Assembly (NCBI GenBank): GCA_030704615.1
Contig: CM060734.1
Location: forward strand, 42,098,001 to 42,162,000
Reading direction: 5' to 3'
DNA length: 64,000 bases
From: Takakia lepidozioides
Taxonomy: Eukaryota; Plantae; Bryophyta
Shown here piece by piece: positions 1 through 64,000 of this stretch (position 1 is its first letter; every line of letters begins with the position of its first letter). The position numbers were made by a program, and so were the translations under genes. Below the pieces are notes generated by a model that had not been told where the DNA came from, made no database searches, and worked only from the letters and a program-made list of their open reading frames with translations.

Positions 1-3000
1 CTCCAGTACTTGTCCACTATCGTCCTCCACATCCCCAAACCTATCCACTTGAGACGATGAACTAGCTTGTCCACCACCCTGCACTCCATACACACCCCCA
101 CCAAGCTCACCAGTGTCTATGTCCCCTTCGGAACTCCCACCCACCAAGCTCTCTCTCAGTTCACTGCCAAACTCTGCCACCTCGCTACTAACACCCACTC
201 CACCAAAGCGGACTGAACCAAGTCTATTATCCCCAAGTTCAAAAGTGGCACCATCTCCTTGTACAGCTTTTTCATCTCCTTCCTCTTCAACACAAGCAGA
301 GCCTTGCCATATCGGATCTCCGTGCTCCAGCATCAGCGCCTCGGTATCCAAAAGCTGACTGTCGTACTCCCCATGGTCAAGCAAGTGGTTACCACTGGCA
401 ACCTGCCAGCAGAACAATTTTAACCCATGGATCCACAGCCAATGACATAACCTGTGGAGACAGGAACTGTTACCGGACATCTTCTGGCTTAGAAGACCAT
501 CCCCTAATCATGCATCATTACTTTACAAAACAAAACTGGGTTCCCAACATGTGTTGACAAACAATGCGTTGAATTAACCAACAAACCTATCATGTACCAA
601 CATTAACCTATCGTCCATCGGCAAGTGACTGCAATGCATCAGCACAAGATAGCAATTTGCAAGAAACCAGCCAACCATTGTGCAGAGAATTCATTCCTGC
701 ACATGTACATACGCCTCAAAATTTCACCTAAAACGGCACTGATATAGCACAAAAAAGAGGTGGGGATATGCATGACCCGCCCTTTCACAATCTCAAAGTC
801 AAATTAAAGAGAAAAAGGAATATAGATCCAGCAATTAAGGAAGACTAGGAGCATTTAAAAGAAGCAGAATAAGAGCTGCAATACACACTTATGCTTCTCA
901 AGGTGGCATATCAACGAATAACATGTCAGCCATGATTTGGTTATCTTTCCACAGCTAATCTCCAGTCATTGCAGTGTGAAGATTATTCACACCACACTCT
1001 CTATTTACATACATTACATTCTACTCTATGCATCATTGCCTCCCAGTTTATGCAACTCACCTGGGACTGCAATACGTCCAGCTCACCAGCCTCTATGTGC
1101 CCAAACAACTCATTAGTGTGGATTTTGTCCATTTCTGCCTGGATATCCTGCCGTCCCGCCCCTCCCTTCATGCGGTAATACTCTTCCCCCGAAAAACATG
1201 ACTGCTGTCAGACGATATTACACCAATGGAAAACTTTAGTAACCAAGACTCAAATTTCCTTGATAGGAGGGCAGGCAAACAGAAACGAATGGAGAGAAAG
1301 AATGAATGCGAGCAAGTGAGACAAAGACAGAATGCAAGAAACTTTAATGCCAACAGGAAGCTCAAAGAACTTATGGGACAAACAAAAGACAAGATAGAAT
1401 GAACAGAAAAGCAGTGGCACCCCAAAAACTGGCCACCACAACCACAGAGAAAGAGAAAGGTACTAAGAAAGGAGGGAGGGATTGCCATGAACACTTCAAC
1501 AATCTGCACAGACAAGAAAGGCGTGAGGAAAGATGAAATAAAGGAGGGGGGCTTATGGAAAGACACACAGACACACACATAAAAGAGCGAACATACATTC
1601 ATCCCCCAAAGGAGGGAGGGATGGAAGGCTGGGAGGGAGAGGGATGAGCTAGAACATGCCTCTTCTTCTACAAATGAGCGGTCATCATCATCATACTTCT
1701 CGAAGTCCTTGCCATGATGGGGGCCCCGGATATTCTCTAAACTGGGACGTGTCCGCTCATCCTCACTGGGGTAGTCAATCTCATGGGCAAGAAACCATTC
1801 TTCGTCTTCAATAGGTTGCCGGTGGTAGCCCGGATCATCATCATCCTCATAAGTATCTGAGTCCCAATAGTCATCAGGATAATCTACGGCTGACTCACTC
1901 TGGCCATCGCCTGCCGTTGCGAACCCAGACAGGAGCTCAGAAGTTTCCTCAACAATGCCATGGCTGACTGATGGGCGTGCAGATGTGCTCAACCGGCGAG
2001 ACCCTACCCCAACCACATAGTGTTACTTTAGAACAACGCTTGAAACTTCGAAGAACAGAACAATCAGTCAAATGCAGACACCACAGAAAGCAAAGGCACA
2101 CTCCAATCGCCACCTAGTAATGGTCAGGGCATAACAAAGAAGCGTTGAGACATGGTGAAACTCTACTTTGTCTATGAAATCCTAAATCTGACAATATAAA
2201 ACAAGCAGCGATATTTAATGTTAGACTAGCAGACAACCATGGTTGGAACTCCTCAAGTTCAGGCCAGAACAATCATGGAGCCACCACATGGAGCATAAGG
2301 TAAAAGGAAATGCCAATGATTGACAATATCGAAGGTTACTGTTCCTAGAGACAGTAAGTCACTGAGGACAGGCTAAGACAACGAAACTACAAACATGTGC
2401 CAAATCCATGTACCTGATGAAGAGATATCCTGGCCGACAGGAATGTCAAGATATGAGCCCAGTCCAAAGGGAATAGCCTCTGACGGACAAGCAGTGCTCG
2501 CCAAAGCCACGCCCTCTGAACTTGTTCTTCCTCCCCCTTCACTCCAGCCATCCTTCCCTAACACTTGAGGGGACTTCGGCTCAACCGATCGAAGACGAAC
2601 AGGTGGTAGCCTAGGAAGCTCCTCCTGACCAATGTTTGGAGCTACAACAGTAACCTTCAAATCTGTGCTCCTGATACCTTTCTCTCCTTCCTGTGCTATC
2701 CCCACTAGCTGTCCTCCCCCCTGATCTTGAGACACACCTGCACCTTGTGATCCACGGTGTTCAGAGGACTCTTGTTCACTGGCACTTTTGTATGACTCTA
2801 GGTCTAACCCACCATCCTGGCAGCTCTGGCCTCCATCAGCAGCAAGGACCCTCATTCCTTCCTCAACACACCATGCTTCTGAATCTGGTATCATTGAAAC
2901 ACTCGTCTCACTGAGGGGATATGGAAAGGTAGTTTTGATGGGTACATCCTTCCACCCAGCCCCTTTAAGACCACTGCTGTTATTGTCTCTCAAGCCATTT

Positions 3001-5250
3001 TCTACCATGCCTTTGTCCCTGGAGAGTGCCGCCAAACCCCCTCCCCCACTTTGACCATAATACAGCAGATCTGCTTCCTCGATAAATCCATGAAGGAACG
3101 GACTTCTGTCATGGTAAGATGGAACTCGCTCTTTTGGAACCTCTCTCTTGTCATTCATTGCCGCAGCCTTCTCTGGTGCCTGTGACCCCTGGTTGTCCTG
3201 TTGCAAACAATGAACTCAATCTCAAAGTGGATTAACCCAATACCTGTCGCATTATCAATATCTCACCTATCAATACATGAAAACGACACCATTATATGAC
3301 TTCAGAAACTCTATTCTATCATTTACTTCTCATATGGAGGAAAATAGCACATTACAGTTTTCTGAAGCACGCTGCTGAAACACTTCATGCACCTCAACAC
3401 AAACATACTACTGCTGTACAATAGATTGACTCGTGATAGCTTCAGGCAGTGACACAGAGCTGAGAAAACATACAACGCTATAGACTCAAGAACAGGAGAT
3501 CCATGGCCTTGCTTAATGCCACTGAAAACTCCAGAGTTGGATAGACCAGTAAGCAGTACAAGCCTACCTTGATAGCTCTATCTTGCTGTGACACCCCCTT
3601 GTCTTGTTGAACCTCCACCCTCCTTGCACCCAAAGCTCTTCCTTTCTCTCGATTGAGTAATGGTTTGTCAGACTTCTTTGGCTCCCATCTCTTCACAAAT
3701 CAAAGACCGAGTCAGGCAGCGTTTGGGAAATATTCATGATTACAAGTAGAAATACATTTCAACATCCAGACTTCAATCGGAGATAGTTGCACATACAATC
3801 TATGCATCTATTGGCAGTGGATACCGAGTCCCATCTGCAGTATGATGAATGTTTTTATCATGTCCTCTCGCTTAAGTTAACAGCTTTCAATTAAAAAAAC
3901 TCCTCGGCGGCCCCACACACCTGCTTTAGAGCTTCTACCTTCCCCCGTGGGGGTTCAAATGTGCCTTGCTGGAAACCAATGTCTCGTGCAACTGTCACCC
4001 CCTTCTCCACTCGCACGGGGAGATCTCCCCCTGTTTCTTCAGCATTGACTCCTATGCTCTCTTGTGGAAAGAAACTTGTATCCATCTCCTTCTTTTGTAG
4101 AGCAGCAGTTTTCCTGTTGGAAGAGCTTGGTTGGACTTCTGCATCAATTTGGACAAGCTCTGCCTGCATGGTCCCAAAAATGTATATATTTCAATTTGTC
4201 CACATGGAGCTTGAAATGACCTTCTTAGAGTGCAATGCAGTGTCAATGTTCTGCCATACTGTGGTAGTACATGGACAATCCACAGTCACTAAGAAGGGTG
4301 TGATTACTATCAATTTTCCTGATGCTTCCAGAGGAACCTCCATGTGAACGGAGAGAGGGACATACAGAGAAGTAAGCCATAGGAGAAAAGAAAGTTAGAT
4401 AGGAATTTAGCACGTCTAACAGGATTCAAGAGGGAAATGAACTACAAGAAAAAACCAAAGAATGCTTCAGATGAGCCCAAACATTGCTCAGAGACAAAGT
4501 GCATCCCCACCAGAGCCCTACAAACTTGGACCCTGCAATATGTATGGAGCACCCCAATACCAGCTTCAGTGGTATGGTCCCACCTATCATAACATACAAC
4601 TACATAAAGTATTTCTGCATATGGGATAGCTGGACAAAGAGGCATGACAGGACAGCATTACTGTTGACCCTTGAAGTTCTTACCGGAGTCAATATATTTT
4701 CAGGCAAAACTGCCACCATTTCAGACACTGGAGCATGAGTGACTGGAAGCAGTGAATCCCCCTTCTTTCTTTGCCCCATTAAAGGCTTTTCTGACTTGCA
4801 AGAATCAAGCTCCTCAACCACAAAGTCCATAAACAAAGCTTCAGGGTCTTCAACCTTCACTACTGGCCAGACGATGTTCACCTGTGATTGCAGCCTCTCC
4901 TTTTCTGGCACCTGGTGACTTGGTGACTGTTGTCTGAACTCAGTACCAGCTTTCATGTCTGTTTCTAGCCCCCATTTCTTAGTGTCCAGTTTCGGTTTGT
5001 GCAATGCAGCTTTCACTGGTAGGCCCTGTTTTTCAGGTATGAGATCCAGCTTCTTCTGCTGTAATTCTGCTTTCTCCTGCAATGCTTGGAGGTAAATGGT
5101 GACATCAAGGTCAAGGTCATCATTAAGGGGGATAGGGAGAGGCCCATTGGCTTGCTGTCGAGCCCTGAGCTCTGATTTAAGTGCGGTCTCAGCCTTGGTA
5201 AAATGGTGGCGATGCAAATACTCCAGGATAATGTTGATAGTTTCTGTCAT
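1..5250 (-). CDS. Plant-specific DYRK kinase (DYRKP), copy A; N-terminal 7 exons only, kinase domain lies beyond the left edge
   Basis: Phase-consistent exons: 5250-4669, 4163-3921, 3690-3568, 3197-2414, 2003-1660, 1204-1061, 402-<1. They are collinear with copy B ([21 protein letters not shown]; ELPRLPPVRL; [16 protein letters not shown]; [27 protein letters not shown]). No stops in the spliced frame. Confidence 0.9.
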
Positions 5251-8200
5251 TTTCTCTCCACAAAAGCTATCAACCGGACAGGTCAACGAGGAAATGCTGT
5301 TCAGATCGAAGCCAGAGCTTCTCCCCTAACCCTAACTCTCAGCATCGCCATTTCATTAGCGAATATGAGTGATCGGTGAGTATGGAAGCCTCAAATTTGA
5401 AGAGTGTATACTTGCTCCTAAGAAGAAGGATCGGGCAGCCTTCCTCCAAAGGGCCACACTGCTTTCCTACAACAGCCATTTCTGCATATGCCTCCGACGT
5501 CATCGCAATTTGTGCATCACTGTTCAAAACCAATCTTTCACCCTCTGTTGACAACCTTTACCCATCAACATATTTGCAATTTTCTTGGGAACAGAGAAGG
5601 GTCTTTAACCCTAGCGCAGCTGCTCACTTTCACTGCTTTGCCCCTTCCACAGCTCAGGATGCGGCTCCTGTTATCGCCAGGCACTCAAGTCACCACTGAC
5701 CAGCTACTAGATACACTACATGTGCACACACAAAGTAACACTTGCAGCCAAGTACTTTGGATAGACCAAGATGCGTGAAGACATGTTTCCTGTCTTTAAA
5801 GATACAACTTTGCTAAATGGTCTGGTCCCCAAGGTGGATAATATGTGAACTGAAGCCTTCAAGAGACTGAGCAGTGTCAATCAGGAGGAATAAAGAGGGA
5901 ATAGATATCGTGCTAGAATAGCAAACCATGGAGTTGACTGAAACCACCCTACAGACAGTAGACCGGTGCCCTCTTTCTCAAGTCATGGCTGCTTAACCCC
6001 ACCAAGTCAGGGAAAAATAAGATTTGTCGGCGGCCAACAGACGCCTTAATCTTCCATTGAATGCAGCCCTTTCGAAAGGAGCACTCAAGAAAGCGATCAT
6101 TGCTCACCCGCTAGCCTTCATCACTCCAAATAAACCACCGCAAAGAACACAGAAAGGATAACAAAAGACAGAAAAACTTCATCCGTCAGAGCTGGCGCCA
6201 TTCTCTATCAATCAAACCAGCGAAGCAAAGAGGTGCAAGGTCAGGATCGCACCGGCATAGCCGGGGAGGCATCAGTCAGAGTCCGAGGCTACATTGCCAA
6301 TTCCAGCACAGCGAGGATACTCGCACCTCCCGAAAGCATTCCTTGCAAACACATATCCCTCTCGCATGTTGGAGGTGCCATCACTGAATTCTTGGAGAGG
6401 TCAACCGCACTCAAGTGCGATGCATTAGGGCAATTCTGTGGTTGTTTGCGCGAGCCATAGAGTGGGGAAGAGCGGGAACGAGGAAGGGTGGGAGAGCTGC
6501 TTAACCGAGTTCAATTATACGTTTAACTTCTCGTTAGGTCTCTGATTAATTCACCGTTTTTTATTGTGGCCAATTTTCGCCAAAAGGCTCCATTGCTTTT
6601 TGGGCTCCTACCTCACTAAAGGGAAATGAAGGCTTTTTTTCTAATGAACGAGAGGTTGTCACCAGAAAATACGTACGATTGAGAACGTGGACCTGTTAGA
6701 ACCTGACAGCTGTCATGTAGCAACATCTCTAGAGGTGCCAGCTCATTTTTTTCGCCACGTGGGTGTGCTGGGTAGAGTACACAAGTACCACTCGTGCTAC
6801 TTTTGAAGAATGAGAATAAAATAACAAAAGAATTAAAACACTGGTCTGATAAGTGAATCAGTCTGTGACAGTTCCGTTCCTCTTACATATGATTGCTTCC
6901 TTTTTTTTTTCCTTCCTTTTTACTTCAATTTGTAGGAATAAAATGCAAATTCATGAACCAGCTGAGTCATCCAAGTATAATACAATCAACAAAAGGGGTT
7001 GGTATACAGCATATTCCCATTTCTCTTGTGCGGCAAAGTCATTTGTTTTTCAAAAGAAGAAGAGGCCAGAAAATGTATCAATGGGGTGAAAAAAAACCAC
7101 AAAAGCCATGGAAAAAAAGAAAAAAGAAACAAAAATGTGGATGCATTGCCAAAGTACTTAAATTATGGTGTGGTTTGACCCTGAAGAGCTACTGGCCCTG
7201 TCCCCTGTTTTATAACTCTTTAAAAGAGGAGCTACTGCCTTCCAGTGGAAGGTGGCCAACTATATGACATCCGACTTGTGGTTTAAACCCACACCCACTA
7301 TTCGAACTTTGTATGCATTTACCACTAGGCTAAACGTTCATATCTTCACCATGGAGGCTTATTACTGACCACATAGAGCCAAAGTGAGCACTAAAAAACC
7401 AAGCAGCCTGGGGGCAGAGCGGCGGAAAGCACTGAAACAAACTAGCAGAAGAGAAAAGCAACACCAAAGAATAGCAGGCCAAAGAAGCACCAGAAAGAAG
7501 ATGGCCCAGGGAGCATTAGAACAGCAGGCCAACCAAGGCCAGCAGAGAAGAGAAAACAGGGCAAAAACCACTTAGGAACAGGGAGAATGAAGCAGGGCCA
7601 GGAAAGCCAAATATCTAAATTTAAAGTCAGAAAAACAGACTCAAAATTTAATCTGAGTTTAAATTTGGAGTCACGCACATGTGCATGCCACGAGTTGATG
7701 TCCCCTTTCTTCACTTTCAATAGGCGAATTCCCATTCTTTGAGGAGCTTGTCCACCCAAGAAATGTTTTTGTGGGAAAGACGGGAGCAGAATGATGGTAA
7801 AGTTCAAAGGGAATTACTCTAAACTGTAGGCTCCAGCAGTAGTATATGGCCAAAAAACCTGCGAAGTGAGGAATTAAGATGTGGTGCAAATTCAAGGTAC
7901 ACTAATTTGAACCGGGTTGTATACGACTGGATGTCCAAAATCACTCATCATACGCCTGCAAGTCGCAATAGACAAATTTCTACCACGTTGGCATTGAAAG
8001 AAGTTGCATACATGACTTGGGTTGAGCGTCGATTTTTTTGCAGTTTTTAAAATTTTTGAGAAAAATAACTAGAAATTACAAAAAGTTACTTGAGTTGCGT
8101 AATTATATTATATTTAAATATAAATTATTATTCTGTCTCTCATAATTAGGTGAATAGTGGGCGTCGTTTTAATCACTCATTATATAATTAATATCTACAA

Positions 8201-8409
8201 AATATTCTGATTGCATGATTACGTGTAATATTCAGCAATGAAAATTTACAAATTTATAAAATTTCAAATTTGAAACTTGTTGTGTGGCATGTTATATGAT
8301 TGGATTATATATGAAGGTATGGGAAGGATGAAGTGGAAGAGAAGGATGTCGTTAAGTGTGAAGTAAGGTGTGTGATGTGGAGTATGAGAGTGATGAAGGA
8401 TTGTTGATG

Positions 8410-8790
8410 CACACCAAGTCACTGGAATATTATGATGGAGGATTTAGCAAGCACAAGTGTATCTGATAAGAGTGTTTTGAAGGCATATGAGCAGATGACA
8501 AGGTTTAAAACTCGACCACATGCTGACATCATCAAAGCTATAATTATATCAGACGACATTTTGAACAATTGCCCTGGTGGACATGTATGCTAAATGTGGC
8601 ATCATCGAGGATGCAAAAGGAGTGTTCGACACTATGGCTGAATGAAATGTGGTGTCTTGGAGCACAGTGGTGATCGTTGGATATACCAAGCATGGGTACA
8701 ACATGGAGGCTTTGAAGACCTATGAACAAAGGATGCGTGAAGGGGTGAAGCTTTCAGGGTCACATTCAGTTGCGATTGCATTGCGTGCAT
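8410..8790 (+). pseudogene. Degenerate PLS-class pentatricopeptide repeat (PPR) gene fragment
   Basis: Translation from ~8570 gives ALVDMYAKCGIIEDAKGVFDTMAE*NVVSWS...GYTKHG...EALKTYEQ, which is the PLS PPR consensus with a stop and frameshifts. Confidence 0.8.
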
Positions 8791-8944
8791 GAGCCTAACA
8801 CTTAAGCTACAGACTAGCAACAATATCATTTAATGATTCAAACACTTAGTCGGTCCGAAAGTTAGGAGTTAATGATATGTCCGGTCAAAATCAAAGTCAA
8901 ATATCTGTGCGCTCCGCTCAGTTACTTGTGTGAAGACGATGTGT

Positions 8945-10303
8945 GTGGGATTCCCCATCTGTTTGGACTTAGTAAAAAAAGGAGAGAGAGGCAGGCTAGA
9001 CTACCGCATGTATATTTCTAACAAAGCTTGTTTTCTTGTCGTGGTATGATAACAAATTTGTGAATTTGTTGAACTATGTTATGAACCCGGTGGCTGGAAA
9101 CTGTTTCATTTGAAGGTGGCACTGTGGTGCCCACCGTTTAGTCCCCACCTCCCCCATTGTGAAGCATAACGAGCAACACATGAGGGGTGTGGATGTGCAA
9201 AATCAGTTGTGCAACTATTACTCAGTTCACACCCATGATCACAAATGGTGGTACAAGTTGTATTTTTATTTAGTGAACACAGTCTTGGTGAATTTCTACT
9301 TTGTTGTACCAGTCTGTCGCGCACCTCACTGTGGTAAGCTCCCCTTCGAGTCATAGTTACTCGCTTTGATGCGCGCGCCTAACTCCCAAATTGCCCGCCG
9401 GACCAACTTGGAGTTTCGGCTGCTCACCGAGGCATAACGGTCCCCCTCACACTCCCATTCGACCCTCGACCTGTCGGGCTCAGTGGAAATTCCATTTGGT
9501 AGATGGCAGTCCGGAACAGATCCCCACACCTTGGTTGCTTTCCGGCTCGCACACTTACTCACTAGTTTTTGGTCACCAACGGGCTTGCACCGTTCTCGGG
9601 GTTACTACTCCCTATATATACTTCTGTAGGTGTCCGCGGGGGTTCCACAAGTAGCCAAGTCCAAATCTGTTGCACCACCACTTAGACCCTCGATCGTTCT
9701 AGTTGTGAGCCGTGGTGAGTCTTGGCCCACCCACCACGGCCCCAATGGACCGTGGTGAGTCCCAAGACTCCCCACGACTCCCACCACAAAGGCCTCAGCC
9801 TCATGGTGAGTCCTATGCCACCCCCACTACGACTCCCTACGTTACCACCACCCCTCGTGGAGCCCCCATCACCGCAACCCGGTTTGCGGGGCTCCACCTA
9901 GTGAGCTTCTCCGCCTCTTTGAGTGGCTTCAGCCCCCTTTCCTATTTGCTGCCACTGCCCCCACCACAGGGGCAGACCCTCTTGTGTCCCGACCCCCCGC
10001 CCTAAAGGCAAAGGGCCGCGTCACAGTCCTTTATGAAATGCATGGGTCAGACCTCCCCATCACATCTTCTTTTCAATTTGGAGATCGTTAAATGACTAAT
10101 TGCCGGGTGGCTTGGTCTAGGGAGAACAATTCGGCTTGGGGTGTTGTGTCCAAATCCACGAGCCCTTCACTTTTCCCTGAAGAGCTCTAGAATGAAGAAA
10201 TGCATGGAGTGTGGTTGCAGGCAAAGATACTACTGCCACGTCTGTGGAGATATGTTTGTGTGTTTGGGTGCATGTTTTGTGAAGCGTCAGAACAAGGGAC
10301 TTT
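8945..10303 (+). mobile_element. piggyBac-like transposase remnant (C-terminal DDD core plus Cys-rich domain), interrupted by a solo LTR
   Basis: Frameshifted peptides GERGRLDYRM...SWYDNKFVNLL and HMRGVDVQNQLCNYYSVHTHDHKWWYKLYFYLVNTVLVNFY match the piggyBac consensus YNxxMGGVDxxDQ...KWWxKLFFxLLDxxxxNAY. After the LTR come SHLLFNLEIVK*LI and CMECGCRQRYYCHVCGDMFVCLGACF (Cys-rich C-terminal domain). Confidence 0.85.
9315..10023. mobile_element. Solo LTR (709 bp)
   Basis: Begins TGTCGCG and ends CGCGTCA (TG..CA ends, imperfect terminal inverted repeat). Perfect 5-bp TSD CAGTC at 9310-9314 and 10024-10028. Internal TATA-like CCTATATATA near 9611. Removing it rejoins the piggyBac coding sequence. 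Confidence 0.85.
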
Positions 10304-11710
10304 GATGTGGATTAGTTCCAAGTGCTAATTGTTTTGGGTTGTTTGTAACTGCAGAGAGATAGCATGTGCATCTAAAAAGGTTTATGTTTCTGTGCACTTC
10401 TTTTCTTTCAAAGTAGTTTGTCTTTGTCTCATTCTGTACACCCTACTTATTTTAGAAGTAGGGGGGTTTATGCTAGGTCTCTGCATGAAGAGGTTTTATT
10501 AGGATATATGTATTTTTTGCTCAATTATTAGCTATTAATACAACAACTCAAATAAGTTCCCTTCATTGCCATTCGGCAGGAGCAAACCCAAGGTCACTTA
10601 GTCACTTAGTCTTAGTGATACCAACATAGAGTGAGAGGAACAAGCCATTCCATACAAGCCGTGGCAGGATCAGGACAAGAGTCAATGACTGAGATGTCTA
10701 AGATTCTGATTGTAAAGAGCGGCAGAGAAATTGAGCATTTGTGAGAAAACCAGCAGGAGCCGAGAATCAAGGTTTCCCAGTTTCGAAGTTACATAGATTA
10801 CCTGGCAGTGCCTCTCCCCAATACCCCCCACCTTTCCAAGCTGGAATAGACCAGTCCATGATATGTACCCCAAGCCGGGATTCCAAAATCTGGGACAAAG
10901 ACACATGGGCAGGAATTTTACCTGTCTAAAGATAAGGCAAATTCTGCCAATGCCAATGCCAACAATAGTCCTGGGGCCAAAAACATGGAATCTATTGAAT
11001 GGGATTTTCCAAATGTACACAAATCTACAAGGAAGGTTATCAAGTTCCACCAAACATAATGTTTGTGACATAGGGCCCTTATTGAGGACATAAATTGGTT
11101 TGTCGAGAGTCCCACACAATTCAATGGTAGCAACTGAGGCAATGTGCCGCAAATGGCTCATACGTAACTCCTTAAAGACATAATATTATATTATCGTCAC
11201 AAGCTACACATTTGTGAAAAACAGTGCTTAATTCTACGTTACACAGAGATCATGCACAAGGCAAGTGCATCATACCGTGATGCTGTATGAACCCCTCGTG
11301 CTTTAACTGAAAGGGGTGCTATGAAGGTTACACTCAACACTTCCCTCCAGTCTTAACCCCAACTCAATCGGGGTCTGAATCTCATCTCAGGAATCCTATG
11401 GTTCTATCGGTAATGGAGCTTCATAGAGGACCAATTCTACGCAGGCCAAGTTTCACCAATGTACTCTTGGGTTTGACCTACAAGTCACTCTGCACCCTAT
11501 TTTGCTAGAACTAATTTTTTCTCTGTGGACCCTACTGTAAAAGAGGTACAATGTCTCCTGGCTCTTATAAGACAGGACAGCAGTGACGATACGAAAGAAC
11601 AACAATTTCAAGACATTGCCCTTTGGAATATGCTACAAGAGAGGAAGAGAGTTGCACGAAAAAAAAAAGGGATGGAAAAAGATGATGCAGATGAAAGAAT
11701 GATGCTGCAT

Positions 11711-14190
11711 CTATGAAGAGATAGGTTCATATGGGTATGAGAGCCAAGGATGTTTCAGGGCCTCGCTAGCAGTTGGACGAGTGGTGGAGTTGATCTGCAG
11801 AAGGTAGCCCATAAATTCTGTAAAACATTGGTCACCCATGGGCAGTCGATGAGCCAGGGATGTCTTCTTTGGCAGCAGGTACTCCAACTGGTCCGTATCC
11901 TGATATACACACATGGCCTATGAATGAACAGATGTTGCTAAGACAAGAATGTCATTTGATCTGGTTTGCAGTGGTGGTGCGTAAACAGTCCAGAGAAAGA
12001 AGATCATGAATTACTAGGGTGCTGGTTGTCGAGACCACCCCTGCAACTATGGAGTCTGTTACCACATGGGGGATAGGACGTCATCAACATTTTTTGAGGT
12101 CCTCAATCCACTTGGTCACAAATCTACAGTACGCAGCCAGTCTCTCTGCAGGTCATGTGAGCAAACCCAAATCTGCTTGGTACTTTCAGAATCCTTCTGC
12201 ATGATTTAATGCAAACCATAACCTCTTGACACGGGACAACACGGAGTTGACCACCTGAGAAACTACGGAATTACCTGATTCCGCTCATAAAGCATGTGGT
12301 TTTTGGTGAAGAATTTGTGTGTGTCACGCCCTTTTGATAGGAGCTCTGGGTCAATAGGTCCCAGAATGCCTACCACTCGTGCTAGAAGTGTGGCCAATGA
12401 ATCATTTTGGAACAGTACCTGTGGAGACCACACTGGTGATGTTACTTTTCACATTGCCAGAATTTACGATGCTTTTAGAACCATGTAGCATACTGACATC
12501 AGAGTACATCTACATACAACATGTGCTGCACATGAAGCTGCTTAACACTAACATGATGAACCCTGAAGGACATGTTGGCATCCACAAACAACAAATTACG
12601 ATTACCGACACGTAAAAGCACCTGATAAGCAGTCTGTTCACAGGGGTAAAAGAAAGGACTCACATTCCCAGAGCAAAGCTCTGCAATGATACAACCAAGG
12701 GACCACATGTCAATCTTTTGGTCATAGGGAAGACCCAGAATAACTTCAGGTGCCCGGTATGACCGTGACTGCACGTAAGAGCAGAGGTGATCGGTCTGGA
12801 AGCAACTACTGCCGAAGTCAATCACTTTGACTTCACAGCGACTGTAGCTCTTCACCAGAATGTTCTCGGGCTTCAAGTCACAGTGAATCAATCCCAGCCC
12901 ATGGATGAACTCCAACGCTTCCAAACACTGCCGTGTTATTGACTGTTCCACATCACCCTGATTAGGTTACATCAACCTAAAGCCTTTCTACAGAGACTAT
13001 GAAATGATAGGACAGAAAACCAAGGACACAACGTATGTGGGAGAAAGAGAGAAGAACATCAAATGTAAAGGGTTACATGGTGACACAGTTCCACATGAAA
13101 AGACTCCTAGTGTCCGTAGGAGACGGCCTGCCTCATGCAGGTAAGCTGCACTTCTGGTCCTTAAAAGCCAAAGGCTTCTGCAAAGGACAAGGTATCTCTA
13201 AAGGAACAGTACTATCCGCCCTTCATCATAGTATGGAGGGTAGGAGAGAAAGAAAGGATGATCTATCTCCATACACTTGGAAAGTCCTACCCTCACAAGG
13301 TGTACTAGGCCAGTGCCCTTGCAATATGTAGACTGCTAAACAACACAAACCCTCAAAAGGGGGGTGCAGCACGTTGGAAAAGGTAGGAGGCATTTATTGC
13401 AGGAACCTTCTCAGATCCTCACCAATCCTGCTCTTGTCTTGCTTGTCAGGATATACATTACATCCAGTAGAGCCTAGGCGGCCCATGAAATATATGTGTG
13501 TGTGAGAGAATGTACTCATAAGACGTTTGCCGTAGTCTTGTGGCCATTGACCCTGCGCCCAGTTTGAGCAGAACACAAAGGGACAGATACTACCTTTGTC
13601 AGGGGCTCACGCCGGCAGTATGACTTACCTTGATCCGAGTTTTCCAGATATCCTCTAGAAATCCCTTTACACAAGCATCAATCTGACGTGTGTGATTTGC
13701 CCAATAACTAGGCCCCAAAAGGGCCTGGGCTTTTGGCTGCGTGTGTGAGAGAATGTACTCATAAGACGTTGTTTGCCGTAGCCTTGAGGCCATTGACCCC
13801 GCGCCCAGTTTGAGCGGAACACAAAGGGACAGAACCTACCTCTGTCAGGGGCTGAAGTTGGTAGTAAGACTTACCTTGGTATAAAGCATTGATCCGGGTT
13901 TTCCAGATATCCTCTAGAAATCCCTTCACACAAGCATCAATCTGCTGTGTCTGGCTTGCCAAATAACTAGGCCCCAGAAGGGCCCGGGCTTTTGGCTCAG
14001 CCTCCTTTCAAAGTTGGTAAACAGAGGTACAGGCACAATTCCCTTAATAGATTTGAGGAGAGCGTCTCTCTGGTGAGAGAACCCCGGACAGTGAATCAGG
14101 AAATGAATATTGTCTTCGGGTTGCCCACCCAACGGGCAATTGCACTCTCCCTTTCCTCTCTGCTTCTGTTTGCTGTTCAAAGGTAGACTC

Positions 14191-14222
<32 letters not shown>

Positions 14223-17200
14223 GGAAGTGGTTGGACCTGAAGGCGGGGCATTGTGAAGTAGACCTCCCCGCCAGACTCACGGTTGTATTTGTGGAATTCA
14301 TAAAGGTTAGCGCGCAACAGCTCACACACGATAAACAAATGCTCCTGCAAATCCCATAACTGTGAGTCCAATCTCATCTCTTGCATTTCATCCCTTAGCC
14401 AGGAGTGTGCTCATATGACGGATTCTATTAGCTACGTTGTCCTCGGACATATATGAAATGGAACAAAGAAGCCACAAGGCTAATGTGGCTAGCGGTCCTG
14501 CGCATCTTTCCTCCCGATAACAACAGAAATAATGGTGAAAATGCAGGAGTCATACACGATGATAGAAGTAGTCATAGAGACGTAAAACATGGTGCTTGTC
14601 GCCAGGGTCATGCTTATTGATGAACTTGAGAAGCTTAATCTCATCCAGGCTCTGGTCAAAGAAGTCCTTGTTGTTCTTAATGATTTTCATACATACATCC
14701 ACTCCTGTATGGAGGTCATGTGCCTGTATGGCTTTGCTGAAAGCAGCAGACCCTAAGTACTCTGTCACATGGTAACGCCCAGCTATCACAGCATTTATCA
14801 CCACTGGAAAATCTTTATCTTCCTCAAACCCTGTCCTGTGGATACCAGCATACAATGTCAAGTCCTTGTCAAAACATTGGCAAATGACATTGAGAGAGAG
14901 ACACTCTGTATGATCAGGAGTTCCAGTCACTACCATGCAACCTTGTCAAACTGATGGGTATCCTATGACACATTACAAATACTGAGCTGCTCTCTTCCTT
15001 CATTCACCATCACATCTGAAAAATCAAGAACTTTGCAAATTAACAGTGTGACCACTATTTTGGGTACGGTGTCTCTGAATTGAATTGAGCCCTGCTACCT
15101 TTCCTGACAAACAGAATAGAAAGAGGGAATGTACACTTCCAGTCTAAACATAATCCCTCTAGCATGAGATAATGTTCAGTTGTTTTAGGCCATCCAACAG
15201 CAAACCTGTTCTTCCGATGCACGATCTTCAGATTGAAGGTTTCAAACTCATCCTCTTCATCATGTGTTTGCTCCAGTACAACTGCAGCCTCTTCATCTTC
15301 AGCAGCCACAGCCTCAGCCTGTACTGCAGTTTTTTCATCGATATCCAGCAATTCTTCCTCTTCTCCTTCTTCATCATCAACTTCTTCCTCCTGCAGTATC
15401 AACCTTGATGTTAGAATCCAATCTTGTCACCCAGGCTAAATGGTTCTTTCACATATCAGAATTGAGACCACCCTCCAACCACATACATATGCATACAGAA
15501 CCAAACTGTATGAGAGAAAATTACAGCTATATCTTACCATAAACACACATCCACACACGGTGGTCACTTCGGATACAGCTGGGGGTGGTTCAAAAAACTT
15601 GTTTGCCTTCAACTTCACCTTGATTGACATTTGCAAATGAATGTGCCTACTGATTAAGATAACCCTAGGTATATACCTGCTTATACTAGGTAGCCATATT
15701 ACATTTATATTTCAATGAGCTAGTCTAAAGCTGCAGTCGCAAATGGGATCATATACATTCCAATAGGGCAATTCAACTGAGATTCTCTCAAGGAGAATTG
15801 GTATCCCACCGGATCTATGGCACCAACTCTACCCTTGCTTGTTCAGCCAAATTATTGCCCTAATGAATATTTTGTTGCCTGCATAACGTACCACACCCAC
15901 CATGCCCAACCATGGATATGCCTCAAAGTACATATTCGACTCATTAAAAATTCAGGATTTGCAAATCTGTGGCTCCTGCATGCCTTGCAACAAGGATATA
16001 CGTGGATGAGCCTCTTCCTACGTACCTACGGTAACACAACCGTTCCCAAAGCAGGAGTACAGGTCATTTTGGGCTTTAACTTCAATTTGTCTTTTGTTCA
16101 GTGAGAAAAGAGAAGCAAGGAGCAAACAAAGTAAGATGAAAAGCTCAAAAAGCCTGTGGAGACCGCCCCACACCTGAAAGGACAATGAGAATGTATTCAT
16201 AAGACGTTTGCCATTGACCCCGCACCCAGTTTGAGCAAAACACAAAGGGACAGAACCTACCTTTGTCAGGGGCTGACGCTGGTAGTAAGACTTACCTTGG
16301 AATAAACAATTGATCCGGGTTTTCCAGATCCTCTAGCAATCCCTTCACACAAGCATCAATCTGCTGTGTGTGGTTTGCCCAATAACTAGGCCCCAAAAGG
16401 GCCTGGGCTTTTGGCTCAGCCTCGAGACTTTCAAAGTTGGTAAACAGAGGTACAGGCACAATTCTCTTGATAGATTTGAGGAGAGCGTCTCACTGTTGAG
16501 AGAACCCCGGACAGTCAATCAGAAAATGAATATTGTCTTCAGGTTGCCCACGCAACGGGCAATTGCACCCCCATGTCACAGACTGGAAGCAAGTTCAGGG
16601 AAATTTTCTGCCTAACTTCATTAAAGTTAGGACAATGAGAAAAGGAGAAGAAAAGCTTAAGATAGAAGATACCAGTATCGATGCAATAAAAATGCAACTG
16701 ATGTTCTAATGATCAGCCTAAGAGTCACCTTTGCTCTGCCGTTCCCATAACCATCACTTGCATGGGAAGATCCAGTAGAGCGTGTGGAAACTGCCAGGTT
16801 GCAAAGTGCTTCATTAAGCGAACTTATAATCGGAGACGATTCGTTGCTCTTGCGTCTCCAGGAAGCTAACGTGTCATTGGGACCCATGATGGCCCTGCCA
16901 TTGTCCTCTCCCTCCTCTCCACGAGCTGGTGCAGAAATATCCCTCACTGACCAAAGGGACTTCCCTGAATCTGCCCTTGAGGAGACTGCAATATCTCCAC
17001 CACTTGTGGAGGGAGATGGGAATGAAAACCCACCAAACCCAAATCTCTCACCCATATCAAGCTCTTCCTGAAAATGATCATCTGCAGTTTCGTTGCTTTC
17101 CACCTTAGCTGACAACGCTTCTCCATTCTGTTGATGCTTAAGTTGTAAACTACCCTTCTCTAAACCTTGTCTCTCAACATCACACTGCTTGTGCCTTGCC

Positions 17201-20200
17201 CATGAGTTGTTGTAGTATCTAAGAATGAGTTCATCTTCCTTGTTCTCTTCATCCTGGCCTGTGGCACTCTCTGGTTCAGGCACTTGTCTGCTATCTTGTT
17301 CCACATCACCAAATCTGTCCACTTGTGACAACGAACTAGTTTGTCCAAAAGGCTGCACTCCTCCATACCCCCCTCCACCAATCTCTAGGTTTCCCTCACT
17401 ACTCCCACCCACAAAGCTCTCTCTCATTTTGCTGCCAAAGTCTGCCAAATCACTATGAATGCCCACTCCACCAAAGCACATCGAACCGAGTCTATCATCC
17501 CCAATTTTGAAGGTGCTACCTTCTCCGGGATCTGTACTTTGCAAAGGCTTTTCAAGTCCTTCATCATTCACACACACTGCTTTTGGGGCCACAAAGCCTT
17601 CCCACAGCGGCTCCGAATGTGTAAGGTTTAGCTCCTTGGCATCCAAAAGCTGACTGTCATACACCCTCTGGTTGAGCAAGAGGTTACCAAGGGGAACCTG
17701 CCCACAAACCATATGTGAGACACTGCACTATGCATATCTCTAGTTACAGAATGAGGACTCTTGAAGGCCATTCTGAAGCCAGGAGATGATATAAACAAGT
17801 ACAACCGAGTACCCAACAGAGCATGTTTGAAATGAATAGAGAAATCTGTGAATAGTACTTAGAAGTTTAGCTACAAGGGCATCCATTTCAGCAAGCAAAA
17901 GAGGTGGAGATATGCATGACCCAGCCTCTCAAAGCCTTCCACAATCTCAAAGTCAGAATGGAGATATTATCAAGAATTCAACAAGACGTGTGACTATAGC
18001 ACACAATTTTGTTTCTACCAAATACCAAGTAAAAACTCTTTGTATTTCATCAGTCCAACCAACTTCCGGCAACAGTACAGTGCAGCTGAAGATGGAACAG
18101 GTGTTGAAGTCACTCTCTGAATTCCAAGAAATGTAAACGCATCTCATGTTTCCCACTCATCATCAACACCTCCTGTTCTTCCCTTCCTTGATCTCCACTC
18201 TTTGAAATGTTACAAATTACTCATACATCATTTTCTCTATCCATAAAGAGGACATCTTGCCTAATGTGTTCTATGCAATGTACCTCGCAGTGTATGCAAC
18301 CTCACCTGGCTCTGCAGCCTGTCAAGCTCACCAGCCTGTATGTGCCCAAACAACTCATTAGTGTGGATTTGGTCCAACTCTGCCTGGATGTCCCGCCGTC
18401 CTTTCCCTTCCTTCATGCGGTAATACTCTTCCCCCGAAAAATATGAGTGCTGTCAGGCAATATGACACCAGCTTCAGTGTCAACTTTCCTTCGTGGGAGT
18501 GGGTCCAATGGGAAGGACATGACAGAGGAAGAATGTGCGATTGAGTGACAAATAGACAGCTACTCAATAAGGAGGTAGACAGTTGGCCAGTTTTAACAGA
18601 GAAGGGAGGAGTGAGGGAAGGAGAAGCAAAGACAGGGGGGGTGGGGGAGATGTGGAGAAGAGAGAGAAGAGAGAGAACATACACTCATCCCGAAATGGAG
18701 GGAGGCAAGGCTGGGAGGGAGGGGGGGAGGGAGAGGGATGAACTAGAGCATGCCTCTTCGTCCACAAATGAGCGGTCATCGTCATCATACTTCTCAAATT
18801 CCTTCCCACGATTGGGACCTTGGACATTCTCTAAACTGGGACGTGCACACTCATCCTCACTGGGGTAATCAATCTCGTGTGCCAGAAACCATTCTTCATC
18901 TTCAATTGGTTGCCGGTGGTAGCCGGGATCATCGTCATCCTCATAAGTATCTGAATACCAGTCGTCATCAGGATAGTCTACTGCCGACTCACTCCTGATG
19001 TTGCCAGCTAGAGAAAATCCAGATAGGGTCTCCGAACTTTCCTCAACAATGCCATGGCTGACTGACGGCCGTGTGGTTGCACTCAGCCGGCGAGTTCCTA
19101 CCCAGAAAAACAATGTTACCTTAGAACAACCACAGCACATGCTAATAACCCCTGGTGAAACTAGAACCAATCATCTGCAGATACCACAGAACCAAATGAT
19201 GCTCAGGGCATACTAAAGCAGCATTCAGCCACAGGAAACTCCACTCTATCAATGCAAATCCCAAATACTGCTACATGCCACCACCTGTAGCGGAAAAGAA
19301 TGGAGCAGGCTATGGGTGGCCTTATCAGAAGCTGCCAAAGTTGATCAGGCAGGTCACTACCTCACCTCAGAACAAACATGTATTAGTGTCTGCTAGCATT
19401 GAAATGCATATACCTGAAGAAGAGATATCCTGGCCAATAGGAATGTCAACATATGATCCGAGTCCAAATGGAGTAGCTTCAGTGCTCATCAAAACTACCA
19501 CTTCTGACCTTGCTCCCTCTTCACTACAGCCATCCTTCCCTGGTGCTTCAGAGGGCTTTGAATCAACTGATCGGACACGTACAGGTGGCAACTTAGGAAG
19601 CTCCTCTTGAGAAATCTTTTGAGTTACAACAGTTACCTTTGCATCTGGGCTCCCGATGCCTTTTTCTCCAACTGGTGCTACCCCCACTGGCTGTCCTCCT
19701 CCCTCATCTTGAGATACACCTGCACCTTGTGATTCACTGTCTTGTTCAGACAATCCGTGTTTGCTCACTGCTTTGCATGACCCTTGGTCTACCCTGCTAT
19801 CCTGGCACTGCTCCTTGACACACCACCATACTCCTGAATCTGGTGCGAGTGAAGAACTTGTCTTGGGGAGGGCATGTGGAAAGTTTGTTGTGATGGGTGC
19901 ATCATTCCACCCAGCCACATTCAGACCAATGCTGTTATTGTCTGTAAAGCCATTTTCTACAATACCTTTGTCTCTGGAGAGTGCAGCCAATTCCTCTCCC
20001 TCACTTTGCCCATAGCACAGCAGATCAACTTCCATGATAATTTCGTGATGAAAGGAACTTCTCTTGTCGCACAGGGAAACTTGCTCTTTTAAGTCCTCTG
20101 TTTTCTCATAGACTATGCCCTTGTCTGGTACATGTGGTCCGTGATTGATCTTTTGCAAACAAAGGAATTAAATCTCAGTGTGTTGACAAAAAACCCTGCA

Positions 20201-22504
20201 GCTAACCCACTTAATTGTCCCTCAAAGAAAGTAACACCTGCTGGGTATTTGTCAAACATTGGTTAGGTTCCATCTTTCACCTAAAGCCTTCTACAGCAAA
20301 TCTGAAGTCATGGTAGAAACAAACTGCTCAATGCAGGGATGCTAATCCACATTGGTCAGCCTTTGGTGTGGTATTAGTGCAGAACTCTTAAAAGACTACA
20401 TGAGAAAGCTGAGACTTCATCCGGGTTGTCTTCATCGAAGTTCCTAGGAAAAAGAAATTGATAAATACTAGCATGAGACCTACTTATGAAGGTCTACATG
20501 AAGCAAGATCACCTGATTTAAGGGAAGAACCGAGAGAAGGTTAGCCATAGGTTCATTAGAATAAATCAGGGAATGGAAACCAAAGTGTCAAGGAATTTAA
20601 CATGTATCAGTTGCTTTAAAACCAATATTCAGTTATATTCAGTAAAACTCTGCTGAAATAGTTGCCAAAGTGAAAAGACACATAATACTAATCAACCCAG
20701 GGTAGCTTGTCATGGCCCTTGCTCAAGAGCATAAAAAATTCCACCATAGGAAAGACCAGCTAATACTCCATGCCTACCTTGCTAGCTCTTTCTTGCTGGG
20801 TCACCCCCTTGTCTTTTTGAACCACCACCCTCCTTGCACCCGCAGCATTTCCTTCCTCTTGATTGAGCATTGCTTTGTCAGATTTTTTTGATTCCCATCT
20901 CTGCACAAATCACAGACTGAGTTAGGCAGCCTTGGCAACAGTTGTCCATCTTTCTTATTGCCTGTCTGTAAAATGATTTTCTCTTCAATTCTCCTGCACA
21001 GTGCAAATATGAATCTTCTGCAATATATTGCTACAGAGGCAATCCATTAATCTAATAATACACATGCTCAGCTAGGCTTAAGTTACAACTTTCATACGAA
21101 TTCTCCACTTATGCACCCACCTGCTTTAGAGCTTCTACTTTCCCCAAAGGAGGTTCAAGTGTGGGTTCCTGGAAACACACATCTCGTGCAACTGTTGGCC
21201 CCTTCTCCATCCGCACAAGGAGAGCTGTCCCTGAGTCTTCATGGTTGATTCCTTGTGGAAACAAAGTGGCATCTACTTCCTCGTTTTCTTGAGAAGAGCT
21301 TTTCCAGTTGGAAGAGCTTGGTTGGACTTCTGTATCAATTTGTGAAACCTCTGCCTGCGTGTTTCCAAACGTATATATATTTGACGTGTATCCAATTTGA
21401 GATTGAATTAACTCTGTTGTAACAGCAAATATCTTCTACATTACTGCTGACTGCTGTACAGTAGGTTACCAATTCTCTCTCACTTGGAAGGGTTTGCAGT
21501 ATTATCCATAATTCTTGAAGCTACCCAGAAAGAATCTCCTGAACAGAAAAGAAATAGAGAGACATACAGAGAAGAGAAAGGAACTCAATAAGCCATACCG
21601 GGCAAAAGAGGGAGATAGAAACTTTACTACGACCAGAGAGAGCATGTACGCATAAGATGTTGTTTGCCATAACCTTGTGGCCATAGATCCCAGAGGGGAA
21701 GAGAGAGAGAATGTACTCATAAGACGTTGTTTGCCGTAGCCTTGTGGCCATTGACCCTGTGCCCAGTTTGAGCGGAACACTCATGAGAGGGAGAGAGAGA
21801 GATTATATTTTGTGTGAAAGTATATGTGTGCCTGTAACTCCTCAGCAATAGCCTTGAAAACTTGGGCCAGGCCATAATGCAGTAGCATCCCAATTCCAGT
21901 TCCAGTTTTTGGGCCCACATGTCAGGGTACACATCTAGCCAGATGTAGACAATCAATGACACAGGGATGACTGGAGGGTACTAAAATTGACCCTTGAAGT
22001 TCTTACCGGACACAATGACTTTTCTGGCAAGACAGCCACCATTTCAGAGACTTGAGCATGGGTGACTGGAGGAAGTGAACCCCGATTCTTCAATGGGCCC
22101 AATACAGGCTTTTGTGAATCATGGGACTCAAGCTCACCACCCATAAACTCCATAAACAAAGCTTTGGGATCTTCAACCTTCACTACTGGCCAACGTTTGT
22201 TCATCTCTGATAGCACCCTCTCCTTTTCTGGCACTTGCCAAGCTGCCATTTGCTGTTTGAGCTCAGTGACAGCAGTTTCTTGGCCCCACCTCTCAGTATC
22301 CAATTTCTGTTGTTCTTGTGCTGCTCTCTCCTGCATTGTTTGCAGGTAAATGGTGGCATCGAGGTCAAGGTCATCATTGAGGGAAAGAGGGAGAGGTGCA
22401 TTGTCTCGTTCCCGGGCCCTGACCTCTGCCTCTAGTGCAGCCTCAGCCTTGGTAAAATGATGCCGATGCAAATACTCCAGAATAATGTTAATAGTTTCTG
22501 TCAT
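11711..22504 (-). CDS. Plant-specific DYRK kinase (DYRKP), copy B, complete, 13 coding exons
   Basis: Exons: 22504-21992, 21354-21121, 20900-20778, 20149-19414, 19097-18754, 18449-18306, 17697-16729, 15390-15206, 14835-14556, 14344-14237, 12942-12664, 12418-12275, 11899-11711. Kinase motifs: [72 protein letters not shown]-terminal [13 protein letters not shown]. These are typical of the DYRKP subfamily. Confidence 0.95.
13508..14187 (-). mobile_element. LINE family B: two stacked 5'-truncated 3' fragments in a DYRKP-B intron
   Basis: Near-identical to the 3' part of 57016-57943 ([19 protein letters not shown] zinc knuckle; ...[15 protein letters not shown] followed by GAGTACATTCT). Flanked by (GT)n/(GA)n. 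Confidence 0.85.
16192..16628 (-). mobile_element. LINE family B 5'-truncated copy with 13-bp TSD
   Basis: Homologous to the 3' half of 57016-57943. Direct repeat AGGACAATGAGAA at 16179-16191 and 16629-16641. Confidence 0.85.
21645..21780 (-). mobile_element. Two tiny stacked LINE family B 3' termini
   Basis: Two copies of the ATGGCCACAAGGCTACGGCAAACAAC...TTATG(A/C)GTACAT terminus, next to (GA)n. Confidence 0.75.
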
Positions 22505-24235
22505 TCTCACTATACAAATTTATGTACTGGAAAGATCACAGCGGAAATGGTCTTCCAATCGACGCAGATCTTGGATCTCCCTTAACCCTAACTTGCTCGC
22601 ACCACCATTCATCCCGAATATGAATAACCGACGAACGTGGAGGCCTCCGAATTGAAAGATGGAAACATGCCAATGCGCTTACGAGTCTAGGATAAACAGC
22701 TAACCTCCAAAGTCCCACACTGACAGCAATTTGTGTATACACCTCCAATCCTCTCGCACTCTGTTCATCACTGGTGAACACCAACTTTTTTCCATACCTT
22801 GACCATCAACCTTTCGCCACGTTCCTAGAACAGAGAAGGCTCTTTGAACCCCAGCGAAACCGCTCATCTCCACTCCGTCGCCCCTTCCACAGCTAAGGAT
22901 GCCTTACGACCAGACACTCAAGTTCACCAAGACCAACCCCTGGATAACCTACATTCGCACAAACAAAAAGCACTTTGAAGCAAACTACTTTGGAGAAACC
23001 AGGAGAATGCCTGACGGCTTGTTTCCTCCCGGTTCTACAGCTATACCACTTTGCGTCTGGCCGCCGATGCGAACTGAAGTCAGGACAAAGAAAGGGGAAT
23101 CAGGACAAAGAAAGGAGAGAAAATACAGATAGAAAGAGATAGGTTTCTAGAATTGAGTAAATGCATGGAGTTAACTGAAACCGCCTACAGACAACACACC
23201 TTTGGCCTCTTTCTCAAGTTTCATGCATCCTTCACGCCAACCGAAGGCAAGGTGGAGAAAAAAACGCTTTCTCAGCGGTCACACTTCCCCGAGCTTCTAT
23301 ATAATGCACTCCTCCTTGAATGAAGCGTCCAAGAAACGGTGCAATGTCCACTCCTCGCCTTCAAACGAAGCACCGCAACAAAAAGCGACACTGCAACAAT
23401 ATATACTCTAACTACAATTTCCGAAGCTACATTCCCAATTTCGACAGAGCGACGAACCCCGCACTTTCCAAAAGCACTCCACGCAAAAAATACATGACTC
23501 GCTTGCGTGTTCCAGGCGCCATGACTGAATCCTTCCAGTTGCCTAACCGCATTCAACAGCCATACATTGTGGCCTATATTACTGTTGTTTGTGAGGCACA
23601 GCGAGGGGAAGAGCGGGAACGAGCGAGCAAAGAGCTACTTACCAAATATCATTGCGTTTAACTTCCCCTCAAGTGGCTATCCCTCTGCTAAATTTGCTTG
23701 TGCTCCTGCCGCTCCAGCTCCGTACCCAATCTTGTGACAACACTTGTTCTTAATGTTCCTGCCATGTGGGGCTTGCACACATACTGAGATGCGAAACAAG
23801 AATGGAATTCAACTTTATTACAAGAATCGGGAACATAACGTACCATCCCTTTGTTACCGCGTTTCTTCAGGAATGGTTGATTCGTTCATTCGTCCAAGAT
23901 CGGCATCGTTGAAAGAAGACAAAGGATGTAACACTAAACAAAGGCTCTGCACGGAGATTATTATGAGCCCAATGATTGCATCACCTGTGGGTCTGCGGTT
24001 CAGTCTCATGTACCGTATGCCTCATGCTCACAGTTTCGAGCCCCACGCCTGTATAAAATAAGGAGTCTTATTATTGTTCAAATGTTATATTCTGGTATAT
24101 TTCTATTTATTTTTTCCTGCTAAATGAATGATCACAGTTTTTGTTATTTTGCTTTGTTTCTAAAGGGTACTTAACTAGTGACACCTGGGATTAATTACAG
24201 TGGAAAGGGGAAAATATAACACCACACAACAAGGT

Positions 24236-24305
24236 TAGGTAGGAGGGTTCGAACCCGGATCACCGTGGGTGGCAATCTATGCACTATCCAACTGAGCATC
24301 ACCAG
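24236..24305 (-). mobile_element. tRNA-derived (Gly-GCC-like) SINE head or pseudo-tRNA
   Basis: The minus strand has an A-box-like GATGCTCAGTTGGATAG, a loop TTGCCAC and a B-box GGTTCGAACCC at tRNA spacing. The acceptor and anticodon stems pair poorly. Confidence 0.65.
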
Positions 24306-24699
24306 AGTGTAACTTCATCTTCGTTGGCCTCTCATTTTAAATGAATAGCATCTTGATTGCACAAGCCTGAGGAGGCCTGTGGGCCAGGTCCAAAGAAAGG
24401 GTGACCCTACCATGGCCCGGGTCCAGGTCGTAGGGTCTGCCGCTACAGACCTACTTATTGAGAGGATCTGTTGCCTTATCCTACCATTGTGGCTACCCAA
24501 ATTACCGAAAGGAAAAAAAAGGGCCTTTTTTTTCCAAATTTGGACATGGCAAGGGGGTCTTAGGTAACCACCTTGTTAGAGGCAGTCATGGAGGAGATAG
24601 CCACATCAGCTCTCCAGCCACTTCATTAATAGCCAAAATCTGACTTCCCCTGTTACATCCCTTTCATTAAGGATGTTGGTTGTTGGTTCTTGTGCTTAC

Positions 24700-25345
24700 A
24701 ATGCCTAGTTATGGAAAGAGTATGCCTGGAGCTTTGTCCTTTCCAAGAAGTTCCAGAGCCCGCGAGAGCTCTAGTTTGGTAAAAAAGGAGCATCAAGGGA
24801 AGCTGCATCCTCCCTGGAAACTTTGGAGGGGATAAAGGCCACCACCAATTCCCTATGGCTTAGCTCCACAGGGGTAGGGGGGCAGGCAGCAAACATAGCA
24901 GTGAAGTAACGAAAGGTTCCTTTGCTATCAGTTTAGGCTCAGAGATCACAGAACCATCCTGGCAGATAATGGACGCAATGGACTGGCCAGCAAGCCTTTG
25001 CTTTGGCCAAGAGAAAAAAATATTTGTCCATTCTTTCCCCATGAAGAGACCAGCTAACCCCTGCATGGATACGCATGGAATCAATCTTGAAATTGATAAG
25101 AGATCGCAGATTACACTTCGCCTGATACAATGAATGTTCTGTGTCAGGATCAAGAAAACCATTCTCCAATCTTTTCTGACGAACCAGAATACATTTAGTC
25201 AGACAAGCTTCCTTCTGCTTACGCCGTAGGGCCAGATCTCTAGCTAGGGTCTGGCGAAGCTTCCTACAGGATTGCAACTTTTGAAGGAAACGCAGAGTAG
25301 GGGAGGCAACATCAGCCGCTGCGGTTGACCAGGCATTTTTGAGAA
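24700..25345 (-). mobile_element. Degenerate L1/Tx1-type LINE ORF2 fragment (region between endonuclease and RT)
   Basis: RIHAGVSWSLHGERMDKYFF resembles the L1-type motif RxxWxxxGExxTKYFF. Downstream LGKDKAPG resembles the KAPGxDG motif. Confidence 0.6.
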
Positions 25346-28300
25346 TTTGCACACCAGGGAGTTATTCAACTTGAAATAAGAATAGTTTTAGTGACATGGC
25401 CCCTAGAAAGACTGTCAGAAATGTTCATGTGGTTGGTAACAATAGCCTAACTTGGAAACGATTGCAAATTGTTTTTAAAAATGCCATCTACACATGTGGT
25501 ATTAGGGGTATATGTAGAGCAGTTTCACTCGGGGCCTGTTCATTCTAGAGTGGTTCAGGAATTACTGTGGCCCAGGAATTACAGTGGGGGGCTTATGTAA
25601 TAAGGCCACGTGTATTAAGAAATGAGATCCAAAAAAAGAAGGGAGGAACGCTAGATGTATTAAATTGGCCAAATTTAGATAGGGAGTCGTGTAGGGCTGA
25701 CATGTGTCCAGGGCCTTCTAGAAGGGTCCAGGCGGGCTTCTATAAAGGTCCCACAGCCCTGAGAGGGTTAATGTACCTTCTTACAATGCAGGATTGTACT
25801 AGAGGAATCTGCGTTTCCTAAAATAATCCAGGTTCCATGGAGCTTTCTTTCTCCTAGTGTTGTGGAACTTCCAATCTACCCCCCTTATTGGACATACAAA
25901 GGAGCCACTTGAATTTTTATGAATTTGGTCATCAAATTCGGAGAGGACACTTGTAACCCTCCATAGACGGATTCTGAATGAGGAGGAGGTCCGTGCCTCA
26001 GGAAAATTCATAAATATGGCAAAACACCTTGGTCAAAGTGCGTGTTTCCTTGAATATTTTGTGTGGAGTTGAAGAATCCTGGAAATTTGTTTTAATCTAC
26101 CAATTCCATCTGTCATTCTTCCACAATTTTGTCAGTAGCTACATTAGTATGTATCTCCGAATGGGTAATGAATCTTCTCTGGGCAGATACAGCCTCATCC
26201 ATGAGAGTAGGTCCCGGTTTGGGGGTGGCCCACCAAAAGGGCTCCTGGCGCATAGGGGTTAAGGCAAGGAGATATTCTACCTTCCTACCAAAATATAAAG
26301 AATTACAAGTGTAACCCACACCTTTCTACCAAATAGATACCTAGTGAGGATGGGAACTGTGCTGCCCACAAGCAGCAGTCCTGTTGACTGGTTCGTCGAG
26401 ATGCTCTTAGTATGATGAAATGTCGTGATGACATGCACTTGTCCAAAGGTGGCAGGTAGCAGTGTCCTGAACTGTCATGGTCCAAGTGTGCGCATGACAT
26501 CGCTTCCGTCTGGAGTTGCAAATGACACAAATGGAAGCTCCTATTCAAGGAATGACTGCTTGTGTCAGCACACCTGTCCATGCAAGAGGTTTCCACTGTA
26601 GTTGTGTCTCAACTGGTATCACAAATTTTTGTGACATAAACGTTTGCTCTATCATTGTGTATAACTTTTTTTTTTTGGTTGCTTTTTTAAAGGGGAAGGG
26701 GAGGGAGCCCTTTGGAGCTTTATTCTAACATTCCAAAAGAAACACATATACCTTGCCAGGAATGCAATGGTAGTATGTGTGTAAGTATGTACCGCCTAGA
26801 GCCCAACCTCTCTGGAAAGAGGGCGGTAGCCTATGAGCTGGAAGTACTCATGACTGCTGATCGTCCTAGACTTACCGCCCTACGGCGAAAGGCACCAATT
26901 TCAAATCCAATCTCGTCTGACAATGCCCAGCTCTGACAACACATGAATCTAAGGGCAGGACCTGAGCGAAAAGGTGCACAACATCATTCCTTGGCCGACG
27001 CTTGGATCCTCGAACTGGATGAAGCCATCTATCAGATATTTATGACAGTTTGTTTTAAGGAAAAGCGGCGCATGTCACACGGCACATGTCATGCGAAAGA
27101 AGACACCTCAACTGCCGCAGTATGTAATTCTCCGTGTCTGCTCACTTCTCTGATTCCTTCTTCTATGACACTTTGCAGGTGTACCGATGTGCCTCGCGGT
27201 TATTACTGTTGAAGGCTCACTCTTGCCGTTTGCAGGGTGCGCGATGATGAAACGTTGGACAATAGGTAATCGTAAACACTAACACAGAAGACACTGCGAC
27301 AAAGCTGAGCGGGAGGACTAGTTCATGATGCTAAAACACAGGGGTCTAAAAACAGGATGATAAAAAGAAATCCTTCATGTGCATCTATGGTAAGAGTGTT
27401 TTCAAAGATGAGAAGAGATTAAATGTGTGCAGGTTACGCATTTGGAGATGGTAGCAGTGAACTGTAAATGTAGCCTATGTTACAAGGTAGCAACAGCATG
27501 GTCTCACAAGAATTCCAAGAAAGAGCAGGGTGAGGCCTTGCCTCTTGCAGTCTCGATGTCTCTTCTATTCCCAAACCTCCTCCTGTTACCTGTATTAGTA
27601 CTAGTGCCAGTTAATCTCAATTTTGCGACTGGCAAATCTAACACATCCATGAGAATCATGCCAAAATTGATGTTCTCCATCTCCCTGCTCATCGACAACA
27701 ACAACACTCTCCATGAACATGGGGTGAGAGAGCAACAGCATGATTGGCCTCCTCTCTAGTGAGGCTGTGCTTTGCAAGCTGCTCACTGGGCACAAAGTCA
27801 CGCTCTTGTTCATCTGTCTCAAGCTTGCGTAGATGTCGAAGTGGACATAATCACTCAGGGACTTGTAGAAAGCAACGAAGAATATAACAATGGAACTCTT
27901 GAACATCAAATCCTGGTAACTTTGAAAACTAAAGAGCAAACACACAAATGCAACCATGGAGATAAGGACCTTATACAGAATAAGACACAAGGAAGCAGGA
28001 AGGGGTCGCCTTATTCCTATTGTAACCTTCGTCGTCAACAAGCTCCACTGGTGTCCCATCTTCCATGTGAGATAAGATGATTAGATTGTGTAGAAGTCGG
28101 ACTCTGCTTTCGAGAGTAGCATTCTCAGCAGTTCCATTTAAAAGACACTTCAAAATGAATATCCAGAATACCTGGGTAACTCGAACTCTTTCCTCATCTC
28201 ATGCAACAACTTAGCAGAAATGACGATATCACGCATGGGGCCATCTCGGAAAATGCAGTCCCGCACGTCATGAGTAAGTTGCCCTGGGTTCACAGAACCA

Positions 28301-28468
28301 TCTCCCCTGCCATACAAATCTCGGCATCACCAGGTTGTAGGGCTGAATGGCAGTGTTCAGACTAATACAATTCCAGCTTTGGCATTTATGTCATCATATT
28401 GAACTGGCTCTTTGCCAGTTTCCAGGCCTACTAGGTTTGCATAAGCATTGCAAACACAAACAATGTGA

Positions 28469-31400
28469 CTAGGTTGGGCTGAAAGCAGATCCCTCGTCAT
28501 CGTCTTCGTTGGCTCCACCATTCCCACCATCAAAAGTAACTAAGGCCAACCTATACCCTTCCTCTACCTCATTGTCCATGTTTTCCCTTCCTTCTTCCAC
28601 CTCCATGTCTCCTTCTTCCTCATCTGGTTCGTCCTCGTCCTCCTCGTCATCAGATGTTTCATTTGACCTCCTCCTTTTCCTGCTGTTGTGGCGGCGGATT
28701 TCGTTATCAATTCTGAGAACTTTCCGGCCCTTGGAACCCACCTCCACCTTGAGCAAGCCGGCCTCATGCTTGAAGTGGTAGGGCGCCCGGAAGCAGAAAA
28801 GGGAGAGGTCCGTAAACTCCAGCAGCTCATCCATTTTCCTGCAACCAAATCAAACCATTTTCCTGAAGTGGCAGCCATCTCATGGAACTATACTCACTAC
28901 AGCAAGTGGAATTTGGATTCTCCGCTGGTAAAACATGATAATACATGTCGAAAGGAAGGCTACTGAGGGCACCAAACATTGAAATTAAACAGTGTACTGC
29001 AGTAAGGGAGAGAGAAATCACCGGTAAGTGTCCCGATCCGATGTTTTCTGCAAAAGACGGCAACGTGCATAAAATCCCTCCCTGCCTGGTTTCGCTGCCT
29101 CCAGGCTGTTGATGAGAATAGTACTGTCCACCACATACTGACACCACACATCCCAAATATACACACAGTGTCAGGTCACACCATTTACTACATGTCCCAC
29201 CACCGTGCCTATAAGCCCTAGAATCAACTAGTATGTGTGTCATCTGGCCCTTCCAGACATTTGAGCATATCCTGTCCGATTCGCATGACAACCTCTAGAA
29301 GAAGCAGACATGTGCATGCCGTGTCTGTCTCTTCCAGAGATTCGGTGCATGTTGCAATGATATGTACCAACCTCAGAGAGACACCTAACTGTGTGTCTCC
29401 TACAGAGACATCTTTCAGAGATCCTATGCAACCTTGGAGATACATGGACTTCGGAGATTAAACAACGTCCAATTATGAGAGGTGCTCCTGCAAAGGATTA
29501 GTACAGTATTGAAAGGATTACCTACTGTTAGGATTTAGGGAACTTACGACAAAGTAACGACTCCAAGTTTGTGGGCAGTTAACTGCCCACACCTCCTCAT
29601 GTCCAGGATAAATGAAGATTTTGTCTTGCACTTTCAAATAAGTAGTCACCCTGCGCCAAAGAGCCACAAAATAAACAGCATTTGGTCCTTCAGTGCTCTG
29701 TCACATTACTACTGAATGTGGATGCAGACTGATGCCATGCAGGTCAGTGAGTTATTAGTAAACTTTCCCTTGGAATATTGGCTATGGTATACTCTCGATG
29801 GCACAGACCCCCTTTACTCAAAGACTCGTGGGATTCTCACCTGCCCAGGTATGAAACAGGAGGGTTGGTATGGTCAGTGTAAGGGTGTTTTGGCCAGCAC
29901 TCTGTAACCTTGACAGAGCAGACATGGTTCAATAACTGCCAAAGAGAACTTCCCATGTGACCAGTGCCTATAATGTACGGTTGAGAGCATACCCATCACT
30001 GACACTAACCCCCTCACAGGGTATGTCTTCGGGTTAGACCACAAGGATTATGAAAACTCAGCCTGTTTACAGAGGTGGGTGTGTGCAGTTGCTGAAGACA
30101 TTGGGATCTCCCTCTTCATGTCAGAATATCCTCGGTAGGAAAAGGAAATGATGTTCTGTCTCCACCTAATGGGATGTGGCATAATCGACAAATTCTACAT
30201 CAGTCCATCAGTGTGTAGGAGGCACAATCCCAAATCCTCATTGGCTTGTGCACAACCAGCCAGAATTCTGATAAACAGAGAATGACATCATGCTTAAAAA
30301 AGTTAACATGCTTCCCACAATGCCACTTTATTTGTGAATTTGGCTATAGGTGTGACATTGCCAGTATCAGTCAGGGAAAGAAAAAGACCCAAATTAAAAT
30401 TACTGCATCTGCAGGAAGCTCAAGAGATAATAGGGTAGAGATAGCAAAGTATGGGAGACCCATGTTGTTCAGATGCATATACCTGTGAGAGAAGGCCAAC
30501 CAAGAATCTTGAATATCTACTTCCTTCCTTACTTCCAGAAGTCCAGCCCCACGGTTTGGGTTCCATTCGTCAGCCTCATCCTCCAGATAGGGCAAAGTCA
30601 TCTCAAGGTATTGCCTGCGTCATGGGAGGATAGGGAGGAAATAACAGCTTTCAGTCTGGAGCTGAGCTATGATTTCTTTAAAACAAGCTTTCAAAGTATC
30701 CCGATTCATAAGGGAGAAACTGAAATCATCTGACCAGATCAAAGACATTTCTAGAGTGAGCAGTGAAGGACAATGGGCTTATAATTATGCAGGGATAGTA
30801 TGAAGAACAATCAGGCCTGGAACTCTTGTCTTTAACCCAACACGAGCGAGCCAAGGGTCATAAATTACGCACATTTCAATACGTAGAGGTTGCTTGGTTA
30901 CATTGCGCTTTGAACCAGGATCGTCAAAGGGAGAGAACCTGTCACCACTTCTTTTCAGAATGCGGGCATACCAGTTGGGTCGCTCATGCTGGTTGAACAA
31001 TGCCCACAACTGCGAACAGATCCAAACTATCATTAGAAACTCCTTGTTAGAGATGCAAGAAAGACAAGAGAAGCAGCCTCACTCCAAGTTTTCAACACTC
31101 CGGATCAATGGATTACATAAGTGAAATTTGGCTTTATCCAAAGAAAGTCCTCTGAAATGCAATCATGAGAGCTTTACATTTTATCAGTCAGCCAGCAAAC
31201 AAGGGAGATAGAGGAATACCTCTCCAGGATCCATAGCAGAGCATTCATCCTCCTTTACCGGTCCCAAGATACAGACAGGCTCTGAGGATTCACGGATATT
31301 GCTCTTTAGAAGTGGGCTTATGAGATAAGCAATGACCGGCACCTACAGAGCACACAGGGGGCAAGAGAAATCACGACCAAACTATGGTTAGACATAACAC

Positions 31401-34400
31401 AGCCAGTGGCTGTGGTACCTGGGTGTGTGTTGCTTCCAAACTGGTTTGCATGTGTGAGAAATAGAGAGTGTGTTTGCACTTCAGGGTTTAAGCTTTAGTA
31501 TCATAGCAGAACTGCAGTCTCCCTCTCTCCCTTGTCTACCCTGTGTTCTAAGTTTCTTTCTCTCTCTCTTCCCTCCTCGGCCCTGTGTGAACATCATATA
31601 CTTTCTTACTTTGCACTACTGGATTCATGAAGCATTATTGTGTACAAAGAGAGGACCCAGCAGAGGACTGCATGGAAATGAGCAAGAACAGACAGCCATG
31701 GTAACCTTAAGCTACATGATCTCAATAAGATAATTGTGGTGGAATACTGCCATTTAACCTCCAATTCTGTCCTTTGTTCCATCATTCCTTCCCTTCCTCC
31801 ACCCTCAAAACTAGGCACTGAGCTTTCTCGTCTCCTCACAGAATCTCTGGTAGGCAATGGAAGGAATGTAAGCTTCTAAAGAGGAAGGACAAACACAGAT
31901 ATTAGAGGGACAGACAACAGACCTGCACGTTCCAGTATTACATAGAGAAGAGGGACAAGAGAGAAATACAAGAGGAGAAAAGTGAAGTGCGTGAAGAAAA
32001 ACAAATGGGATGAAAGGCAAAACCATACATTCCCTCACAACAACTTTCCTAAGAATTGAGAAAAAGTTTCACTCTGGTCAGATCTATGTTTGTGAACAAA
32101 AAGTCGGGAGGAAATTCATATCTTTGATGTGCATATTATAACCCTGCTGATGCCCACCCCAACCAAGACTAGAGAGCAAGTAGATGATTGATCTTACTGA
32201 GTAAGAGTTCCCGAGCAACATCCATCTGATGCTGGTCTTCAGCTTCTCCTTTCTGTTCCCTGGCAATGGCTGAGAACGTAACTGAGTGGATGCCTGATCC
32301 CTATGGGTCCTTCCTGGATGCTTTTTTGGGGTTTGAAAATTCTTGACCACCTCAGGCCTGGGTGAAGTACAATAAGAGAGCATCTATAAGAAGTAAGAAG
32401 CATCCATATGAAACATGAAACATGAGACAAAGCAGCAGCTAAAGGAACATGGCAACATCAACAAAAATCAGAAAGCATCTTTGACTGTTTTAAATGAGAA
32501 AACTCCACCCAGTAGGGAATGACAAATGTGCATGCCTAGAATAAAACCCTCCAGCTCCGAAGCTGCTAAATCAAGCCCTTGCCACAATCATTCCATATGC
32601 ACAATTTGCACCAGATCAACTATTCTTCCAATGCAATCATCATTAACTCAGAAAATACGACCCCTAACTGTAACTTGGTAATCTTCTGTCAGTTTGTCCC
32701 TTCCTGTGCCTGGAAAAAAAGTTTCTGTTCCCCGCATAAAACTTTGTACTGTGAAATCCTCCCATACAGGACTCAGCTCACACTACCCTACCATGCACCC
32801 ACTATAAGGTACAGAGGTATAGCTGCAAGCATTTGACAAGCCTCTTCTGAATCATCGACTCAGGAGTAGCATACCAGTCTGAATTACAGGCCTCTTCCAC
32901 TAGCAGAAAACGAAGACTTCAAACAACTGAACTAATCACCACTCTTCCCGACAGCCACCTAGCGGCAAGACTCGTTTAGTTACAAATTTTTTCAGCCTCG
33001 ATGCGTTCCCTTACAGTCTGCAAGCTACGAAGGACATTCTTTCCCTCCACAAAACCACACAAATACACTATGCTGGTCATAAGCTCAAAATATTTACGTA
33101 CCTGTTTGTAATGAGAGCATTTAAGTAATTGTCGGCTCCCTTTATTTGCACATGGGTGTAATTTGCTGGATATCCCATTAACATTTCCACCTCCATGTGA
33201 TTTACATAGCGCAGAGTCTTGGTGCCAACTTGCATCACTTGCTCCAGTTGCACGTTGTTGCCGTTGTGGGAGTTGTTTGACATAATCACCTAAGTCCCAC
33301 ATATCAGATTCTTAGGAGAGAGAAAATAGAGAAACTATAGAATGTTCCCCACTGGGCACAAGACATGAGAGGAAGTAGCATGACAATCAAAATTACATCC
33401 AGGAAGCGCAGAGGGCCTGTGGATGGTAGATTTCCAACATGCTTTCTTTGACCACCGTGACCTGGATGGATTCTACAGATTTAGCATGTTTGGAATTTGT
33501 CGAGAGTACCCAGGACAATGAATCAGAAAGTGAACATTGTCTTCAGGTGCCCACGCAACGGGCATTCCTCTCTGCATCTGTTTGCTGTTCAAAGGTGGGG
33601 TTCCTGCCCCGAGTTTAAATTTCCCTCTAGTGTCGAGAGTGGGCAAACCCTGGAGGTCATCCATGATGGCCTCCCCCACGTCACAGACTGGAAACAAGTT
33701 CAGGGAGAGAGGGAGAGAGAGAGAGCTTAAGAAAGAAGTACCCCAGTTTTCGATTCAAGGGCAATAGCATCCTGGAGGCAACTTTGGACAGATGTCGATG
33801 GGTGGTCTCTCAAGTGGGGAAGCCTTGGTGGGTGGGGAATATTGGTCCAATACAACCGACGCCGTCTGCTGGGGGTGAGCTCAATAGAGTCTAATTCAAA
33901 AGGCAGCATCTCGAGGTGCTTGGAGATTTCGTCTCGGTCAACCCATGACATTGAAGCCACATTCTCCACGAGAAACCTGTCCACAGACAAAATGGAAACA
34001 ATCAAACAAAGGCCACGAAGATCATCAGTGAGGGGTGCTTGCTTTTAGGCCATGTCTTAGTATTCCTGCAATATCCAGGTCAATGTAGCAACTAATCACT
34101 AACAGCCTTGAATCTTCACAGGTTAAGTCTGGACAACACTTTTGAACCCCATATATCCAGGTAAGGTTTTTGGCCCACCGTCAACCTGAATAATGATTTT
34201 TATACTGATCGTATTAGGTGAGCTACAGTGAGCTGTTCCAAATGATAACAAAATAAAACGACTGAGTACAACTAAAGCTTTTCGAGGAGCACTCAGGCTG
34301 TCAAGCAAGTACAAGGCAGATAGATAGCAGGCAAAGAGTAAATGAGTCCTTCAAATCTATGGATGCCACTAGTGTAGAAGGGAAGACGAAACTGCCAAAC

Positions 34401-37068
34401 GCAACATGTGGAAAGATCTTAATGCAGTACTCTATTGAGACATCTTGAATGAAAGGCAGACTTCAGCACTGTCAGCTTTATGAATTTCTTCTATTTGCTT
34501 GTATTACAAACACATTACAACCAACTGATGTAAGCAAATAGGAACAGCATAGTACCATTTGGGCTTGAACTCTTGAAGCACCCTAAGCAGCTCAAAAAAG
34601 AGCTTGCTCCGCCGTCCATGAAGACTGTGATCAACAAATGAAATAATAATGCTCAACGCCAAGTATAGTTTCAAACTCTAAGCACTCCCACGTGTTTCCT
34701 AGACACACTTGCTCTGTTGGAAATGAATTGTCAGCCATAGCACCTTCTTAAGATACAGGTCTCTCTCTAGTTGTACTGTGTTGTTCCACTCGTGTCAATA
34801 AGAGCCTTCAAGCCTCCCATACACATCATGAACTCTTTTTTTTTTCCCCTTTCTTTCTCTTTCATTCTTTATCCCACTGTAATACAGTTTCTCTTCCCCA
34901 GCTGCATAGCTGTTCTACGTTATTAGGCTTCTGGTAATGCTTTACTAACTAATGGCTCTGCAATCAGTCTGTGAAGGAGAATTCTCTCTTTCTCTCCCTC
35001 AACTACGATAAAGCACCATTTCATTTCTCCCTCAACTACGAGATCCGTGGGAGATTCCACTGTTTATTCAGTGGAACCCAAACTCTCACTGATGTCTTTC
35101 ACTATGAGGATAAAAAATGCTTGGCAGCCTACCTACATGAGGCCTTCACCCTTAGACAATCGCTAGAACATTAATTGTGGTTTCTGGATTTGTTCCTCTC
35201 TCATGTTTTCTTCCATTTTGTCCCATAAGCTCTACGAGCTTTCCGCGGACGTTATAAAGCACCATTTCATTTCTCTCCCTCAACAGACTCACAAGCAGTG
35301 CAATCTCTATAATTGTCACATCTACTGCCAGGTTAAGAGAGCAGGAGTTCTGGCTGGCCATTGATCTAGATGGCTAGAAGGCACTTAAATCAACACACAG
35401 TTCCCTTTAGCTGGATTGTCCCCAGCCGTTTGCATACCGATTTCAAGTCGAGTTCCGTACCGTGATGGGGAAAACCTCACAAAAGGGCAAGAGGGCTTTG
35501 TCCTGCAGGGTATGTAATGGCCAACACTTGCGGGGAATGGTCCTGTAGTGCATCATCATCATGTCTCTGCCTCTCTCACAAAACTCAATGACATGTAACC
35601 TTGTTGGGATTGGCTGTGCATGGCAAATTTGTTAATTTCATATTTGTTGAGTAGCATTCCTATACTTTGCTTGGGGGATGGATATCCGGAACGGACTATA
35701 ACCTTAAGGATATCTCATTGCAACCTTCCAAAAAAGAAGGTCAAAGAATTCTCTCTCTCTCTCTCTCTCTCTCAACGAGTCTAGGGCTTCATCATTCAAG
35801 ATCATGCTATCTGTTGGCAATACCAGGCCTCAAATCCAGAGTCAGTATGTGTAACTGGACAGTACTAGGCTGTGGCACCATTCGATCTCAATGTCATACC
35901 AGGCTAGGGAGTGAAAGTACCAGCTCTGGGCACTCAAGTCTTTGAACTACGTCATATAAGATTGGTACTATTCAGAGGACAGCTAGAGACAACATCTGTC
36001 TTTTTGTCACACACACAGACCACTACCTTTGGTCCTCGCTTCTAGCATTCAGTTCTTCCTTCTCTGATGTCAAGCAACTTCAGAGGAGTCTGAATAATAT
36101 TGACTGAAGAAGGACCTTACCCCTCTTTTTTGCCCATGCAACTCAGATCCTGGCAGGGGAAGCCGCCCACAACAAGATCAACTTCCTCGGTGATGGCTGC
36201 ACTCTCAAGTTTCCGCACATCTCCAACATGCCGGACTTGCGGGTACCTTGTCTTGACGACTTGTACTGCCGGTGCACTCTGAAATCAAACAATGCTACTA
36301 ACAATGCTAAGCTGCTGAAAAAATCTCATGCAGTGTGCAGTTGCTCTTCCGGATTGTGAGAACTCCATATTGGACAACAGTTCCTGTGCCTTTTTCCGAT
36401 GTTTTATCTACCTGCTTGCGAAGACACAGAGTACAGTGATATGAACTCACCACTTCGGAACTGTAGCCAATAAACGGAATACCAAGGCGAGAAAGGGCTG
36501 CCCAGATGCCGCCGATGCCGTCAAAGAGGCTCAGAACCACCAGCGGGTCACCCTTCCAGGGCCCCGCCTCGTGCCTGAATGCAGCAATCCAGTCTCCATC
36601 TCCATCTCCCTCAAATACTTCCTGCAGCTTTTCGTTTGTCTACTGTATGAGGCTCGGTTTCAGCAACTTCTGACACTTCATTGATACCACGTGCTTACAG
36701 CATCTTACATCTTCAACATGAAAAATTGAATATATGTGAGACAACGAGCTCCTTTGCGCGGGAATCCTCACGATACTACAAGCAGTGCCAGGTATAGATA
36801 ATCATGAATCTCACCGAACAAAAATATGCATAGTGAAAAGACAATGAGCAATGACCGTGGAATGTGCCGCGAATGGCATCGATGCAGCCTTCCGATTTCG
36901 GTCTGCAGAGGACCGTGTCGGCGAAGGCCTGCCATCCTGCCATTCTCTCTGCAAAGGTGATGACAGAGGCGGGGAATGGATCCCCTGCTGCCAACCTTTA
37001 TCCTCCTGCTTCTTTAAAGTCTGAGCTTCTCTCTCAATTTCCTGAATCTTCCTAATTAGACTCTCCAT
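28469..37068 (-). CDS. DNMT3: DNMT3-type DNA (cytosine-5)-methyltransferase with C-terminal DUF3444-like domain and acidic tail
   Basis: Phase-consistent exons: 37068-36856 (least certain), 36621-36451, 36278-36121, 34624-34556, 33976-33742, 33289-33102, 32357-32198, 31342-31220, 31009-30873, 30614-30483, 29650-29548, 29137-29022, 28838-28469. Motifs are in canonical order: I VLSLFDGIGG, IV DLVVGGFPCQDLS, VI FLVENVASM, VIII RRRLYWTNIP, IX EVEMLMGYPANYT, X RWMLLGNSYSVPVIAYLISPL. These are followed by PGELWALFN..PNWYARI, FSHR and IYPGHEEVWAV (DUF3444-like). Confidence 0.9.
33475..33705 (-). mobile_element. LINE family B internal fragment in a DNMT3 intron
   Basis: LFPVCDVGEAIMDDLQGLPTLDTRGKFKL...[12 protein letters not shown] matches the 57007..57936 ORF. 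It sits beside (GA)n, about 35 bp from a donor site. Confidence 0.8.
35004..35273 (+). mobile_element. LINE family A 3' fragments with triplicated target sequence
   Basis: Matches the 3' end of 47600-48893 (YEIRGRFHCLFSGTQ...LRQSLEH*, then GCACCATTTCATTTC). TCTCCCTCAAC occurs at 34993, 35026 and 35274. Confidence 0.85.
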
Positions 37069-37955
37069 CAGACTACTTGCGATCCCGAATCTCGAATGTG
37101 CACTTCTTCAGAATGAGACTAGAGGAGAGACTAGCGGATGTAGTCTTCCCTTGAAGCATTGAGCAACAATTTCGAAGTAGCATGCAAATCAGGGATTGCT
37201 CAACTCAAACACAAACTACTTAACAATTGACCATGTAGCAGGCGCAAGAAGATAGTCGATGAATCGAAGCAAGCGCCACTCGACACACTCTCACACGGAC
37301 ACACACACCTTGGAACGCAGCGCCCGAGAGAAGGGCCGGGTGGCCCGAAGCTCACGCGGCTATCCCGCACGCCGGAGAACCTGACCGTTACGATGTTTCC
37401 TACCTACAACGCTGCCGTCGACGGACGGATGAGGATCATTCGTCACTCGATAATCCGTTGAGATACAGTGGTGATATACTCCCAGCTGACGACCGATTAT
37501 CATCCTTTTCGGCTAGGGTAACCAACGATACATCGACACAGGTTAAAGCACATCGATTGTGGCCAATCACGGCGCGTAGAAATATATTGTAGAATCCAAT
37601 GAATTAGTGTGATGAGTGCGGGAATGAATGGTGACGGCTGTTGAATGGGACGCTTCGGCACTCCGTTAAGGGCTTATCACTTCCATCATCCCCCCGACTG
37701 TTGACTACTCCGCCGGACAGTCATGTGTCACATTTTTGTCCCGCAGCAAATCATCCGCGCCACTGTTTGGCAATCATGGGACATTTAGTGGCACACTTTA
37801 TTTGTCCCGCTACAACTGCGGGAAGCATCTTCACACGCTGACCTCAAAGTCTGCTGTCCCTACCCTTTCAGTACCATAATTTGTCATCGCCTCTGAGCTA
37901 GGTAGGCTTCAAATCCTCATGCCCATTCTTCCAAGGACATTGCTTATCAGCTTAA

Positions 37956-39177
37956 CCCCTAAAGGCCAAGGGCCAATTTTTGCCAAGACCTGAAAAACTG
38001 GACCCTGGCCCTCTAAAACATTTATATCTTGAGATTTACTAAGGCGCAACTACCCCACCTATGACCACAAAAATCCCTGTCTAAATCCAACCAGCAGATC
38101 CAAAGAATATAATGTCTGAAAGTGGTGCAAAAAAACAACAAACATGAAGTAAATAGGGAAAAAAAAGTGATTTTTCTATCGAATTTCCCATCTGTGAACT
38201 GGTCTGACATGACACTCTCCAGAATCTGGTGCCCTGTCATATAAGACACCTTCCCTGCAAATTTCATATTTTTCTGACATAATCTCAGGTATGCTAAAAA
38301 TGGGGGGTCAAATTTGGGGTTTTCCTTAGGGCAGGAAAAAATGTTTGTAAACTTTTGAGCCGTTCATTTGGCAATCGCTCCGGTGAGAATGTTGTGGGTG
38401 GGTAGCTTTTCCCCAAAAACATTTCGGGCCAATCTGAGTCTCCTAATAGGTCTTTTACCCCCTGCCCATGAGACTTGCAATTGCACCTATGTGGGCCTAT
38501 AATTTTTGGACAGTAGCCCTCTCTTGTGGAGGGTTTTAGGGGGTGCCTCATTCTACCCGTCCCTCCCAAGGCATGTCCACACCCCCACCCAGCGGGCCAC
38601 CCCTATGTTTATTGGGTTTTGGGGTCAACCACCCCACGCGTTGCCCAAGCCACCCATGCCCGACCAGAAAAACAAAACTTGGCGGATTTCACAAAGTGGA
38701 CGGAATATGCCAACAGGATTTGAATTTGGATGAATGTGGGAGGTTTCTACATCCATACTTCCACGGATGATGTTGGATGAATTTGGATGAGTTTGGATGG
38801 CATGGAGATCTCCAAGGCAGGTCGGCTGGGGGTGCCATTTAGGGGGTAAGTGGCGCAATGAAGGGTGTTGGGAGACGCACCACCCTCCCATTGGGGGGTG
38901 CACGGAATGTCACCCTAACCTGACCCTATTTGTCATGTCATCCTTAGGGCAGGTTAGATGGTGAAAAGTGGCCTCAAAATCACGAGTGTGGTGGACTCTA
39001 CGCTCTCCACGTGGCAATTTCCGGGACATATGACCAATTGGGAAATTCCATGTCATACCTGAATTGATTTCCAATAGAATGAGCCTATGTGGGCCCACAT
39101 CAGGCTTAACCTCAGAGATAACCAGCCTGTTTTCTAAACCCAACCGACCCAAGTTGGGTCGTTTTGACGCTTAGGGG
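37956..39177. mobile_element. Non-autonomous piggyBac-type element (1222 bp)
   Basis: TTAA on both sides (37952-37955 and 39178-39181). Termini CCCCTAAAGGCCAA and TTGACGCTTAGGGG give an 11/14 inverted match, with the first 7 bases perfect. No convincing ORF inside. Confidence 0.7.
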
Positions 39178-39384
39178 TTAAGTTACTCATTGCAAGTGAC
39201 TGCTGACTGCATACTGAAGTCATTAATAAGCCCTACGGGCCAAAAGGAGCACCTGCCCGACCATAATTGGTGTAACTTAACTTATGGCATAAATTTTCGT
39301 CGTGACATGAGGGCAGATGGATCCCTTGCCTCCTCAAATGTTGGTGAAGATTTGATACGAAGGAGTTTGCATCTTTAAGTATTA

Positions 39385-39753
39385 GGGTAGAACACCCTAT
39401 GACCGTTCATCTAAAGATGGCGGAAGATCTAACGGTGAATTTTTGTCATTTTTACCCCGGATAAATTGATAAGATGCCCCACATCTGGGGTATCCCAACA
39501 CATTTGGAAGTGCATGATTTCATGAAATCCACACAAAGTTATGGGGTTTCAAAGTTGAACCAATCCGAATGCTTGTGTGAAGTTTGAGCCCTATGACCAC
39601 TCATATTTCTTGGGGGTTCTATCAAACAATTGTTTGCCAAGTGGCCAAAATGAGCAGTCTTGGGCCCAGCCATGGTCGCTCATGCAGGCCTGACCCAAGC
39701 AATTATGAGGTGAACGGTCATAGGAACTATAACGGTCATAGGGTGTTTTACCC
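39385..39753. mobile_element. MITE (PIF/Harbinger Tourist-like), copy 1
   Basis: TIR of about 23 bp: GGGTAGAACACCCTATGACCGTT / AACGGTCATAGGGTGTTTTACCC. TA-containing flanks. A second copy lies at 40249-40606. Confidence 0.85.
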
Positions 39754-40248
39754 TATAGCTGATACCTATTCTGTCTTTGTATGTAACCTGAGGCTTGGCT
39801 TCCTGCATATGCACCGTCCCCATATTTGCTTAAAAGCAGCTTCTTCCTCCATGTTTTGCAAGAATGTTGTATACCTGGAAATAGGCCTATGGTTAACCGC
39901 ATCTAGGCATATGGTTAAAAAAAGTTGATCCATTATTCAATCTCTACCTCAAAAATGGACCTCCAACTTTTATCCTTTATAATAACTATATACCCCAATT
40001 CATTTGGCCAGTTTGGGAAGGTCAGGCAATCCGACACTGTGCGAAGAGCCAATCAGTGGGACCGCTGGAGGCGTAGAGAGGAGGGAAATAGCTCGACAGG
40101 ATGTAGACACCTGTAGGCCTAGGCTAGCGTAGGAGGTGGGCCTCCTTTTACTTCTAGAGAATTCCAGAAGGGGCAGGAGTGGGTGGGGACGAGGCGGTGG
40201 GCCCTCTTCTAGAAGGCTCCACCACCGCCTTAAGATAATATATATAGA

Positions 40249-40606
40249 GGGTAGACAGGCCTATGACCGTTCATCTAACGATGGCAGAAGATCTAACGGT
40301 GAATTTTTGTTGTTTTTTACCCCGGATAAAATTGATAAGATGCCCCACATCAGGGGCATCCCAACACACTTGGAAGGGCGTGATTTCATGAAGTCCACAC
40401 AAAGCTCTGGGGTTTCAAAGTTGACCAATCAGAACTTGTGTGAACCTTGAGCCCTATGACCAATCACATTTTTGGGGGGGTTCTATCAAACAACTGTTTG
40501 CCAAGTGGCAAAACTTGGGCCCAGCGATGGTAGCTCATGCGGCCTGACCCAAGCAGTTATGAGGTGACCGGTCTTAGGAACTATAACGGTCATAGGGTGT
40601 TTTACC
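40249..40606. mobile_element. MITE (Tourist-like), copy 2
   Basis: Collinear and highly similar to 39385-39753 along its whole length, including the TIRs. Confidence 0.85.
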
Positions 40607-41337
40607 TAATGGGTATAGATTTTACAATTCTGCCTCCCTTTGGTGGGCTCTGCCAGCACGCCCCTCTTAGAAAATAAAAATTTGGAACCTGAACATCAAC
40701 TAGTTAAAAAATGTCTTACTAGACAAGACATACTCTAGACCATAGCCCAAATCCTGGCAGGCTGTTCCTGAAGGTCGAAAAAATGGAGAAGATTGGAGCA
40801 GCGGAGGGCAGGCATGTTGGAATAGGTGAAATAGGAGGACAGCTCTAGAGGGTAGCTTAGAAGTAGGAAGGGTGGGCCTGCTCTTAGTTCTGGAGCATTC
40901 CAAAAGAAGGCTCCACCAGGGCATTCAAAGAGTATATAAAGAGGGTAATAAGGGCTAAACTCTACAGGATTTCTGCACGTCACTTAGGTGGGCTCTGCAA
41001 GCAGGCCCCTTAAAAAAGTGTAAAGTTGAAACCTAAACCATAATAAGGGTCCCACATATTGTAGTATACGAAAGTGTTTCCCTTACATTCTCTGTTGAGG
41101 ACGAAACGACAAGACGTCGGGTTCTTGAATCAAAACTTCGAAATCAACTGGTCTCGCAACTATAGAAGGGAGCTCGCGGGTGGCTGCGGGTAAAAGGCGA
41201 AGGGGAATGTGGGGGTCCCGCCAGCATTGAATGCCGGGTGGCCGGGCCCAGTGGATAATAAGCCCTCGGACAGTGCAGATTCCGTGGAGGGATGACAAAT
41301 TGGTAATGGTTTTGTACGTGTGCAGTGGAAGATCTTA

Positions 41338-41709
41338 GGCCGCTTTACACTAGGGCCCAAGCCCAAGACCAAGTGAGAATGGAGCATTCCCATTGGCGGA
41401 GGCCTGAAAATTGGGCTTTACATTACGGCCCAAGCCCAAGAAAATGGAAGTGGGTGATTTGCCTACGTGGCACCTACATGGCACAAGTTTTGGCGCCAAC
41501 TTGTTGGGCCGGACCAAGAAAAAGGAACCCTCCTAGAATGGAGACCCAACTCTGAGCTCTTGGGCCCAAGTAGTTTGGTATTAAAATAGACTATTTTTGT
41601 GCGATCATGACTGTTTGATCGTGACCGTTGAAGTTGGCCCAAGACCAACCCGAGTGGTAGAAATTGGGCCCAGGATTTCTTGGGCTTGGGCCCTAGTGTA
41701 AAGCGGCCC
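41338..41709. mobile_element. MITE (PIF/Harbinger Tourist-like), second family
   Basis: TIR of about 30 bp: GGCCGCTTTACACTAGGGCCCAAGCCCAAGA / TCTTGGGCTTGGGCCCTAGTGTAAAGCGGCC(C). Flanked by TTA and TAA. Confidence 0.85.
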
Positions 41710-43712
41710 TAAGCCCTTAGAGTTTCCTTAGAGTTCCCTTGGAGTAACCTTTAGAGTTTCAAAAAGGTTGGTTCTATCCTGCAGCTAATGCCTACCCAAA
41801 GAGAGTATAACCAGGGCAAAGTGGAAGCTTTTGAAAAGCAGATTGTGAGTATCTGGGGAGAACCACATCGCCATGAGGCCTCCAGACTCTCCTGCAAGTT
41901 CTCTCCACCCCCATCAGGCTTTGGACAACTTGAGAGTACGTTCTCAGCCTGCAGATTGATTAAGATTCGTCAGGAGAACAAAGACTTCCGGCCAGTTGGT
42001 TGCACTCGTGCCCTGTGCCCAATCTGCCTCCTGTGATATGGTCATTCTGTCTTTCAAATGACGATTCCTTGGCTCTTTTCTACCAGAAGTGCGGAGACAC
42101 TCACCTGCGTGATGCATCTTCCTGTGAAACATTGGAGCACCTTTGATTTGTTGTTTGGGTTTTACAATTTCTAGCAGGTGTTATCTATGTTTTGTCTCAT
42201 AGGCCTGGTACTCTCTCAGTATTAGGCGAACGGACCAAGGAATCTGTGCAAAGAGCTAATGTATGGATCTCTTTGCCCGAGGTAGGTAATGTGGACATTA
42301 TCTCCCCCTCCCCCCACCCTAGAAGTGTTGGGATGAATATCCAAGGTCGGTAAAGTGGTGAGCAGTAGCCCTTCATAGGACCAATCACCATTGAAGGATT
42401 TGTGTACTTGATTGTGCACATCCTCTATATCTGTTGAGCACTCGTGTCGACCTTCCAAATTTCCTCCTGTCACAATAAAACTCCTCCTTTGCTCGAATGT
42501 CTTGTTAACCTGAACCTCAATTTTGGTTGCTGCTTAAACTTTGACATCAATATTAAATCATAAGGGATCAAGTGTTATGTAAATGGTGCTAACTCATGGT
42601 GCACTCTCTTATGCTTCTCTCGTAATCATGCTCACAAAGCTTTAGTGATGCTTCAAGGTAGATGCAGTAATCGAGGACTCACAATCTGCTTACCGGTTCT
42701 GCTCCATCCAGATTTCCTGGAAGCTATCATGGCATCGATTGAACTTCCATATACTTTGCCCCAGACAGAGGAAATATGCACCGGAGTAACCTCCTAACTT
42801 GAGTAACTCTATCAGTGACATGAATGGTCATGTTAAATATGGCTGGCCGATAGCCTCAATGTCATAGCCACATCCAGCAAACTAATCCAGAGAGCTTTCA
42901 CGCATAGAGCACTACAGTGTGGGACTCACAGAAACAATGGCCATGTGCAGATCAGCAACTACTAATTCGATGGTGTGTCGCGCATGCGTGCATTCCAACA
43001 ACAAGGATTATAAAAGAAACGTCGCAGTGCATCGAGGCAAAGGTATAAATTACAGAAGTGTCTTCAGCTAATTCTCGCAACCATCATCATCAGCTACAAC
43101 ATTTGAAGCAGCACAAATTATGACCCCCGTGGTGCTCAGGAGAAGTACTAGGTGTTACAGAGTTTTATTCATGACAAAAAGCCTATGGACACCGGCTCAG
43201 CTGGGCTTTTGTCACCAATTCGGTTTAAGGTGAACTAACAGGGGATTGAACCAATGCACACAATGCATTGACCAACACCTGCCACCGCTACGATGTGCAC
43301 AACATCTAATGGAGGATACCAGTTTGGAATCGCGCGGTTATAATTGTTTTTATAGAAGTTTCTTGGTAATGTGCAAAGCCCCGTGATTCTCCTTGGATGC
43401 TATCAGACTTTGTGTTTGACGAAATTATGGTTGGTTGAGCACCAGAACATCCCAGATGGGGTCTTACCTGCGGATCACGTGCTTGCATGCATGAGCACTG
43501 TTGTCTAACGGCTTTTAACTACTGTTCTGTATCCACTTAGCGTACTGTTCTCTTGTCTCGAAAGGATCTAGCGAAAGGGCACTCGCGCATGGTATCGGGT
43601 TTTGATTGGCTTTCTCCCGTAAGCTCCGGTGGACCAGTTTGCCATTCCGCAGTTTGTGTAGTCTCTTCTTCATCGGTGAGAGAGGCTCGTACTTTGTGCT
43701 CGAGGGTGCAGC

Positions 43713-46700
43713 ATGGCAGACTCGCGCCCTGTCCAGCCGAGGGCTAGAGGTACGAACTTGTTCAGGAAGAATTGTGCGATTTCGCTCTCCTCCTGGAAGG
43801 AGGTTATTATATATCAACTTTAGAGTCGTTTATCTTTTGAAATGTTCGCAGCACTACGTTAATCTTGCTCATGGCATTGCCATCCATCTGTCGTAACCCA
43901 AATGCTTGGGAAATACACCCTCTTCGAGTAAGGTAGACATTCGTATGCTCGTCATTTTTCTAGTCGCCAGTTGTGGAAGGAAGGAAAATCTGAGTGCATC
44001 TAAGAAGTCGCAGCAATAGAGCTGATTTAGTAGGATGTCGAGTTGAGAATGGGTTAAGGTGCAGAAGGTCAAGCGCTGAACCCTGGGACCACTTCATTCG
44101 AGGCTGGTACGTGAATGCCAGTTATTGCTCTTATAGAGATTAGAGAAACTTGGGGGTTCTGCACTTTGTTTCTTCGGTTTCTGTCTAAGCCAATTCATCC
44201 CAGTTGTAACTTTAAAGGGGAGTTTTAGGTTAGGGCATTAAACAGATAGAATGAACCAGGGTGCAATGTATTACATGCCTACCAGGTCGACAGGTTCGCT
44301 CCCTGGTGCCCAGTATCAGTCAGACTGAGGAAGAAGTCAGCGACGCCGGAAACCACGGCGCTGGCATAAGCAAAAAACGGGGATCTTTGGTATGTCACTC
44401 CGGCAAGCTGACATTCGTCCAGCGTTAGAGCTACTACTTTCCAGAATGCGCTCCCTCTCAAGGACCCTTGTCTTTGTATGAAATAGGAAAAAGAAAGAGA
44501 GCCCACAGATGAAAAAGTTTACTGCGTCAGATAGAGTGCCTCAGCTGCTAATTGAGCAACAAAGAGAGGATAGAAGGAATTGTTGTTTGTTATATATATA
44601 TAATGTACTCGTTTGTTTGCCGTAGCCTTGTGGAGAGAGAGAGAGAGAGGAAGTCTTCCCTTTCTTCCCCCACAAAATGAATTAAAGGAAAGGTTGAATG
44701 TAGCACAATACATTTGATATTTCTGCTGTGTAAAGACTGATTCCTCTAGTCTGTTGTGTGTTGGGAAACAGCAATAGAGCTGAAATTACTGCTATGTGTG
44801 GTAGATTGAAGCTGTCTTTTGGGTGTCTTTTGCACAATGTTGATGCAGGCTTTACTGGATTATGACAGTGTTCTAGATCCGAGGGTTATGGTCCCATACG
44901 AGACAAAAGTTGGTGATGTCCTGCGGAGAGTCGCAATTCTAAGGTTCAGAGCTATTTCCTTTTCTACAGGGGAAAGTTGCACTGTTAGTTGCTTTGTGCT
45001 GTACAGACTATATTTTCTGGTTGGGTGGCCTGAGTTTGTTGCAGCTGCTTTAAGGTATGTCACAGTACTGTAATTGTGTGGTGTTGAAAACAAGTACAGG
45101 AAGAAAAGGTTATATGCAAGACAAGACATTGCTGAGCTGTTGAGGAAAGAGGCGTTAATCCCTGAGGACATTGTGATGGATGGAAGAAAGGGGAAGCTTC
45201 CGCTCTACCTGTTTGACAATGAAGATTATGAGACGGCTGCCCCCTCACAGTGGTATTTGTTCTCTTGTGGATAACATGGAACTGAGTGTGTGTGAAGTGA
45301 TGGGATAAAGGCTATACACAGTCTTAAGGATCCCCCTTTCTTTCTTAGGACGTTATAAAGCACCATTTCATTTCATTTCTTTAAACTAATCAAACTTACC
45401 CATAGTTAAGATCATTTGATACATTTTGACCGCAAATCGGGTGTTATAACTTCCTTTGGAGGATGTGGAAGGTTTGCTGCAATGACTTATAGGGACATGA
45501 GGCAAAGTAATCTTGGCTAGTGTTTGGACCCTTTAGTTTTACTTTTCGAATAAAGGAAAGTATGGCCTATGATAGCCAGGGTAGTCCCAGTTTTCAACAT
45601 ATCCTCAGAGTTGACATTACCTCCGTTATCTGTCCTTTATCAGGGTTGACAAGGTTACCAAGGTTCCTGCGCAAGCATCCTTTTTAAATTTTGAGGGTAC
45701 AACTGGATGGAAGCCATGCATCGTTTTTGACTACCTTGAAGAAAGCAACACATATTTGGTGCAATGGGATGACACTGGGCAGACTGAGTGGTTACCAAGG
45801 CAATTTTCTTGCATCTCTCACACTTCTTGCTATTCGTTCCAATCTGAGTTTGTGCATGCAGTTCTCAAGTCACTTGATGCAATTGTGGAGGAATGTGTGT
45901 GTCTGTTATCATGTACCAAACCTAATATTCTTTAAAGTCAAGAGGTGTCGGCGGTTGGTAATTAAGCACAGGTGTGAGACTGAGGACATGGTTCAATGAG
46001 ATGATCAAAGGGTGCAGGATCCAGGTACACTTTCAAGCAGAAGATCCTTTCGTGTTTGTGAAGCGAGTTGCTGATGCTGTCTCGGCCCGTATTCAGGCGG
46101 AAAGTATTGTGGTACACATTTTCTCTCCGTCTTGTTTTGAGTCAGACTCTCCTGTCCACTGCTGGCATGTGTGACAAGCTCTTGCATGTTTACACTGTGA
46201 CTTGGAACAGTGGGTTTACAAATTTGCAATCATGTGCAAGTTAATATATTAAGTAGGACTTTTGGTATGCAGCTGTATACTACCATTCACTCCAACATTT
46301 TGAGAGTCAATATAACCTTGTCATGAAGGTTGCATCGCACAGGGTTGATTGTCAAGACCCATGTGATGATGTAGCTTTACACCTTTTAAGTACCATCTAT
46401 TCGTCAGTCTATTCCTGCCCTTCTAAGTGCAAGTGCTGATGGTCCAAGATCCTCACACTGACCTCATATTGAGCAGCCAGTTAGCGATACAGGGTTTAAT
46501 ATCAGGAGCACGGAGTACTCCTTGGCTCATGAGGCTGAATTAGACAGTTGCGCTTCTAAATTGCAATTAATTTTACTATGGCTGCTTGTGAGTTGAGCTG
46601 TGATCTTTCCTTTCCTCGCAGGAATACAACCACTATGTTGAGTATATGCCAATAGATGATATTCCACTTCTTACTGTAGAACAAGAATCTCGGATCAGGA

Positions 46701-49700
46701 GTCTAACTTTCAACACAAAAGCCACAAAAGAGAGGAACCAGGATGTTACGCAGTTGTTGAGTGAAGCGAACCTGGAATATGCCCACATGATGAACAAGAT
46801 TCTATTTGATGATGGCCAACTCCCATGAGAGAGTTTCTGGTGAATTTAGACATGCCAACCCCGGCATCAAAAGAGAAGGAATTTGTCCCACGGTATATTT
46901 TTGATATGACTCTAGTTTTCTCCGGACTGTGTGTGCTTCACCTGTATTACTATACACCTTGAGTTGTTTCTTTATTCAATCTTTGTTCTTGATGTACATA
47001 AGTATTCTCAAGCGTCTCGAAAAAGTCAGATGGTTTATTAGAACAGGTGAAACTAGAGACCATCCACTGAAGAGAAGGATAAGAAAAGTTTGTCCACTAG
47101 AAACCCGAGGATGTAAAGACGAGATATAGGAACTGTAGAAAAGAATTTGCTCATAAGAGGTTGTTTACCTTTAGCCTTGTGTCCATAGGACCCGCTCCCA
47201 GTTTGGGCGGAACAAGTGGGAACAGTCACTATGTCTGTGAGGGGCTCGCTCCACCAGTGGGACTTACCTTGATATCAACAATTGGTTTGGACTTCCAGAT
47301 TTCCTCTAGAAAGCCCTTCACACAATCATCAATCTGTGATCTGCCCAGTAGTTATCTCCCAACAGGGCCAGGGCTTTAGGTTCATCCACTAGATAGTGTA
47401 GAGAAAACTTGTACTCATAACTCTTTGTTTGCCGTAGCATAGATACTGTAGGAAAAGAAAAAGAGAGAAAGAGAGCAATATTTTTACATGTCCACAGGAG
47501 GCCCAATAGACACATGTAGAACCACACAGTAGAAACCACAGTGTGACTGAGGAAGAAACAAAGCAGGAAAAGAAGAGAAACTGCGTTTGCACGAGGCCAG
47601 GAGAAATGAAATGAAATGAAATGGTGCTTTATAACGTCCGCGGAAAGCTCGTAGAGCTTATGGGACAAAATGGAAGAAAACATGAGAGAGGAACAAATCC
47701 AGAAACCACAATTAATGTTCTAGCGATTGTCTAAGGGTGAAGGCCTCGTGTAGGTAGGCTGCCACGCATTTTTGATCCTCGTAGTGAAAGACATCAGTGA
47801 GAGTTTGGGTTCCACTGAATAAACAGTGAAATCTCCCACGGATCTCGTAGTATAGAGGGCAGTAGAAGAAGAAGTGTTCTTCAGTTTCAATTTCCTTGCT
47901 GCGCCCTATGCAAGCTGGACATAGGCGGTCCTCCCGTTGCAGGTTTTCCCATCTGCCAGTCTCTATCCGTAGGTTGTGGGAACCCACCCTGAACCGCCCC
48001 AATGCCCTCAAGAGGGAAGGAGATAAGGGTGCTGAAAGGTAATTTGGTCTCAAGATTCTATCATCGCGGAGCACCAAGAATGTCTCTCGATAGAAGTGGA
48101 GCTTTGTCGTGAGATTGGGTAGCATCCAAGTTCTCTTGACATGTAATTCCATAAGCTCTCTCCGAATGAGTCTGTTGCGGTCATGTCTGGATGTGATGTC
48201 CACCTCATCTGGGTTCATTGGTAATAGGAAAGCAGTAGAAAGTCCGTTACGTTGAAATAAACTGTCCACTCGAGCATACCAGGAGTTCCTGAAACCTGCA
48301 GCTTTGAGCCTCATAGATGTTGTGAGGGCCCTTGCCACTAGCCCTTTGGGTGGAAGGGCCTGCAATCTATGGAGAAAGATTGTAAGCCTGAAGAGGGCCT
48401 CGGATTGCAATGGTACACATGCGAACTCTGCACCTAGGATCTGAGATGGAGTTGTGCTCCTGGCGCCAAGCATTGCTTGGAGAAAAGATGACTGTAATGG
48501 TTCCAAATTCTTTTCCCACCAGGAGACAGGGACACCAGGTGCCCAGAACTCACAACCATAGATGGTAGCAGGGCTGACGACGGTGTCAAACAGCCACTTT
48601 TTGGTCGGGGGATGCCGCAGATGTATTTGCCTGCATTTGGCCTGAAGGCTGACGGAGGCCGCCTTACCTTTAGTCAACCTGTCCAAGGCAGTGGCTGCAA
48701 AGTGAAACTTGGGGGGGTGGATAACCAGACCTAGGTACCGGTATGATTTCACAATCTCAATTTCCTGCTGGTTGAAGATGAATCTACGATCAGCCTGGCC
48801 ATTGAAGACCATGATCTTGGTCTTGCTAAGATTGACCTGCATCCCATAGTCTTTGCAGAACTGTTCCAAAATTTTGAGATGGCGTTGCAGAAAGACCGGG
48901 GAGAGAGAGAGAGGATGTCTGTCATGCAGGTAGAAAGAATGAAGAAACCACTATTACAATAAGTTTCTCCAGTCTGACACATGTGGCTGTATCTGCACCT
49001 CAGTCAAGAAAGAGAGAGAGATGGAGATTGTGTACTACTTAATTTGCTTTTCTTGGGAGATGAAAGAACTACCCTTTGACACCATATCTAACGTTTGAGC
49101 ACTGTTGGTTTTTCCCTTTCAGATCTGGCACAGTAACTATTCCCGAATATGACTATGAAGAGCAGGCAAGTGAGTTCTCTTTTACGTCCTGTCTCACAAG
49201 GCCAGAGGTTATCATCGCCACTTCCAAACTGAAAGCTGAGTGTGACAAAGTGTTGAAATTGGCAATTTTGAACTGTCTCTTCACAAAGAGTCTGCGGTTT
49301 GAGCAAATGCAAACCCAATCCTCTGAAACTGCTGCATCACATTTGAAAGAAAGGTGGATGTTACTAATGCACTTTCTCTATATTCCTAGGTGTGAAGGGA
49401 TTTCTAGAGGATATCTGGAAAACCCGGATTAATTCTTTATATGGAGGTAAGTCTTACTACCAACATCAGCCCCTGACAGAGGTAGGTTCTGTCCCTTTTG
49501 TTCCCGCTCAAACTGGGCGCGGGGTCAATGGCCACAAAGCTACGGCAAACAACGTCTTATGAGTACAATCTATATTCCTAGGTGAGTCATACTACCGGCG
49601 TCAGCCCCTGACAAAGGTGGTTTTTGTCCCTTTGTGTTCCGCTCAAACTGGGCGCAGGGTCAATGGCCACAAGGCTACAGCAAACAACGTTATATGAGGA

Positions 49701-52700
49701 CATTCTATATTCCCAGCTATGGAAAAGTGTTATGAGTACATTCTATGCTCCAGCTCTCTGCCCTCCTGCACACAACCCAGGGGTCGAGTTTTCATGCGGA
49801 CAAGTGCCTCTGTGAGCGCCTTAATGGCAGTTGCGGGAAAATAAGCTTATATGTGCAGCTGAGCTGCAGGGATAAGCTAAACCCTGGAGGGTGCAAACCT
49901 CACAAAAGGCTCCGGGAGGGTTAGATTCCCGCGGGGTCAATGGCCGTAAGGCTTTGGCAAGCCAATGTACGCAGGGAACGAAGTACATTCTATATTCCCA
50001 GCTCTTAGCCGTTGGTCCCCCTTTAACCATTGACATTGCTTAAGGTAGGGTGTTGGGTGTGTAACTTGGATGTTAGGCCACTTCTTAGCAAGTCAACATT
50101 CTGGGTCTAGTGGACCTTGAAGGTTTGCGACTGAGAAAGAAGGCTTTGTGGACCCTGGACAAATCTCCAGAAGGGATGGTTGATGCTTGTGCTTCTTTTT
50201 TTGCAACTGCCCCCCAGTGTTGGCCTTATTGCTTGTGCTTCAATCTATTCTTGAAGCTTCATATCGTGTTTTCCGAAGGTTTCTTTTTTGGCCATTGGAA
50301 GGGCGGTAGCCTCTTCTTTTGCGTTGTTGGTTGTTGCTGTTTCTGGGTCTCCTCAACTTTGCTGCTGTATGATGTGAAAAAATGTTATTCTGCAGTTTGA
50401 TATGTGGGGTAAGTCCCCTTTCCTCTGAATATCTGAAAAGAAAAGGAGGGAAGGGCTGTTTTTCCTTTCCTTGCAGAAACCAAATATGCGAGAGAGTGTT
50501 TATGGTGTGGATTTGTTTTGTAGTGCTAATTTTACATGGAATGTTATCCACACAGCTGGACACTGCTGATGAAGTACGTACTAAAGTCATCCTTCAAGGA
50601 TGCAGGGAAGGGGTGGTTCAACACAAGCGAAGCAAGTTTGGATGCTTACAAGTGCAGCAAGATGAAACGATTTTTACGGATGGTGAAGTATATGATGGAA
50701 GATTCATTGCGTCTATTGACTGAGGAAATGGTGGAGAAGTATACGGTGTTTATTGAAAGGCACTGTGGTGCTCCACAAGTAGAGGTTATTGACCCCATCA
50801 AAGTCACCTGTGAATGGCCCATAAATGATTTTTCTGCGGTACGTCTTCAAATACAACCTTCTTAGTTGTGTCTATATCAGTATGTTTCCATGTCTTGGTG
50901 CATTGTTGTCTTAGGACTCCTAGTTTGTATTGAGCTTGTGTTCCAGCTCCCATTGAGTGTACAGTGGCATGGACCTCTTCAGGCCTTTCGTATCGGCTCT
51001 TTTCTTTCAAGGTGGTTGGCTTTGCAACTGTTCTTTGGTGATGCTACAATAATGATTGACATTCTTCTTGCCAAGCTAGGTGCTAAAGTACGAAAATTAG
51101 GAGAAGAAGAGATACTGTTGCCAACCTCTCTCATATTGTCGGTTTTCTGTTGATGCTTTCAATGTTGTGTGCGTGTGACAGATGATCAAGAAGCCACCGC
51201 TATTTTCTTTGGAGATTGTGATTGGGGAAGGTGGAGTATTTGAGTACAACACGGTAATTAAAAGGTTTGAGGAAGTCACAACAAAAGCAGTTGATAACTG
51301 CATCACATGTCTCCAATCGGTTCCGGAGCTGGAGGCCCTCATCATGGGAAATCTGAGATGGAGCAAAAATCAAAACATCTCATCAGTTCAACTGCAAGAA
51401 CCACTCATTTGCACACTGAAGGCTCGTGTGCAGGTTCTCTTTCACTCATGCTCTCTCTCTGGAAATGCTTAGCATGTTACCTGACGTGGCACTCCACCGT
51501 CATGCAACTCTTAACGTTTCAGTTGCTCTTTAGTTGCTTTGGTTCTCTGTGAGTCTGTGTCATTCTGCTTGTTCTTTGAAAGTTCTTCTTCACCGTGTAT
51601 GTTGCTTCCTCATTGTATCTTTGGTTACCTCCAAAACATGAGTTCTGAGTTACTAGGGTGTCTCATTGATTTTCCATTTACTCATTTCCCTTGCACCCTT
51701 TGCACCTGCAGTTTGAATCAAAGCAGTTGGTCTAAAGACCTGTTGCTATGCTAGGGTCGCCAAGCACTGCTTGTGTATTGCATCCCTACTGTGACAAAAC
51801 CGAGAAGGTTGGAAATTTTTCCAAACATGACCGCAACAATATAGGACAGGAGCTGATCTAACTTCTTCATATTTAGTGGACATGGAAACCACAAAATCTT
51901 ACAACAAAACTGCACATCTGCCATGACACTGTCCTGGTCCTACATGATGGTAGAATCTTACAGCCCGACTACTTGTCAGTCAACCCTATGTCCAGCTTTT
52001 CTATGGGCATTGGGAAGGTTCAGGGTGGGCCACATGGCCTGCAGATAGAGACTGGTAGATATGACAACCTGTAGCCTGCTGACCTGCTTGCACTAGAGAT
52101 GACAGATAGAGTATTGATCCATCGTTCATGTTACTGTCTATGCTGGGACAGTCAATCCCTTGCTGAGGTTTTTCTCTTTGAGGACCCAAAATGCTTGGCA
52201 GCATCTACATGAGCCTCTCCACGTTCGAGAATATTTTGATTTCAATATGCAGTTGTTTTGAGCTGTTTGTTGTGGGCCACATTTTTTCTTGTATCATGGT
52301 TTGTTTTAACCCAAAAGCTCTTTGAGCTTTTCACGGGCATTATAAAGTGCCTTTTCATTTCCTTTATCAGATGTATTCAGTTATGAAGACCTGAAGTGTA
52401 TATCTGCACAAGGCACTGTCATATTCCTTCTTTCCTTTGCGTTTGAAGCATATGTGGGCCTTGGAGTTTAATTCAGCCACCATGTTTCCTTGGGTGGTTG
52501 ACTACTAGTTGGGCTTTATTCTCTGGTGCTACTTTCCTCTCGCGGAGAGGATGTCACACAATTTTTGAGCGATATTTTGTAGCAGCAGTAGATGGTCCTA
52601 ACTGTGCCTGTATATCTTTTGCTGATTTTTGGCTGGGCAATATGGAGAAGGTGAGAGCTATGATCAGAATGCATCGAGAAATGTGAAAAAGCTGTATGTT

Positions 52701-55700
52701 GGGATGTGTAGGTTGCAATGAGAAAGGCAATGGCAACAGCAAAGCTATACCTGGAGCTGTTCACTACATTCGAAGATTTTATCAAGGTGGATTTGACAGA
52801 ATACAAGGCTGGCTTAGAGGCTCGTAAAGCAACACTCAAGGACCTGGTTACAGAGGGTCACATCCACAAATGTGACACAGATCTTTTGGATAAGAGGTTT
52901 GCAGTCTTACCGATTCCCTGATATTCCATAAACCAGTTGTATTCTCATATTGTACATGAAGTCATTCAAGTTGGCCCTTGACATTCTCACACAGCTAAAA
53001 CCAGGATATGCTTATGGTAATCAGGAACTTGCAGTTATTTGATTTAAGAAACTGGACTCTTTTTTACTTCAACCCATGTAGAAAATCGCCTCAAGGAAAG
53101 GCCTGGCCCCATTCCTGATTAGTATGGAGGAGGTTTAGTGTGGTAAGGTTTCTCTTCAGAAACCTCCTAGTCCAATTTCCAGAAGATGTATCATTGACAT
53201 TGCCTTTACTTTTTCTATCCAAGCAACTTAGGCAAACTGGTTTGTCGTTGACAGATCATCTCCTTTTGTGTTGGTACAGTGAATACATCTGTTTGTTGGT
53301 GCAGCATCCCAAACTTGATTTCATTTGGCTGCTTTCAAGTCACGTGCAAGAAGATCCGGACATATTTGCTGACCAAAAAGCAGCAGTTGACTGATATAGG
53401 TACGTTGTACTTCTCAGCACATATAGTGAGACCACCGAGGCCTAGAGCTGCTGAACCAGTTACGAATTCAACTAGACTGCTCTCATCTTTCGTCTTCCCA
53501 AATCAGAGCGTAAGTCATATCTTGGTTTTGGAATGTTTATTTTGGTCCCAGGACATTAAACTGGCTGCATCATCTGCCCCTCCCGTAGGGATCCTTCTGT
53601 GATCGTAGTGAAACAGGGTGCAGTTTGAAGTGCCCTCTAGATCAATCCATGGAGATAAGAAGGTAGCGTCACTAGTGGAGAAGGCTCCTTCCAGGACGAT
53701 GGCGCCCCTCTACCGGTCTCCTCCTCTGCCTCCTTTGTGACCCTTTTCTGCTGTCTCCAAGTCATGAGATTTGAATCCTCTACCAGACCTACAGCCGTCT
53801 AAGGACTTCAAATATTCTGAATAGTCCCCTTGCAGTTTTTAGCATTATATCAACCACGCCAAAGCTTGAAGGCAAAGATATAGGGATGCTGAGAATGAGC
53901 GCTATCATCCCAGGTTTGGTCACGGTTGAACTGCGCAGTTCTTGTCTAATCTAAGTTCAGTACACGTTGTTCCCCGGTTATAGTGGCTCATAGTGTTCCA
54001 ATGCCCTGTAATTCTGGGCTTCGCTCCATTCCTGTCTGTGTCCTGGATTTTGCAAAGATTTATCTCTTCAAGGTGATTTGCACTGGCCTTGTTTATTCTG
54101 GCCCAGTTTCTTGCAGATTGTTTTGTGGCTCGCCATGAAAACACCATTCAGGAGACTAGAGAGGGAAATGAAATGAAATGAAATGGTGCTTTATAACGTC
54201 CGCGGAAAGCTCATAGAGCTTATGGGACAAAATGGACAGGAAACCAGAGTCAAAGATAAGAATATAAGAGGGAGAGATTTACAAATCCACGAACTTAGAA
54301 AGGGTCGAAGTGTCCTGCTGTGGAACCAGTGGGTATTCACAATCACCTCTCAGACTGGAGCCCCCTATGTTAAAGAAAATGTTCGTCCTTGGGAGACACT
54401 GTCTCCCTGGGGATTCCCTGCGGCACCAGGCCTCTAAGCTTCACGGCATGGAGTGCCAGGGCTAGGTAGACCCTTCAGAGGTCCTCATCCATGTCACAAA
54501 CTGGAAATAAGTTCAGGATGTGCATAATTTCATCTTGTTCAGGCTTTCTTTGTGCTTTTGGCATCGCCTTAGACACTTCAGCCTCCAAGCCAGCTTCATG
54601 TAGCAGGTCAGTTCTTCCTGCTTGATATTTAGGTACTTGAAAAATCTCCTCTACCTTTTCCACCAGGACTTGGCCTGTTTAACAGGATGGTCTTGCTTCC
54701 AAGAAATAGAGTCAATCTTCTTTGGGTATCTGGTATTAGGCACACGATTCAACTGACCCTACCATCTGACCTTGAACTGGCACGTCGAGAGCTGAAGGGC
54801 GGTATGCCAAACTTGTCCAAACAGCCACGTTAGCTGTTCTAGAGCATGCTGATATGCTCTCTTTGTGCACCAAAAGCTGAATGAATTCTAAAGTTTTAGC
54901 ATGGTTGGAGTTGCCAATCTACACGGGGGATGTGTAGTCCAAGGTTGGCCTAATAATGTATGATGGTCATTTTAACTTCAGGATTAATCCCATGGCAGTA
55001 GAAATTTTGTATAGGCGCATCCCAGTTACAACTGGAGGAAAACTCAACTCCAAGATATGTGGTAGGACAGGAGCACAGGAATCTCTTCAGCCCCATGTTC
55101 ATTTGAGCTTCAGCGATTTCAGGAGAACTGATTGGCACGTTGTATCCCTCCTTGATATACTCCAGTTCATCAGGGCTGTCTTGGATCGTAGGAACAGTTC
55201 TTTCTACTGTATGCCAGCATTCTTTAGAAAACCCCTCACTATCAGAGCTACATTCACGGCCAAGAAGGCTGCTGTGCACTTCAAAGGTTGTCAGAATGTC
55301 AACCATAGAAGTCACCACTGCACTGCTGTTAGGAGTTAAAGCGTGTACTTGCTGGCCTTGTTTTGGTCTCTTCAAACTCTGTACGGCCAACCAGAATCGT
55401 TTATCATTGCCACTGGGGTGGTTCAAGTTAATGTCACGGTACAACACTTCTTAATACATTTTCTTCTGAGTGTTTACTAGGTTATTTACGTCTTTTTTGT
55501 GGCTAGTTATATCTTGCCCACAGCTCACTGTCATCTTTAGGAGTCCCTTGAAAGCGCCTCTCTCGGCGAGTGAGCTTATTGGTCAACCTATTCCTAGTTT
55601 CCTTCCTACGATCTTATGAGCCACAGAAGTGAGGAAACTCTCCCAAGAGTCCACAGTGCTTTTGACCTCGCTTCTTGCATCACCCAAGCAAGAGGGGAGA

Positions 55701-58700
55701 TCTTGGAGTGATTGTGCGGGAGATCTTGAAGTGCGGGAGAGCCTCTTGCATGGGCTGGACATATTCTTTCTTGACCTCTTCCCTCCGGAATTTTTATATG
55801 GGCCAGTTTGGAATTGAATATCTCACAGATCTCTTAGATTACACCTTTTGATCTCAGTCGAGACAAGAAAGTGGTCAGAAGTACCAATGTCAGTTCTATC
55901 ATCTATGATATAATCCACAGTGGACTTTTCCCCAGTTTGGGTTTTTTCACTAGTCCACTGCAAAGGTGACCTATTGTTCAAGGTCAAAAGTGGAAGCTCT
56001 TCCGGGCAATTGATAAGTCGCTTGGCGTTGGAACTCATCCTCGGCAGAAATCCCAATGGTGTCGTCCTGTCGTACCTGTCGTAGACCCTTGCCCACCCAG
56101 GCATTTAAGTCTCCTATCAAGACCACGTGGCCTTTGGCGAGGAACTTTGGACAGTCAAGCTTAGCTTCTTGGAGGGCTTTATCAGCATCCATACTAAGGT
56201 GCCTCTCCTCATTCTTGCAAAATCCCTTCATCCCAAATGCAGCACATGGCACAATCAAACTCTATTCCTGGGCATCCAAAGATGGCAGGCAGTCCCCTCT
56301 ACATAGTCATGCTTGGCACCCGTAATGACGTGCCTTTCTACAGATAGATTCAGAGCCATAGTCCATGCACAGGCCAAGTCCCAAAGCAGCTCACATTCCT
56401 CCCATCTCTGTGGAAATTGAACTTGCGATGAACTGAGGTGAACTGAGATTTTGGAGTGGTCTGTGAAAATGACCAGGGAGCAGCTGAGGAGCCACAGTCT
56501 GAACCCTCTCAAGTACCTTGCAAACTCTAGGGAAAAGACCTTGCACATCCTACTCATGCCCTACTGGTTGCCCAGATTACATTCTTTTATGCTGAATTGC
56601 GCAAAAGACAATTCGGAGCTTTGATCCTATGGCACACACAACATAACGACCCCAAAAAATTACTTTCTAGATGCATTGTGTGTAGTCTTGCGAATGAAGA
56701 TGAAATGTTCCTGAAGGAAGATTGGGAGAGTATCCATGCAAGAGTAGTAGGTACAGGACGTGGCGAAGGCAAAGGTAGGAAACCAGACACTGTCACTGTA
56801 GCCTTGTTTAAAAGAACTCTGGGGTTCTGCGGATGTTTGTACCCGCCAAGTGAAGACATGTATCTCATGCCACCTGGAGCTAGGAAACCTCAAGATAAGC
56901 GTCGCACTATCGTTGCAATGCGCAATGTAACCAGGTGTAGCCATCAACCTGCCTTTGGCAATGCTGGCTGCTATTGCACCTGCGACTTCTGTTGTATGGA
57001 CCATGATTGAACTCTCTAGAATCCATTCAAGTGGGGGTGCTTAAGGAGTGTATGTCAGCATGCTCCAAAACAGCCAATGTGGCTGTTCGGGGTGAGTTTG
57101 GCATTCCGTCCTTAAGCTCCCGACTAGATGAATTCAAGGTCAGATGGTGGGGTCAGCTGCAACATATGCCCAACACCAGATATCCTAAGTTAATCGACTC
57201 TATATCTTGGAAACAGGACCGCCCTGTCAAACAGGCTAAGTCCTGGCAGAAGAGAGTAGAAGAGATCCTCAAGGACCTGGACCTGGATCCGCAAGTCTTG
57301 ACCCTGCTGGATAAATCTGACTTAGAGGCTGTAGTGTCCTCAGCCATGTCTGTTGCCATGAGATTGTCTGATGAAAATGAAGTTAGGCAGAAAACTTCCC
57401 TGAACTTGTTTCCAGTCTGTGACATGGGGGAGGACATCTTGGATGACCTCAAGGGTCTACCCACTCTCGGCACTAGACTGAAATTTAAACTCAGGGCAGG
57501 AAGCCTACCTTTGAACAGCAAACAGAAGCAGAGAGGAAAGGGAGAGTGCAATTGCCCGTTGTGTGGGCAATCTGAAGACAGTATTCATTTTCTGATACAC
57601 TGTCCGGGGTTCTCTCACCAAAGAGACGCTCTCTTCAAATCTATTAAGGGAATTGTGCCTGTACCCCTGTTTACCAACTTTGAAAGTCTCGAGGCTGAGC
57701 CAAAAGCCCAGGCCCTCCTGAGGCCTAGTTTTTGGGCAAATCACACACAGCAGATTGATGCTTTTGTGAAGGGATTGCTAGAGGATATCTGGAAAACCCA
57801 GATTAATTCTTTATATGGAGGTAAGTCTTACTACCAACGTCAGCCCCTGACAGAGGTAGGTTCTGTCCCTTTTGTTCCCGCTCAAACTGGGCGTGGGGTC
57901 AATGGCCACAAGGCTACGGCAAACAACGTCTTATGAGTACAATCATGATTGAACTCTGTAAAGTAGGGAGTAAGATCCTTAGGGTGCCCCATGTATATCA
58001 TCTGTGGCAAATTGTCAACAAGTCCCAGAATGCGATCGCTTGGTTGATGGACAGGCATCTGCAATGTGTTTAAGAGTCTTGATGACCATGTGTGCACTTG
58101 TTGAATTGTGACCTTCATGGCCAATGACTGTATTTCCCACCCTCTCAAGACCGAGCTGCCGATTCAGACTGCTGACTCTACCTTTTTTTGCTCCTTTACT
58201 ATGGCTGGGAGGTATCTGCACATCAGCAGAGTAGCATGCATATACCATTTTCTTGTCATAGGTCTCGGTCTACCATAGTTCAAAGAGTGAATATGTGGTC
58301 AAGAGTGGATCGGTTGCGCCGGAAGCCTGCCTGCCCAGTAGCGTGAAGCTGAGAGGTTTCAGCCCATCAACAAGTCCTATGGCCATGACTGACCCTAAAC
58401 AGTTAAGCCAGATGACGGCCATAGCTTGTGATTTCACTCGATGCGTCAGCACAGTGTTGCTCTAGGCCCCCCTGTGAGGGTTGAATTTGTAAAGGGTCTT
58501 AGGGTCCAATGTGGAACCTGTAGGGAGCCTGTACGAGCATTGAAGGAATGGCATTTTACAAGTCACAGAGGCCGAAGGAGAGACGACTTTGTCAGTTGAT
58601 ATTATAGAAAAAGTCACCTTAGATTCATGCTATGAACCAATCTCATTTTTTTGGAATGTATGCAGGTTGAACGTATCTCATTTGAGGCCCGTGAGATCCA

Positions 58701-61700
58701 AACTGAACTCCGCCAGGCTGAGGAACTTACCCGTATTTTCAACTCCCGGGAGATGCTTTTTGGTTCTCCAACCACGGATTACAGCCGCCTCAAGAGGGTT
58801 GTTGAACAGTTTGAGCCTTTCCACTACTTGTGGACTACAGCAGATGATTGGAAACGGCTGCATATCAGCTGGATGAATGACCCCTTTGAGAATCTGGACC
58901 CCGAGGAAGTAGAGAACAATGTAGCAGGCTGGTGGAAAAGGTTGCTCAAATACCACAGAGAGTTCAGCAAGCGGGATCTTGAATTTCAGGCCAATTTGTG
59001 CGATTCCATTCGTCAAGAGGTGAAAACATATGACCTTTAAGATCTATCAACATAGAGAGAAATGAAATGAAATGTAGTGGTACAGAAAGAAATGAAATGC
59101 AATGGTACTTCATAACGTCTGCCAAAAGCTCAAAGAGCTTATGGGGCAAAAGAAAGAAAGAAACAAGAAAGAAAATAAAAGAAATGAAATGGTGCTTTAT
59201 AACGTGTATGGAAAGCTCATAGAGCTTATGGGACGAAATGGAAGAAAACATGGGAGAGGAAACAAAACCAGAGCCAAAAATAAAACTATTGCTCGAGTGA
59301 TTGTCTAAGGGTGAAGGCCTCGTGCAGGTAAGCTGCCAAGCATTTCTGATCCTCATAGTGGAAGACTTAAGTGAGAGATTGGGTTCTGCGGAATAGACAG
59401 TGGAATCTCCCACGGATCTCATAGTTTCAATTTCCCGGTTGCGCCCTGTGCAAGCTGGACATAGGCGGTCCTCCCGTTGCAGGTTTTCCCATCTGCCAGT
59501 CTCTATCCGTAGGTTGTGGGAGCCCACCCTGAACCGCCCCAATGTCCTCAGGAGGGAGCCCCCACAAGCAGAGAAAGAGAGAGGGAATGGAATGGAATGG
59601 TGCTTTATAATGTCCGCGGAAAGCTCATAGAGCTTATGGGAAAAATGGAAGAAAACGTGAGAGAGGAAAGAGAGAGGGAGCCCCCATAAGCAGCCCAATT
59701 GAAAGAGGAAGAGAGAAAAATAGAAAGAAACTGTACAACTTTATAATAGAAAGGAATGAAAGAAGGTATGTTATGTTGTAGGGGACATCGTAGGAGTGTT
59801 TGTGACAAGAGGGTACAACAAGCAATCATTGTGTTGCTGCTTGAAGATGGTGTACCTCGTGAGAGGTACAATCATAGATTGTTACCTGAAATGTTGGCAA
59901 TGGTATACACTGGAAGACATACTTCCTGTAGAATATTAACCCTCCTGGAGCTGGTTGTTAGTTATACCCTCAGGGTATTGAACTGTGCCCAAAAATGCCA
60001 TAGTACTTGCACACAGGTGGTGAATCTGGTGACAGCAGAGTGTTAATTATTCAAGAGTTAATATCAGCTACTGCTACTTGTGGCTGTGGTTGCATCTGCC
60101 AGTGACTCTGGAAGGTAGAGAAGAGAAGAGGAAGAAGAACTGTTTTTGTGTCCACTGCAGGTCTGAGTGGCCGTTTGGACAAAAAGGGAGTACCAAGTAA
60201 TGAACAAAGGAGAGAAGGAAAAGAAAGAGGAAATAAAATCTTAACATCTACAGGGGCCCCTGAGAAGTATACAGGGGGACCTCAAGGACCCATGAGAAAT
60301 GAAATGATATGAAATGAAATGAAATGGTACTTTAGACCCATGAGAGAAAGTAAAATGACTACAAAAGAACTTAACGCTGTTCTCATAGAGACCCTAAGGA
60401 GAGAGTACTTCATGACAAACCAAAGCACTAGAACTACATTGCTTCATGGAAACGGAGGCCTTATGAAGGAAGCAACCTGGAGAGGAAATCCCTGTTGTTG
60501 TGATCAAGGAGTTCATAAGATTAGATTTGCGATGGTTCCCCTTTTCCCTGCGAAACCAAACCTGAATGTGTTGAGCACCATGACCTCGGATGTTGGGTAA
60601 GGTGGGTGATTTGTGCCTATGATAGCTGCAATGCGCCAAAAAGGAATACGAGACCGACACTGGGACCAAATTTCAAAGTCACTGGGATTGGATGTACACC
60701 CGAATCAGGAGTTCACACTGACAACAGCAATTGATTTGGGTCTTTTGGATCGTCTGGAAGTTTTGAATGAGGTTGCTGAACTAGCAAGCAAGGAATATAG
60801 TATTGAAGTAGCATTGGAGAAGATGGAGGAGGAGTGGAAGAGCCTTGAGCTCCAGGTATGAGTCCCTCTGCGCCCAATGTGCTATCTGTAATCTGAGGAT
60901 TTGGTACTGCTCAGAGGGCATTTGCTTTTTTATACCGTGTTTCTTTGTTGGTCATTTTCGTTCCATAGGTCCTTGGGGTCCGGTGGAGGTTATAGAGTGT
61001 TTTCCTTTCCTTCTTTCCAGTGTTCTTGAGCATGCTTCAAATGGTGGCCTATAATATTTTCATGGGTTGGCTATCTCAGATGCACTGATGTTCTCATGTT
61101 TCTTTTTCAGACTTCTCACCGTTCTAGGCCACTTGTCTGTAAGGTTCTTCTAGGTGGGTTAAGCAGCATGCTAGTAGAACGAAATCTGTACTTGCTGGAC
61201 TTCTTATTGGTTTGGCTTGCTTTCTGAATGCCTAAGAATTGAAAAGGTTCTCATCATGCTTTTTATGTTACGAGTCATATTCTAGTATAATTGTAGCAAA
61301 GTAAGGAAAATGTGGTCTAATCGACATGCCTGAGCCGTCACAGTGTGATAGGGTGGACGTCTACAGCAAGATTGAGAGACTTAGGTGTGTGTCATAACTT
61401 TCTGGAAGTCCTACTGATTTTGAACATCGATAGGTTAAGGTGTGGATGGTGATCTTACTAGTGTCTTTTGCAATTTTCCAGATTCAAGCATACAAAGACA
61501 CTGGAACGTACATAATGAAAATTGAAGAAGCCACACTGCAGCAACTTGATGATCACATTGTGTTGACCCAGTCAATGAGCTATTCTCCCTTCAAAAAGCC
61601 ATTTGAAGATCGAATTGCCAGGTGGGAGGCATCCCTGGTTCTAGTGTCAGAGACAATAGATGAGTGGCTAAAGGTCCAGCGGCAATGGATGTACTTGGAG

Positions 61701-64000
61701 CCAATCTTCAGCAGTGGAGATATCCAGACCCAGCTTCCCATAGAGAGCAAACGGTTTGGGACTGTGAATATGATTTGGCACAAATCGTTGGCTCAGGCAT
61801 TTAATACTCCTGGAATTCTTACCATGTGCAACAGCAAAAAGCTGCTCCAACAGTGCACCGAGTCTAACAGGGTTCTCTCTTAAATCTATCTTTTGTCCCC
61901 GTCGATCTAGCTTTAGTTCTTTTGTTTGTATGTGTGGCTGTCCCATACGCTATTTGGGCTGATTGTGAATGTTAGTGACCAAATTCTTTCTACTTTGTCC
62001 CATGGGGCCACCTGTGAGCATTTTAAAATTGTTCTTTGTTTCTAAGAGCTTTCCGCGGACGTTATAAAGCACCATTTCATTTGTTTTCCCTTCTTTGTTT
62101 CCCTCCAGTGCATTTCATAAAGTTGTTATTTCTTTTTCCGCTGTGCAAATCATTGGTGCTTTTTTGATGTTTTCCAATGTGCTTGGTTCTTGTGGCCGCT
62201 TGTGGACATTACAAAGTTTCTTTATTCCCTTCTTTCGCCCCAGATCAACCTTTATAGGCTGAAATTGTCGAGCACTTGGTAAGCCAGGAAATGCTAGCGG
62301 TGGCAGAGGTGGACACCACGAGACCACCTTCGACATAGTCATGGCACGAATTCTATGGGCTAAAGTTGTGAAATAACCATTTTCTCCTAAGATTCTGGAA
62401 ATGTTTGTGGTAGTATTTATGTGTTTACAAAAGATTGTTCAGATGAGTGTTTCTCACTGGAGTTTCCTTGGGGTTTGCAGTTGATTGATCTAGTGCAAAA
62501 AGGTCTTGCGGACTACTTGGAGACCAAGAGACTTGCCTTCAGCCGTTTCTTCTTTCTTTCCAATGATGAGCTGCTCCAAATTCTGTCGCAGGCGAAAAAT
62601 CCTCTGGCTGTGCAACCTCATCTGCACAAATGTTTTGAGGCTATTGAAAGGCTAGACTTTGAGACTGACCTGGAAATACTTGCTATGAATTCTTCAGAAG
62701 GAGAGAAGGTGAGTCAGGGTGAAAGTAGCAAGCACATATGTCAGTGTGTCTGGTATAGCCACCCTTGAGAAAACTGTCAAGTCCAATGGAGAAAGCAGAA
62801 AGAAAGATGGAACCTATAACATTCACAGGGGGAATGGTATAAATTTACAGAGAAGAATTTGATGTGTAGGACTACTAGAGAAAATTGGAAGTGGGTAGGG
62901 GGAAACCCTAAAGGAGAACAGAAAGAATGAAGGAACCGTATAACATCCACTGGAATCCAATAGAGTTGACGGGAGAAGACATTATAACAAACAAACAACT
63001 ACCATATGATGCTTAAATTGCAGAAGAGGAACAAGGGAGTTTATTATGTCCTCAGGAGAGGGAGAGCCACATTGTTGTAGGTGTCCCTTCCAGCTAAGCC
63101 GTTGTGGATTGGATTGCAGATCCCATTTCCATCAAGCATGTATCCAACTGGAAATGTAGAAGTGTGGCTGAGTCAGGTTAAGCAGAAGATGAAGGGAAGC
63201 ATCCAGGTATCCCGAAGCCAAAATTTCTCCTTGGGATTCTATTGATCTTTGAGTGTTATACTGTGCACTGTTGGAGTGTTGTCCTACCGGGATAGAGAGG
63301 AGTTTGCTAACATCACAAGAAGGTAGGAGTTGAATACATTCAGTAGATCTTGACCTTTTAGGAGTTTTGTGTGCTCAGAGCTGCAGCCTTTTTCATAGTT
63401 GCTTACAATTTGATGAGAGGCTTTTGCAATCCTTTCCCTTGCGCTGAGAAAGCCCCTTGCAGGAAATGCAGGTGCCAATGCCAGCCATCCCATGGTGCAT
63501 AAGTGACCTTTAACTTGGACCATTGTTGATTTGATCCCAATACCTTCTGGAGTTTGGCCGTTGTGGCCTGAATTTTGCTCTCTTAGGTAGAAACTCACTT
63601 AATCCATCAGAGGTTTTCATCTTAAATTGGTTTTTGAAACGTTTTGGTATTTTTCTGGTCCTATAGGCCTTTGCCCTCTAGTGCACATCAATTTTATATT
63701 ATTTTTCTGTGGTCTTTTGTGTATGCAGATCAAAGTATCGCTCCAGGCCTACAAGTCAGTTCCAAGGACACAATGGGTGCAAGAATGGTCGGGGCAGGTG
63801 GTGCTTTGTGGAAGCTCAGTGTATTGGACGGCCGGAGTGGAACGTGCCATCAACACATCAACCATGCAAGCCTTTTTTGATGATGTACAGGTCAGTAATA
63901 ATTCCATCAGACACCCAGAAACCGAAGTGGAAATTGAATTGGCCTGGAGACTGTTTGAATTTCACACAATGCCATCCAATGTATGGAGTTCTTCAAACAG
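43713..64000 (+). CDS. DNAH1: Axonemal inner-arm dynein heavy chain, DNAH1-like (tail and linker; continues beyond the window). Contains frameshifts; possible pseudogene
   Basis: Exons: 43713-43749 and 44286-44389 (both tentative), 44849-44943, 45100-45252, 45644-45799, 46018-46111, 46622-46892, 49123-49353, 50556-50838, 51182-51433, 52712-52896, 53305-53399, 53836-~53890 (partial), 58666-59019, ~60602-60855, 61482-61871, 62481-62708, 63120-63206, 63729-63890. DNAH1-type N-terminus: RKKRLY..DI..LL, LPLYLFDNEDYE, RIQVHFQAEDP, LTRPEVI, GKGWFN. General dynein heavy chain motifs: GIRDRHW, QRQWMYLEPIF, RFFFLSNDELLQIL, VQPHLHKCFE, NVEVWL. Confidence 0.88.
47160..47440 (-). mobile_element. Diverged LINE family B 3' fragments
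   Basis: Contains the EPKALALLGDNYWADH / GFLEEIWK segment and the CTACGGCAAACAA..TTATGAGTAC terminus. Confidence 0.7.
47600..48893 (-). mobile_element. LINE family A (RTE-X-like), 5'-truncated; RT thumb, CCHC domain and (CATTT)n tail
   Basis: Uninterrupted 385-aa ORF 47712..48869: VNLSKTKIMVF, YRYLGL, IYGCEFW, RFRVGSHNLRIETGRW...CPAC...ETEEHFFFYCPLY. The 3' UTR ends GCACCATTTCATTTCATTTCATTTC. The clade assignment is inferred from motifs. Confidence 0.9.
49390..49997 (+). mobile_element. Stack of LINE family B 3' fragments plus a structured SINE-like element
   Basis: Successive units end GTAC(A/T)ATCTATATTCC or close variants. A TCTATATTCC-like sequence recurs at ~49377, 49569, 49703, 49742 and 49989. 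Confidence 0.8.
52170..52365 (+). mobile_element. Old LINE family A 3' fragment
   Basis: EDPKCLAA.LHE segment followed by a degenerate AAGCTC..GAGCTT..TTATAAAGTGCCTTTTCATTTC terminus. Confidence 0.6.
54165..54250 (-). mobile_element. LINE family A 3' terminus
   Basis: (GAAAT)n GGTGCTTTATAACGTCCGCGGAAAGCTCATAGAGCTTATGGGAC. Further short copies at ~45348, ~62045, ~60296 and ~1355. Confidence 0.8.
54475..56258 (-). mobile_element. Internally deleted, degenerate LINE family B copy with APE endonuclease
   Basis: AP-endonuclease motifs GHVVLIGDLNAWVG, STVDYII and GTSDHFLV. RFWLAVQSLK and PISSPEIAEA lie in the pre-RT region. 54475-54900 is homologous to 57016-57450. Confidence 0.8.
57016..57943 (+). 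mobile_element. LINE family B, 5'-truncated, with perfect 14-bp TSD
   Basis: Open ORF2 C-terminus (VRGEFGIPSL; KFKLRAGSLPLN; [19 protein letters not shown]) runs almost to the 3' end. TSD CATGATTGAACTCT at 57002-57015 and 57944-57957. Confidence 0.92.
59058..59660 (-). mobile_element. Three stacked LINE family A 3' fragments
   Basis: Termini at ~59060-59150, 59182-59550 (includes RFRVGSHNLRIETGRW) and 59585-59660. Confidence 0.85.

Follow-up and report, generated by a model that had tools for sequence, protein, structure and literature searches.

Identity and exon structure of the dynein gene

Does the dynein heavy-chain gene that runs to the end of the window (the whole 64,000-nt stretch of DNA analyzed here) still encode a usable protein, or is it decaying, as the original prediction had proposed, and what would its decay say about sperm motility in this moss? 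The gene lies on the + strand, extends from 44843 to the window end and continues past it and, judged by sequence similarity, is a DNAH1/Chlamydomonas DHC2-type single-headed inner-arm axonemal dynein heavy chain, of which the window holds only the N-terminal third (~first 1260 codons), with the remaining two thirds, including the motor domain, beyond the window end; the six AAA+ modules, the stalk with its microtubule-binding domain, and the C-terminal domain expected of this class would lie there. Exon 14, the one exon used for the class test, matches Chlamydomonas DHC2 (E 1e-45) and human, mouse, and pig DNAH1 (E 1e-40 to 1e-42) more strongly than DNAH7 (E about 1e-32) or the outer-arm and cytoplasmic dynein classes (E 1e-19 or weaker). 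The top PDB matches of the same exon are human DNAH1 and Chlamydomonas reinhardtii DHC2 (PDB 8j07, 9fqr, and 8glv; E 1e-40 to 1e-46). Both of these proteins share with the window gene the DHC_N2 linker domain (PF08393), found here in four exons (E 6e-10 to 3e-42; profile positions in Table 1), and their N-terminal 1250 residues are colinear with it, with invariant lengths at the sites where the window copy carries lesions.

All searches and alignments were run exon by exon, and the identities, tree, and invariant-site counts derive from window-anchored columns of the high-scoring segment pairs (HSPs). These HSPs are colinear with orthologs from Sphagnum fallax (BDL97_14G015200; P0278), Marchantia polymorpha (Mp5g13570; P0277), Calypogeia fissa (P0178), and Physcomitrium patens (PHYPA_031000; P0283), with 58–68% identity across 1104 window-anchored codons, rising to 78–87% in exons 14–15. 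The closest ortholog is that of Sphagnum, and the source genome is placed on a lineage branching below Sphagnum and Physcomitrium. The bryophyte orthologs are predicted open frames, unlike the window copy. An 81%-identical match (P0001) is also present in a contig of SRR33208280/81. The peptide of exon 5, used in a word search for transcripts or contigs of the same species, yielded no candidates, and two window ORFs looked up exactly in public assemblies had no record there.

Seventeen exons or exon remnants could be modeled (Table 1), and the intron positions of exons 8–14 coincide with those in two Sphagnum genomic contigs (L003 and L007). This retention of introns at ancestral positions fits a non-processed pseudogene. 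Exon 3 probably uses a GC-AG junction, with a GC donor at 45800–45801 (AAG|gcaatt) that, joined to the acceptor of exon 4, restores the ortholog sequence WLPR-IQVHF.

Table 1. Exons, lesions, and the exon-depleted interval of the dynein heavy-chain gene (window coordinates)
Feature	Coordinates	Strand	Evidence and remarks
Exon 1	44843..44943	+	Intact ATG at 44843 (MQALLDYDSVLDP...); tblastn to Sphagnum P0278 residues 1-31; donor AAG|gt at 44943
Exon 2	45100..45252	+	HSPs and junction search
Exon 3	45644..45799	+	HSPs and junction search; no fitting GT donor
Exon 4	46018..46111	+	HSPs and junction search
Exon 5, lesion 1	46622..46892	+	Ortholog alignment; no in-frame junction possible
Exon 6, 9-nt in-frame deletion	49123..49353	+	Ortholog alignment
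Exon 7	50556..50838	+	HSPs and junction search
Exon 8	51182..51433	+	HSPs and junction search
Exon 9	52712..52896	+	HSPs and junction search
Exon 10	53305..53399	+	HSPs, profile HMM, and junction search
Lesion 2, two-exon stump	53836..53907	+	tblastn, Smith-Waterman, and DNA alignment to Sphagnum
Interval without the remainder of exons A and B	53908..58665	+	16-ortholog HMM; tblastn of whole window
Exon 12, DHC_N2 linker start	58666..59019	+	HSPs, junction search, and Pfam (profile 1-62); exact X1 DNA contig 58313-59145
Exon 13, lesion 3	60602..60855	+	Ortholog alignment and Pfam (profile 79-161); exact X1 contig 60336-62070, depth 27
Exon 14	61482..61871	+	Most conserved exon, 78% identical to Sphagnum; DHC_N2 profile 164-291
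Exon 15	62481..62708	+	Spliced to exon 16 in RNA contig (run X6, record 22); DHC_N2 profile 294-368
Exon 16	63120..63206	+	RNA-supported
Exon 17	63729..63890	+	RNA-supported; P->S at 63789-63791

Lesions in the conserved reading frame

The first frame break is a net 13-nt deletion at 46814, measured against a length-invariant ortholog alignment, that leaves ‘gg’ alone (46814–46815) where the six aligned land-plant orthologs carry five codons between an FDD-type motif and PTP. As had been predicted, exon 5 in its entry frame runs into a TGA at 46826–46828, codon 237 of the model, and the conserved continuation (PTPMREFLVNLDMP...VP) sits in another frame. Two smaller changes named in the original prediction were also recovered. 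In exon 6, TKSLR runs straight into FEQ through the in-frame loss of 9 nt between 49297 and 49298, which removes the three residues (x-D/E-E/D) present in nine of nine aligned orthologs, and in exon 17 WPGQ reads WSGQ, with serine in place of a proline that the 12 aligned orthologs conserve without exception.

A larger lesion had gone unnoticed in that prediction. Between 53886 and 58665, at least 115 conserved codons are gone, which amounts to most of two exons. Moss and liverwort share 60% identity over the missing block, which aligns without gaps in 16 orthologs; in the Sphagnum genomic loci it is split into two exons (A and B) that together span no more than 1.3 kb and have the same intron positions. 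A tblastn search covering both strands of the entire window returned no match to the block, a profile HMM built from the 16 orthologs for this region matched at columns 1–32 and 173–214 only, and Smith-Waterman alignment in three frames recovered only a weak scrap. What is left in the stump is the first 13–17 codons of the Sphagnum exon A homolog (VFSIISTTPKLEG...), joined out of frame to a scrap of exon B, and this fusion (53875–53907) constitutes the second frame break. The exon B scrap spans 11 codons (..AENERYH) with a TAG and a 1-nt insertion; at the DNA level it is weakly significant against Sphagnum exon B (26 of 33 positions identical; score 29 versus a shuffled maximum of 24, local 400 nt), with a Smith-Waterman score of 39 against a null of 24–38 and no significant HMM match. 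The interval downstream of the stump holds LINE-like transposon fragments, including copies repeated within the window at 54162–54905 and 57000–57944, such that exons 10–14 cover 8.6 kb compared to ~2.6 kb in Sphagnum. The label ‘LINE-like’ reflects sequence character and copy number only; a Pfam search of ten large open reading frames (ORFs), including those at 47712–48869 and 57007–57936, assigned no family at E 1e-3.

The third frame break, at ~60612 in exon 13, is a net 10-nt deletion that brings VGD directly to FVPMI, with three codons and one nucleotide missing from a site where all 16 orthologs read V-G/E-x-F-x-x-x-V/I-P-L. The predicted local reading was confirmed, with the acceptor ag at 60600–60601 followed by GTG GGT GAT TTG TGC CTA TGA, so that the entry frame stops at 60620–60622, and the conserved FVPMIAAMR frame has a TGA at 60607–60609. 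Lesions 1 and 3 were also considered as 1-nt homopolymer under-calls (at ccc and ttt), a candidate ruled out by the net losses in the ortholog alignment.

The original prediction had allowed that splice forms might bypass the stops. When all GT/AG pairs near the three breaks were listed, junctions 4 and 12 could not be brought into frame by any of them, and junction 11 could be only through poor donors (TTG|gtcacg and ACG|gttgaa) at a cost of ~115 residues. With breaks at three sites there is no continuous ORF over the canonical exons and, unlike DNAH1 and DHC2, the window copy is untranslatable beyond codon 237 and without at least 115 tail residues.

A probable recent pseudogene and the alternatives

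Outside of the lesions, the 1089 other supported codons contain no nonsense substitutions (P < 0.05 for a neutral divergence of at least 0.02), so the inactivation appears to be recent, at a neutral divergence under about 2%. The distance of the window gene to the outgroups is almost the same as that of Sphagnum, and its unique changes at universally invariant sites (6 of 117) are in mild excess of those in Sphagnum (0 of 111). Physcomitrium has as many (5 of 116). As the Physcomitrium gene is presumed to be functional, the substitution data alone do not prove relaxed constraint; the remaining exons are well conserved and nonsense-free, which argues that the loss of constraint was recent.

Collectively, the proposal that the gene is undergoing pseudogenization held up, with three frame-breaking deletions (one of them removing the bulk of two conserved exons), no canonical splice path that keeps the frame, and read confirmation of lesion 3. 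The locus is probably a recent, non-processed, still partly transcribed DNAH1/DHC2-type pseudogene, and thus the window copy would be a relic of the dynein family and not a working member. Four deletions (13 nt, 9 nt, at least 115 codons, and 10 nt) fall at positions of invariant length from animals to mosses, the large exon loss alongside the transposon-filled interval. A canonically spliced mRNA would end at codon 237, too early to encode the tail, linker, or motor, and the lesions would abolish function. The 3′ exons continue to be transcribed and are correctly spliced, within a transcript whose upstream part does not derive from the neighboring canonical exons.

Four rival explanations bear on this reading. 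The one that survives best, though we consider it somewhat unlikely, is that the pseudogene is real but redundant, with function supplied by an intact paralog (e.g., from an old genome duplication) or, if the scaffold is U-linked, by a V-linked gametolog, in which case the lesions would be uninformative on sperm motility. Genome duplications are common in mosses, genes for male function decay on female-limited chromosomes, and the locus is itself transposon-rich. Read-derived DNA contigs (run X1) count against a second copy. Over ~5.6 kb of unique sequence, four of them (the two in Table 1, 59614–60290, and 62055–64000) show no difference from the window, at a uniform depth of ~27–29, with exons as deep as single-copy introns, and neither variant contigs over those stretches nor a second copy at ≥90% nucleotide identity was found among the X1 contigs. 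Because single-copy depth is uniform and variant contigs are absent, a near-identical recent duplicate is unlikely; an older paralog or sex-linked partner copy may exist. The RNA seen for exons 15–17 matches the window locus with zero to one differences, the gene number of the Marchantia ortholog places it on chromosome 5, and constraint that persisted until very recently would be unusual in an old, redundant duplicate.

It is unlikely, in our estimate, that the gene is a real unitary pseudogene of a DNAH1-type dynein that is dispensable on its own, with sperm kept motile by other inner-arm dyneins. Dynein complements have been reported to differ among land-plant lineages (PMC2239267), which would allow for such a loss, but the ortholog is retained in all of the flagellate land-plant lineages sampled (liverworts, Sphagnum, Physcomitrium, ferns, and lycophytes).

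Transcription and proper splicing of the 3′ exons leave room for some product initiated downstream or at an alternative start, and a useful protein could be made through non-canonical or large-scale exon skipping (e.g., from exon 8, phase 0 with an AG end, to exon 15, phase 0) or as a tail-less dynein from an internal or alternative 5′ start. One RNA contig (run X6) joins exons 15-16-17 (62481–63890) cleanly, and its 445 upstream nucleotides match neither exons 58666–61871 nor any other part of 58001–62480 and end in AG, whereas exon 14 ends in CAGG; the exons 3′ of the lesions also remain highly conserved. The evidence for skipping is, however, a single contig from one run, the product would be without hundreds of tail and linker residues that are length-invariant across eukaryotes, and the exon 5 frame break would still lie upstream. 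Docking on the doublet requires the tail of the heavy chain, and we regard a useful product of this kind as very unlikely.

Least credible of all, to the point of being extremely improbable, is an intact gene in which assembly or polishing errors or mis-called exon borders mimic lesions: lesions 1 and 3 do adjoin short homopolymers (ccc and ttt), but losses of 13, 9, and 10 nt and of at least 345 coding nucleotides are not homopolymer slips, the exon borders are not mis-called because intron positions match Sphagnum, the window is without any N, and over lesion 3, the one lesion with read support (from reads that are probably of the same sample as the assembly), the depth-27 contig (1774 nt) reproduces the 10-nt loss with no differences.

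Sperm motility, comparable cases, and neighboring genes

Given a recent pseudogene, the candidate causes of the lost constraint are loss of male function, dispensability of the DNAH1-type dynein, and a redundant or sex-linked copy, and our leading guess is relaxed selection on sperm motility. In humans, loss of DNAH1 leads to immotile sperm. A bolder version, which we put forward tentatively and consider rather unlikely, is that the lineage or the sequenced clone no longer uses swimming sperm and that genome-wide decay of its flagellar machinery has just begun, starting with the largest genes, the dynein heavy chains. If that were true, the locus would provide a molecular timestamp of when an early-diverging moss lineage lost sexual reproduction and, if other ciliary genes match, part of a rare genomic signature of lost sex in a haploid-dominant plant. 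No bryophyte precedent for such a signature was found in the literature searched.

There are partial parallels. The long-propagated Gransden strain of Physcomitrella (Physcomitrium) patens is reported to show male infertility, with impaired sperm flagellar function in a moss maintained largely by vegetative propagation (bioRxiv 10.1101/728691); as described there, that case contrasts a laboratory strain with a fertile strain, whereas the window presents a multi-deletion dynein heavy-chain pseudogene in a wild-type reference genome. In asexual lineages of the brown alga Scytosiphon (PMC11461277) and of Potamopyrgus snails (bioRxiv 10.1101/556357), sexual or male traits have likewise been described as decaying. 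The likeness to these reports lies in recent, scattered loss of function in male-specific machinery, as expected if male function is unselected, and the difference is that they concern asexual lineages, while the moss case is known here from one gene alone.

A freshly broken DNAH1-type copy in a bryophyte-grade genome may simply mislead annotation, since gene-prediction programs will return a shortened or chimeric model, or it may be an early sign that selection has ceased to maintain male function. As the inactivation appears recent, the three lesions would be convenient PCR markers, with which the inactivation could be dated and mapped over the species range and its coincidence with absent males or sporophytes tested.

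Elsewhere in the window, two motifs of neighboring genes were observed on the − strand, a DYRK-type motif of 11 residues near 12.8 kb and DNMT motif I near 36.5 kb.

The gene and its orthologs

From 44843 to the end of the window, the + strand carries coding sequence for an axonemal dynein heavy chain, limited to its N-terminal third. Translated exon 14 matches Chlamydomonas DHC2 at E 1e-45 (PDB 8glv) and DNAH1 from human, mouse, and pig at E 1e-40 to 1e-42, with far weaker matches to DNAH7, DNAH12, DNAH3, and the outer-arm and cytoplasmic classes, and exons 12-15 contain DHC_N2 spanning profile positions 1-368 (Pfam). A library-wide HMMER search and two hit-seeded word searches recovered full-length orthologs from Calypogeia, Marchantia (Mp5g13570), Sphagnum, Physcomitrium, Marsilea, Adiantum, Diphasiastrum, Selaginella, Mesostigma, and green algae, and tblastn of the orthologs against the window returned 17 exon matches in colinear order. 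Exon borders were set by searching for GT/AG pairs that preserve frame and length, with all searches and alignments run exon by exon rather than on a joined spliced model. Exon 3 requires a GC donor (45800-45801, AAG/gcaatt) instead of GT, as the ortholog junction WLPR-IQVHF is obtained with this donor alone.

Intron positions across exons 8-14 are the same as in two Sphagnum genomic contigs. These JGI peat metagenome contigs (Ga0209208_10006858 and Ga0116227_10006178) are Sphagnum nuclear sequence of up to 24.5 kb, 92-100% identical to S. fallax, and hold the full exon-intron structure of the DNAH1 ortholog; such contigs from peatland metagenomes can serve as a genomic standard when bryophyte genes are modeled. 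In a neighbor-joining tree of this one gene, based on window-anchored columns, the window sequence is sister to Sphagnum + Physcomitrium (bootstrap 92%), the position of Takakia in the published moss phylogeny as given in PMC13351734, which cites Hu et al. 2023.

Positions of exons, exon remnants, and neighboring features in the window
Feature	Position	Strand	Remark
DYRK-type kinase core	~12800-12900	-	... VIDFGSS; neighboring gene named in the original prediction
DNA-methyltransferase motif I	~36500	-	LSLFDGIGG; neighboring gene named in the original prediction
Exon 5	46622-46892	+	
LINE-like retroelement-tail ORF	47712-48869	-	dynein intron
Exon 10	53305-53399	+	
Exon-block remnant	53836-53885	+	
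Exon-block scrap	53875-53907	+	
LINE-like retroelement-tail ORF	57007-57936	+	dynein intron
Exon 12	58666-59019	+	
LINE-like retroelement-tail ORF	58964-59698	-	dynein intron
Exon 13	60602-60855	+	
Exon 14	61482-61871	+	

Deletions and splice routes

Every ortholog carries a block of ~145 residues between the equivalents of exons 10 and 12, gap-free in alignment from animals to mosses and 60% identical between mosses and liverworts, the loss of which the original prediction had overlooked. The block is encoded in Sphagnum by two exons (residues 618-681 and 681-761) inside 1.3 kb. The remnant in the window comprises the first 13-17 codons only, correctly phased and preceded by a good acceptor, and is joined out of frame to a scrap that resembles the middle of the second block exon and contains a TAG and a 1-nt insertion. 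The similarity of the scrap to Sphagnum is weakly significant (26/33 nt identical; score of 29, compared with at most 24 after shuffling within the local 400 nt). The rest of the block was not found by tblastn of the whole window on both strands, by Smith-Waterman alignment, or with a 16-ortholog HMM, and the absence of at least 115 conserved codons from the window is robust. The 4.7 kb 3' of this stump hold LINE-like transposon fragments, common to other introns of the dynein gene, and a transposon may have caused the deletion.

The smaller changes on which pseudogenization was originally proposed, in exons 5, 6, and 13 and in a WPGQ motif, are all present in the window sequence. In six aligned land-plant orthologs exactly five residues separate an FDD-type motif from PTP in exon 5, where the window retains two bases only (gg at 46814-46815) and is a net 13 nt shorter. 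The exon 13 motif V-G/E-x-F-x-x-x-V/I-P-L, found in 16/16 orthologs from sea urchin to mosses, is reduced to VGD followed by F-V-P-M, with three codons and a further base gone (10 nt net), in agreement with a DHC_N2 gap in which 16 profile positions are occupied by just 13 residues. Exon 6 shows an in-frame 9-nt loss of x-D/E-E/D, a motif kept in 9/9 aligned orthologs, and the WPGQ proline, invariant in 12/12, is a serine. That both frameshifts are one-base under-calls in ccc/ttt runs is ruled out by the ortholog alignment.

Splice forms bypassing the stops, which the original prediction had named as a possible refutation, have no in-frame GT/AG route at either frameshift, with exhaustive donor and acceptor searches around the three breaks returning zero in-frame solutions for exon 5 and for the exon 12/13 junction. 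Poor donors alone preserve the frame at the stump, still at a cost of ~115 residues. Judged from the sequence, translation of a canonically spliced mRNA would stop at codon 237.

Read support and transcription

The read check covered 58001-64000 and thus, among the frame breaks, the exon 13 lesion. Contigs of the DNA run X1 (introns present; depth ~27-29; probably the assembly's own sample) are identical to the window over 58313-59145, 59614-60290, 60336-62070, and 62055-64000, with zero base or indel differences in ~5.6 kb of unique sequence. The 10-nt lesion, for which a check of raw reads at 60600-60615 had been proposed, is therefore in the reads. The 13-nt loss in exon 5 and the loss of hundreds of nt at the exon block are unlike polishing errors in size. 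X1 depth is the same on exons as on unique introns and there are zero variant contigs, which argues against a second copy of near-identical sequence. Three small exact pieces (61425-62237), none spanning a lesion, came from X5, an independent 'plant metagenome' run. A 228-nt X5 contig (61425-61652, depth 2.4) has T for G at 61481, which alters the AG acceptor of the most conserved exon, exon 14; if real, the change would be a further splice-site lesion, polymorphic and carried by another individual, though an error is possible at this depth.

In the RNA run X6, a 1062-nt contig (record 22) shows exons 15, 16, and 17 (62481-63890) spliced exactly at the predicted GT-AG boundaries, with 0-1 differences. 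This splicing identifies the contig as RNA and shows that the locus is transcribed in its 3' part. The 445 nt upstream of exon 15 in the contig find no match in 58001-62480, exons 12-14 have zero X6 depth, and the upstream exon ends in AG where exon 14 ends in CAGG, together indicating a non-canonical 5' transcript structure. Exon 8 (ending GTGCAG, phase 0) would be a candidate in-frame partner of exon 15.

Age and cause of the probable decay

With an additional large lesion, no in-frame splice rescue at two breaks, and one lesion in the reads, the proposed pseudogenization is supported, and the dynein gene is probably a pseudogene. The decay appears young: nonsense substitutions are found in 0/1089 ortholog-supported codons, against ~159 new stops expected per unit neutral divergence, so that the neutral phase amounts to < ~0.02 substitutions per site (P<0.05). 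Identity of the window copy to the outgroups is within 1-2 points of that of Sphagnum and higher than that of Physcomitrium. Unique changes at universally invariant sites (window, 6/117; Sphagnum and Marchantia, 0/111; Physcomitrium, 5/116) are a mild signal and not decisive. On a rough estimate, four deletions in 3.3 kb over such a short time would be compatible with an ordinary indel-to-substitution ratio.

The loss may be unitary, with sperm motility no longer under selection. Male plants and sporophytes are not known to have been reported for T. lepidozioides, and their absence, if true, would agree with relaxed selection on sperm. A unitary loss may also reflect the dispensability of a single inner-arm dynein. 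Alternatively, a redundant copy may be decaying, either an older paralog or the female-limited member of a gametolog pair in which the male partner is intact. The same decay in a genome-wide ciliary survey, if found, would add to the significance of the broken dynein gene.

A simple pattern scan did not find the SPCN/PCQ motif IV near the DNA-methyltransferase motif I, perhaps because the motif is split by an intron. Among the LINE-like intron ORFs, Pfam returned no family at E 1e-3, and common 3' ends occur (e.g., one peptide at 49392-49562 and 57007-57936). The transposon fragments in the dynein introns at 59200-59800 and 62001-62200 are members of an extremely abundant family, with an X1 word depth of ~200,000 at 59201-59400 versus ~28 for single-copy sequence, and these pieces also occur in high abundance in the RNA runs X6 and X7. 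A gaaatgaaatgaaatggtgctttataacgt-like motif lies at the end of many transposon copies and also at 54170, 59590, and 60300.
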